Below are positions 1 through 64,000 of a DNA stretch of 64,000 nt, piece after piece. Source of the stretch: Pecten maximus (Eukaryota); assembly GCF_902652985.1 (NCBI RefSeq), contig NC_047016.1, positions 16,492,001-16,556,000 on the forward strand. The letters run 5' to 3'. The notes beneath the pieces are model-generated. The model worked only from the letters and a program-made list of their open reading frames with translations, was not told the origin of the DNA and searched no databases. Position 1 is the stretch's first letter, and every line of letters starts with the position of its first letter. The position numbers were made by a program, and so were the translations under genes.

Positions 1-1812
1 TATCATACTCAATACAAGATCCATACTGCTGTGTATGGTGGATATCATACACAACACAAGATCCATACTGTCGTGTATGGTGGATATCATACACAATACA
101 AGATCCATACTGTTGTGTATGGTGGATATCATACATAACACAAGATCCATACTGTCGTGTATGGTGGATATCATACATAATACAAGATCCATACTGCTGT
201 GTATGGTGGATATCATACTCAATACAAGATCCATACTGCTGTGTATGGTTGATATCATACACAATACAAGAACCATACTGCTGTGTATGGTGGATATCAT
301 ACACAACACAAGATCCATACTGCTGTGTATGGTGGATATCATACACAACACAAGATCCATACTGTCGTGTATGGTGGATATCATACTCAATACAAGATCC
401 ATACTGCTGTGTATGGTTGATATCATACACAATACAATATCCATACTGTCGTGTATGGTGGATATCATACACAATACAAGATCCATACCGCTGTGTATGG
501 TGGATATCATACATAATACAAGATCCATACTGCTGTGTATGGTGGATATCATACACAATACAATATCCATACTGCTGTGTATGGTTGATATCATACATAA
601 TACAAGATCCATACTGCTGTGTATGGTGGATATCATACACAATACAAGATCCATACTGCTGTGTATGGTGGATATCATACATAATACAAGATCCATACTG
701 TCGTGTATGGTGGATATCATACATAATACAAGATCCATACTGCTGTGTATGGTGGATATCATACACAATACAAGATCCATACTGTCGTGTATGGTGGATA
801 TCATACATCATACAAGATCCATACTGCTGTGTATGGTGGATATCATACACAATACAAGATCCATACTGTTGTGTATAGTGGATATCATACATAATACAAG
901 ATCCATACTGTTGTGTATAGTGGATATCATACATAATACAAGATCCATACTGCTGTGTATGGTGGATATCATACACAACACAAGATCCATACTGCTGTGT
1001 ATGGTGGATATCATACACAATACAAGATCCATACCGCTGTGTATGGTGGATATCATACACAATACAAGATCCATACTGCTGTGTATGGTGGATATCATGC
1101 ATAATACAAGATCCATACTGCTGTGTATGGTGGATATCATACACAACACAAGATCCATACTACTGTGTATGGTGGATATCATACACAATACAAGATCCAT
1201 ACTGCTGTGTATGGTGGATATCATACATAATACAAGATCCATACTGCTGTGTATGGTGGATATCATACTCAATACAAGATCCATACTGCTGTGTATGGTG
1301 GATATCATACTCAATACAAGATCCATACTGCTGTGTATGGTGGATATCATACACAACACAAGATCCATACTGCTGTGTATGGTGGATATCATACACAATA
1401 CAAGATCCATACTGCTGTGTATGGTGGATATCATACACAACACAAGATCCATACTGCTGTGTATGGTGGATATCATACACAATACAAGATCTGTACTGCT
1501 GTGTATGGTGGATATCATACACAACACAAGATCCATACTGCTGTGTATGGTGGATATCATACATAATACAAGATCCATACCGCTGTGTATGGTGGATATC
1601 ATACATAATACAAGATCCATACTGTCGTGTATGGTGGATATCATACACAACACAAGATTCATACTGCTGTGTATGGTTGATATCATACATAATACAAGAT
1701 CTGTACTGCTGTGTTTGGTGGATATCATACACAACACAAGATTCATACTGCTGTGTATGGTGGATATCATACATAATACAAGATCTGTACTGCTGTGTTT
1801 GGTGGATATCAT
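1..1812. repeat. 42-bp minisatellite (~43 copies, truncated by the window start), in a Drosha intron
   Basis: Unit GTATGGTGGATATCATACACAATACAAGATCCATACTGCTGT. It explains the periodic 14-aa ORFs on both strands. Confidence 0.97.
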
Positions 1813-2066
1813 GTCCGGCCGTCCGTCTGTTTGTCTGTCCTTCCGTCCTTCCATCCGATTATGGAGGATACAGAGCCACATGGCGGGGTCCTTGCTAACT
1901 TGTCGGTGTTCTAGTTATATTAAATAACAAAATTAAAAAAATAAAATAAAACAACAACAACTGGATATTGCCAGTTAACTTTTTAATTTTATTTCTGATA
2001 GTCTAGATATTTTAGAAACTTTTCTACGATGAGTTCTCTATGTATAAAATTGGTTTATTGTTGTAG

Positions 2067-2166
2067 TGTCCACTTATTCTACATGTTTCCCTGGCTGGAG
2101 GAAGGCGGACTGACCACCTACAGGGCGGCCATCGTTCAGAATCAACAGCTTGCTGTTCTGGCAAAG
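2067..2166 (+). CDS. DROSHA: Drosha internal exon A (RNase IIIa domain)
   Basis: ttgtag|TGTC...GCAAAG|gtaatg. Encodes SVHLFYMFPWLEEGGLTTYRAAIVQNQQLAVLAK, matching vertebrate Drosha SVHLYYLFPSLEEGGLATYRTAIVQNQHLAMLAK. Confidence 0.95.
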
Positions 2167-2196
2167 GTAATGTGTTGTGACTACAAACTATCAGCT

Positions 2197-2916
2197 GAAG
2201 TGAGCAGGGTATCTAGTTCAGAAGTGAGCAGGGTCTCTAGTTCAGAAGTGAGCAGGGTATCTAGTTCAGAAGTGAGCAGGGTCTCTAGTTCAGAAGTGAG
2301 CAGGGTCTCTAATTCAGAAGTGAGCAGGGTCTCTAGTTCAGAAGTAAGAAGGGTCTCTAGTTCAGAAGTAAGCAGGGTCTCTAGTTCAGAAGTAAGCCGG
2401 GTCTCTAGTTCAGAAGTAAGCCGGGTCTCTAGTTCAGAAGTAAGCCGGGTCTCTAGTTCAGAAGTGAGCAGGGTCTGTAGTTCAGAAGTAAGCAGGGTCT
2501 CTAATTCAGAAGTAAGCAGGGTCTCTAGTTCAGAAGTGAGCAGGTTTCTAGTTCAGAAGTAAGCCGGGTCTCTAGTTCAGAAGTAAGCAGGGTCTCTAGT
2601 TCAGAAGTAAGGAGCAGGGTCTCTAGTTCAGAAGTAAGCAGGGTCTCTAATTCAGAAGTAAGCAGGGTCTCTAGTTCAGAAGTAAGCAGGGTCTCTAATT
2701 CAGAAGTAAGCAGGGTCTCTAGTTCAGAAGTGAGCAGGGTCTGTAGTTCAGAAGTGAGCAGGGTCTCTAGTTCAGAAGTGAGCAGGGTATCTAGTTCAGA
2801 AGTGAGCAGGTTTCTAGTTCAGAAGTAAGCCGGGTCTCTAGTTCAGAAGTAAGCAGGGTCTCTAGTTCAGAAGTAAACAGGGTCTTTAGTTCAGAAGTGA
2901 GCAGGTTTCTAGTTCA
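2197..2916. repeat. 24-bp minisatellite (~30 copies)
   Basis: Unit GAAGT(G/A)AGCAGGGTCTCTAGTTCA, starting 30 bp after the exon A donor. Confidence 0.95.
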
Positions 2917-3196
2917 TTTCTGAAGTAAAATCTTGCTCCTGGTATATTTCTTAATGGAATGGTGAAAACATTCAACTGGAACTGCTACTAGGCCTGAGGT
3001 AGTCACACATGAATGGTTCAATTATGGCTTGTTAATCTGTATTTTTATATAACATACCATCAATATCATCATATAACATTATAGAGATACATAGACTATT
3101 TGGAGGTCGATAGTGTAAAAACTGAACGGTCCTGTATACAGCTAGTCAGATTCATCTTTACTTGTCTGATCAGCTCATTATCATTTCCTTATCCAG

Positions 3197-3299
3197 AAAC
3201 TCGCCCTACAGAACTTCATGCTGTACGCCCACGGTCCAGACCTCTGTCACGAGTCCGACCTTAAACATGCCATGGCAAACTGTTTTGAAGCTCTTATGG
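3197..3299 (+). CDS. DROSHA: Drosha exon B (RNase IIIa second catalytic motif)
   Basis: atccag|AAA...ATGG|gtaagt. Encodes KLALQNFMLYAHGPDLCHESDLKHAMANCFEALMG; phase 0 in, phase 1 out. Confidence 0.96.
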
Positions 3300-3648
3300 G
3301 TAAGTAGGTTTTACGAACTGTTCTCGCCGATGTTCTGTGTTATGAAACGTGTACATTACAAACATGGTGTTTTTACCCTTTGCATTAATTGAAGAGGCTG
3401 GGAATATTTGATTCAGGTAGCTTGCCTGTCCCTCTGTCTCTCTGTGGACCAGTCTTGTCTAGATAACTCCAGTTTTGTTAAATAATTAATATGAATTTCA
3501 TGAACATCTGATGAACACAGGTATTCACTACACACTGAAGTAGTGTGCCTATATTAACTTTCAATCCTGGTATTTCATAGGGTAATGTTCCCTCTACATG
3601 ATTATTATTGAGTACAATGTATATGTGTTACCCAATATAATCATGATA

Positions 3649-5395
3649 TATCCTCTGTTATACCTCTGTGAGACATACATACATAGATACACCACGGCTA
3701 TCCTCTGTCAGACCTCTGTGAGACATACATAGATACACCACAGCTATCCTCTGTCAGACCTCTGTGAGACATACATACATAGATACACCACATTTATCCT
3801 CTGTGAGACATACATACATAGATACACCACATTTATCCTCTGTGAGACATACATACATAGATACACCACAGCTATCCTCTGTCAGACCTCTGTGAGACAT
3901 ACATAGATGCACCACGGCTATCCTCTGTCAGACCTCTGTGAGACATACATAGATAAACCGTGGCTATCCTCTGTCAGACCTCTGTGAGACATACATAGAT
4001 ACACCACGGCTATCCTCTGTCAGACCTCTGTGAGACATACATAGATACACCACGGCTATCCTCTGTCAGACCTCTGTGAGACATACATAGATACACCACG
4101 GCTATCCTCTGTCAGACCTCTGTGAGACATACATAGATACACCACAGCTATCCTCTGTCAGACCTCTGTGAGACATACATAGATACACCACAGCTATCCT
4201 CTGTCAGACCTCTGTGAGACATACATAGATACACCACAGCTATCCTCTGTCAGACCTCTGTGAGACATACATAGATACACCACAGCTATCCTCTGTCAGA
4301 CCTCTGTGAGACCTACATAGATACACCACAGCTATCCTCTGTCAGACCTCTGTGAGACATACATAGATACACACACCACGACTATCCTCTGTCAGACCTC
4401 TGTGAGACATACATAGATACACCACAGCTATCCTCTGTCAGACCTCTGTGAGACATACATAGATACACCACAGCTATCCTCTGTCAGACCTCTGTGAGAC
4501 ATACATAGATACACCACAGCTATCCTCTGTCAGACCTCTGTGAGACATACATAGATACACCACGGATATCCTCTGTCAGACCTCTGTGAGACATACATAG
4601 ATACACCACAGCTATCCTCTGTCAGACCTCTGTGAGACATACATAGATACACCACGGTTATCCTCTGTCAGACCTCTGTGAGACATACATAGATACACCA
4701 CAGCTATCCTCTGTCAGACCTCTGTGAGACATACATAGATACACCACAGCTATCCTCTGTCAGACCTCTGTGAGACATATATAGATACACGACAGCTATC
4801 CTCTGTCAGACCTCTGTGAGACATACATAGATAAACCACAGCTATCCTCTGTCAGACCTCTGTGAGACATATATAGATACACGACAGCTATCCTCTGTCA
4901 GACCTCTGTGAGACATACATAGATACACCACAGCTATCCTGTGTCAGACCTCTGTGAGACATACATACATAGATACACCACGGCTATCCTCTGTCAGACC
5001 TCTGTGAGACATACATAGATACACCACGGTTATCCTGTGTCAGACCTCTGTGAGACATACATAGATACACCGTGGCTATCCTCTGTCAGACCTCTGTGAG
5101 ACATACATACATAGATACACCACGGTTATCCTCTGTCAGACCTCTGTGAGACATACATAGTTACACCACGGCTATCCTCTGTCAGACCTCTGTGAGACAT
5201 ACATAGATGCACCACGGCTATCCTGTGTCAGACCTCTGTGAGACATACATAGATACACCACAGCTATCCTCTGTCAGACCTCTGTGAGACATACATAGAT
5301 ACACCGTGGCTATCCTCTGTCAGACCTCTGTGAGACATACATAGATACACCACGGCTATCCTCTGTCAGACCTCTGTGAGATATACATACACAGA
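3649..5395. repeat. 46-bp minisatellite (~37 copies) directly downstream of, and overlapping, the cGLR stop codon
   Basis: Unit GCTATCCTCTGTCAGACCTCTGTGAGACATACATAGATACACCACG, with 50-bp variants. Confidence 0.96.
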
Positions 5396-7413
5396 TATAC
5401 TATGGCTATCCTTTCTCTGGCAGTATTCCACTCATGTAATATATCCTTTGATTGTGCTGACTCCCAGTAGGCCCTGATGGCCCTGTGATAGTCTCCGAGT
5501 ATTTGATGACATATCCCCAGGAGAGTGTGAACTATCCAGAAAATCTGTCCCCCCTGATCCTTATCATACTGGACCTGTATCAGGTAGCGCAATGCTTCAT
5601 CACGTCCTCTGGTGTCTCCAAGGTCATGGTGACACAGGAAGTTCAGGAACAGGACGTATGGTAGGGGTGGAATGCTTATAGATCTGTATTCCTTGGACAG
5701 CTCCAAACAGAGATGAGGAAGATACATGTCCTCATGTTCAAAATGAATGGGCTTTGTGTATATTGTCCGGAGTCTCTGTAGTGTACAGCTATTTGGTAGA
5801 TGGTCCTGGTGTCTGTACAATGTGTGTAGTTCTGGATGCATTTCATTATCGTGTCTGAAGTATGATGCTAGTTTCATTACTTGTCTACTCATCTCTAGGC
5901 ATTTATTGAAATTTCCGGTCAGAAAATGAAGAGTTGCCAAATACAGCACATCTGTGCCCATTAAAGCACGAGGGGTCATCCAGTGCTTACATTTCCTCAA
6001 TCTCCGGTACCTTGTCTTGTTGTCTGTAGCAGACCTATTTTCAGATATATCTTTAGAGATAAGTTGTGATGCAAAACATCTGAGGTTGTCTGTTACAAAG
6101 AAATATGTGTGAACTTCGTCAAAATCTGACTTTGATGTAGATAATAAGTATATTGCCGTCCTGGTCATCCTGAGTGAGGGATGGCAATCACGTAATAGAA
6201 CACAAAGAGTTGTCCTATCCTCATCCATAATATTTTCTTGTGCAGTCTTTGGGCATGCAAGCTGAGCTTGTGTTGATATGTCACACAGAACTTCCCATAT
6301 TGAAGGTTTGACAAAGTTTCCTACTGAGAGGCACATCCATTTCATCCGAGAGTAGTTGTCCAAAAGGTCCAGTAGTATTTGTTTATTGTGTCCATGTACT
6401 TTCCTCTGGAATAAATTGTTGGCCAAGATGAAGTAATTGGGACAGAATCCTGTCCTGACCCAAGCAATCAGAATGTTGAAACAAAACCAGAAACAATAAA
6501 AAAGGTGTTTGTCTTGCCAGAACAGTTGGTTAGAATTCTCTATTGCATGAAATAGGATTGTTTTCATGAAGTAAGAGCACAAGATGTCATCATCCCCAAT
6601 GGTTTCTTTCAATGTCTCCTTTATTTGTTTTAAGAAATATTTCAGCAGTGTGTATACTTTGACTTGGATGTGGCTTAGGGAATGAACCAAAGATCTTTCT
6701 GCTGCTGCAAGTGAAATTCTCCATTGTAAAAATGTATCATTCGAACATTTATCTCCAACTGGAACAAGATGGCATCCACTGTTTACAATCTTGTCTATCA
6801 ATGTTTGATGTGGCCATCCATATAGACGAGTACGTGTAATCCATTCGTTAGCTTCCTTTGGCCAACTGTTACATGGAAAACAATGAACCATGTCCACACC
6901 GGTATCGTCCATTCCTGTAAAGGTACTACTAGGTCCATTGGATTCACATTTCAGACCTGACCTGGTAGCATAGTTACTGACACATTCCTCTCTAAAGATA
7001 TCACTGGAAATAAACACGGATTTCCCCATTCTAACTAGTGAATTAGTAAAGGCTTTATACAACAAGCCTTTTAGCTGACCTATCTCTAAATGAACGTAGC
7101 CAGGGCGGCAGTCTGCCTGTCTCATATATAAAATGGTTTTATGTGCCAGGTGTTGAGGAATACACTGATCAGGGTACATTACTGCTATGGTCTTGTCTAC
7201 AACCATTGCATCCATGTCGGAACCCTTTAGTAAACATCCTTCTCCAAAACTTCCAGTGTGAATGCAACATTTAAAATCAGAATTCATCAGCTGTTCATCT
7301 AAGACTACTGCCCTCCTTTTGATGTTAACGATCTCCTCTGTCCCGGTATATCTCCTCTCCAGGTATGTGGACAGAAGCAAAGACATCTGCTCACTCTCCA
7401 CAGAGTTCATCAT
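5356..7413 (-). CDS. cGAS-like receptor (Mab21/MB21 nucleotidyltransferase) with C-terminal TPR-like repeats, 685 aa, uninterrupted CDS
   Basis: NTase motif HTGSFGEGCLLKGSDMD (G54-S55, D66, D68) and third acid VDMV (D174). Mab21 motifs include WP..A.EW..R.R..GWP, HLVPVG, QWRISLAAAERSL, CSYFMKTILF and CPNYFI..NNLF. TPR-like helices: LYLATLHFLTGNFNKCLE and HTLLGICHQILGDYHRAIRAY. A splice acceptor (tttttacag|, ct at 7437-7438) lies 23 nt before the ATG. Confidence 0.92.
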   Translation of the reverse strand: MMNSVESEQMSLLLSTYLERRYTGTEEIVNIKRRAVVLDEQLMNSDFKCCIHTGSFGEGCLLKGSDMDAMVVDKTIAVMYPDQCIPQHLAHKTILYMRQADCRPGYVHLEIGQLKGLLYKAFTNSLVRMGKSVFISSDIFREECVSNYATRSGLKCESNGPSSTFTGMDDTGVDMVHCFPCNSWPKEANEWITRTRLYGWPHQTLIDKIVNSGCHLVPVGDKCSNDTFLQWRISLAAAERSLVHSLSHIQVKVYTLLKYFLKQIKETLKETIGDDDILCSYFMKTILFHAIENSNQLFWQDKHLFYCFWFCFNILIAWVRTGFCPNYFILANNLFQRKVHGHNKQILLDLLDNYSRMKWMCLSVGNFVKPSIWEVLCDISTQAQLACPKTAQENIMDEDRTTLCVLLRDCHPSLRMTRTAIYLLSTSKSDFDEVHTYFFVTDNLRCFASQLISKDISENRSATDNKTRYRRLRKCKHWMTPRALMGTDVLYLATLHFLTGNFNKCLEMSRQVMKLASYFRHDNEMHPELHTLYRHQDHLPNSCTLQRLRTIYTKPIHFEHEDMYLPHLCLELSKEYRSISIPPLPYVLFLNFLCHHDLGDTRGRDEALRYLIQVQYDKDQGGQIFWIVHTLLGICHQILGDYHRAIRAYWESAQSKDILHEWNTARERIAIVYLCMYISQRSDRG

Positions 7414-7621
7414 GGTTGTTATCAGGCTTTGTTAATCTGTAAAAAATAAATAAATAAATAAATAAGTAAATGTTGATGTTGTGGCCCCTGGTTTTTAGTG
7501 GGAGGTTGTGTAAAGGATTAAAGGAAAATTGAAAAAAAACCTCTGTTTTTTAGCAGATGGGTAGTTGTACATACAAGGACATAACTGATAAAATTTGGGT
7601 TTCATCTGTTCAGTTTGTGCA

Positions 7622-8165
7622 TTTTAGCTTGTCTCTTCGAAGAAGAGACGGATTAATAATGTCACCCTGGCGACGAGGTTGGTGTTTTCTAATATAAAGA
7701 TTGCAATGCAATTGTTAAAAGGCATATTGGTATTCCCTCCCTGAGTCAAAGTAAAAGATTTTTTTGTGTAAAAACCTATAGCTACTTTTTGACATATTTT
7801 GGGCAAAAATGTTTTTGGTGCAAGTGTTGAAAGGCATTAACGCATTGCTCTATAACTGTGCTAGGGTACTGATATTTGACATTAGTGTCCCTTCGGAGTT
7901 AGACTATCACATACTGGAGTTGAACTGAAAGATTTTTGGAAATAAAATGTTTTTTGACATGTTCTAGACCATGATTTTTTATGTGAACAAAAGTTTTATG
8001 TTTTTGTTTGAAAGGTTGAAAGGCATTAACACATCACTTTATAATTGAGTCAAACTAAAAGATATTTTTGGGGAAAATCCTGCTTTTTGACATATTTTGA
8101 ACATTATTTGTTATTTATTGACAAACACTTGTGAGACAAGCTATGCTGTTAAAGCTCTTTTGTTC
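7622..8165. mobile_element. Non-autonomous Helentron/HINE-like element
   Basis: Subterminal inverted repeats TAGCTTGTCTC (7625-7635) and GAGACAAGCTA (8133-8143). 5' hairpin GTCTCTTC-GAA-GAAGAGAC, T-rich ends and degenerate internal tandem repeats. Confidence 0.6.
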
Positions 8166-8469
8166 CTTGTCTATTTTACATATTCCTGGTACATTCATGA
8201 TACAATATTGCAGTAGATTTTTTGGTGTTCATATATTTTACATAACTTTTGAAGTGTAAAGTTAAATAAGATATACATGTATACTTGTGTGTGTTAAAAT
8301 GTCCAAAATCTCATAAACTGACCATTAACTTAACTGTCCTTATATTTTATATACTTATGTGTATTTAAAATGTCCAAAATCTAATAAACTCCTCACATGC
8401 CCTAGTAATGCATTGTCTACATGTAATGTGAATTGAAGAGTGCCTGTTTCTGCAGCTTGTCAGAAATAC

Positions 8470-8960
8470 AATTAAATCTTGGATTTCGAGAATTGAAGTT
8501 TGTTATCACTATTTCTTGAAAAGTTCTGTGGGGATATTTCTCAAACTTTATGCGTAGGTTCCCCTTGGTACATAGTTGAGCCTATTTAGTTTAAAGTTTT
8601 GATTAGTAAAAACATAATGGCCGACAGGTGGCCATCTTGGGTTTTGATAATTGAAGTTTGTTATCACTATTTCTTGAACAGTTTCCCTTTGTACCTAGTT
8701 GAGCCAATTCAATTTAGATTTTGGCTTAGAAAAACAAAATGGCCCACAGGCGGCCATCTTTGATTTTGATAATTGAAGATTGATATTGCTTGAAAAGTGC
8801 TGGAGGGATATTCCTCAATCTTCATATGTAGGTTCAACCTTGTTCTTGTTATCAGTTTATTAATAGGATAAGAAGTAGAAGGGAAAAATCAGTCTTGACA
8901 TAGGACAATAAAGATCATTCAATGGTAGTCGTCAAAATCCTTCTGGGATTCTTGTTGGAC
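8470..8960. mobile_element. Degenerate interspersed repeat (Helentron-like), same family as 13430-14242
   Basis: Shares GGCCATCTTG..TTTTGA blocks and the end motif AATAAAGATC.TTCAATGGT...AA.ATC....TGGGAT with the copy near 14190-14240. Confidence 0.5.
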
Positions 8961-10052
8961 GTACAAGTGGACCATGTCGGGTAAGAACTGCCAACCCACA
9001 TGTGACATACAGACAATGACATACAGGGTTTAGTACAGACATTGTTTACCTGTTTACCAGATCAATCAATTTTGAACAATGGATTATTCTACTGATTGGT
9101 AGGGTTTGATTGACTATAACCAGTTTGACTTAAAACTTCTCGAGTTAAAGTTCCTAACATATGTCATCAATGATTAACTTAAAACCATCAATCAACAATA
9201 GATCAATAATCATAACTTACCAATGATAAATAATTGATAAATCATTAATCAATAATCGATCAATAACTAATCAATAATTGATTATTGATCAATTATACTG
9301 ATCAATAATCAATAACTCATCAATAACAATAACATCTCAATATTCGATAACCAATCAATAATTGATCAAAAATAATAAGTAATTGATAACTGATCAATAA
9401 TCAGTCTATAACTGATAATTATATAACCAATTAATTATTAATCATTTAGTAATCAATGGCCAATCAATAAAAAGAAAAGATCAATAATTGATACCAAAAT
9501 CAATAATCATTACCCGATTAATTAATAATTAACCAATGATCCACAACCTATCAAACATCATGATCAGCAACCCATATCAATGATTAAATACCCAATACAT
9601 GTACTTAATTGTAAAATGAAAGCCCATTTTCGGACCTATCCCTTGGACACTAATTAATGAGACTTTTAACAGGTGTACCCATGCACAAGCTTCACCAGAT
9701 TATTGTAGTGATTTTAACTGAAAATTGTTCAGCAACCTATAGGCCTAAATAAAACAGATATATATTAGGGTTGTCTGGTGTCAAAAACATGTTGATGGAA
9801 TAAATATTCAAGAGGAAAGGAGTTTGAACTTGCATTGCATGTATACATAAGACCCATTAAATATTGTACTTTGCATGGTGGGCACCATGATATCGATCAC
9901 TTTTTGAAATAATCATATTTTCTCTAATGCTGGATCTTGATAATGAGCCCATGTGGCTGTTAAGTTATTCTATAGAAAGACGAATACTAGTAATGTTGAA
10001 ATCAGTGGCTCTAAAGATGTGTAATTTTACACCTGATGAAATACTTACCTCA

Positions 10053-11085
10053 GGCTACAACAATGTAGTTATGACGTTAAACTCTCCAGGACGAGAGGCT
10101 ACAACAATGTAGTTATGATGTTAAACTCTCCGGGACCACAGGCTACAACAATGTAGTTATGACGTTAAACTCTCCAGGACCACAGGCTACAACAATGTAG
10201 TTATGACGTTAAACTCTCCAGGACCACAGGCTACAACAATGTAGTTATGACGTTAAACTCTCCGGGACCACAGGCTACAACAATGTAGTTATGATGTTAA
10301 ACTCTCCGGGACCACAGGCTACAACAATGTAGTTATGACGTTAAACTCTCCGGGACCACAGGCTACAACAATGTAGTTATGACGTTAAACTCTCCAGGAC
10401 GAGAGGCTACAACAATGTAGTTATGACGTTAAACTCTCCAGGACCAGAGGCTACAACAATGTAGTTATGATGTACGTTAAACTCTCCGGGACCACAGGCT
10501 ACAACAATGTAGTTATGATGTTAAACTCTCCAGGACCAGAGGCTACAACAATGTAGTTATGACGTACGTTAAACTCTCCAGGACCAGAGGCTACAACAAT
10601 GTAGTTATGATGTTAAACTCTCCTGGACCAGAGGCTACAACAATGTAGTTATGACGTACGTTAAACTCTCCTGGACCAGAGGCTACAACAATGTAGTTAT
10701 GATGTTAAACTCTCCAGGACCAGAGGCTACAACAATGTAGTTATGACGTACGTTAAACTCTCCAGGACCAGAGGCTACAACAATGTAGTTATGACGTTAA
10801 ACTCTCCGGGACCAGAGGCTACAACAATGTAGTTATGATGTTAAACTCTCCAGGACCAGAGGCTACAACAATGTAGTTATGATGTTAAACTCTCCGGGAC
10901 GAGAGGCTACAACAATGTAGTTATGACGTTAAACTCTCCGGGGCGAGAGGCTACAACAATGTAGTTATGATGTTAAACTCTCCAGGACCAGAGGCTACAA
11001 CAATGTAGTTATGATGTTAAACTCTCCGGGACGAGAGGCTACAACAATGTATATATAGTTATGACGTTAAACTCTCCGTGACCAG
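10053..11085. repeat. 44-bp minisatellite (~23 copies)
   Basis: Unit GGCTACAACAATGTAGTTATGACGTTAAACTCTCCAGGACCACA, with 48-bp variants. Confidence 0.96.
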
Positions 11086-11189
11086 AGTTTGTTTGATCTG
11101 GGGCTTACACTTACAACTTGTCCATGACCACAACATTGTATGTCATGTGATTTGGTACTTCTAATGCCTTTGGATAGGCTAATTATTCA

Positions 11190-11495
11190 ATTTCCCTCGG
11201 AAGATTTCTTATAATATTACTTCCGTATCCCAGGGAACATTTCAAATAAAATAACTTAAGTATCCCTCGAAACATTTCATATAAAACAATTAAGCTTTTA
11301 AGTGTATTTCTATATGGAAGTTAAAAATAACTGGGGAGCCTTATATTGTGTCCCCATCAAGTTACGAAGGTCAAGGTCAGTTTTAAAGTAGACTGGTTAG
11401 GAAATCTGCCTTATACTTACATGACTTAGATAATGACAAGTGGGGATTCTCACATGGCCATCACCTAGAGGAAACTTCCCAGGAAATCACCAATT
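11190..11495 (-). promoter_or_regulatory. Candidate immune-responsive promoter/enhancer of the cGLR
   Basis: kB-like GGGGATTCTC (11442-11451), GGAAACTTCCC (11470-11480) and GGAAATCACC (11482-11491); STAT-like TTCCCAGGAA (11476-11485); ETS-like ACTTCCGT (11219-11226). Motif matches only. Confidence 0.3.
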
Positions 11496-11989
11496 ATAAA
11501 ATTGAATGTGTGCCTCACAAGCACAATTATAATGTTGAATCATCATAAGTATGCGGACACGTATGTACCAGCCAGTTCAAGTTTCTACCCACGTTTGATA
11601 TATTTCTGATGGCAAAATAACAAATGATGCTCAACGATGTGATTTTCCCATACAAACTACATGTATAATTAATTTTACCACCTCCCAAGGGGAAAGAACT
11701 CTAGGGTCATGAAATTCACAACTTTAAGATTTTACACACATTTGAAAACTACCAAAATCACTGTATATTAAAATAAACTTTAATTTTTTTCTTTTCTCGA
11801 TAGTTCTACATGTTTTTATATGTGGATTTGGTAATTTGGTACTAAAAGTATCTTTTCCGGGACGACATTAACACTTGATCGTTAAAACTGCCCAATGCAC
11901 CCCATTACCACCCCATTACCACATTTTGTATTGTGTAAATAAATTTGATGTACATGCATGTTTTGCCCAATACGATCTTGATGTCAGGA

Positions 11990-12680
11990 TGTGTATGTAA
12001 TAGTGTATATAAAAGTGTATGTACATGTTTTACCCAATATAATCGCGATGTCAGAATGTGTAATGTATATGTAATAGTGTATGTAAAAGTGTATATGTAT
12101 ATGTATATTACCCAATATAATTTCGATGTCAGGATATGTGTATGTAAATGTGTATGTATATGTATTACCCTATATAATTTTGATATTAGGTTCTGTATGT
12201 AATAGTGTATGTATTAGTGTATGTAATAGTGTATGTATTAGTTTATGTAATAGTGTATGTAAAAGTGTATGTAATAGTGTATGTAGAAGTGTATGTATAT
12301 GTATTACCCTATATAATTTTGATATCAGGTTGTGTATGTAATAGTGTATGTAATAGTATATGTAATAGTATATGTAATAGTATATGTAATAGTATATGTA
12401 ATAGTGTATGTAAAAGTGTATGTAATAGTGTATGTAGAAGTGTATGTATATGTATTACCCTATATAATTATGATATCAGGTTGTGTATGTAATAGTGTAT
12501 GTAATAGTGTATGTAATAGTGTATGTAAAAGTGTATGTAATAGTATATGTAATAGTGTATGTAAAAGTGTATGTAATAGTGTATGTAGAAGTGTATGTAT
12601 ATGTACTACTCTATATAATTTTGATATCAGGTTGTGTATGTAATAGTGTATGTATTAACCAATATCATTCTGATATCAGG
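11990..12680. repeat. AT-rich 12-bp tandem repeat with a higher-order spacer
   Basis: (GTATGTAATAGT)n punctuated by TTACCCTATATAATTTTGATATCAGG; ends about 65 bp before the exon C acceptor. Confidence 0.9.
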
Positions 12681-12746
12681 TTGACAGTTCTGAAGTTCAA
12701 GGTGTTTTTGCAGTATTTGTATAATACATGTATATTTTTGGAACAG

Positions 12747-12916
12747 GTGCTTTGTTTATAGACAACGGTATAGAGCTAGCTGGTCGTATTTTCTGTCAGA
12801 CGCTGTTTGATGATGACAGACTTGTGAAGACATGGCGAGAGCTGGCACTACACCCTCTCCAGGAGGAGGAGCCCAACGGAGATCGGCAGTGGGTGGAGTC
12901 TAGTCCGGCATTACAG
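12747..12916 (+). CDS. DROSHA: Drosha exon C (end of RNase IIIa and linker)
   Basis: gaacag|GT GCT...TTACAG|gtttgt. Encodes GALFIDNG...LHPLQEEEPNGDRQWVESSPALQ; phase matches exon B. Confidence 0.96.
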
Positions 12917-12933
12917 GTTTGTTGCCGTTTGAG

Positions 12934-13261
12934 TTCTATTAAAGTTTTACCAGCAGTACCTGTACAATACTCTGACTTATTCTATTAAAGTTTTACCAGC
13001 AGTACCTGTACAATACTCTGACTTATTCTATTAAAGTTTTACCAGCAGTACCTGTACAATACTCTGACTTATTCTATGAAAGTTTTACCAGTAGTACCTG
13101 TACAATACTCTGACTTATTCTATTAAAGTTTTACCAGCAGTACCTGTACAATACTCTGACTTATTCTATTAAAGTTTTACCAGCAGTACCTGTACAATAC
13201 TCTGACTTATTCTATTAATGTTTTACACGCAGTACTTGTACCATACTCTGCCTTATTCTAT
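12934..13261. repeat. 46-bp minisatellite (~7 copies)
   Basis: Unit TTCTATTAAAGTTTTACCAGCAGTACCTGTACAATACTCTGACTTA. Confidence 0.93.
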
Positions 13262-13429
13262 TTCATATTATTTTCACAAGATGTAAGTTTGTCCATGAGT
13301 ATTCTCGTATTTTATGTCACCACCAAGGATCCTATTTAGTATGTGAGCTGGTCGAGCAAGACCTGCTGGATTGGAATCACCATCTCCTGATAATAACTCA
13401 AAGTCACACTTTTAAGGTCACTTGAGACT

Positions 13430-14242
13430 TCGTCTCTTCATCTCTAATCACCTTTTGTCCATCGTTGTGGGTCGTCTGTCATTCTTCATCGTCGTTTGTT
13501 CGTAAACAATTAAATTTTTCGACTTCTCAATAACCAAGAGGCCTAGAGACCTGATATGGGGCCATGGAAACAAGAACAAATAAGCCCTCTTTATTTTCCT
13601 ACATTTGTGTACTCTTATTTATTGTCCAGGGTGAAATAATTTAATGTTGAATCTTTTCGTAAGAAATATTAGTTGCTCCTACAAGCAGGTTTTAATTGTT
13701 ACTTCATTATCTTATGTCTCAAAAAAATGTTTCTTTTCTCATAAATTCCTGAAATTAATGAAAAAACTCAATGGGAGAATTGATGACCTTGAGCTCCATT
13801 CAAGGCCACCAGGCTCAAATACATGTATGCTAAAATCTTTCTAACGTCTTTTTCTTGAGAACCAACACAATTAGACACCTGATATTTGATCTGTAACATG
13901 CTGGAATGAATGACATTGACCTCAAATTCAAGGTCACAAAAATCAGACCTGCCAAAATACATTAAAACACAGGTGACCAATAAGGCCCAATGATTTTTAA
14001 TGAGAAAAACAAAATAGCCTACAGATGGCCATCTTGAATTTTGAAATGTTTTTATTGCTTTTTCTTGAAAAGCACAGGAGGTACATTACTCAAACTTCAT
14101 GTGAAGGTCCCCCTTGGTCCCTAGTTGTGCCAATTCAATTTAGATTATTGATCAGAAAAAACAAAAGGAAGATCAGCCTGCCATAGAACCAATAAAGATC
14201 TTTCAATGGTTGGGCGCCAAGATCTCTCTGGGATATTTTGTA
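13430..14242. mobile_element. Degenerate Helentron-like interspersed repeat
   Basis: CGTC-type microsatellite start, TGACCTTGA/TCAAGGTCA motifs, and an end motif shared with 8900-8960. Confidence 0.45.
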
Positions 14243-14339
14243 TGTACAACCCTAGCAGTGTGATGTTTACATCTAGTTTATATATAAGACATGAAGGATG
14301 TATTCACCTGTTTATTGTCTCATTTTGTTGTTGTTGTAG

Positions 14340-14443
14340 AAAATGTTGAATTTCGAGCAGGCAACTGGGATAACATTTAATCATATACGGCTGCTGGCCA
14401 AAGCGTTCACCCTGCGGAGTGTAGGCTATAACAACCTTACATT
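14340..14443 (+). CDS. DROSHA: Drosha exon D (start of RNase IIIb)
   Basis: ttgtag|AAA ATG...ACA TT|gtaagt. Encodes KMLNFEQATGITFNHIRLLAKAFTLRSVGYNNLTL. Confidence 0.96.
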
Positions 14444-14793
14444 GTAAGTACACATACCACGACTAGAGACAGTTTTCTTAATTAGTGTCAGTTTTAACTA
14501 ATGGATAAAGGTACACTGTATTATGATATGTGGTCTGAACGCCTATATAGGTTATGTCCTGGGTATTCTATATAATGAGAAGTATCATGTCTGGATGTAA
14601 TTGTACATGCCACTTTGATATTTTAACCCCAGTCAAGGTGACAACCAGAGGTCAAATTTCAAACCATTGTAAATTTTGTCAGGATTACTACTATAAACTG
14701 AAAGTTGTTCTCTTTGAATTATAATTTATGATTACCTGTTTGACAAGTTTAATGGGATAACTCATCGATATTTTGTGTGTAATGTTTTTGCAG

Positions 14794-14899
14794 GGGTCAC
14801 AACCAGAGGCTAGAGTTTCTCGGGGACACAGTTCTACAGCTGGTGGCATCACAGTACTTGTTCCGACATTTCCCTGACCATCACGAAGGCCATCTCTCA
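14794..14899 (+). CDS. DROSHA: Drosha exon E (RNase III signature)
   Basis: ttgcag|G GGT...TCA|gtaagt. Encodes [35 protein letters not shown]. Confidence 0.97.
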
Positions 14900-15504
14900 G
14901 TAAGTTCCTCGTAATGTTACATGATAATAACAGAAAGATGAAAACCAGCAGCTAAGTTCAAAACACAATTTAATGATATACAAAACTAAGAAAGTTACAG
15001 AGATAATTCACAATTAATATAAAGCGGTGTACATGGTGATGTAGTAAATCACTGTTAATTACTTATCGTAGTAAATCACTGTTAATTACTTATCATATAA
15101 CAGCTGTCCTTGAGTAAACCTTTCCTATCCGTTTCTCCAGAATAAAGAATGTTTATAAATCACACAGTTCACAGTTCCAGGCTTTTTGCTCTCCTTGACA
15201 ATTGTAAACCAGTTCTGAATAATAATTTGTCTCTCATGGTGTACTATAATACCAATCTTTAAAGTACATTCTCTAACCATCTGTTTTCTTGAATTCTGTT
15301 GTATACTTCTTGTAAACAACTGCCTGTCAATAAACACTAATTCTTGTAAACAAAAACATTACGTCTTCCACAATGTTCTCACTAGGCCTAGAATTTTCTA
15401 TTTACATATAAGGTCGTAAGAGTTATTTCCCTTGAGTAAACCATATACATACATCTTAGATTTCTGTAAGGGTTGCCTCCCTTCAATCACTGGTATATAT
15501 TAAA

Positions 15505-15599
15505 GTGTCGCAAAAAAAAATACGTCTCATTTGCAAATTTTTGGCCTCTTGGCCATCTTCAGAAAAATTTGCGAATGAGATGTATTTTTTTTGTGATAT
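15505..15599 (+). other. ~37-bp inverted repeat / stem-loop in Drosha intron E-F
   Basis: Arms 15505-15542 and 15563-15599, a 20-nt loop, one bulged A, and five G-U pairs in the sense RNA. Confidence 0.85.
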
Positions 15600-15718
15600 G
15601 AATGATTTAATTTTTTTTGAATCTATAAAAGTGTCAACTCAATTTATATTATTTATGTAATAATCTCAATCCTGTGGTGATTAAATCATGTGACCAAATT
15701 AATTTGCCATATCTCCAG

Positions 15719-15860
15719 TTACTAAGGAGTTCATTGGTGAATAACCGGACACAATCTATTGTGTGTGACGACCTCAACATGTCTGAGTATGCCATATTTG
15801 CTGAAACCAGGGGAGATAAGCTGGATATGAAAACAAAGGAAAAGGCTGATCTTCTGGAAG
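15719..15860 (+). CDS. DROSHA: Drosha exon F (RNase IIIb)
   Basis: ctccag|TTA...GAA G|gtaagt. Encodes LLRSSLVNNRTQ...KTKEKADLLE. Confidence 0.96.
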
Positions 15861-16265
15861 GTAAGTATTAATAAATTGTTTTGTACGTTTCACCCCAACA
15901 TTATCCTATCATATGATTTTACTGTCTATATACCAGGAAAAAAAACCCGAGGAAATTAACAAACAGGAAGAAAAAAAAAAAATTCTACTACCTTGAAATA
16001 CCATCAGTGGTTATTGATCGGTTATCATCTGTGATGTAGAATACAGACATAGCAATATTTCTATATTTTGAAAACCGTTAAATGCATCACCTCTCACACT
16101 TTATGTCATCCTAAAAAGAAAAAGTACTATAAGTATTCCTGCCACTTGTTATCAATGAGTCACAAATTGATTTTTTTATGGGTCAAGGTTCTTCGACATT
16201 TGTTGTAACCTTTTCAGCGTCTTTTGGCGTATCCTCTTTTATATTTACACTAAGACTTCAGATGA

Positions 16266-16585
16266 CATATTTGATGACATATTACACTAAAATCTATATT
16301 GAATGTTCTCACATATTTGATGACATATTACACTAAAATCTGTATTGAATGTTCTCACATATTTGATGACATATTACACTAAAATCTATATTGAATGTTC
16401 TCACATATTTGATGACATATTACACAAGAATCTGTATTGAATGTTCTCACATATTTGATGACATATTACACTAAAATCTGTATTGAATGTTCTCACATAT
16501 TTGATGACATATTACACTAAAATCTGTATTGAATGTTCTCACATATTTGATGACATATTACACTAAAATCTGTATTGAATGTTCT
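16266..16585. repeat. 46-bp minisatellite (~7 copies) running up to the exon G acceptor
   Basis: Unit CATATTTGATGACATATTACACTAAAATCTGTATTGAATGTTCTCA. Confidence 0.93.
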
Positions 16586-16596
16586 TGTCTTTGCAG

Positions 16597-16786
16597 CGTT
16601 CATTGGAGCGTTATTTGTGGACAAAGGTATCGACTACTGTAACATCTTCTGTAACGTCTGTTTCTTTCCTCGACTCAAGGACTTTATCATGAACCAGGAC
16701 TGGAATGATCCCAAGTCTCAGCTCCAACAATGCTGTCTCACCCTTAGGGAGCTGGACGGGGGTGAGCCTGACATCCCCCTATACAG
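16597..16786 (+). CDS. DROSHA: Drosha exon G (end of RNase IIIb, start of dsRBD)
   Basis: ttgcag|CG TTC...TAC AG|gtaagt. Encodes AFIGALFVDKG...NVCFFPRLKDFIMNQDWNDPKSQLQQCCLTLR...EPDIPLYR. Confidence 0.97.
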
Positions 16787-17146
16787 GTAAGTTATGCCAT
16801 TGTCTCCCTAGAGAGCTGCTCGTATGAGTCAAACATCCTCTATATAGGTAAGTAATGCCATTGTCTCCCTAGGGAGCTGTTTGTATGAGTCAAACATCCC
16901 CTATATAGGTAAGTAATGCCATTGTCTCCCTAGGGAGCTGCTTTTATGAGTCAAGCATCCCCTATATAGGTAAGTAATGCCATTGTCTCCCTAGGGAGCT
17001 GCTTCTGTGCCTGACATCCCTCTATACAGGTAAGTAATGCCATTGTCTCCCTAGGGAGCTGCTTCCATGCTTGACATCCCTCTATACAGGTAAATAATGC
17101 CATTGTCTCCCTAGGCGCTGATTGTGTGTCTGACATCCCCCTATAC
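16735..17146. repeat. 60-61-bp tandem repeat copied from the exon G 3' end and its splice donor
   Basis: Unit approximately TGTCTCCCTAGGGAGCTG...GACATCCCCTATACAGGTAAGTAATGCCAT. AG|GTAA recurs at 16787, 16848, 16909, 16970, 17030 and 17090. Confidence 0.92.
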
Positions 17147-17199
17147 TAGTAAAGACATATTTATTTTATGACAATTGCAAAACAGGTTATATCAGCTTA

Positions 17200-17851
17200 C
17201 ACTGATCACCTTCATTGGTCCTGATAGGAGTGTGCCAGGGGTCTTGTTTAATGCTCTATCAAAACAGATTACTACCTTTGGTATGAAACATCAATAGCGG
17301 AGGGTGAACATATTTTATATAAATAAGGCTGGTCTGACCCCTAGGGCCCCAGTGGCGGGCCCCAAAAGGGGAACTTTGGTGAATTTTTGCTTCAAAGCCC
17401 TACTCCTCCATAAGGGTGGTCATATTTCATATAAATGAGGCTGGTCTGACCCCTGGGGCCTGCATGGTGGGGTCCCAAATGGGGAACTTTGATGGATTTT
17501 TGCTTTTAAACCCTACATCTTAACTCTTGGGTTGATTACATCTGATTTTGTTGTGAATCATGATCGGGGGAGGGCAGTTTTAGTTTTTATGAATGAGGCC
17601 TTTGTGATCCCTGGGGCCAGTGGGGTGGTTGCTGAAATTTTGCTTTAAAACTCAACTCTTTCTCAAACTTTGAGTGGATTCAAACAAAGTTTGGTCTGAA
17701 ACATCATTGGGGGAGACCAATCATATTTTATATAAATTAAGCTGGAGGGGCCCTGTGTGGCGTGGCACCTAAAGGGGAATTTGCTGTAATTTTGCTTTCT
17801 ATATAATGATTCAATTGTCAGATGACCGTTAAGGGCCTTGGCTCTCTTGTT
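17200..17851. mobile_element. Degenerate Helentron/HINE-like element
   Basis: Internal degenerate tandem units and end motif TCAGATGACCGTTAAGG..C.TGG.CTCTTGTT. An inverted related end occurs at about 19335-19368. Confidence 0.45.
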
Positions 17852-17912
17852 ATAGACTGTGGTATGTTGAGGCCAGGGCGCAGGGTACAGAACCCAAAAC
17901 CTGTCTAACAGG

Positions 17913-18137
17913 GGGCTGCGGTGGCCGAGTGGTTAAGGTGTCCCGACACTTTATCACTAGCCCTCCACCTCTGGGTTGCGAGTTCGAAACCTACGTGGGG
18001 CAGTTGCCAGGTACTGACCGTAGGCCGGTGGTTTTTCTCCGGGTACTCCAGCTTTCCTCCACCTCCAAAACCTGGCACGTCCTTAAATGACCCTGGCTGT
18101 AATAGGACGTTAAACAAAAACAAACCAAACCAAACTT
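17913..18137 (+). mobile_element. tRNA-derived SINE, V-SINE-like, full length with target-site duplication
   Basis: A box TGGCCGAGTGG (17922-17932) and B box GAGTTCGAAACC (17980-17991). Central GGTTTTTCTCCGGGTACTCCAGCTTTCCTCC resembles the V-domain core. (CAAAC)n tail; TSD TCTAACAGG at 17904-17912 and 18138-18146. Confidence 0.9.
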
Positions 18138-18321
18138 TCTAACAGGAGTGAGGCATTGTCAAGGGAGAAAGTAGGGAGAATGAAGTTGCTAGACAGAAGT
18201 GAAAAGATGAAATCCTATATATAGTGACTTGTATAGTACAGATTTGTTGCCATTATAGATAGTTAATTTACTGAGTGGTGTCGATTGTCCAACTCTTCAA
18301 TGATTTTTTTTTAAATTTAAG

Positions 18322-18467
18322 GATGATAGAGGCATTTGGACCAACCAACACTCGAGAGTACACAGTGGCTGTGTATTTCAGGGACGAGAGATTAGCCAAA
18401 GGGATGGGCCACAGTATACAACAGGCAGAAATGGCCGCCGCCAGGAACGCACTCAAAGAGAGATCAG
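18322..18467 (+). CDS. DROSHA: Drosha exon H (dsRBD)
   Basis: tttaag|G ATG...TCA G|gtacac. Encodes MIEAFGPTNTREYTVAVYFRDERLAKGMGHSIQQAEMAAARNALKERS. Confidence 0.95.
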
Positions 18468-18765
18468 GTACACATTCTCACAACATGACTCAGGTTGTCT
18501 GTCATATCAAATATCACAATGGGATCCTGTGTCTGTCCATCTGTCTGTCAAAAACTGGTGAAAGTGTTTCACGGTTCATACAGATATGTCCTTGAATTTC
18601 ACTTCTTGCTTGGAATAGTCTGGAAATTCAGTATTAAGCCTCGAAAGTCTTGGACCAAATTGGGCCTCAATGCCTTGAAAAGTCCTTGAATTTATGACTT
18701 TAGACGAGATGATTCTGTTTACCAAAAAAAAACACCAAATCTCCGGTGTGGTGAGATAAAATTGA

Positions 18766-19077
18766 CAGAATTAAGGCTGTATGTCATGTTACATGCTGAT
18801 TGAATTGTTTGTACTGTTACTGACCAGAATTAAGGCTGTATGTCATGTTACATGCTGATTGAATTGTTTGTACTGTTACTGACCAGAATTAAGGCTGTAT
18901 GTCATGTTACATGCTGATTGAATTGTTTGTACTGTTACTGACCAGAATTAAGGCTGTATGTCATGTTACATGATGATTGAATTGTTTGTACTGTTACTGA
19001 CCAGAATTAAGGCTGTATGTCATGTTACATGATGATTGAATTGTTTGTACTGTTACTGACCAGAATTAAGGCTGTAT
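18766..19077. repeat. 59-bp minisatellite (~5 copies)
   Basis: Unit CAGAATTAAGGCTGTATGTCATGTTACATGCTGATTGAATTGTTTGTACTGTTACTGAC. Confidence 0.93.
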
Positions 19078-19875
19078 ATCAAACTTTATTTTAAGTTACA
19101 CAACAGAAATTAATTTCACCAAGAGTTTATTTTGTTCCTGAACAAATCCTTGAATTAAATGATATGAAGTCTTGGAAAGTCATGGAATTTTATATTTTAA
19201 ATATAAGGCTCTTAGTCTGTATGAACAAAGGGCAAGTTATTTCAGAGATCAACAAATCAGTAAAAAATGGTAATATGGCTTATCTTGAATATTCTTGTGG
19301 GGTGTTAATGCAATGCTATCAGTTCAGTTTGTGAACAAGATATCTATGGCCTTAACGGTCACCTGAGTTTTGAAATATTTCAGTTAATTTGACCCTTTTT
19401 GACCCCACCCATCAGCCCCTGGGGGTCAGTCGGGCCAGCATGTGCATACCAACAAACTGTCATACCATGCTGATAATGTTAACAAAGTTTGAATGAATCC
19501 CCATAGAAATAAAAAAAAAATGGTAGTTAAAATGTGATTTCCCAACATAAGCTATACTAAAGTTTACCCCCTCCCCAGGGGCAAACATGAGACCCCAAGG
19601 TCATGAAATCATTCACAATTTTGGTAAGACCCTTCTTGGCCCAAAAGTCTCTAGATATAGGTCTAGGCTCCACTGTCAGATGTATCAGGCATCCAATTGT
19701 AGTACTCTTGTTTCTATAGCAAAGCATACCTTTTATGACTAATAATTAGGTGAAAAAGAATGTTTTTCTAGATAATCACAAGCTGATGTCTTTCTGGATT
19801 TCTTGACTTTTAATATTTCATTTGACATTACTGTTTAAGATGATATCCTGAGTTTTGATACCATGTTTTTTCCAG

Positions 19876-20066
19876 AATTATTCCCTATACTTGCTCACCA
19901 AAAAAGATTCCTTGAAAAGAAGCAGAAGAAGAGAAAGCATGTCCGTAAACAAAGAGGAGGAGAAAGGAACATTGGGGAAAGAGGGGGCGGGTCCTCCTCA
20001 GGGTATGGCCCCTCCCCCAGTAAGTCAGTAGAGAACCAGAGGAGACCAGGTAGACGAGGACGTTGA
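19876..20066 (+). CDS. DROSHA: Drosha last coding exon
   Basis: ttccag|AA TTA TTC. Encodes ELFPILAHQKRFLEKK (compare human FPQMAHQKRFIERK), then a basic/Gly-rich tail; stop TGA followed by TAG. Confidence 0.93.
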
Positions 20067-20068
20067 TA

Positions 20069-20272
20069 GTTACTGGATGGTGGAGCTTCTATTTATCTAA
20101 TTCAGCTGTGGTGGACCTTTGTCCAATACCAGAAAAAGTTACTGGATGGTGGAGCTTCTATTTATCTAATTCAGCTGTGGTGGACCTTTGTCCAATACCA
20201 GAAAAAGTTACTGGATGGTGGAGCTTCTATTTATCTAATTCAGCTGTGGTGGACCTTTGTCCAATACCAGAA
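20069..20272. repeat. 69-bp tandem triplication at the start of the Drosha 3' UTR
   Basis: Three near-identical copies of GTTACTGGATGGTGGAGC...CCAATACCAGAAAAA. Confidence 0.93.
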
Positions 20273-20360
20273 CAATATGCTCTCTTAAAAAACTGATTTT
20301 GTTGAGTATTGAAGAACCATGTAAGAAATCTTGGGATCACAAACTGTCACTCTAGACCCC

Positions 20361-20512
20361 GATCAGAGATGGCTGTAGGGAGGCCAGACTCGGATCAGAG
20401 AAGGCTGTAGGGAGGCCAGACTCGGATCAGAGAAGGCTGTAGGGAGGCCAGACTCAGATCAGAGAAGGCTGTAGGGAGGCCAGACTCGGATCAGAGAAGG
20501 CTGTAGGGAGGC
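20361..20512. repeat. 32-bp tandem repeat (~4.7 copies)
   Basis: Unit GATCAGAGAAGGCTGTAGGGAGGCCAGACTCG. Confidence 0.92.
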
Positions 20513-22773
20513 AGGGAAGCTGCTAGTACTGATAGTACTGGTCAGTAAAATACATTTTTGTAGTCATTTTTACCAGTAAAATACAGATTGATTTTTGTAG
20601 TCATTTTGACCAGGCCCTTTGTCTCTATGTAGAACCATGGTTGTCAACCAAATAACCTACAGAAGGCTATTAGTGTACTGTACTACGCGAGACACAGGGG
20701 GGATTGTGTGAAAATGGTTGGGAATGCATTTTTAACTTCCATTCTTATCTGAAACAGTCAGAACCAAGTCAGATACATTAGCTAGTCAGTAGTGAATCAG
20801 TAATACTATATATGTACAGAATAGTGCTTTAAGGTCAGGCCTTGTAACGTCAGAATTAAACATGATTTTATTGTTTTAACCAATGATTGATGCCATTCCC
20901 TGCCAAGTGTTTCCATTCAGTGTTTAACAAACGACACACTATGTACAGTACTTAGATGTTTGATAAAATATTCATACTGTATGTACAATACAAGATGAAA
21001 AGCTGGTTTTTAATCCAATTCAAATATGCAAAACTTCTTTATGTATATCATATTCAAAGAATGAAATGATGTTTATGGACACGGGGAATTCAGCAACGAG
21101 GGAAATTTTAGAAATAGTCTTTAGGATATGAATAAAAAAATAATTTCTTTAATGCATGATTCTTACAAATTTTGCTGTTTTTCTTCATACCCTAATGAAT
21201 TTTTTTAGAATTGCTCTCAACACTTTTAAGAAGTAATTATATGTTGATAAATCGAATCAAGACAAGAAAACTTATTTTAATACTTTGTAAATGCTATTAA
21301 TTATGCTGAACAAAAACCCCAAAAAAACCCCAGTTTTTCTCAGAAATTTCAAAAGAAAACTATCTACCAATCAAACTATTACGTAGATTATCAGTACAAT
21401 GGAAATACATACAAATTCCTAAATAATCACTGGTAGTAAAGAGGTACTGTTATCTATTCCTAAATAATCACTGGTAGTAAAGAGGTACTGTTATCTACTT
21501 CTCTAGTCTACACGAGAGCCTAGTCAAGGGGAAGCAACTCATGTACAAAATTGATGACATTCTTGTACATTTGATATATACAGTGTAACCTAGTAGAGAC
21601 CTGTATGTGATTACTAGGAATATAATATCTAAATACACAATGTCTTTATTTATTTTTTTGTTACATGTATTTTGTTGTTTTATGAAATAAAACTCGAACA
21701 AGTGCTAATACTTTACTATCCTATGACAAATTCCAGATAACTCCTTACAATATATTGAGGAAAACGAGGTCTTAAATATTGCGCCAAAGTGTATAATCAT
21801 AATTTAACATTTCTAATGTTGACTGTATTCTAAGTTAAGAATGATAATAGTTGTGGATTTGTGAGCCAATTCAAGTGTGGAAGTGAAATCTAGAAGGATG
21901 TGCTGGCAGTAAAGAGTGATGATAATGTGCTTGTTTATATACACGAGGCGATAAATGTGCTCAAAGTTGTTTAGCCGATGCTCTGTATGTACACCTGAGG
22001 AATGTATGATGATCAATTTATAAATAAAGAACTAAAAGTATACAGTTTTCAATTGTTTTCCTGTTATATAAATTTATTTTCTGTAAATTCCATCAAGTAA
22101 CTGTTACTCCTACAATGATATTATGGTTGATATCCAACACATAGTTCCAAAGATACTACTGAAAACAATTTGACTAAATTCCATTTTTGAGCTGCTTCTC
22201 TGTTCTCCAGGCATCGTCACTAGCCAAGGATTCATTTTGTTTTCATGTATTTACTCTTTGAAGATTTAGTTTTGCTTTCTTAAAGATGGTTTTTCAAGGC
22301 ATCCAATGTAATTGCATCTTGCTTACAGGTTGACGGCCAATGGCAGTGGGAGAAAATTTAAAAACAGCTATTAATCTGCCAATAGGGAAATACAGGAAAA
22401 TGAAATGAACCCTTAGCTAGTGAAGATTTCCCCCAGTACAGATAGCAACAAAACATTTGAGACCAGATAAATCAGTCCCCTACTGATGAAACTAGGGGGA
22501 CTAAGGTTTCCTTCCCGTCCATCTGTCAGTCTGTCCACTCAGTTTTCCGCACTTTTCTCGGCCATGCTAAAGTTATGTTGATGAAAGTTAACATTTATCT
22601 TCAGTATGAGAACAGATCAACTTTGAGTTTCAAGGTTTTTGGGTCAAGGTCACAGTTTCTATTTTTAATGGGGGACATGTATTCATTTAGCTATACCCAA
22701 CATGCTCGGTCTTCCATAACTTGAGAACCCTTCTGACAAATGCAGCATCAAGACTAGAACTGAATAGTTGGTG

Positions 22774-22918
22774 CTTGAGCGCCACCTATTAGTACTGCTG
22801 AACTTGAGCGCCACCTATTAGTACTGCTGAACTTGAGCGCCACCTATTGGTACTGCTGAGCTTGAGCGCCACCTATTAGTACTGCTGAACTTGAGCGCCA
22901 CCTATTAGTACTGCTGAA
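22774..22918. repeat. 29-bp tandem repeat x5 carrying a CTCF-like motif
   Basis: Unit CTTGAGCGCCACCTATT(A/G)GTACTGCTGAA. Confidence 0.93.
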
Positions 22919-25900
22919 ATGGAGTTATTCCCCCTGAGTATGCATAGTAAAATAAATAAAACAAAACTAAATAAGATATTGCAAAGGTATTCTTTTATGT
23001 TTCAAATTTTCCAAATTTTACCAAAATGGGAAGCAAAAAGGATATGTTTTTGTGGGAGATATAAAATGAGCTATCAGTTACATAATCTATTCTGAATGTA
23101 TCTATATTTTTGTGTGGTTTTATTGTCATTAAATCCATAAAAAATATCACCACTCAAACAGTTCAACCTTTGCAATATACATAATCTTCTATACGCGTAA
23201 CTTTGGAACAATCTCTAGATAAACAATACAACGAATGGTGTAAATGATTTGTGATTTTATTTACAAACAATACAACCTAATTGACTCAGTCATAAGCAAG
23301 AAATGATGTATTGCATGTCGGTCGCCTAATAACACAATAACAAAGGAACATACTAAATAAAAATTACAGCCACAGTACTCAACCAATCACTAACTCACAT
23401 TTATACCTCAAGTTCAAATCAGCCAATCAGGATTAAGAATTCACAACATGTGATTCACCTCCATAACAACTGAATGATCTTGTGTCATATGAACTGTTAC
23501 TTGGAACAGTTAAGCATATGACTTCACTTAATTAACACATCTTATTACTGGTCTGTTATCAATAATGGCTACTAATTCAAAATGAAATAGTGTCAAATAA
23601 TTTCAATGGAATATGAATGCTGACAATGACCTATAAATGATCGCTAATATCTGATCATTTATCTGTTTCTGAATCAATTTCAAACATTCTGAATCATGTT
23701 AATATTCTTGTATATAATGTACGAAATGTAATAAAATATGGTTTAAACTAATTTCGAACATTGTAAACAACCTTTGTTACATTTTCTAAAAGTTGAGAAT
23801 ATTAAATGTATCAAACCACTTTCATCCTTCGAACAGTTAAGCAATGAAATTTTTCCTGAAATGAAAACTGCAACATCAAATTGATTCCAAGAAACTTCTA
23901 TGTATCATATTGATTTGAATTTAAAATGACGAAAATATGACAAAAACAACAGGTATAATGATGACAATATCCAGGTCATTAGGAAAGAGTGATGACTGAT
24001 GTCAACAAGTACAGAACAGCTGGTGGACAGTGTCACACCCTCAGTTACAATATCTGGTGGAAACAGTATCACACCCTCAGTTACAATATCTGGTGGACAG
24101 TGTCACACCCTCAGTTAAAGTATGTGGTCGAAATGGTATCAGATATTCAATTGAAATGCCTGTATTTCAATATTATGCAATATGGAATATTACTTTGAAA
24201 GTACATATATGTAATTTAATTCTAAATGCAGTGGTGAATTTGATAAATGATTACCACCAATCTAAAGGGTTATGTTACACTGTAACTCAACAGTTATTTT
24301 CAGCGTGTTAACCCAACAGTTATTTTCAGCGTGTTGAAAGATAAAGAATATTCTGGATATAACATTCATTTTATGTTTATTACACCAAACTGCCAAATTT
24401 CTAGATATTACAATTTACTCGACATTGTATGTCAATCAAACTGTAATGTTTTATAATTACCTACATCTGGCCATGTTTTATGTTGTTTACATAACAATAA
24501 CTAAATGATGTTCTGTACGACATTTTTCCTAAAGACCTGGATATTTGCGATAATGAATGACATTATAATATGATTGATTTTCACTGAATCAACGACATCA
24601 TGACAGTCAACTGGAATGACATAAATATAGAAACATGATTTAAAACATATCTAGAACACATCTACATCATGAGATATAAATAATAAAAAGTGTCACCCTG
24701 TTGTCAAAGATAAGCACTACCTCTTGGTGCCCCATCACGGTGTCCAATCAAGACAAAGATCTGGTGGGCAGGGCCTTTTAACAAGCCAACACAGTGGGGT
24801 ACACAAAGGGTGATTTGTTAAAAAAAAAACAAAGCTCTGACATATTTTACAAATTATGTACATGATTAAATCACAAATTCGGTTGTTTTTAATACCATTT
24901 GTTTCTAGCTATTTCTATATATATTAGATTTTTTACGATACGTACAGCTCTCTATCTCACTACTGTACAAAGCTAGATGAATGCAGTATAGCTTTTCTGC
25001 TGTGTAAAAAGGCAAAATAAATGCAAATTTGGTAAACTTTTTTTTTGTACATCTCTCATTTACAAGCTCATGCACACGCGATTGCCATTGTATAAAAATA
25101 TAACCCCAATCACATCCGACCTCTCAAGGTCATGTTGATATTGAGTAAGACTCTGTACCAGATCAAATCCATCTTGGAACACAGAATGTGTTAAAAAATG
25201 TATCTCCATTTTTGGAACTCTTGCCTAAAGATATATTCTTATTCGCACGTTTTTTGTTTTGTTTTTATTTTTCTTGACTCTTGATTAAAATGGTATATCC
25301 CATTTTGGAACTCTTGCCTAAAGATATTTTCAATGTCAATGTTTTTTTTGTTGTGTGTTTTTTTTTACTGTGATTAATTAAAATTTAAACTAGTTAACTA
25401 AATTGATTTCATACAGGAGAGGAAATTTAAAATCAATACTTTTCTTTGAATTATGTAAATATTTATGACATTGTATGTTTATATAGCTATATTTTGTAAT
25501 AATACCTATGAATGTTCCATGATGGGTTCCATCTTTGTTGGATATAAGTCATATATTTAGTTTCAATTAAAGTCACAACCCAAAGAGAATTCGATAAACT
25601 CATTAATTTGCATAAATTCTTATTTTCATATATATATGATATGCTAGATTAATGAATGAAACATGACATCACTTTTTGGTATCTGTTTTCTAAAAGCCAT
25701 AAAAAAATCTTTGTCCAGTTTTATATGTAACAGTGTTTTAAAGACTTAAATCATAACATATCAGTGTATATATGTAAATAATTACACATGCAATGGTTGA
25801 GCTGTTAAACCCTGAATACACATTACACATTTTGTTTTTTTTTTACATATTTTTATTTTTTTTTAATATAAAAGTCTATGTTAACGGTAAACAATTACAA

Positions 25901-26159
25901 AAGCGTTCAGTGTAAGCCTTTACCTACCAAGATAAGTAACTGTCGTCGTAACTGTTCTTGGCACTGAAAAGCTGAGATTCATTTTTCACTGAACACTTTT
26001 GTAAAAGACTGTACATAACTACTTCAAAAACATTTATACAAATTTAGTCAAAACCTGTGAAACAAAATTGAAACTAATACAAGGGTCGTCACATAAAATG
26101 GTCTGCATGACAAAGGGTTAAAGCTAGCAACTATGTAATATATAATTAATATGCCTTCA

Positions 26160-26700
26160 GTGGAGGGTACTAAGTACAATATATTGCACATACTTCCATA
26201 TAATGTACAATATATCGTACATACCTCCATAGTGGAGGGTACATAATGTACAATATATCGTACATACCTCCATAGTGGAGGGTACATAATGTACAATATA
26301 TGGTACATACCTCCATAGTGGAGGGTAAATAATGTACAATATATCGTACATACCTCCAGAGTGGAGAGTACATAATGTACAATATATACCTCCAGAGTGG
26401 AGAGTACATAATGTACAATATATTGTACATACCACCAGAGTGGAGGGTACATAATGTACAATATATTGTACATACCTCCATAGTGGAGGGTACATAATGT
26501 ACAATATATTGTACATACCTCCAGAGTGGAGGGTACATAATGTACAATATATTGTACATACCACCAGAGTGGAGGGTACATAATGTACAATATATTGTAC
26601 ATACCTCCATAGTGGAGGGTACATAATGTACAATATATCGTACATACCTCCAGAGTGGAGGGTACATAATGTACAATATATCGTACATACCTCCAGAGTA
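26160..26700. repeat. 43-bp minisatellite (~12 copies)
   Basis: Unit GTGGAGGGTACATAATGTACAATATATCGTACATACCTCCAGA. Confidence 0.94.
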
Positions 26701-28717
26701 AAGGATATTGATAACACATCTCAATATTAACTGTAACTTTTAATTTTTGAACTGAATACAGAAGGTCTCACAGTAAATGAAGGTTTTATATACAAAGCTC
26801 TGTTGGTATTTTGTCACATCCTCAACTGGTTGTACAAAAAGAGCTTTTAATCAGGGTTTTTTTTATAGAATATTTTCACATTTATTTATTCGTTAATCAA
26901 TAGTTTACCACCTACATGACTTGCCTACTGCCAGGATGTGTCTCCTTGACTTAGGTCAGCATTTGGTTGGTATCGCAAAACACTACATTTATTTAACTGA
27001 TGAAATTAGATACATGTACTCAGAACTTAATAGGAAGTTTTTCTTTTCATAATTAACATTTCAAACAAAAAGACAAAATTTCTGTGAACAAAATTTTTGA
27101 GCGTTAATTCTTTATTTCACACAGAATTCAAATTAAAGATTTTTGAAATTATTTTCTAATAAATTTGTAAATGTGTGATCATTGATCACAATATAATTTC
27201 CGCATGTAAAATATTTTGGGCAAGGGGGACCACTCCAGTTTAAACATAAATATAACAGAGATCATTGTCCATATGGTCAAAATGTCACACTTTTTTGGTC
27301 AATGGTAACGAAGAATTGAAAAAAATAGAATTGTTTTCTTGACTTTACAATGGCATCACTAATAATGAAAACATCAGCATTATATAATATTAAACATATT
27401 GCACCTTTTAAATTTTACAAATAATCATTTATTTTTATCAAGCAATTAACAATAAGGGAGGAAGATTACAACATAAAGAAGATGAAATTTATCTTTATAA
27501 TCAAAATGTACATATGTATCCCCACCCCATTCTATAGGGAACCTTCCGAGAGGAATCCATACCTCGTTCTCAACGATCCCTTACAGTTTTGTATCCTGTC
27601 TTAAATAGCCACAGTTATTCAATATAAATGAAGAAGCAAAATGGTTCCATAAAAACTGATAAAAAACTTCGCAGAATGCAAAGATGCAAAGGCATTTGAT
27701 TTCACAGAATTAAGACATATATAGCAATTTAGCACTATGATTGTTTAAACACAATGGAATAATATATATATATATATCTACCCCATAATTTATTGTTTTG
27801 TAAACAGAGATAATACTATTATCTCAATAATGTTCTCCATATACACATGACAATGGCACAACTAAAACAATCAATTCCCCACCCTCATTCGGCCCCTCCC
27901 CACACAGACAAGGGGACATAACCCAGTTACATTCTCAATGCTTTTGAACACTTTTATGGTTATATATGGGTGTTAGATAAAAATCTTTGCAAGTGACTGG
28001 AATTAAATATTATTGATTCAAAAATAATCAATATGCAGTTGCTAACCACTTTTCAGCACTCTTGTTCTTCCCTGGATGATCACAGGGCAGATAACTGATG
28101 TTGATAAAGGGCAGATAACCCTTACCCTCTCATGGTTAGGCAAATGTAGCTGTGATACACTTATATGTTGGAGCACGAAGGTGTAAATTTATTTCTGTAT
28201 CATCAGAAATATGTCAAACATTTATAAATAATCTATCATGGTAATACTATACATATCTCCTTCTCCTTGGATTTCTTCATTATCACAACATAGGTGAGTA
28301 TGAACACACTCACGCGAGTACGTGTGTAATTCAGATCATCGTAACACAATCTTTATCACAATTCCATTCGTATGACTATATATGGCAACTGATGTGTCAA
28401 CTTCGGTGATGCACAGCACAAGGAAGGGTCCACTGTTGATAGGGTCATAGCACCTGTCATTGAAGGCAGGTATCAACTCACCTGCCACCCCTCTCTTTAC
28501 GGTTGGGACAGCCCAATCATCACCTATCCCAATCACCAAAGTTTGTCTTTGGTTTCGTTGAAAGGAAGTCCACATTTCCCATGTTGCACCAAACATGATC
28601 AATCCGTTTCACCGGAAAGTTTGAATGACTAGTAATTTTACTGGGTCACAACCTTGAAGCATAAGACAAACCCAGACTTAGAATACATTCTTAGGTAGTA
28701 TTCAAAATTCATTGTGA

Positions 28718-29050
28718 TCAACAAATGGGCACCCTGATCTGGTTCATCATTTCGTCTTTTGGGTTGTAACCCATGTTTTTTCTCTGCAAGAACATGTGAA
28801 TTTCTCTGTAGGAAGGCCTATAGCACTCATTCCTGTTCCAGCACTCGTACATTAAGTCGAAGATCTCCTTGGGGCAGTTACTAGGCTGGGGTAGGTAAAC
28901 CTCTTTGTTATCATTACGATAATAATGTCCAGCATTCTCGATCACCTGTTCGTCAGTCAGACTGTCGAAGGGCTGGTCCTTGGCGAAGGTTAATACTTCC
29001 CACAGCGTCACAGCAAATGACCAAACATCACTCTTAGTGGTAAATTTACC
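28718..29050 (-). CDS. DDR: Discoidin domain receptor, last exon (kinase C-lobe)
   Basis: ttttcag|GGT AAA TTT. Encodes GKFTTKSDVWSFAVTLWEVLTFAKDQPF...CW.RNE..RPS...RVPIC*. Confidence 0.95.
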   Translation of the reverse strand, partial: GKFTTKSDVWSFAVTLWEVLTFAKDQPFDSLTDEQVIENAGHYYRNDNKEVYLPQPSNCPKEIFDLMYECWNRNECYRPSYREIHMFLQRKNMGYNPKDEMMNQIRVPIC

Positions 29051-29053
29051 CTG

Positions 29054-29297
29054 AAAACAAATGTTGGATTTATGTTAACACTTCTATAAAACAAATGTTG
29101 GATTTATATCAACACTTCTATAAAACAAATGTTGGATTTATATCAACACTTCTATAAAACAAATGTTGGATTTATATCAACACTTCTATAAAACAAATGT
29201 TGGATTTATATCAACACTTCTATAAAACAAATGTTGGATTTATGTCAACACTACTATAAAACAAATGTTGGATTTATGTTAACACTACTGTAAAACA
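29054..29297. repeat. 34-bp minisatellite (~7 copies) abutting the DDR last-exon acceptor
   Basis: Unit AAAACAAATGTTGGATTTATATCAACACTTCTAT. Confidence 0.93.
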
Positions 29298-29516
29298 TGA
29301 CAAATGTGTGCAGCTTAATCAACAATTTGATCAGAAAAAATCTTCAAATTGTTGGAAATCAAACCTAATTATGATACAGTATCAATTCTTTTCGCCTACT
29401 TATGACGAAGGAGTACATGTGAGACAAACATGTTACTTTTTTCGAGAATTGGTGAAAACTGCATCAAAAATGTTTGAATTGATTTGAAACTGTGCAGGTT
29501 CATTTAAGCTACATAC

Positions 29517-29751
29517 CAGGAGGATACTTTCCCAGGCCATCCAGCGGATTGGTAGGACAGCACGGCCCTCTATCCGATAGTAGTCAGCACTGTACAGGCT
29601 ACGACTCATACCGAAGTCAGAAATCTTAATGGTGAAGTTTGTCCCCACCAGACAGTTGCGTGTAGCTAAGTCTCGATGAACCATATTGAGGGATTCCAAG
29701 TATTTCATTCCAGAAGCAATCTGAGAGGCCATGTAAATCAGACATCCATAA
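29517..29751 (-). CDS. DDR: DDR kinase exon (catalytic loop, DFG, activation loop)
   Basis: Encodes [36 protein letters not shown]...[35 protein letters not shown]; GT-AG bounded. Confidence 0.97.
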
Positions 29752-29928
29752 CTAAGGAGAATAAACAAAAAGGAAAACTGGTCAGTTACTTTAGTTTTCA
29801 TGTATGGATTATGCATAAAGGATATACAATCAGCAAATATCTTTTGTACCTGAAAACACATTTTCAATCCCCAACATGTCAATATTTTTTTTAAACAATA
29901 GATATTGAAAATGTAACAAATGATCTAC

Positions 29929-30126
29929 CTCAGTGTTTTAGCATTAGTTGCCTGGGCAACTGGGCTCTCTGGTACATGGTCCAGCAGGAACTGGTTCAGG
30001 TCTCCGTACTTCATGTACTCTACAATCATACACAGCGGCTCCTCGTGTGTACACACGCCCAGGACACGCACAATGTTGGGATCCTTAAGCTGGGACATGA
30101 TCTTGATTTCCTTATGGAAGTCAGAC
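29929..30126 (-). CDS. DDR: DDR kinase exon (alphaC to hinge)
   Basis: Encodes SDFHKEIKIMSQLKDPNIVRVLGVCTHEEPLCMIVEYMKYGDLNQFL; phases match both neighbours. Confidence 0.96.
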
Positions 30127-30589
30127 CTGTATGATCAACAAAAAATATAACAATTATGTTTCCTTCTCTTTTGTATTGAAAGTAGAAGTGACCTTAATTA
30201 TCTTTACACAATATAACTGATCAAAGCAAGCTAAATTAAATACATAATACTTAAATTATAAATCAATTCATATAAAGGTTTCCTCAATTTTTTTAAAACA
30301 TAAATTCTTTATTTTTCTCTCAAGCATTTTATGGCGGTCTATATAAGGACCTAGAAATGTAACATATCATGAACGATGAATGCCCTAATTCCCATGCAAA
30401 ATAAAGTTACTCTTTGATAAATTTCTATAAATAGAAACATAAAGTTAAATTCATATTGTGTATCCTCCGTCACAGAAACAATTTGACAGAAATATCAAGG
30501 TAACACCATATGCCCCATATGAAAATAACTGGAACAGGGGTAATAAAGATCATTAAGTTAGACGATAATCTGCCTTCGTTGTGTGTTAC

Positions 30590-30717
30590 CTAGCCCGGTC
30601 ATCTGCATTCCTTCTCAACATCTTCACAGCCACTAACACTGGTCGAGAGCTCGTCCGGTTTCCAAAATATTCGTCGTTAATAAATTCCCCGCAATTAATG
30701 GCCTCACAAAGGTGGAC
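30590..30717 (-). CDS. DDR: DDR kinase exon (VAVK)
   Basis: Encodes VHLCEAINCGEF...PVLVAVKMLRRNADDRAR. Confidence 0.96.
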
Positions 30718-31040
30718 CTGAAATTCAGTAGGAAATGTATTAGTTTATAGGATAGGGGAGATTTTCCTTCATTGAACTCTTACATTATCATAGTTTCCAA
30801 CGAATGTCGGGACAATGTCCTCAGTGTACTTAGGAGTGAATACAATTTCTAGTGAATCTCAGAGAATCTATCAGAAATCTCCTTATTTTACAGATTTATC
30901 TAAGGGTGTGTATTTCTTCAATTACTTTCATAAACCTAGAATCAATTTAAAAAACTCAAACTGTTACATAAAAAACATGCAGATGAGCTAAGAACTTTCT
31001 AAGGTAAAATAATAAATAGAAATTTCCAAAGAAACCTTAC

Positions 31041-31399
31041 CTCGCCAAACTGACCCTCGCCGAGCACTTCTATGAACTGAAGACTGTCTCGGGGGAACTG
31101 CATGACCGAGTGTTCCAGAGAAAGGAGGAGTTCAGCATTGGGTACAGCATACACATTGTTTCCACTAACACCCTGTAGACTTGGGATGTTTGGCACCTGC
31201 ATGTTATTGATAACGTCAGCTGCCGCATACAGGGCGTCGTACGTCGGGGGCTTGTCCAGGGAGTTGGTCATGAGGGAAGGTGTGCCCCCAGCAGATTTTG
31301 GGGTGGCATTGCTCCTCAAAGGAGGCTGAGGGGGCTGCGGTGGAAGGGCTACCACCAAAGCAGACTTGGTCACATCGGGCACGGCATAGTCACGGGAAT
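31041..31399 (-). CDS. DDR: DDR juxtamembrane exon and Gly-rich loop
   Basis: cttag|AT TCC CGT. Encodes DSRDYAVPD...LYAAAD...LQGVSGNNVYAVP...FPRDSLQFIEVLGEGQFGE. Confidence 0.95.
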
Positions 31400-33214
31400 C
31401 TAAGTAAGTAAAAGTTTCATTTCTGTTTTGTTATTCAAAGATAATAAAAAGTGTAAAAAATATAGAAATTTAGTGATATCTCATACACCAGTTACGACTT
31501 TGTGATGAGGATTACATTTAAATGATTACATATTGTTAAACAACTAATCAGTGGTATCATTTCCAAATCGATGATTTACATTATGTATAAAAGTTCTCGT
31601 AAAATAATATTCTACAGATCAATACACACATAGATAATAGTGATATCAACAGTAGCATTATCTATTTCTACTTTAGAACAATCCAATCAAGATAAAAAAA
31701 GTGGAAAATTCAAGCTATATTCACAAAATGCATGAGAATCTAAAGGCAGTATTTATAATTCTTATTAGAATAATATTGTAGATATAAGAATGATTTGTTT
31801 TTACTCCCACCTCTGTACCTGGCATTTCTAATTTGCCCAAATTGATGGCAATAAATTCAATAAAGCTTTTAAACTCTTTTTATTATAATTCAATCGAGCA
31901 AGTATTTGGATAAAGCAGAAAAATGGTATACATAAATGTATTACCAAAGCAGTGTGCAAAGCTTTGTAGCGTTTGTTTTAATGATGTATTTTTGAAAAGC
32001 AATGTCACTTATATATGTCGTCAATCAAAAGGACAATTCTAATGATGTGGCAATGTGTACATCATAAATTTCAAAATGTTGGATATTTGAAATGTCTTGC
32101 AAATATAGAGGTGAGAGAAAAGTAAAGCCTTACTATTAACTGAATGAAAAAATTGGACAGCAGTCAATTCACCAAATCCCAAACATTCAAGGGCAGAAAC
32201 CACTTTACAATAAGTTGTAAGTATTTGGAATATTCCATTGTGAGGTAAGGGCGGGAGGGTGTAAATATGGTATACATTGGTCTCATCTGTAATCTCTCAA
32301 AGTCTGAATTCTGCCTTCAACCTGATCTATCTACAAAGTTTATCGGTGTGTCATTCAGATTTCTGCTTCTATTTATCTTTATGGATATTATTGTGTTTTG
32401 ACCGTTATTACAAATCATGTTTTACCCTCATAGATTTTTCTGGAAGAAATAAGACATGATCTGCAAGATCAATGGTTATCGCTTGATCTTGAGGAACAAA
32501 GAGAGAGTTCTGTGATCAATGGAGATAATCAATAAGTTCTGTGATCAAGCGGAGATAACTGATAAGTGCCTTGATCAAGGGGAGATAACTGATAAGTTCT
32601 GTGATCAAGGGGAGTTAACTGATAAAACATACATTTCTGTCAAAGGAATGATCACAATTCTAGTCCACATTTATTCCATCATACACATCATACAACATCC
32701 AATTTGAAGCAAATGAACTACAAGCCAAGCAAATACTGCATTCCTTGATCATATCCACTCATTCCAAATGACAGGACTCCTATGTAGAAATCCTAAAGAT
32801 TTCGGATCCTACATGCCAGCCCCTTACAACAATACAATATACAGGTCAACACGTCTGCCTATATATATATGGGGTTCCAAACATGGGATTATCTTTTGGA
32901 AATATGGAGATCGGGATTTACTACAACAAACCATTCAGAACATCTCTCCATTCTTCCACTAGAAGAAAATGGAGAGGTGTTCCAAATGGTGTAGCGAACA
33001 TGCTTCACAACACCAGATGTCGTAAATTCCTTCAATGTCTTCATAAAATTTTATAGCAAAAGTGTTATTAATATTATAAAATAGAACCTAAATTCCTTCT
33101 GTTGTTTTCATACACTAAACTTTTACAGTGAAAAAAGTTATTGTAGTGAAATATATCAACTTTCGTAAACTTTGATCAAGCATCAAAATGATTGTGTTGA
33201 CTTGGTGTATATTG

Positions 33215-33435
33215 TTACGTAGGTCACTATTAAGTGACTTAGTTTATATGATTATGTAGGTCACTCAGATGAAATGACCTGGTTTATATGATTATGTAGG
33301 TCACTCAGATAAAGTCACTTAAGTTTATATGGTTATGTAGGTCATTCAGATGAAGTGACCTAGTTTATCTGGTTATGTAGGTCACTCAGATGAAGTGACC
33401 TAGTTTATATGGTTATGTAGGTCACTCAGATGAAG
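33215..33435. repeat. 40-bp minisatellite (~5 copies) with an internal palindrome
   Basis: Unit TTATGTAGGTCACTCAGATGAAGTGACCTAGTTTATATGG. Confidence 0.88.
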
Positions 33436-33946
33436 GGGTTAAGTATGAGTAAGGCTATATATTGTAATCATGGTTAAATATCTCAGTAGAAGACTCTTAT
33501 TATTTTTCCAAAAAAGTAACAGTGCATATATGGCTTTAAAGAAAGATGTGCAACACCGTTAGAATTCCAGAAATTAATGAAATTTAACAGGAGAAATGTA
33601 GAATGATCGTATCCACAATGATTTCAAATTAAATTCTCTTTCCTTTTTTTTTTTTACAAAATTCTTTCTGTTACAGTCATTACAGTCTTTGTAAGGAATT
33701 GAAGTAGACTTTTTTTTTACTGATGAATCATTATAAGTTTAACAATCAAACAAAACAAACAATGAGAAATAATTTTCTATGAATGTCCATTGTAAATGCA
33801 GATTCTGAGTACAAGGAGGTTTTGGGAATAGCTGAAGGCAGTATACTTGGTAGGGGCAGGCATTATATTTGATCTGGTAAGCAGTATCAGGCGAATCCAC
33901 ATGGCACCCTCGGCATGCTCTGGTATTAGATTAGACCAATGTATAC

Positions 33947-34373
33947 CTGTTCCTTCAGATGAACTCGGGAAGTCAGGGAGTTCCCTCCCTTGAATTGAAT
34001 CTTTAGGATCCGAGTATGGACACGAAGGAGTTGGACTCTTACATAATTTTTCACCTCCATTGCAAAGGTCTCGATCAACATCGTCGTCAGTGGCTACGCT
34101 ATTGTAGACATTGCCATTGGAGACTTTTCCATTGGTTTGGCCTTGGAGATCACTAAGGTTCACAGCGAATATGTCGGTCGACAACTGGTTTCAAGCTGCG
34201 ACGGTTGTTGTTCTGCTTCATCCTCTTATGGCGGATAATGAAAGTCACAAGAACAACAAAGAAGACGAGTAGGAGACCACCCAGGGCACCAATGATAATC
34301 CCGATGTGATCGTCTTTCATTGTAGCTGTTTCCTTGGTTTCTGGGTGATCGTTATGCTTATTTCTACCTATAC
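33947..34373 (-). CDS. DDR: DDR transmembrane exon, with an apparent 1-bp frameshift near 34168-34170
   Basis: TM segment IGIIIGALGGLLLVFFVVLVTFII followed by RHKR. The 3' part (AVNLSDLQGQTNGKVSNGNVYNS...RELPD..EGT) is in another frame. The exon is 427 nt (3n+1) between two phase-1 introns. Confidence 0.88.
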
Positions 34374-34972
34374 CTAAAAAAACACCAGAAAAAGATTTTA
34401 AAATAAATCAATTCAAAATACAAATAATTTTACAATCTATTCAATTTTACTTTGACTGATTTTAATACAATAATTACTTTTGAAACAGTTTAAGACTTTC
34501 CGTTGCATAATGAGGGAATGTATTATTACCAATATCTTGATACATATAGCATATTTTACATTGAATGCAAAAGAAATCAGTACTATGATGACAAAGGCTG
34601 TCACACAAATAATGACAAGTATAGTAAGTGCAGGGATCAGCTGAGATATATATGTATATTGCAAACCTATAGACAAGTACTATACATGCCATAGAAAGGA
34701 GTATTAATTTGTCAGATGAAGAAGCTCACAGTCCTGATGACTGCTGTGATGGACATTAGTTGGCATTAGTGATATTCAACTGTTAGATAGTGAAGTGGTC
34801 TGTACAAGTGATTTTTGAAATTTTCAACAACAAGCAACATTCAACTTCAAAACCTTGACATAACCTTAGCCTTAAATGGGTGTTGTAGCTAGGACATAGA
34901 TATTACATGGAACTGTAGAAGTAGGGGCCCCGAGGCTTCAGTAACAGGAGACTATCATAGAATATTTCTTAC

Positions 34973-35104
34973 CCACATCAATCTCCGGCTTATCAACATT
35001 GATATCACTAATATCGGGATGAACCATGGTCTTGGATTTGCTTGTAGTGGGACTGAACGTTGTAGGGGGCGGAGCTTCCATTGTGAAGTTGCCATTGGCT
35101 GGTT
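34973..35104 (-). CDS. DDR: DDR extracellular stalk exon (Pro/Thr/Ser-rich)
   Basis: taacag|AA CCA...GTG G|gtaag. Encodes EPANGNFTMEAPPPTTFSPTTSK...PEIDV; 132 nt, phase 1-1. Confidence 0.88.
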
Positions 35105-35864
35105 CTGTTATAAAGATATGATATCAGCTAATGAAAAACCATGGCTGACAATACAACAGATCCAATGATAAACTTTTGATTTTTAATCCTTTGAAATTGT
35201 CATTAATTCCAAAGCCATAATAAATGTTAATAGACCATTGGAATGAAATAAATTTCATCTAAATGAAATAATTTGAACAGTTTTGAATTTTACTACTGTC
35301 ACCGAGACAAATAAATGATCTTTTGTCTCTGTGCCAAGATCCTCCTCTGTTAATATTTCAATGATAAACTGAAGAATATTTTGATGGCGATAAAATCTTT
35401 TAGATGGTCACACTATCATAAAAACCAGTATTGTTACTTGACTGTGAAATATGACCTATATATCAAGCAAATGTGGTAGACTATGCATAAGAAGTGAGGA
35501 TGCACTTAATACTTACCTGACAGCATCCTTATTGTTGTAAAATATTGTCACTCTATTTACTTATCCATATGTATATACACTTATCATTGATTTAGAGAAT
35601 TTTCTCGAGTTACATTAACTCTTCAATTTTAGTGGAGTTAGTCTCACGTAATGACGATGAGCATACAAATGAAACTGATTGCATAACAATTAATATTATC
35701 AAGAATTCATCGGCCATAATACTGATTAACTTTAATACCTAAACTCAGGTAATTTGTTTGAGAACAACACATTTATAATGGAATTTTGTATTTCAATATC
35801 TAATGGATTAGGTGAAAGAATGAAAAGTAGACAGTATTTGTGAAAGAAAAAATGTTTTTTCAAG

Positions 35865-36726
35865 GGGAACAGTAGAGATATGTGTGTTGGGGGAACAGTA
35901 GAGAAATGTCTGTTGGGGGAACAGTAGAGAAATATGTGTTGGGGGAACAGTAGAGAAATGTGTGTTGGGGGGAACAGTAGAGAAATGTGTGTTGGGGGAA
36001 CAGTAGAGAAATATGTGTTGGGGGAACAGTAGAGAAATATGTGTTGGGGAACAGTAGAGAAATGTGTGTTGGGGGGAACAGTAGAGAAATGTGTGTTGGG
36101 GAACAGTAGAGAAATGTGTGTTGGGGGACAGTAGAGATAGGTGTGTTGGGGGAACAGTAGAGAAATGTGTGTTGGGGGAACAGAGAAATGTGTGTTAGGG
36201 GGAACAGTAGAGAAATGTGTGTTGGGGAACAGTAGAGAAATGTGTGTTGGGGAACAGTAGAGAAATGTGTGTTGGGGGGAACAGAGAGAAATGTGTGTTG
36301 GGGGGTAACAGTAGAGAAATGTGTGTTGGGGAACAGTAGAGAAATGTGTGTTGGGGGGAACAGTAGAGAAATGTGTGTTGGGGGGAACAGTAGAGAAATG
36401 TGTGTTGGGGGGAACAGTAGAGAAATGTGTGTTGGGGGGAACAGCAGAGAAATGTGTGTTGGGGGGAACAGTAGAGAAATATGTGTTGGGGGGAACAGTA
36501 GAGAAATGTGTGTTGGGGGGAACAGTGAGAAATATGTGTTGGGGGGAACAGTAGAGAAATGTGTGTTGGGGGGAACAGTAGAGAAATATGTGTTCGGGGG
36601 AACATTAGAGAAATATGTGTTGGGGGGAACAGTAGAGAAATGTGTGTTGGGGGGAACAGTAGAGAAATATGTGTTGGGGGGAACAGTAGAGAAATGTGTG
36701 TTGGGGGAACAGTAGAGAAATGTGTG
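35865..36726. repeat. ~27-bp G-rich minisatellite (~32 copies)
   Basis: Unit GGGGGGAACAGTAGAGAAATGTGTGTT with a variable G run. Confidence 0.95.
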
Positions 36727-37470
36727 CCATAAAAAAGATTAAATCTATACATGCGTTGCATGATTCTAAATGATCTGCACATTTTTGTATTTTGCTACCA
36801 AACATGGTATTCTAGACAGAGATAATACTCACACATTTATCTTGAATGTTGGTCTTAATAAGCACATTATCATTTCAGTGTTATATAAAATCACTTTTGA
36901 CCATAATTCACAGGTGAAAGGTGGCGAATAGTACAACTGGTGAGTACAAGTTTATTATTGGTGTTTTTTAAAAAGTGAATAAATTTTTCTTAATTAGAAA
37001 ATCAAACCAGATCAACAATGAAATGTACTATAAGAAATGTGTTAGTAATCCACAGTCAACCAATTATGCAGAGCTACAATGTTAACTCAACTATTGAACT
37101 GCAATTAAACTATGTTAAAAAGAAATGTCAAAATCTGGCTTTTATTTACTACAAGTCCTACTTAAAACTAGATCTAAAATCGTTAAACAATTCACTTCGG
37201 CTGAAGTCAGTGTACCTGTGTGTGTCATGTTAGAGTGGAATCAGCAATATAATTGATTTAACACTTTGAGTGTGATCGTGATGTTAACGACTTATGTTAT
37301 AAGATTCAATCTATTTAAGTTAGACCACAATGTTATACAGCCAGAAATACACAGGAGAGAAGTACAAGTACTGGATCTTTGGAAAATGTCAGAGATAAGT
37401 ACAGAACTAGGACATTCTGATTTATATGTAACCAATGACCGAATATAGTTGTCCTAATTCATCCATAGCG

Positions 37471-37804
37471 TAGTGGTCAGTCTAGTACCTGTATATCAAA
37501 TATTAGAAAACCTTAGTGGTCAGTCTAGTACCTGTATATCAAATATTAGAAAACCTTAGTGGTCAGTCTAGTACCTGTATATCAAATATTAGAAAACCTT
37601 AGTGGTCAGTCTAGTACCTGTATATCAAATATTAGAAAACCTTAGTGGTCAGTCCAGCACCTCTACCCAGTATTAGAGTATAAATGTAAGTGATTGGTCA
37701 GATTCATTATTAATAATAATGTACATGGTCAGTGTAGCACCTAAACCCACAATAAGAGTACCGTAGTGGTCAGTCCAGCACCTCTATTAGAGTTAAAGTG
37801 GTCA
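37471..37804. repeat. 43-bp tandem repeat (4 clean copies plus degenerate ones) next to a DDR donor
   Basis: Unit TAGTGGTCAGTCTAGTACCTGTATATCAAATATTAGAAAACCT. Confidence 0.85.
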
Positions 37805-37829
37805 GTAATTCACCAGTATAAATACTTAC

Positions 37830-38354
37830 CTGAGATAAACTTCACTTCACTGATCATCATCCACTTGGCATCAAAGTAAAGTACGACCTTGACATATTTT
37901 CCCGTGGTGTGGTTCAGGAAAATCTCCACATTTCGCGCATATTCCATCCATGAGTCTCTCTGGAAATCATAAACTACTGGCGGCCCAGAAAAATATTTGC
38001 CTCCAACACTGAAAAAGATCTCCGCTCTTCGGAACACTCGAACATCCTTGTTGAAATAGTTGTTGCAATGGAAGATCACCATTGAGAAGTTTCGGATTTG
38101 GTCAAATTTGAAAATAATTTCAATGGGCATGGTTACATGGGTATCGTTCTTCCATCCTACCCACTCGTACCCTTTAATTCCCAGACCTCTTTGGTCTAAA
38201 CGGAAATTTCCAGTCCCTTCGTCTCCATCAGTCAGTTGTCCCAAACCTCCAGACAGGTAGTTTTCGTTAAAGATTCCATCATAGGTAAAATCAAACAGAT
38301 CCACCTCAGATCCTCGCTTATCTCCCTGTGGCATTGTGTACGCTACGACACTGT
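37830..38354 (-). CDS. DDR: DDR DS-like domain exon
   Basis: Encodes DSVVAYTMPQG...YDG...GGLGQLTDG...GYEWVGWKND...IIFKFDQIRNFS....HCNN...KWMMISEVKFIS. Confidence 0.96.
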
Positions 38355-39670
38355 CTGTGAAAACAGGAAATCATTCATCAGAGATTAAAAATCAAGTACT
38401 TATAATTTGGATATTATAACATGGAGATCTGATATTAAATATCTGATCTACTCAATTTTTACATACATCACATACATTTAATTTTGTAAAATATATGTCA
38501 ATCCACATAGTTATGCTCTCTGAGGATATTGTCTCTGGCAAGAATTTATGTTTTTTGTGTGTTTTGTCTGATGTTGACAATGTTATGTTTGTATATTATG
38601 TATGTATATGATACTGATGAGTCGGAAGACTCAAAGTCAATAAAGAACTTGAACAGTGAAAAAATTCACATACTATTTTTTTTTATCTTACTTTTTTCAG
38701 TAAGAGTTGTCTTTCTTGCCCCCCTTTTCTGTTCATCAGCAAGTTTGTGTTTGTTTCATTAAAAGTTTTGAAAAATATATCAGAAGTAAATTCCTGCAGT
38801 GACAAGTGTTTTCCTACTACTTTCATCTTCCTGTCAAAACCCAGTGATCAGAGAGGCAGGGTATTTCCAGATGTTTCGGGGATTTTCTGCTTCGACAGAA
38901 GAACTAATTGACTGGTCTAAATCTGTTGATGTCGTTCATGAACCAAAATATCTGTCTAATTAAAGAAATGTGAAATGCCCTTAACAATGAATAAAAGGGA
39001 CCAATCAGATCGTCTAGCCAACTCAGCCAGAACTGGCTATCTGCAATATAAATTTACGATATGTTTTTTTCATCAGCTCCTACATCATTATTACCCGATC
39101 GGCATTTTGTTCTCAAGCTGCGGCTGATTTTTGTTTGTGATCATGAGTGTGTGAAGGAGAACACATTTGGTTGTATTTTGATCACAGTGTAAAGCCTCCA
39201 TTACATGTTAGGTGGTCAATTTTGTTAAAATCATTAAAACACTAATTCTGATGAGTAATTTTCCTGTATCTAACAAAGTAAATCAATATTTACATTATAT
39301 ATAAGCAACTGGAATAATAACTGAAAATCGTTCAGTAACAACTTACTTATGACAAAGATGATATCTAATCATGCTTATACTACAGATACTTACCGGCGCT
39401 CTCATTGTGTCATCTCATGGTATTGTCTAAAATAAGTGTCCTTCTCAGTCCGATCATATATTTATTCGCGTACAATTGTAAATTTTATGAATATATATAG
39501 TTATATATATGAATGGTGTCAATTAGTGTTGTTAGTCTCTTGGTATGAGAAAATGAGAAGATCTGGACGTCAATTAAACAAATGAATGAATCTATAATGA
39601 ACACATCTCTTTGGAGACCGAGTGATCTCCCATGCACTTCAAAATATAACATAACATAAAATATAAATAT

Positions 39671-39862
39671 AACTCGACTTGTCTGAACTATAGTTCACAC
39701 TCAAATAAAAAAACCTTCCATAGATAGTGAATATGAAAAAGATCAATCGGTAAATAAAAAATTAACAAAGATCAATAGAGTGAAATTGATTTTTGTCATA
39801 TACACTATCTAACGAAGGTTGTTTTTATTAGAGTGTGAACTCTAGTTCAAACAAGTCCAGTT
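39671..39862. mobile_element. Foldback/MITE-like inverted repeat (~75-bp arms)
   Basis: GACTTGTCTGAACTATAGTTCACACTC...AGATCAAT (39676-39747) is the imperfect reverse complement of 39785-39857. Confidence 0.65.
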
Positions 39863-41725
39863 CACGTATCTAGAAAGCAGTAGTCATATAATGCTACTTA
39901 TTTATAGCTCATCAAAATACAGATTCTAAAAAATTGAGGGTAATAATGTTTATCTCTAACCAGAGGAAGTGTTCCTAATTACACCTCGACAAAATATCAC
40001 AAGATCTTATTAGACACTAGAACATATAAAATGTAGCAGTGTTCCCTGTCCGATTCTGAGACGGTGTTTATAGAACCGTATCTGCATTATTTCCACTTTA
40101 ACAGAATCTCTTAGATAGCCCTGTCTGCCATTCAACCATTACATGTACTCAAAGAGCCGCCAAAGTTGACATAATCTCCAACTACTTACACAAGTTATAA
40201 ATTTGTAAACATATTACAAGAAAATTTCGCACAGTTAACAACTACTGTTTGGACTCCTTAGACTGGTATAATCTGTCCTGGACCAGCTATCTCTAGTTAA
40301 ATACATTTGTGAGTTGTACATTTGTAAACACATTAGAAAACAAACTCCAAGCTGCCATAAATCCATGTTCTGGCTCCTAAAATTGATATTTTCATTATGG
40401 TACGATCATCAAAACTCCAACATCCAATTTTCTGCCACCAGGCTAAAACCCTTCACTGTTTAGTGCTTGAGATAATATTTTATGTTCAACATTTTTGTAT
40501 CGGCAAGGTCCTGATAACTAGTGATTTCGCCATAAAACACAAGCGTCTGAATCATCATCATATTTTCTCAAGCATTTTACGCAAATTGTCGGGGTTGCCT
40601 AATGATAAAAGTAATCAAGCATCTTGTAATAGACAATTTTCACGAAAAAATATTCTTAACTTGCCGGTCGGTAAAGGACTAGAATGTAAACTAATGTATC
40701 AACTCCGTTGCCTCTGATTTTTTCCTCTGTAATTAACTGCGAGACTGATTGAATTTGAATATCAATTACTCGTGTTCTGCACCCAAATCAGGATGTGCAA
40801 TGAATTTGTAAAAGCAGTTAGAATTTGATATCACAAAGTCGGAGGGTACTGTCTTTTAATTTGAAGTTGATGGCATGAGAAATTTGAGCAATATGTAAGA
40901 ATTTTATAACTCTGTTATATCATCAGGAGATGAGTTATCCTTCCCTTGGTTGTCATGGTAATAAGACACTTCTGAGAGAACGAAACATCCATGTTTTCTC
41001 ATGTTTTTACACATCTATAGCCAATTATGATACTGAATTTTTTGTGAAAATATTATATTCAATTATAAAAAAAAAGAGAAATATGGTAGAATAACACATA
41101 AAACTAGAGACTAGATGTTATAATCCATCTTGTATGCTTTTTCATTCCGATTGTTTTTTCCTATGGAAATTACTTGGGAAATTAAAATTTTGATAACAGA
41201 AAAAACAATTTTATAAAAGTAATAAATGTTGCCCCAGAGGAATTTCGAGATTGTCGTCTACTGATTACTTTTCAGGTTGATGGGTATATCTTAGTAAATA
41301 TATACTCTGTAACAGGTTGATGGGTATATCTTAGTAAATATATACTCTGTAGCAGAGATAATTGTTTATTTCAATCTCTCCTTGTCTTCATAGGATTCCT
41401 TATTGCCAGTAATTACTTTTCCTATTCTCACTATAACAAGAGTCATCAGTACCTGTGATCATTGTTTCTCGATTTACACCATTCCAACTTATTCCATCAT
41501 ATTTATAGCTGATTTAATGGTGACCACTAGTTAGTTACAGCGAATGTAGTGAATTAAAGTTTGAACAAATGATTATATGACTTGAAGCACCCCTTAACTG
41601 GTTATGGAGATGGATTTTGTTTTAGATTTCATGACCTTCCAATCTTCTGAAAAATAATTTATAGCAGAATATGAGATCATATAGATCCAGAATCAAAGAT
41701 CTGTAGGGAATTTGCTTCTGCCTAC

Positions 41726-41873
41726 CATTCCAGTTACATCCATAGAGCTCAACTCGCATGCAGACAGTGCGTGTACGGAGACTGTAGGGAATGAATCGGA
41801 TCCGTTTGCAGATGATAGGGGGTGATACCTCACACACCTCTGCCAGGTAAGTATTTGTGTTCCCATTGAATTG
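41726..41873 (-). CDS. DDR: DDR discoidin (F5/8 type C) domain, C-terminal exon
   Basis: Encodes QFNGNTNTY...PPIICKRIRFIPYS.RTRTVCMRVELYGCNWN. Confidence 0.96.
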
Positions 41874-41967
41874 CTGAAAAAAATAAAAAGAAGCAACCCT
41901 TAAGATCTACATCATACCAACAGACAATAGGGCACTTGATGTCTGATGAATGGGGACTACAACAAGT

Positions 41968-43833
41968 CAGAGGGAGTGGGTACACCGAGGGCTAGGGGAG
42001 GGTTATCAGAGGGAGAGGGTAGACTGAGGGCTAGAGGAGGGTTATCAGAGGGAGTGGGTACACTGAGGGCTTGGGGAGGGTTATCAGAGGGAGAGGGTAC
42101 ACTGAGGGCTAGGGGAGGGTTATCAGAGGGAGAGGGTACATCGAGGGCTAGGAGAGGGTTATCAGAGGGAGTGTGTACACTGAGGGCTAGGGGAGGGTTA
42201 TCAGAGGGAGTGGGTACATCGAGGGCTAGGAGAGGGTTATCAGAGGGAGTGTGTACACTGAGGGCTAGGGGAGGGTTATCAGAGGGAGTGGGTACACTGA
42301 GGGCTTGGGGAGGGTTATCAGAGGGAGAGGGTACACTGAGGGCTAGGGGAGGGTTATCAGAGGGAGTGGGTACACTGAGGGCTAGGGGAGGGTTATCAGG
42401 GGGAGTGGGTACACTGAGGGCTAGGGGAAGGTTATCAGAGGGAGTGGGTACACTGAGGGCCAGGGGAGGGTTATCAGAGGGAGTGTGTACACTGAGGGCT
42501 TGGGGAGGGTTATCAGAGGGAGTGGGTACACTGAGGGCTAGGGGAGGGTTATCAGAGGGAGTGTGTACACTGAGGGCTTGGGAGGGTTATCAGAGGGAGA
42601 TGGTACATCGAGGGCTAGGAGAGGGTTATCCGAGGGAGTGGGTACACTTGGGGCTAGGGGAGGGTTATCAGAGGGAATGGGTACACTGAGGGCTAGGGGA
42701 GGGTTATCAGAGGGAGTGGGAACATCAAGGGCTAGGGGAGGGTTATCAGAGGGAGAGGGTACACTGAGGGCTAGGGGAGGGTTATCAGAGGGAGTGGGTA
42801 CACTGAGGGCTAGGAGAGGGTTATCAGAGGGAGTGGGTACACTGAGGGCTAGGGGAGGGTTATCAGAGGGAGAGGGTACACTGAGGGCTAGGGGAGGGTT
42901 ATCAGAGGGAGTGAGTACACTTGGGGCTAGGGGAGGGTTATCAGAGGGAGTGGGTACACTGAGGGCTAGGGGAGGGTTATCAGAGGGAGTGGGTACATCA
43001 AGGGCTAGGGGAGGGTTATCAGAGGGAGTGGGTACACTGAGGGCTAGGGGAGGGTTATCAGAGGGAGTGGGTACATTGAGGGCTAGGGGAGGGTTATCAG
43101 AGGGAGAGGGTACATCGAGGGCTAGGGGAGGGTTATCAGAGGGAGTGGATACACTGAGGGCTAGGGGAGGGTTATTAGAGGAGTGGGTACACTGAGGGCT
43201 AGGGGAGGGTTATCAGAGGGAGTGGGTACACTGAGGGCTAGGGGAGGGTTATCAGAAGAAGAGGGTACACTGAGGGCTAGGAGAGGGTTATCAGAGAGAG
43301 TGGGTACACTGAGGGCTAGGGGAAGGTTTTCAGAGGGAGTGGGTACACTGAGGGCTAAGGGAGGGTTATCAGAGGGAGTGGGTACACTGAGGGCTAGGGA
43401 GGGTTATCAGAGGGAGTGGCTACACTGAGGGCTAGGGGAAGGTTATCAGAGGGAGTGGGTACACTGAGGGCTAGGGGAGGGTTATCAGAGGGAGTGGGTA
43501 CACTTGGGGCTAGGGGAGGGTTATCAGAGGGAGTGGGTACACTTGGGGCTAGGGGAGGGTTATCAGAGGGAGTGGGTACACTTGGGGCTAGGGGAAGGTT
43601 ATCAGGGGGAGTGGATACACTGAGGGCTAGGGGAAGGTTATCAGAGGAGTGGGTACACTGAGGGCTAGGGGAGGGTTATCAGAGGGAGTGGGTACACTGA
43701 GGGCTTGGGGAGGGTTATCAGAGGGAGTGGGTACAATGAGGGCTAGGGGAGGGTTATCAAAGGGAGTGGGTACACCGAGGGCTAGGGGAGGGCTTTCAGA
43801 GGGAGTGGGTACAATGAGGGCTAGGGGAGGGTT
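41968..43833. repeat. 39-bp G-rich minisatellite (~48 copies)
   Basis: Unit GAGGGAGTGGGTACACTGAGGGCTAGGGGAGGGTTATCA, with five runs of 3 or more G per unit. Confidence 0.97.
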
Positions 43834-44877
43834 AAACATTGCCAAACCAAGAAAAACAAATTATTTTGAAACAACCATTTACTAATAAAGACTTTTAAAT
43901 AAATAGCTGATTGAATAAAACAACATACATAAATATCAAGGTTGGAATCCTTCCAAAGATGCTTGTACAGTTGATAGCATCTATTAGTTATTTAGAATTT
44001 TGTATTTGCACTACTTCATCCATCTAATGGTTGACTATCAAGGCCCCATTTATCACTGAAGCAATACAATATTGGTTGAAAAGGAACTCTATTGCGATGA
44101 ACAGTATAACTGCAGAAATCACGCAAGTGTATGCCGTACAACTCTGACAAATGATCTAAACATTGAGTTTTTGAAATCGAATGAAATTTCGTAAAACTAA
44201 TATTATACTGCCAGAATGTAAAAATCCCAGTTATCAAACACTGTCTCTTGACAAAACTACCTTTGAACAAATCTAAATAGTCATCCATCTATATCCCTAG
44301 CTATCAACCCAAGAATGTCTTCACCACCACATCCAATGTGAAATGTCACTGATAGTTTAGCAATAGTATAAACACTTGGGTTCTCTAATATCTATTTTTA
44401 TCAAAAATTCAAATAACATAAACACCCCAATTCTGGAATTATCTTTTTTTTATCAAAAATACCCAATTATGTAAACATTTCAATTAGGAAACATATAAAA
44501 AAAAAATCAGCATTCTTGACATTTAAGAATTCAGCTTATTTTGTTAGTTGGCATATTTGGAGAGTACAGATGGAGGCAGGAATATTATATTTACAGTTCT
44601 AACCATATAAATAACTGGTAACAGATGGACATCACTGAAATAAGTTTTCACAGGTGAAGAATGATAAAAGAACACGTCAAAAATACTTTCCCATACAATT
44701 CTGAGACATTTTTAAATGAAAGTTAAAAGTTTATTTTCTCCCACCCACTTTGGATCAGACTTTCAATCTGACCTGATGAAACATGGATGGCTGAGGTGAC
44801 ATGGTAACCTGGAAAACAAACACATCTGTTCGGAGGATGACAGCAGTATAGTGTCAATCATCAGGACAGGAGAGCAG

Positions 44878-44925
44878 GAGACAGCAGTGAAGTCATCATC
44901 ATCAGTAGAGGGGTGGGGGGTGGGT

Positions 44926-44957
<32 letters not shown>

Positions 44958-46608
44958 GACAGCAGTGAAGTCATCATCATCAGTAGAGGGGGGTGGGGGT
45001 GGGGGGGGGGGGGGGACAACAGTGAAGTCATCATCATCAGTAGAGGGGGGGGGGGGAGACAGCAGTGAAGTCATCATCATCAGTAGAGGGGGGGGGATGG
45101 GGGACAGCAGTGCGGGTAGTATCTACCATCAGGAGAGGGGGGTGGGGGACAGCAGTGTAGTATCTACCATCAGGAGAGGGGGGTGGGGGACAACAGTGTA
45201 GTATCTACCATCAGGAGAGGGGGGTGGGGGACAACAGTGTAGTATCTACCACCAGGAGAGGGGGGTGGGGGACAGCAGTGTAGTATCTACCACCAGGAGA
45301 GGGGGGCGGGGGACAGCAGTGTAGTATCTACCATCAGGAGAGGGGGGCGGGGAACAGTGTAGTATCTACCATCAGGAGAGGGGGGCGGGGAACAGTGTAG
45401 TATCTATCATCAGGAGAGGGGGGCGGGGGACAACAGTGTAGTATCTATCATCAGGAGAGGGGGGCGGGGGACAACAGTGTAGTATCTACTACCAGGAGAG
45501 GGGGGCGGGGGACAACAGTGTAGTATCTACCACCAGGAGAGGGGGGGGGGGGGACAACAGTGTAGTATCTACCACCAGGAGAGGGGGGCAGGGGACAACA
45601 GTGTAGTATCTACCATCAGGAGAGGGGGGTGGGGGACAGCAGTGTAGTATCTACCATCAGGAGAGGGGGGCGGGGGACAGCAGTGTAGTATCTACCACCA
45701 GGAGAGGGGGGCGGGGGACAACAGTGTAGTATCTACCATCAGGAGAGGGGGGCGGGGGACAACAGTGTAGTATCTACCATCAGGAGAGGGGGAGGGGGAC
45801 AACAGTGTAGTATCTACCACCAGGAGAGGGGGGCGGGGGACAACAGTGTAGTATCTACCATCAGGAGAGGGGGGCGGGGGACAACAGTGTAGTATCTACC
45901 ATCAGGAGAGGGGGGCGGGGGACAACAGTGTAGTATCTACCATCAGGAGAGGGGGAGGGGGACAACAGTGTAGTATCTACCATCAGGAGAGGGGGGGCGG
46001 GGGACAGCAGTGTAGTATCTACCACCAGGAGAGGGGGGCGGGGGACAACAGTGTAGTATCTACCATCAGGAGAGGGGGGCGGGGGACAACAGTGTAGTAT
46101 CTACCATCAGGAGAGGGGGGGGGGGACAACAGTGTAGTATCTACCACCAGGAGAGGGGGGCGGGGGACAACAGTGTAGTATCTACCATCAGGAGAGGGGG
46201 GGCGGGGGACAACAGTGTAGTATCTACCATCAGGAGAGGGGGGCGGGGGACAACAGTGTAGTATCTACCATCAGGAGAGGGGGAGGGGGACAACAGTGTA
46301 GTATCTACCATCAGGAGAGGGGGAGGGGGACAACAGTGTAGTATCTACCATCAGGAGAGGGGGGCGGGGGACAACAGTGTAGTATCTACCATCAGGAGAG
46401 GGGGGTGGGGGACAGCAGTGTAGTATCTACCACCAGGAGAGGGGGGCGGGGGACAACAGTGTAGTATCTACCATCAGGAGAGGGGGGCGGGGGACAACAG
46501 TGTAGTATCTACCATCAGGAGAGGGGGGTGGGGGACAACAGTGTAGTATCTACCATCAGGAGAGGGGGGCGGGGGACAACAGTGTAGTATCTACCATCAG
46601 GAGAGGGA
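44878..46608. repeat. G-rich compound minisatellite (~41-bp unit) with a 31-nt poly-G tract
   Basis: Unit GGAGAGGGGGGCGGGGGACAACAGTGTAGTATCTACCATCA, preceded by related CAGTGAAGTCATCATCATCAG units; poly-G at 44926-44956. Confidence 0.96.
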
Positions 46609-47077
46609 TGGAAGTACTTAGGGGTTGGGGGAGGGATAGAAGGAAGGCGTAAAAATGTTTGAGGGAAGGGGAAAAGGGGTAAACACACAGAATAGTAAAC
46701 TATGTTGATAATTTATTGGTTGGATCTGTTGAAGTTCTTTGCAGCATATGGTCATCCATATGATGTTATTTTATTTATCTCAACATTAAATCTCACTTGT
46801 TTTGATTGTATGCAGTGTCTTTGATATCAATAAGTGTTGGGTTCCGTTTTTGAGGGGGAAAGGGGAAGTGTGTGTGTAGAGTAGATGAAACAAAACTTAT
46901 TTTGTTGGGGGATGGGGAGGGGACAATCATGTGAAAATCATTATTTTATTCCACTTCAGGTAGTGGTAGGGGGAGGAGCTGGGGTTAACATTGCATGTTA
47001 TACTGGACAATGGTTTTCTTCCTATAATTTTTCTAACTTATTTTCACATTTGAATGATTATGGTTTTGTGTCCCTAC

Positions 47078-47167
47078 CTCTCGACCTCGTCGGTCTCGGA
47101 ATCGTATCCATTCACCATCATCCTCTCTCTGGTATTCCAGTAAAAAGTGTTCAGCAAATTCCTTTCC
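47078..47167 (-). CDS. DDR: DDR discoidin domain, middle exon
   Basis: tttcag|GGA AAG...GAG|gtaggg. Encodes GKEFAEHFLLEYQREDDGEWIRFRDRRGRE; 90 nt, phase 0-0. Confidence 0.93.
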
Positions 47168-48718
47168 CTGAAAAATTTAAAAGGTAAATGAATGAAACTA
47201 TGAAAATTAAAATCTAAAGAGAGAATTGAAATTTAGATATTTTTCGGCATAGCCGTATAATTTTCTTTTGACCCCGGATATGACGCGAAAAGTGGAGTTA
47301 CTGGTCAAGATGAAGTACGCGAAAAGTGGCGTTACTGGTCAAGATGAAGTATGTGATTGGTCAATGTAGCGGTAAATGCAAAATGCAGATATGCAGTTAA
47401 AGACGAAACAAAATTAAGATTGAATGCAAGCTGAATACGTGGATGTATCTATTCAAATGACACATTAATAAAATTATATTCCTGATTTGAATGCAGTCTT
47501 ATTATCACCAAAAATGATTCAAACTGATATAATTTTGTTATCCGAGCTGAAACTGCGCATTTATTAATTAGTTCGTTAATTTATTTCACCAGCAGTTTTA
47601 CATTATAACCACCAGCATTAAAACTATGCTGTTTATCTTTTTTAAAGATATTTCTTGTTTAAATCTATATTAAAAATGTCAAAAAATTTCGGACTGGTGG
47701 ACAACTGTTTGATCACTACAGTGAGCTAAAAATAGTTAACGAGGGGGGGAATTTTTGCCAGTTTTATTGTAATTGATTAAGCAGTGTTCAAAGTTTCCTC
47801 ACCCTGTTTTTGAATTGTTCATTACTGTTAACTAATGTATTATAATCTACCCAAAGTTTAATGACAGTAAACAAAACAGTTGTAGATATTGATTGTCCCC
47901 CACAAAATCAACATGGCTGTCGGCCACTGAACCTTTCAGACACATGGAAGTTAGATACAAGTAACTCCCTTCCTGGTGCCGTTTAGATACTCAAAAAATG
48001 AAGTGGTTTTAAAGTACAATTCCATCATAATGTCATTATAGACAGGCATATGCAACATTATCAGAATATTCAGAAACAATCACCCAACTGCAAATACGAA
48101 AATGTAAACCCTGCAAAATATTTGAGATTTTTTTTATTGAAAGACGACCGTAAAGGCAACAACTATACTGCTGTACAAAACAGTAATCCTGGAGTTAACC
48201 ATAAATAAATATTGATATAGATTTTTGTGTAAATAATGGTGTTTTATCATCAAACTCCATGTTACACTCACCACCCATTAAAGGTGAGTGCACATTGAGA
48301 ATACGAACCTGTCTCTACATCCTGTCTATATGACACGGCCCCATAAACCTCACTACCTATCACACGACCCTATAAACCTCACTACCTATCACACTGACTA
48401 TTGTTCCTGTTCAGGCAGCCATATTGTTTTGTTTCTGCTCTGTGTTTGTTGCTGATTTCAACTTCATTAAAGATTCATCAGATTGCTACAATGTGCATCT
48501 TTAAAATTCTAAAAGTGGTCCATGATGACTGCGTGTATCCCTGTAGGGTTGTTCATCTGAGATAAGAATAGCTCAGACTCCATCATCCGTAAGGCCTGAT
48601 GTGAAAGTCTGTCAATCCTTACTACTCCAAGTACAAACCTGGGGGCTGCCAGATAGAAATGTGAAACTGTGCAAGACACCAATAAATTTCTACATAGTTG
48701 GTGTAAGTAGGATAACTT

Positions 48719-49166
48719 CAGTAATGGTATATTTGTTGTCGTAATATGACGTCTAGGGATGACATCAGTAATGGTATATTTGCCGTCGTAATATCACGTC
48801 TAGGGATGACATCAGTAATGATATATTTGCCGTCGTAATATCACGTCTAGGGATGACATCAGTAATGATATATTTGTTGTCGTAATATCACGTCTAGGGA
48901 TGACATCAGTAATGGTATATTTGTTGTCGTAATATCACGTCTAGGGATGACATCAGTAATGATATATTTGTTGTCGTAATATCACGTCTAGGGATGACAT
49001 CAGTAATGATATATTTGTTGTCGTAATATCACGTCTAGGGATGACATCAGTAATGATATATTTGCTGTCGTAATATCACGTCTAGGGATGACATCAGTAA
49101 TGATATATTTGCTGTCGTAATATCACATTTAGGGATGACATCAGTAATGATATATTTGCTGTCGTA
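48719..49166. repeat. 47-bp minisatellite (~9.5 copies)
   Basis: Unit CAGTAATGATATATTTGTTGTCGTAATATCACGTCTAGGGATGACAT. Confidence 0.95.
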
Positions 49167-52100
49167 AGAACATTTCCAGTCTTTCTGTTATTCCACAGTC
49201 TGATGCTTCATACAATATACAACCAATAATAAATTCAACGATATAAAATTATATTTACTTTCTGTACTGTCTGGGGTTTGTATCTAAATATAGTAGGCGC
49301 CCTCCTCCCAGTGAGTAGGCACTGTCTTCTGAATGTCTGGGTGGACAGAATTGCATCCGCCTTTGAAGTACGACAGGTATAATCTAGGCACATTTCAGAG
49401 GTCAGCTGTTGGCACAGTAACACATACTGTACTACAAAACCATATCATTTGCATGTAGCGGAAAACAAACATTTTTGTTTTTCTGGTAACAATTATGACA
49501 GGTATCCTTCCAACATACATACGACCGATTCTGTCTCCACATCAAACATCATTTTTTAACTTATTATTGTCTTAACTGTGATGACTTTTCCACTATAACA
49601 GTGTAAAGCAGATATTGAACATATCATTTTTTGAAAAATATTTTGGCAAGAAATGTGTAAGCTGATTCCCTAAACTTTCCCCTTCCGTAGTTGAATGGAA
49701 TCTTGGCAAAAGCATAATGTGGCAGGAAGTTTCTTTATTTCCCATTTAAATTCACATCAAATGAGCTATACATAATTATGTGTCTTTTGGCTAGAAATCT
49801 ATAAAAATATGTCTGCCCAGGGAATTCTTATCCAATTAATAAGTAACTAAGTGCGCACATGCGGCCCCTCCTTGAACTGGACATGGGATTAAAGATTCTA
49901 GCTGACCCTGATGTATGATTAAAGCTTCCCAATGAACCAGCTGATCTCTATCATTTTCGAATCGAAACTAATTACCCAACTTGATTTCTCCTTCTGACAC
50001 AATAGAGAGACTATCTTTTGAGTTTTCACAAGACTCATATCTGGGGTCAGAGAAGGAATTTATTAAAACTTCTTATTGGACCATATTCATGCTTGTCACT
50101 GAGGCATACATTGGGAGTAATGAACCTTTGTGCACCTCTCTAGTGGCAAATCGGCCGTGAAATTGTGAGATGAAATTCTGTTCGATTCCAATCCTAGGAA
50201 ACTGTCAATCTCTCGACCAGATAAAATGTGATCTGGCACCCTGTATACCCTTTTCATGTCCTGTCTCATGAACGAATCAACCTTCGCTAAAAAAACCCAA
50301 TCTTATGGCTCTATGACTGTTGGATATTTCCAATATGGACAGTGTGTTTTTGTGCAGTCCTAACTTTCAATAAAGCTGTATTGAACACGGATTCTTGTCT
50401 CCCACAAAAACAAGTTTCTATGTTTTCTCCGCTAAGCCTTTGTAGGGATACGTTATCATACATAGTACACAGACACCCTGTATGTAACAGACCTGCTCAC
50501 TATTTAAAGCCATTTTTAATCTTATCCTCTAAATCAAATCTTCGGCATGAAAATGTCATTACAAAGTTATGCACATTCCTTGTATAAAAACTTCTCCTAC
50601 AATGCAATTCACTTTCGTGTCTGATCGGAATAAAAAAAAACAAATACCAAAGAGGGAAGGTCTTGTATAGATCAGTGATATTAATGAATGGTTGAGATGT
50701 CTTTAACATAAAGGTAAAAACATACAGTGTGGTCCGTTAAATAACAAAGCATCAAAGTTAAACTTAAAGAAATATTCAACATGCACAAAAGGTGGGTTTT
50801 TTTATCGAAATAAAATGACTTGCTAAAACACGAATAAATAAGAGACCATTGTTGGCATTAGGACACATACATTTTCTTTCATTACTTAAATGAAGATGTC
50901 AGCAAGACTACCGTACTGAATACTAACAAAATGCTATGTCATTTTTAGAATGTGTTTAATCTCAAGTTTTTTTTTGTTTCGAACCCGTTTCTGGCTCTCA
51001 ATCTCAATTAAAGCTTCTATCGTCTATCTGACATTTTGAATATATTCTTCTAAAGTTCAGAAGGCAACAAAATGTGTTTAATCATTCTCAAAACATTTAC
51101 AATACTTTTCCAACAGGTGTAAAAAGTTTCTAATTAATTTCTGTACAACTTTAAACTACAAATCTTCAGTAGTCAAACACAATCTACATGGGTAAAAACT
51201 TACACCGTGTACATAGTGTATTTATTTGTTTTGTATTTATTTATTTATTTATTTATCTATTTATTTATTTATTTATTGCATTTTAGCAATTACCTGTGCC
51301 ATTTTTAAAACTGACTTGATCACATACATGTACCAACAACTTACAAACTCTCACTATGTACTAATTAAAACATCTGTATCACTGATTTATAATTTATGGC
51401 TTAAAAACATATTGTTTTTATCTTTTAAACACCCTAGAGGTATGAAGTCAGATTGATTTTGGAATTTCTTCATAATTTCAAATTTATTTTTAAAAAAAGA
51501 AAGGAAATTCAGTACTGGTTAAGCTTAAAGAAAAATAATCTTAAAAGTTCACAAAGAATTATTATCTATGCAAAATTGATTACTTTTCTTTTTATGTGTG
51601 ATAGTTTTTATTTCTTATAACAATAAAATGATTTTCTTTTTATCCTGATGATATTTGCAACTGAATATGTTTTTTTTCTTTGTGAGAAAAACAGGGTTTA
51701 GGGTGACAAAGCCGACTAGACTAGACAAGACAGGCGGCTATAGATTGCTTCTAGTTTCTGATTTCCACAGAGAATACCTTTATCTACTCATAGTGCCTTC
51801 CCAGATTGAGAAATATAATTGACTTCTCTCACAAGTGTTGTTGCATGACTTTAACTTGAATCTTTTAGAGTAAATATATTTCAACCACATTTCCCCATTT
51901 TCTAATACGTCTACGGTTTAAGGTTCCATCACCTGATCAAAGTCGAAGGATAGTTTGTGAAACTGTTCACAATCAAGTTGTATAATACAACAAGGAAGAT
52001 CAACCTACCTTTAGCCCTGCATGTGTTTTTTTTTTTAAACTAATTTGTAAGAATAGATGTGAAATTTAAGCATAATTATACTGGTTCTTTTTTCAGACAA

Positions 52101-53301
52101 ACATCCCAGTTATACTCTAGTTTTCTGGTTTATCATATAGGTTCTGTGTTGTGGTGATTATGGAAAAGTTATTTTCAAAATAAAAAGAAATCTCGAAGCA
52201 AGAATATATTTTGAAATGATACGCAAACAAGTTTACACATAGAGCATGACCAAGACCAGTACAATATACAGTATACACCAGCTGGCTGGGGAACGTTGAG
52301 AGTGTCCACTCTAATCCAACACCTATTGTTATCATTACTTTATCAACAGGATCAATTTCATTTGACGCTCCACAAATCTGTACTGGAGTTGTATCAGAGG
52401 AAATAAAGATTGTGTATAGGGGCCATCATGACCTCTCTGTGTTAGGACCAGAGGTCAGTGAATCCAGCTCAACAATATGTTTTATGGTTAATGATGAGGA
52501 TGATTAAATTCAGATTCGTCATGATTTCCCTAGATCTTACTAAAGGTTCTTGCTCTCTGACTTTTCATCAATACCATACTTAGTGTTCTCGTTATCTTAG
52601 TTCAGATGTGTAGTGACTAGTTATCAAAACAATAAATATAATCTCCACCAATTATCAATACAATAGAGATAACAGAGAAATATTCCAGGGTCAATGTACT
52701 TTTAAACTGATGTTGATATATATCGAAACTGAACATGGAATCTTCTTGTTCTACTGTATCATTTTTTGTTTTTGTTTCTATCAAGTTATTTCCACACATT
52801 TCTGACAGTAAAATACTTCAAATTGGTGTACATTTGTATCTGTAATTATCTAAATTAATCATGTTTTAGCATACATATTGTTGAAGTTTGCTAGGGTAGG
52901 TATTCCACTGAAGCCCAGGCCGTTAATCATAATTCTGGTGTACCAATAGATCATAAACAGAAGTAATTTATTTTGAGGTACTTTTCATCCAAATCCATCA
53001 TGTCCCTGCCAGGCCACTAGTGTGGCCTCTCGTACGTGTGCTGTCTGCTATATCTCCACTATGGTGGCTAAGACTTGAGCCACAATATCACACTTGCAGT
53101 GTAATGATAGCATCCTCAACATTTTCTTGGCTGCCAAAGTGTACTCAGCTTCATGACATGAGAATTCTGTCTTGTGAAAAACTTTTAATGATATTTAGTG
53201 ATATCTCAGAGACAGATTCAATGTAAAACCTTAAATATTGATAGAAGTTTATACTAAATCTTTGCAGAAGTTTTTATATACCAAAAAAAGTTTCTTAGAA
53301 T

Positions 53302-53464
53302 TTATTTCTGAGATAATTGTACCTATATTTCTGAGATAATTGTACCTATATTTCTGAGATAATTGTACCTATATTTCTGAGATAATTGTACCTATATTTC
53401 GGAGATAATTGTACCTATATTTCGGAGATAATTGTACCTATATTTCTAAGATAATTGTACCTAT
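53302..53464. repeat. 23-bp tandem repeat x7
   Basis: Unit TATTTCTGAGATAATTGTACCTA. Confidence 0.93.
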
Positions 53465-55403
53465 ATCTCACATAGTTAGAGGAAAACTAGTATACTTCAA
53501 TGGTCAGTTCCACTTCCCAAAATGAACCGTAACAAACTAATCAGTATTAATTCATAAAGAAAGCCTCTCATGTTTGTCGAGTGTTATTGGACTGCACCAA
53601 GAGTATGTGATGATTTCGAGAGATTTTAATGATGTCGAGTGTTATTGGACTACACCAAGAGTATGTGATGATTTCGAGAGATTTTAATGATAACTGGTTA
53701 TCGTACAGTGACATTTCTTATTGATAGATTGATTATTGATGAATGAAACAGGATCAGAACGTAACAAAAACTTGGAAATTGCCATGTTACAAAACGCACT
53801 CCATGTCATGGGCTCGACATTCCTATCTGAAAAGACATGACCTCGATTTTGATAAAAGTTGACAGCTCATGATATTTTTTACCTTCAAGAACAAATGATG
53901 TTTTTTCAGGCAGGTAAGTCGCCATGGGTAGGTAGTGAAGCACATGGAAGTTAATTAATTTTCACCTGGTTTTCACCTGTTTGGGCATCAATCACTCCCT
54001 GACAGGTATGCTTATCATTATAAAAAGCTCAGGAGCTGAAAGGCCAATCCTACCTAGTACCTAATTATATAGGCACACTATGAAATACCAGATTAAATTC
54101 ACAGCCTTTTTTTGACTACAATATCAAGTGTAGATATGTTGTTATTAACACTTCCAAACACCAAATTATATTGTCATTCTTACTTTTAAACATGCTGGGC
54201 CAAGATGGATGATTTAATCAAAGGTTGTCAACTCCAACAACACAAAAATATCAAATTCAAAAAATGATTGAAATTCATTTTAATGGAATTCAAATATACT
54301 AAATGGATAGATTAATCTATGTTAAAAGTTTAGCAACAGACATTTCTGATTTTATAAAACTCCAAAGGAGGATGATGAATGAGGGACAGTTAGAGAGAGG
54401 GAATCAAGGTGATAGAGCCCAAGGACAAGGTTAAAATTTCAACAGTAACAGTAATTTATCATCATTAGTAAGAGCTCCTATCATTAATCCTATCCTTGAC
54501 TTCCTAAGAGCTCATAACAAGCTTCAAGGTTAACAGGTGACAAGTTGGTCCTGGTCAACAATGGTCACCATACATGTTGGTGGCGAATGATCTCAACCAC
54601 CATTTCCTTAACCATGAGTGACTCTGGTTAACCAAAACAGTACTCTATTCAATAAATACTGCAAGGACAGAAACTAAGGAAGTAGGATCAGGATTTAGGG
54701 GAACAACATTTGGGACACCAAAGATGACAAACGGACTGGCGTGAGATCTGTGCTGCAGAGTGTTGCTGTCAGTAAGGCTTTGTGAAGTCTATAAGCCGTT
54801 ACTATCACCATGGATATGCCATGAATACAGCCATTCGTCTCTGTCCAGACACCGCTGGACATAATGTCATTAGGATAAGTGATTTACCTCCCTTGAATTT
54901 TCAGACTTTTCTCAGAGCTTTGTCAGACTTTATAGGCTTAACATGTCAGATTGAATAATACTGGTCAGTCCAAACTGGCCCACATCAATGCCTGTTATAA
55001 AAAAACTTCCAGGCTTGGGGTTTCCAAAATAGGATCAATCCTATCCTTGTCTTTCCAACCTGACATCTTAAACCTTGGTAACATTCTAGCCAGTTCAAAC
55101 TGGACATTTCCAGAACTGGATATCTCCTAAACAGGACACGAGAACTGATATGAAAATACTGTTATTTATTTCAAAGAATTAATTTTTTGCAGTTTGATAA
55201 AATTCTGAAGAAAGGATGCATTGATTAAATGATTTATGAAACAGACCGTAATTTTATTTTCTGCTTTTATTAACAAGGTATCAATTTTTTTGTGAAATAT
55301 TCTCCCTATAAATCTAACCTTTTGATATCAACAACTGCCATACTAATGATCAATTGTGATTATTAAGACTTGTTTGCATTTTTTCTTCTATAATCATCCT
55401 TAC

Positions 55404-55545
55404 CTGTCCATTGCCAAAACGACCTTGAACTTCAACCTTGGTAATGACGGTCAGTTGGTCAAGGTCAATTTGGAGATATTCATAGGAATCCATGGTTATT
55501 TGTTCTTTTGGACACCATGCTCCACCACTGATCTCTTGTCGGATT
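55404..55545 (-). CDS. DDR: DDR discoidin domain exon (most 5' exon found)
   Basis: ttctag|A ATC...CAG|gtaagg. Encodes IRQEISGGAWCPKEQ...EYLQIDLDQLTVITKVEVQGRFGNGQ. Confidence 0.95.
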
Positions 55546-57001
55546 CTAGAAAGACAGAAAAGAAAAAAAATTGAACTGCTTGGCCAGGAAAAGAATGAAA
55601 ACAATTTTATATATGATGATGATACACTCTTAATGATATAATCCCAGAAGTATACAATGTAAACCTGTTATAATTCTAACATTATTATAGTTTTTTACAT
55701 GTTTACACAAAACATAATTATACATCTTCATTTTTCTTTCCTGAATCTTTTTCCCCATTCTAAGATATATTTCTATCTAATATGAGCATCTACCGTAGTG
55801 TTGAAAGTACATGTCACAGCCTATATCTGTAGGAGGCGTACCAGGAAGTTTAGCACTAATATCTCCTATTTACAGGTTCTAGAACATTCTCTGATTGAAG
55901 CTTCAGATATGATACCAATATTTTTGCAAAGAGTGATAGACGACCGATTAGTTTTCTAAACATAGACACCTTGGTCCACTCTGCTAGAGGAGCTTTTTAC
56001 AAATCTCAATATGTTACATGGAACTTGATTGGCCAAACTGATTTCAATATGAAAAAGAACATGAATCTGATTGGTCAAGCAGTAATTATATAATACTAAT
56101 TACTTAATCTAAAAATTTATGATATTAAATTAATCTGTTTGGTCAAATTGAATTATCCTGTGCAAAAGCTTGAATATTTGTAGGTAAGACAGATTATAAA
56201 TGTCTGAATAAAAAAAAAAAAAATAAATAAATGTCTGAATGCTGTAAAACACTAAATAAATTCAATAAATTCATATAATTTTATTCCAAAAGATGTAAAT
56301 AAATGTGAGATGTCTATAGCCATATGGTTATAATTTAACCTGTTTCACTATCCAAGTTGACTTCATGATATCACCATTATGGAGAAGGATGATGACAGGC
56401 TGTCAATAAGTATGATACTTTAAGCTAGGCTTTCTTAACAGCAAGGCTCAGAGCAAGCTAGTGCCACTAAATCTCTACTACAACACTCAACCAAAAATCT
56501 CCTCCTCAACTAGTACTGCACAAATCAATAGTCTTCTAACAAAAGAGTCACCAGGCACGGAAAAATGGCGGCAGGAGATTGCAGCAACATTCCGTATTGA
56601 CACAGGGCACAAATGTCTAATGGAAAACTTGTTAAAAAGAAATTGGCAAATTTTCCACTTTGCCCTCCTGTGCCATGTAAATCTATTATTCACTTAAAAT
56701 CTATTCACCTGATGGCCATGTGTGGTAAGAACCACAGTAGACACAGGTGATATCTATGGCCATGTGTGGTAGGAACCACAGTAGACACAGGTGATATCTA
56801 TTGCCACCTCTCTTGTTATCTAACATCCTTCTTTGTAATCATTCAATGCCATCTAATATTTTCTACAACAATTAAAATACTTAATAAGTACTACTTCAAA
56901 ATTGAAGGGTTTTAACACAGAATAAATCGTAAATACCTCAACATGTGAGTGCTATAGTATGCAGAATGAGGAAGAGAGATATGGAGTGTAGCCTTCAGCA
57001 A

Positions 57002-57275
57002 GGGCCACAAAGTCAGGAGGGGCCACCAAGCCAGGAGGGGCCACAAACCAGGAGGGGCCACCAAGCCAGGAGGGGCCACCAAGCCAGGAGGGGCCACAAA
57101 CCAGGAGGGGCCACAAACCAGGAGGGGCCACCAAGCCAGGAGGGGCCACAAACCAGGAGGAGCCACAAACCAGGAGGGGCCACCAAGCCAGGAGGGGCCA
57201 TCAAACCAGGAGGGGCCATCAAGCCAGGAGGGGCCACAAAGCCAGGAGGGACCACCAAGCCAGGAGGGGCCACAA
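57002..57275. repeat. 18-bp GC-rich tandem repeat (~15 copies)
   Basis: Unit CCAGGAGGGGCCAC(C)AA(G/A). Confidence 0.93.
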
Positions 57276-58038
57276 AACCCAAAATTTCTTACACCTGTTA
57301 TTGGACTACATCAAATACCATTTCTATACTGTCAAACACACCATACTTCACAACCAGTCAATAGTTCCCTTGTAAAACTATTTTGTTGATATCTAAACTT
57401 TTAGGAGTATGGCCTTGGACAGTTTCTCAACAGTTTTGCCAAAACAACTTGAGGTTGACGTCCAATGTCCTGATGTGCATTGGCATTCATGGATAAGTTT
57501 GAGAGCGACATTTTTTTTATTTACTTTCCGTTTATAATACAGATAACATGTTCTCATGCCGCTTTTCAAACCTCTTGTTTTGTCTTGTTACTCCATCTTG
57601 TAAACAGTTGAGCATATACCATTCCCTGTATCACTTAACATTGCAATGCTACAAGGTCTATTTTTTGTTATGAATCTATAAGAAATAACATAGTGATATG
57701 GGACATGAAACAGACGAAACACATGGGTAGTTAGGTCTATAATCTCCATCATTAACCGCGACAACTGTTACTTCAAATGTTTATTATTAATATAAAACGA
57801 GGCAGTGAGATCACAAATTACGTCTCCTTGGTGTTGGATGTACAGCATTACAGGATGGAATCTCAATTTCTCTCGTGTGATCTGCTGACATCATGTGATA
57901 GCTGTTAATATCGGTAAAACGGTACCGATACTGTTGTGAGATGTACTGCTACATAAAGTGGTTGTGTAATGGCTGTATACTTAATTGGTATCTGTAGTAA
58001 GAAAGTAGAGAGGTACATTTATACTGAGGTAATAGTGT

Positions 58039-60836
58039 GAGGGACTGGATAAGATACTCGGCTACAGTTCTGAGGGACAGTATGAGGGGAGGACTGGATA
58101 AGATACTTGGTTATAGTTCTGAGGGACAGTATGAGGGGAGGACTGGATAAGATACTTGGTTATAGTTCTGAGGGACAGTATGAGGGGAGGACTGGATAAG
58201 ATACTCGGTTAGAGTTCTGAGGGACAGTATGAGGGGAGGACTGGATCAGATACTGTTATAGTTCTGAGGGACAGTATGAGGGGAGGACTGGATAAGATAC
58301 TTGGTTAGAGTTCTGAGGGACAGTATGAGGGGAGGACTGGATAAGATACTCGGTTACAGTTCTGAGGGACAGTATGAGGGGAGGACTGGATAAGATACTC
58401 GGTTAGAGTTCTGAGGGACAGTATGAGGGGAGGACTGGATAAGATACTTGGTTAGAGTTCTGAGGGACAGTATGAGGGGAGGACTGGATAAGATACTCGG
58501 TTAGAGTTCTGAGGGACAGTATGAGGGGAGGACTGGATAAGATACTCGGTTAGAGTTCTGAGGGACAGTATGAGGGGAGGACTGGATAAGATACTCGGTT
58601 AGAGTTCTGAGGGACAGTATGAGGGGAGGACTGGATAAGATACTCGGTTACAGTTCTGAGGGACAGTATGAGGGGAGGACTGGATAAGATACTCGGTTAC
58701 AGTTCTGAGGGACAGTATTAGGGGAGGACTGGATAAGATACTTGGTTACAGTTCTGAGGGACAGTATGAGGGGAGGACTGGATAAGATACTCGGTTAGAG
58801 TTCTGAGGGACAGTATGAGGGGAGGACTGGATAAGATACTCGGTTACAGTTCTGAGGGACAGTATGAGGGGAGGACTGGATCAGATACTCGGTTACAGTT
58901 CTGAGGGACAGTATGAGGGGAGGACTGGATAAGATACTCGGTTACAGTTCTGAGGGACAGTATGAGGGGAGGACTGGATAAGATACTCGGTTACAGTTCT
59001 GAGGGACAGTATGAGGGGAGGACTGGATCAGATACTCGGTTACAGTTCTGAGGGACAGTATGAGGGGAGGACTGGATAAGATACTCGGTTACAGTTCTGA
59101 GGGACAGTATGAGGGGAGGACTGGATAAGATACTCGGTTACAGTTCTGAGGGACAGTATGAGGGGAGGACTGGATAAGATGCTCGGTTACAGTTCTGAGG
59201 GACAGTATGAGGGGAGGACTGGATAAGATGCTCGGTTACAGTTCTGAGGGACAGTATGAGGGGAGGACTGGATAAGATACTCGGTTATAGTTCTGAGGGA
59301 CAGTATGAGGGGAGGACTGGATAAGATACTCGGTGACAGTTCTGATGGACAGTATGAGGGGAGGACTGGATAAGATACTCGGTGACAGTTCTGAGGGACA
59401 GTATGAGGGGAGGACTGGATAAGATACTTGGTTAGAGTTCTGAGGGACAGTATGAGGGGAGGACTGGATAAGATACTCGGTTAGAGTTCTGAGGGACAGT
59501 ATGAGGGGAGGACTGGATAAAATACTCGGTTACAGTTCTGAGGGACAGTATGAGGGGAGGACTGGATAAGATACTTGGTTAGAGTTCTGAGGGACAGTAT
59601 GAGGGGAGGACTGGATCAGATACTCGGTTAGAGTTCTGAGGGACAGTATGAGGGGAGGACTGGATAAGATACTCGGTTAGAGTTCTGAGGGACAGTATGA
59701 GGGGAGGACTGGATAAAATACTCGGTTACAGTTCTGAGGGACAGTATGAGGGGAGGACTGGATAAGATACTCGGTTAGAGTTCTGAGGGACAGTATGAGG
59801 GGAGGACTGGATAAGATACTCGGTGACAGTTCTGAGGGACAGTATGAGGGGAGGACTGGATCAGATACTGTTATAGTTCTGAGGGACAGTATGAGGGGAG
59901 GACTGGATAAGATACTCGGTGACAGTTCTGAGGGACAGTATGAGGGGAGGACTGGATCAGATACTGTTACAGTTCTGAGGGACAGTATGAGGGGAGGACT
60001 GGATAACATACTCGGTGACAGTTCTGAGGGACAGTATGAGGGGAGGACTGGATCAGATACTGTTATAGTTCTGAGGGACAGTATGAGGGGAGGACTGGAT
60101 AAGATACTCGGTTACAGTTCTGAGGGACAGTATGAGGGGAGGACTGGATAAGATACTCGGTTACAGTTCTGAGGGACAGTATGAGGGGAGGACTGGATCA
60201 GATACTCGGTTACAGTTCTGAGGGACAGTATGAGGGGAGGACTGGATCAGATACTCGGTTACAGTTCTGAGGGACAGTATGAGGGGAGGACTGGATAAGA
60301 TACTCGGTTACAGTTCTGAGGGACAGTATGAGGGGAGGACTGGATAAGATACTCGGTTAGAGTTCTGAGGGACAGTATGAGGGGAGGACTGGATAAGATA
60401 CTCGGTTAGAGTTCTGAGGGACAGTATGAGGGGAGGACTGGATAAGATACTCGGTGACAGTTCTGAGGGACAGTATGAGGGGAGGACTGGATAAGATACT
60501 TGGTTAGAGTTCTGAGGGACAGTATGAGGGGAGGACTGGATAAGATACTCGGTTACAGTTCTGAGGGACAGTATGAGGGGAGGACTGGATAAGATACTTG
60601 GTTACAGTTCTGAGGGACAGTATGAGGGGAGGACTGGATAAGATACTCGGTTAGAGTTCTGAGGGACAGTATGAGGGGAGGACTGGATAAGATACTCGGT
60701 GACAGTTCTGAGGGACAGTATGAGGGGAGGACTGGATAAGATACTCGGTTACAGTTCTGAGGGACAGTATGAGGGGAAGACTGGATAAGATATGCTACTA
60801 CAGGAGGGACAGTATGAGGGGAGGACTGGATAAGAT
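58039..60836. repeat. 49-bp minisatellite (~57 copies)
   Basis: Unit GAGGGACAGTATGAGGGGAGGACTGGATAAGATACTCGGTTACAGTTCT. Confidence 0.97.
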
Positions 60837-63800
60837 ATGCTACTACAGGAGGAACAGTATCTTTTTTCTTTTCTCAATGATCTCAGTTTTTCATTGTTTT
60901 ATCAAATATTAGAAGCAAACATGACTTATATTCACACAATTTTGACACAGCTATGCCATCATTTTTTTATATTCAAACTATACATTTTGTGTTTTTATTC
61001 TATCCTTGAAAAAAAATCAACTTTGATTAATAGTAATCTAGGATAAGATTCATGGATCCATCATCTCCGATGGTGGAGAAACTGACCTAGATTTGTCAAC
61101 ACCTTCCAGTGCCCTAAATGTACACATCTTTCTCTCCATATAACAATCAGTAGCTAATTACTTGCTATTTCAGATATGTGACCTTTTTATCATATTTCTT
61201 TATCAATCTGTCAAAAATTCAGACTAAAACACTAGCATTATCTATGGCGGTGAACTCCGGACTTCCTACCCCATTCAGTATATGTATCAGACTATATCTT
61301 GGAAACTTTCCAGTCAGGGTGGAATTGTAATGCCAATTAATTAATGGTTCCGCCTTTTTTTATCACTCAAGAATGGCTTTACTAGTGTGAAAGGTTCAAG
61401 ATAAAAACCTATATATATAATTTATCTTTCCCTTAACTTATCTTTGACTTTTTGAGTGACATTTACGCATAAGAAATGGCATTTTAGGTAATAGCACCAA
61501 AGGAAAAAAACGCAAACTTTGTTTTTTTCAGTTGATAAAGAAACCTTCTACTCCGTAGGAACTAATTCTCTTGTAAAATGTTTTCTGAGTTTTGTTTATT
61601 CCTAAAACATTTTCACCAGTCAAGTTTAGTTCGGTTTTTTTTGACAAAAATCTACAGCTGCCAAAAACATGTGAATATCTCAAGATTCAGTCAGTTCAGA
61701 TGTAAGATATGTATTCAGGCGCTTACAATCTCAGAAACAACAAATTGTAGGAAACAAGATGCCTTAGGTCATTTTAAAACTGTACGAACTAAAACTGATA
61801 TGTGCTCACAAATGTGGATTCTTAAAGAAAGTAGTACGGCGATACCTACACCTGATAAGTGCCATAGAGAACGAAAAGTGTGGATTAAAGTACAGCAGTC
61901 ATTGAAAAAATCTCCTCAGAGATGGAGAAAAGTCTCCAGTGATATGGATGTGAAGGAAGTCACCAGCAGTGCTAGTGAAGTACATAACGATAATGATGAA
62001 GATAAAGGGGAGGATAATGAGAATGATAGTGGTGAGATGGATAATGGTGGCACTTGTTTTTATTATACAAATACCTAGAGACCAAGAGTACTGCTAAAAG
62101 TTCTCATTAATGCAGAGGTTACATTTTATCTCTGAAACATTAGACATCTATACTGCTAACACTATACCCTAAAATATACCTGACATTTCAGTACCATAAA
62201 GCAAATTGCTTTAACATTTTCAATCCAATTTAGGATAATAATAGGGTGAGTTCAGACATGATGTAGTCATTTTCAACTAATATGAAGTGTAATTTAATAT
62301 TTCTCCAATCTCAAGAAAAAGTAGAATAGTAAATTGATTCCTTCATCAACTGTAACCTTCCTGGTCCTATACCCTGTTGCCATGAATTCTGAAATTACAA
62401 ATGTTTATGACCTGGCGATGACATCATTAAGACCACTGAACAACTCTAAACCACGGTCATGCGAGGCGGCGAACATTGGTCGTCTGTTTGTCTGAAACTA
62501 AACCTCACATGCCACAGCCTATCCAGTCTGTAAGAGCCTAAAATGAGCTTTCATCTCATCATTGTCTTCAGGAAGATATCACAACTATTGCAGTAAACTC
62601 AATTTCGAATTTCATTACTGCTGCCGTTCAATTTCGTTCCTCAGAGAGAGCGTGGTCGATATCAGGTTTTGTTTCAATTTTGTGGCTTAATGATTCTGCC
62701 TACAAGTCTATTGATGCCTTTCATCACATCTGAAGAGTAGCACCAAAGGGGGATCATTCTGTTCAAAGGGAGATTATCACCACCAAATGTTAGAAGTGGG
62801 TTGAAATCTGCCTTTTAATTTAATACAAAAGAGTTATTTATATGACAAGGGAGATAACCTGTTCAAAACGACACATACAGAAGAAAAAGGTAGGAATAAA
62901 GACTGCTCACATCAAGGAACGTGTTATTGCCATGAAAGATGTATGACAAAATTAACATGGACTCTAATCAAAACAGAAGGGTCGTTCTCCGTACTTACAT
63001 CGATTATCTATTGTTTACCAAGTTGTGTGTGTTGAACCTAGAATTAGACACAATTCTCCTTTTGTACAAGATACCCCTCAAATTCCATTGCCCTGCATCA
63101 TCCATACACTCAGCATAAACAATCACCAGATGGCAATCGTGTTAGCTTTAGTAATATGAATTAAGAAAAAAAGGTGTCGGAAAATTTTATGGAAATTTTG
63201 ACATTTTATCACATACTCATCTTTCACTGGAAAAAACTTTCAATATGATTGGCCCATCATTTAAAATTGTCTCCAATAAAGATTTGTAGATAGATGGGAC
63301 CTTCTGGACACAATTTGAAACTAACAAGGCTCACTGTATAATGTCTGGTGTCTTATCTCAGGAAGACATGCATGCAGAAATTGGCTGCACCGCAACTTAA
63401 CCATCAACATGAAATGTTGAATTTTTATATACAGCCTAAAAACTGACAGAATGGCACGATCTCCTAGTGCCAGTAGTTTTTTCCCTAGAGACTCTTGTAA
63501 CAGATAATGTTGTTTCTAGTTGTGTCGTTTCTCCTTCCCAGACAAGATCCACTCCAGAGACAGCCATCCCGAGACCAGAACAATGGAGGACATTTAAAAT
63601 GTAGTGGGTTTGAATTGGTCCAAGACAACCCCTCCCCAAGGTGGAATTGTACTGAACTCATTCACCCTACAAATCTATTTCAGTAGGAAAAAAACCAATA
63701 AAAACATCAGATTTTAACTCCATAATAGAATTCTATGAAAATTACTGCTATTATCTTATTTAAAGACATTAACAGTAAAAACCAACAGTTTCCTGAAACT

Positions 63801-64000
63801 AAAATTACCAGGTAGAGAATGAAATATATTCATGAATACGTGAAAAGTTCTAACAATATTTAAGAGAGATTCTGAGAGTAGAGGGGTGTTGGAACCATGA
63901 AGGAACATTAGTTTGTTATTTTACATTCTGCTGTAAAAAAAACTACCAGATCAATAACAGAATTATTTTTAAAACTAGAAAATGTCTATAAGATATAAAT

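What the first reader, a model, noticed from the sequence alone, without database searches (positions are those of the whole stretch)
3300..12746. Intact cGAS-like receptor nested antisense in the Drosha intron that splits the RNase IIIa motif
Seen: the intron interrupts ANCFEALMG|ALF and holds a complete 685-aa Mab21/cGLR ORF on the opposite strand, with its own 5'-UTR splice acceptor and candidate promoter. Established: cGLRs are innate nucleic-acid sensors that make cyclic dinucleotides for STING; insect cGLR1 is activated by dsRNA, and the family is expanded in bivalves. Drosha cleaves dsRNA hairpins. Inference: a possible dsRNA sensor and a dsRNA nuclease share one locus, so inducing the cGLR could dampen Drosha by convergent transcription, or create sense-antisense dsRNA that serves as ligand or substrate. 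I know of no description of this arrangement. Chance insertion of a member of a mobile expanded family is a real alternative.
Basis: partly seen in the sequence, partly recalled or inferred. Interest (0 to 1): 0.85.

Follow-up and report, generated by a model that had tools for sequence, protein, structure and literature searches.

The report
cGAS-like gene inside scallop Drosha intron
A king-scallop Drosha intron really does hold a complete, selectively maintained cGAS-like immune gene on the opposite strand, but it is a young Pecten-only copy from a large dispersed gene family, and nothing found here ties it functionally to Drosha.

Summary
In this Pecten maximus window, a phase-1 Drosha intron (3300-12746) splits ANCFEALM-G|ALF in RNase IIIa. 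It contains an intact 685-aa Mab-21/cGAS-like ORF on the minus strand (5356-7413).

The ORF folds confidently as a full cGAS-type nucleotidyltransferase plus a helical C-terminal domain. It keeps the GS...DxD...D catalytic residues and is under purifying selection. It has its own acceptor-like site 24 nt before the ATG. A TATA-containing block conserved among paralogues lies about 3.9 kb upstream, still inside the intron.

The functional link to Drosha is not supported.
- The gene is one of more than 120 scallop paralogues.
- It sits in a clade of 10 Pecten and 4 Argopecten genes with no 1:1 orthologue.
- It split from its nearest Pecten paralogues (dS 0.53) after the Pecten/Argopecten gene divergence (dS about 1.1-1.3).
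- None of the nine other clade loci examined is in Drosha. Eight are intergenic and one is nested in an unrelated dynein light-chain gene.
- The pI of the NTase half (7.2) is below that of known nucleic-acid-sensing cGLRs.

The best reading is an incidental DNA-level insertion of a whole gene unit into an older small intron. One open point: there is no canonical poly(A) signal before the Drosha exons.

The parts
2056..2181 (+). Drosha exon (RNase IIIa region), approximate bounds from a tblastn HSP
   Evidence: 69% identical to spider Drosha P0133, residues 1200-1241
3197..3299 (+). Drosha exon ending ...HAMANCFEALM + first base of the Gly codon; donor G|gtaagt
   Evidence: E 2e-14 to solved Drosha 6v5b
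3300..12746 (+). Phase-1 Drosha intron, 9447 nt, that holds the nested gene. The other Drosha introns in the window are about 350-1530 nt.
3300..3648 (+). Residual left part of the intron. It ends in one TTACCCAATATAAT-containing unit (3628-3641) like those of the array at 11936-12657.
3649..5389 (-). 46-bp minisatellite, about 38 copies. It is an amplification of the nested gene's own last codons plus stop. It lies directly 3' of the ORF and is shared by all six Pecten loci examined (window plus five paralogues).
5356..7413 (-). Intact single-exon CDS, 685 aa: cGAS-like NTase (about residues 1-350; G54 S55, D66 x D68, D174) plus a helical C-terminal domain (about 351-685)
7414..7438 (-). Acceptor-like AG (7438-7437) after a T-rich tract, followed by 23 nt of putative 5'-UTR before the ATG
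   Evidence: similar sites in paralogues
7439..10017 (-). Extra sequence in the putative 5'-UTR intron that is absent from the compact paralogues. It contains interspersed repeats (for example 8467-8674).
10052..11087 (-). 44-bp minisatellite (23 copies) amplified from sequence that is single-copy 250-317 nt upstream of the ATG in paralogue P0003
11264..11582 (-). Paralogue-conserved upstream block, the candidate promoter and first exon: TATAAG at 11345-11340 and the motif AAATACACTTAAAA (identical in P0001, P0002 and P0003) at 11309-11296
11936..12657 (+). Intron-resident repeat array (74/151-bp units with internal 12-mers) carrying TTACCCWATATAAT. It is not found in any paralogue locus and is the probable target sequence of the insertion.
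12747..12916 (+). Drosha exon (G)ALFIDNGIELAG...SPALQ; donor CAG|gtttgt
   Evidence: E 3e-9 to solved Drosha
14352..18480 (+). Remaining Drosha exons (about 14352-14444, 14795-14902 with NQRLEFLGD, 15710-15862, 16587-16787, 18320-about 18480 dsRBD). Approximate bounds.

Best explanation
An independent, functional member of the scallop Mab-21/cGLR + helical-domain family was copied at the DNA level into a pre-existing small Drosha intron. The copied unit is a TATA promoter block, a short non-coding first exon and 5'-UTR intron, one coding exon, and a 3' minisatellite. This happened in the Pecten lineage after it separated from Argopecten.

The unit, roughly 3649 to 11600-11900, landed in or beside an intron-resident repeat. 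That repeat now lies on both sides of the unit. Later minisatellite growth and other insertions inflated the intron to 9.4 kb.

The gene most likely works as its paralogues do: a ligand-activated nucleotidyltransferase that makes a nucleotide second messenger, transcribed from its own promoter. Its ligand is unknown and is not obviously nucleic acid. Its position in Drosha is incidental. Any effect on Drosha would be ordinary nested-gene interference, not an evolved circuit.

Shown: the anatomy, family membership, fold, catalytic residues, selection, relative age, and the lack of conservation of the arrangement among Argopecten clade members.

Inferred: promoter use, the insertion target, the enzymatic activity, and the absence of coupling.
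For: Family and fold:
- Pfam Mab-21 and Mab-21_C.
- AF2 model with pLDDT 93.5.
- Foldseek top hits are cGAS/cGLR, TM 0.63-0.75 normalised to the target.
- D66 and D68 are invariant, and G54, S55 and D174 are at least 90% conserved, in 91 family members.

Selection:
- dN/dS is 0.34 against P0002 and P0003.
- Terminal-branch pN/pS is 0.16-0.18, the same as in the non-nested sisters, p = 3e-11 against neutrality.
- 0 of 2000 neutral simulations keep the ORF open.

Young and lineage-specific:
- The gene sits in a clade with SH-aLRT support 100, made of 10 Pecten and 4 Argopecten genes, with no Mizuhopecten or Ylistrum member.
- dS is 0.53 to the Pecten paralogues and 1.07-1.26 to the Argopecten genes.

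Not conserved:
- The four Argopecten clade genes lie near an ITPR gene, as an intergenic tandem pair, and inside a Robl/LC7 gene.
- Five Pecten paralogues are intergenic, spread over five chromosomes.

DNA-level copying of a whole unit:
- The shared 46-bp 3' array is in all six Pecten loci and in none of the Argopecten loci.
- The shared upstream block is 476-483 nt before the ATG in P0002 and P0003 but about 3.9 kb before it here.
- The acceptor-like site is conserved.

Target:
- TTACCCWATATAAT occurs 6 times in the window against 0.19 expected, on both sides of the unit, and in no paralogue locus.

The intron is older than the insert:
- The same intron position is read through in several other taxa's fragments.

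Base rate:
- Nested genes are common and mostly lineage-specific (PMC2151771; PMC3786989).
Against: - I could not fetch the orthologous Drosha intron of any other scallop. Non-conservation therefore rests on the gene tree, dS values and the positions of annotated relatives. An unannotated or decayed copy elsewhere would be missed.
- Gene conversion among Pecten paralogues could make the copy look younger than it is.
- No expression data were available.
- The nested gene has no canonical AATAAA/ATTAAA on its strand between its stop (5356) and 2059, which is beyond two Drosha exons. Antisense read-through into Drosha exons is therefore not excluded.
- The closest paralogue, P0002, sits head-to-head with a dsRBD-domain gene. 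This is an odd coincidence with the dsRNA theme.
Confidence: 0.78

Rival explanations
1. Evolved sense-antisense circuit. Induction of the nested cGLR lowers Drosha output by convergent transcription. Alternatively, its transcript pairs with Drosha pre-mRNA or mRNA to form dsRNA that acts as a cGLR ligand or an RNase III substrate.
For: - The two genes are antisense and convergent, and the nested unit appears to have its own promoter.
- No canonical poly(A) signal lies on the nested strand before Drosha exons 3197-3299 and 2056-2181, so exon-overlapping antisense RNA is possible.
- Nested genes can interfere with their hosts (PMC3192792).
- Some invertebrate cGLRs sense dsRNA.
Against: - The arrangement is absent from all four Argopecten clade relatives, and the copy is young.
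- Paralogues show no consistent genomic partner.
- pI is 7.2 for the NTase half, against more than 8.5 for nucleic-acid-sensing cGLRs.
- Selection on the nested copy is no different from that on its intergenic sisters.
- From general knowledge, intronic antisense pairing would be nuclear and transient, whereas cGLR signalling is described as cytosolic.
- Variant poly(A) hexamers exist inside the intron at 3837, 3798 and 3555.
Confidence: 0.07
2. Silent passenger. The ORF is a recently inserted copy that is not, or no longer, transcribed in its present location. It looks intact only because too little time has passed.
For: - No transcript evidence could be obtained. The exact protein is recorded only on the genome assembly.
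- The distance from the promoter block to the ATG has been inflated from about 0.5 kb to about 3.9 kb by repeats.
- No canonical poly(A) signal is nearby.
Against: - About 0.14-0.17 synonymous changes per site have accumulated on this branch with pN/pS 0.16-0.18, which rejects neutrality at p = 3e-11.
- No neutral simulation keeps a 685-codon ORF open.
- All catalytic and family-invariant residues are retained.
Confidence: 0.1
3. Transposon- or retroposition-mediated spread. The gene was carried into the intron by a mobile element or as a retrocopy.
For: - Copies are dispersed over at least seven Pecten maximus chromosomes as compact single-coding-exon units with a 3' tandem array.
- From general knowledge, bivalve mobile elements often carry satellite arrays.
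Against: - The promoter block and the 5'-UTR intron acceptor were copied too, which argues against a processed retrocopy.
- There is no poly-A tail and no shared terminal sequence beyond the arrays.
- No target-site duplication or terminal inverted repeats were recognised around the unit.
- No transposase or reverse-transcriptase domain occurs in the four 53-61-aa non-repeat intron ORFs scanned; no other intron ORF outside the cGLR and the repeat arrays reaches 50 aa.
Confidence: 0.05

Closest known systems
Animal cGAS-like receptors (cGLRs), including the TPR-fused subset and the bivalve radiations described by Li et al. 2023 (bioRxiv 10.1101/2023.02.22.529553); solved example Sp-cGLR1 (PDB 8gjy)
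   Same: - Mab-21 NTase and Mab-21_C domains.
- cGAS-type bilobal fold.
- GS...DxD...D catalytic residues.
- Membership of a radiation of more than 100 genes in a bivalve lineage.
- A C-terminal helical extension, as in the reported cGLR-repeat fusions.
   Different: - The ligand and product are unknown.
- The NTase half is near-neutral (pI 7.2), not basic.
- The C-terminal domain reaches only sub-threshold TPR scores.
- No biochemical data exist for this scallop subfamily.
Protein-coding genes nested antisense in introns of unrelated host genes, for example Drosophila 2mit in timeless2 (PMC3786989) and human KTI12 in TXNDC12 (PMC3192792)
   Same: - The whole CDS lies within one host intron on the opposite strand, apparently with its own promoter.
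- Such pairs are frequent: about 6% of Drosophila genes and 972 human nested genes.
- They are usually lineage-specific (PMC2151771).
- Host interference is possible in principle.
   Different: - Here the host is Drosha and the guest is an innate-immune NTase.
- The 3' end of the guest transcript is undefined and might overlap host exons.
- No expression data exist.
Dispersed segmental duplicates of immune gene families in bivalves
   Same: A young paralogue arising by DNA-level copying of promoter, gene and flanking repeat. Its copies lie on many chromosomes and evolve under moderate purifying selection (omega about 0.3).
   Different: The copied unit is unusually compact. It is marked by a minisatellite seeded from the gene's own last codons and stop.

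Membership tests
cGLR / cGAS-like receptor (Mab-21 nucleotidyltransferase) | Mab-21 NTase domain plus Mab-21 C-terminal (HhH/H2TH-like) domain | tested here: met
   Pfam PF03281 (37 bits against a cutoff of 24) and PF20266 (47 bits against a cutoff of 24). PDB phmmer hits 8gjy at 1e-13 and cGAS at 6e-9.
cGLR / cGAS-like receptor (Mab-21 nucleotidyltransferase) | Complete bilobal cGAS-type fold | tested here: met
   AF2 pLDDT 93.5, pTM 0.91. Foldseek against PDB gives cGAS/cGLR/MAB21L1 with probability 1.00, target-normalised TM 0.62-0.75 and about 350-420 aligned columns.
cGLR / cGAS-like receptor (Mab-21 nucleotidyltransferase) | Catalytic G-S loop and acidic triad [DE]x[DE]...[DE] | tested here: met
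   G54 S55, D66 x D68 and D174 are present. D66 and D68 are invariant and the others at least 90% conserved in 91 homologues. D174 aligns with the third catalytic Asp strand of 8gjy and cGAS.
cGLR / cGAS-like receptor (Mab-21 nucleotidyltransferase) | Ligand-activated synthesis of a cyclic di-/oligonucleotide that signals through STING | not testable with these tools
   Needs recombinant enzyme assays and a STING binding or reporter assay.
Nucleic-acid-sensing cGLR subclass (dsRNA/dsDNA) | Basic protein or ligand groove (pI above 8.5 in Li et al. 2023) | tested here: not met
   pI is 7.16 for residues 1-350 and 7.89 for the full length; the family median is 6.6, against the criterion quoted. 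Whole-domain pI is only a proxy for groove charge.
cGLR-TPR fusion architecture | Recognisable tetratricopeptide repeats C-terminal to the NTase | tested here: inconclusive
   Only sub-threshold TPR_1, TPR_2, TPR_12 and ANAPC3 hits (15-17 bits against cutoffs of 27-30). The region is confidently all-helical in the full model. The isolated-domain model failed (pLDDT 37), so no fold search was run on it.
Drosha (class 2 RNase III), host gene | Tandem RNase III domains plus dsRBD, collinear with known Droshas | tested here: met
   Exon-by-exon matches to solved Drosha and to full-length Droshas. NQRLEFLGD is at 14810. The annotated 1443-aa product has Helical_CED_Drosha, two Ribonuclease_3 domains and dsrm.
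Nested (intronic) gene | Entire coding sequence inside one intron of the host | tested here: met
   The CDS at 5356-7413 lies within the intron 3300-12746.
Nested (intronic) gene | Whole transcription unit (promoter to poly(A) site) inside the intron | tested here: inconclusive
   The candidate promoter at about 11345 is inside the intron. No canonical poly(A) signal occurs before 2059, only variant hexamers at 3837, 3798 and 3555.
Processed retrogene | Intronless copy lacking the parental promoter, with a poly-A tail and target-site duplication | tested here: not met
   The acceptor-like site and upstream promoter block are shared with paralogues. There is no poly-A tract and no shared sequence beyond the arrays.
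Conserved regulatory sense-antisense gene pair | Arrangement retained in related species | tested here: not met
   None of the four Argopecten clade members is in Drosha. There is no Mizuhopecten or Ylistrum member in the clade. The orthologous intron itself could not be fetched.

The most novel reading that the evidence does not exclude
The nested cGLR lacks a canonical poly(A) signal inside the intron. Its transcript may therefore run on, antisense, through Drosha exon 3197-3299, which encodes the RNase IIIa catalytic motif, and perhaps through exon 2056-2181. If so, immune induction of this Pecten-specific gene would produce an exon-overlapping natural antisense RNA to Drosha. That would lower Drosha or miRNA output, or generate dsRNA, during infection: a newly born, lineage-specific link between cGLR signalling and miRNA biogenesis.
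Probability: 0.06. Interest if true: 0.7.

Novelty: new member of a known kind. Interest (0 to 1): 0.25.

Why it matters
As it stands, this is a clean, well-resolved example of how a rapidly expanding immune gene family seeds new copies into the introns of essential genes.

The promoter, 5'-UTR intron, coding exon and a self-derived 3' minisatellite travel together. A roughly 1.5-kb intron is inflated about six-fold without apparent harm to the host gene. This is useful for annotating bivalve cGLR repertoires and for understanding intron growth, but it is not surprising to a specialist.

It would matter much more if the nested transcript overlaps Drosha exons and responds to infection. That would be a natural experiment in coupling innate immune signalling to miRNA processing.

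Tried and rejected
(1) Direct test of the orthologous Drosha intron in other scallops: failed.
- The exon-based representative search returned fragments and non-molluscan Droshas.
- A search with the spider representative listed only arthropods.
- A profile of annelid Drosha plus separate scallop exon rows (A5) found only 9 proteins and no molluscs, because the index words came from the divergent N-terminus. MAFFT repeatedly scattered the short exon rows.
- Two ENA fragments with the equivalent exon had no retrievable DNA. One gene-call table shows no ORF above 125 aa within 10 kb upstream, but the organism is unknown.
- Two further unnamed Droshas are not scallop.

Every Drosha search was exon by exon, by reference.

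(3) Segmental duplication shared with Drosha: rejected. The dsRBD gene next to paralogue P0002 shows no similarity to Drosha exons; only a common interspersed repeat is shared. Its exons have no informative PDB hit.

(4) Transposon cargo: no transposon-related Pfam domain in the four 53-61-aa non-repeat intron ORFs that were scanned, and no shared termini beyond the arrays.

(5) Structured RNA in the window: no Rfam hit at gathering score.

(6) The isolated C-terminal domain model was too poor (pLDDT 37), so no fold search was run on it.

Full report
**Source and observation**

The window is from Pecten maximus. The nested protein is identical to a protein on the 55.1-Mb record LR736839.1 of GCA_902652985.1. 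It contains no N runs.

On the plus strand a Drosha exon (3197-3299) ends ...HAMANCFEALM plus the first base of a Gly codon, followed by gtaagt. The next exon starts at 12747, after ...ggaacag, and reads (G)ALFIDNGIELAG....

- Both exons match solved Drosha structures (E 2e-14 and 3e-9).
- They align to consecutive residues of full-length Droshas.
- The remaining 3' exons, including NQRLEFLGD of RNase IIIb and the dsRBD, follow up to about 18.5 kb.
- The public annotation models a 1443-aa Drosha across the locus.

The intron is therefore 3300-12746, phase 1, 9447 nt. The other Drosha introns in the window are about 350-1530 nt.

Fragments from several other, unnamed organisms read through an intron at exactly this position. 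One fragment reads ANCLEALMGALF without interruption. So the intron is older than its cargo but is not universal.

**The nested gene**

ORF 5356-7413 (minus strand) is 685 aa.

- It has Mab-21 and Mab-21_C above Pfam thresholds.
- Its best solved relatives are Sp-cGLR1 8gjy and cGAS.
- A 91-sequence alignment gives a high-confidence AlphaFold model (pLDDT 93.5, pTM 0.91).
- The N-terminal half of that model superposes on the whole cGAS/cGLR catalytic domain (target-normalised TM 0.63-0.75).
- Residues about 351-685 are confidently all-helical, with only sub-threshold TPR hits. A separate model of that half failed.
- The NTase signature is intact. G54 and S55, D66-x-D68 and D174 are present; D66 and D68 are invariant across 91 homologues.

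The NTase half has pI 7.2 and the family median is 6.6. Li et al. 2023 report pI above 8.5 for dsRNA- and dsDNA-sensing cGLRs, and they suggest non-nucleic-acid ligands for acidic cGLRs. The premise that this protein is a dsRNA sensor is therefore not supported, although whole-domain pI is only a proxy.

**Anatomy of the transcription unit**

*5' end.* On the gene's strand a T-rich tract ending in acag lies 24 nt before the ATG. Equivalent sites lie 13-32 nt before the ATG of most paralogues. A 5'-UTR intron is therefore a family trait.

*Candidate promoter.* Sensitive comparison of upstream regions found a block shared with paralogues P0002, P0003, P0005 and an Argopecten member.
- It contains TATAAG, at window 11345-11340.
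- About 36 nt downstream it has the motif AAATACACTTAAAA, identical in P0001, P0002 and P0003, at 11309-11296.
- In P0002 and P0003 this motif is 476-483 nt before the ATG. In the window it is about 3.9 kb before it.
- The difference is made up of a 44-bp minisatellite (10052-11087), amplified from sequence that is single-copy in P0003's locus, and about 2.6 kb of extra repeat-bearing DNA.

*3' end.* A 46-bp minisatellite of about 38 units (3649-5389) begins inside the last codons.
- The C-terminus ...RIAIVYLCMY.SQRSDRG is conserved across the family, so the array is an amplification of the gene's own end plus its stop.
- The same array follows the ORF in all five other Pecten loci examined and in no Argopecten locus.
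- Beyond the arrays the loci share nothing, and there is no poly-A tail.
- No transposon-related Pfam domain was found in the four 53-61-aa non-repeat intron ORFs scanned.

The copied unit is therefore promoter, 5'-UTR intron, ORF and array, copied as DNA.

*Insertion target.* The motif TTACCCWATATAAT occurs six times in the window against 0.19 expected. One copy directly abuts the left end of the unit (3628). Five lie in the array at 11936-12657 on the right. None occurs in any paralogue locus.

I infer that the unit (about 3649 to 11600-11900) inserted into an intron-resident repeat. That leaves roughly 350 nt plus 850-1150 nt of original intron, in line with the neighbouring introns.

**Age, selection and conservation**

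*Family size.* The family search returned 124 homologues. Every named one is from Pecten, Mizuhopecten, Argopecten or Ylistrum. The best paralogue is 70% identical and the best Mizuhopecten protein 61%.

*Tree.* In a 58-sequence tree the window's gene lies in a clade with SH-aLRT support 100, made of 10 Pecten and 4 Argopecten genes. It has no 1:1 orthologue.

*Divergence.* dS is 0.53 to P0002 and P0003 but 1.07-1.26 to the Argopecten genes. Pairwise dN/dS is 0.34.

*Terminal branch.* On the branch leading to this copy, pN/pS is 0.16-0.18, the same as for its two intergenic sisters (0.16-0.20), and departs from neutrality at p = 3e-11. None of 2000 neutral simulations kept the ORF open. Conditioning on codons where both sisters agree biases pN/pS downward, but equally for all three branches.

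The gene has therefore been maintained by selection, and it arose after the Pecten/Argopecten gene divergence.

*Genomic contexts of clade members.*
- Argopecten P0013 lies near an ITPR gene.
- P0016 and P0021 are an intergenic tandem pair.
- P0026 lies inside the range of a Robl/LC7 gene, on the same strand.
- Pecten P0002, P0003, P0029, P0005 and P0004 are intergenic, spread over five chromosomes. Their neighbours include a dsRBD gene, a WD40 gene, an IRK channel, an SNF transporter and a C1q gene.

Two of the ten clade loci examined are nested, in unrelated host genes.

*Base rates.* Nested genes are common in general: about 6% of Drosophila genes (PMC3786989) and 972 in human, many of them lineage-specific (PMC2151771).

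As a rough estimate of my own: at least 30 Pecten copies are listed, and about one in five of the examined loci is nested. One copy landing in a thematically interesting host gene is therefore not surprising.

**Mechanistic reading**

The best-supported account is an incidental, recent insertion of a functional, independently transcribed cGLR-family gene into a Drosha intron.

Nested genes can disturb host transcription (PMC3192792).

One feature keeps it alive. On the nested gene's strand there is no AATAAA or ATTAAA between the stop (5356) and 2059, which is past Drosha exons 3197-3299 and 2056-2181. Only variant hexamers lie inside the intron, at 3837, 3798 and 3555. Argopecten relatives have a canonical signal 105-197 nt after the stop. 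Pecten paralogues have one at 862-1959 nt after the stop, just after their arrays in P0002 and P0029.

Whether the transcript ends in the intron or runs antisense into Drosha exons needs 3'-end data.

**What failed**

I could not retrieve the Drosha locus of another scallop. Non-conservation therefore rests on the gene tree, dS values and paralogue positions. Expression, polymorphism and biochemistry could not be tested.

**Verdict**

The nested arrangement turned up in none of the literature searches I ran. It is nevertheless an ordinary kind of event involving an already annotated gene.

Noticed in passing
window 3649-5389; also L006 11976-12818, L007 14363-15499, L008 11792-13803, L009 and L010: The 46-bp minisatellite 3' of the cGLR ORF is built from the gene's own last codons plus its stop codon. 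It is present at all six Pecten maximus loci examined (the window plus five paralogues) and at none of the four Argopecten loci. It therefore arose once in the Pecten lineage and travels with the gene.
   Followed up: yes
window 16771-17146: A 61-bp array of about 6 copies amplifies the last ~47 nt of a Drosha exon together with its CAG|GTAAGT donor. This leaves five extra consensus donor sites in the downstream intron. 61 is not a multiple of 3, so using any of them would shift the reading frame.
   Followed up: partly
window 1-1812, 2197-2916, 12934-13262, 16265-16585, 35864-36726, 41967-43834, 45004-46607, 58042-60837: The window is unusually rich in long minisatellites with 24-49-bp units, several of them 1.6-2.8 kb. 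They explain the G-rich, strongly skewed composition at 42-47 kb and 58-61 kb. Several sit inside Drosha introns.
   Followed up: partly
L006 3558-8641 (P. maximus LR736842.1): The closest paralogue (P0002) lies 1.4 kb head-to-head with a 316-aa gene carrying dsRNA-binding domains (dsrm, DND1_DSRM). It is not derived from Drosha (no tblastx similarity) and has no informative PDB match. This is a second dsRBD-gene neighbour among ten loci. It is probably coincidence, but that was not tested.
   Followed up: partly
L005 5805-14710 (Argopecten irradians CM084268.1): Argopecten family member P0026 lies inside the annotated range of a Robl/LC7 dynein light-chain gene, on the same strand. Its annotated start appears to be about 52 codons downstream of the family's usual ATG.
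   Followed up: no
window ~17911-18145; L003 18039-18226, L004 4319-4378, L005 55-111, L006 4383-4574 and 5716-5941: An interspersed repeat of about 230 bp in Drosha's last intron recurs near cGLR paralogues in both Pecten and Argopecten (72-88% nucleotide identity). It is probably a common scallop SINE- or MITE-like element.
   Followed up: no
window ~26000-40000, minus strand (exons at 37813-38334 and 29436-29882): Drosha's downstream neighbour, in convergent orientation, is a discoidin-domain receptor tyrosine kinase-like gene (DDR1-2 DS-like domain at E 2e-62; Tyr kinase domain at E 4e-29).
   Followed up: no
window 10052-11087 and L007 9684-9751: The 44-bp minisatellite in the nested gene's putative 5'-UTR intron is amplified from a sequence that is single-copy at the equivalent place in paralogue P0003.
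   Followed up: partly
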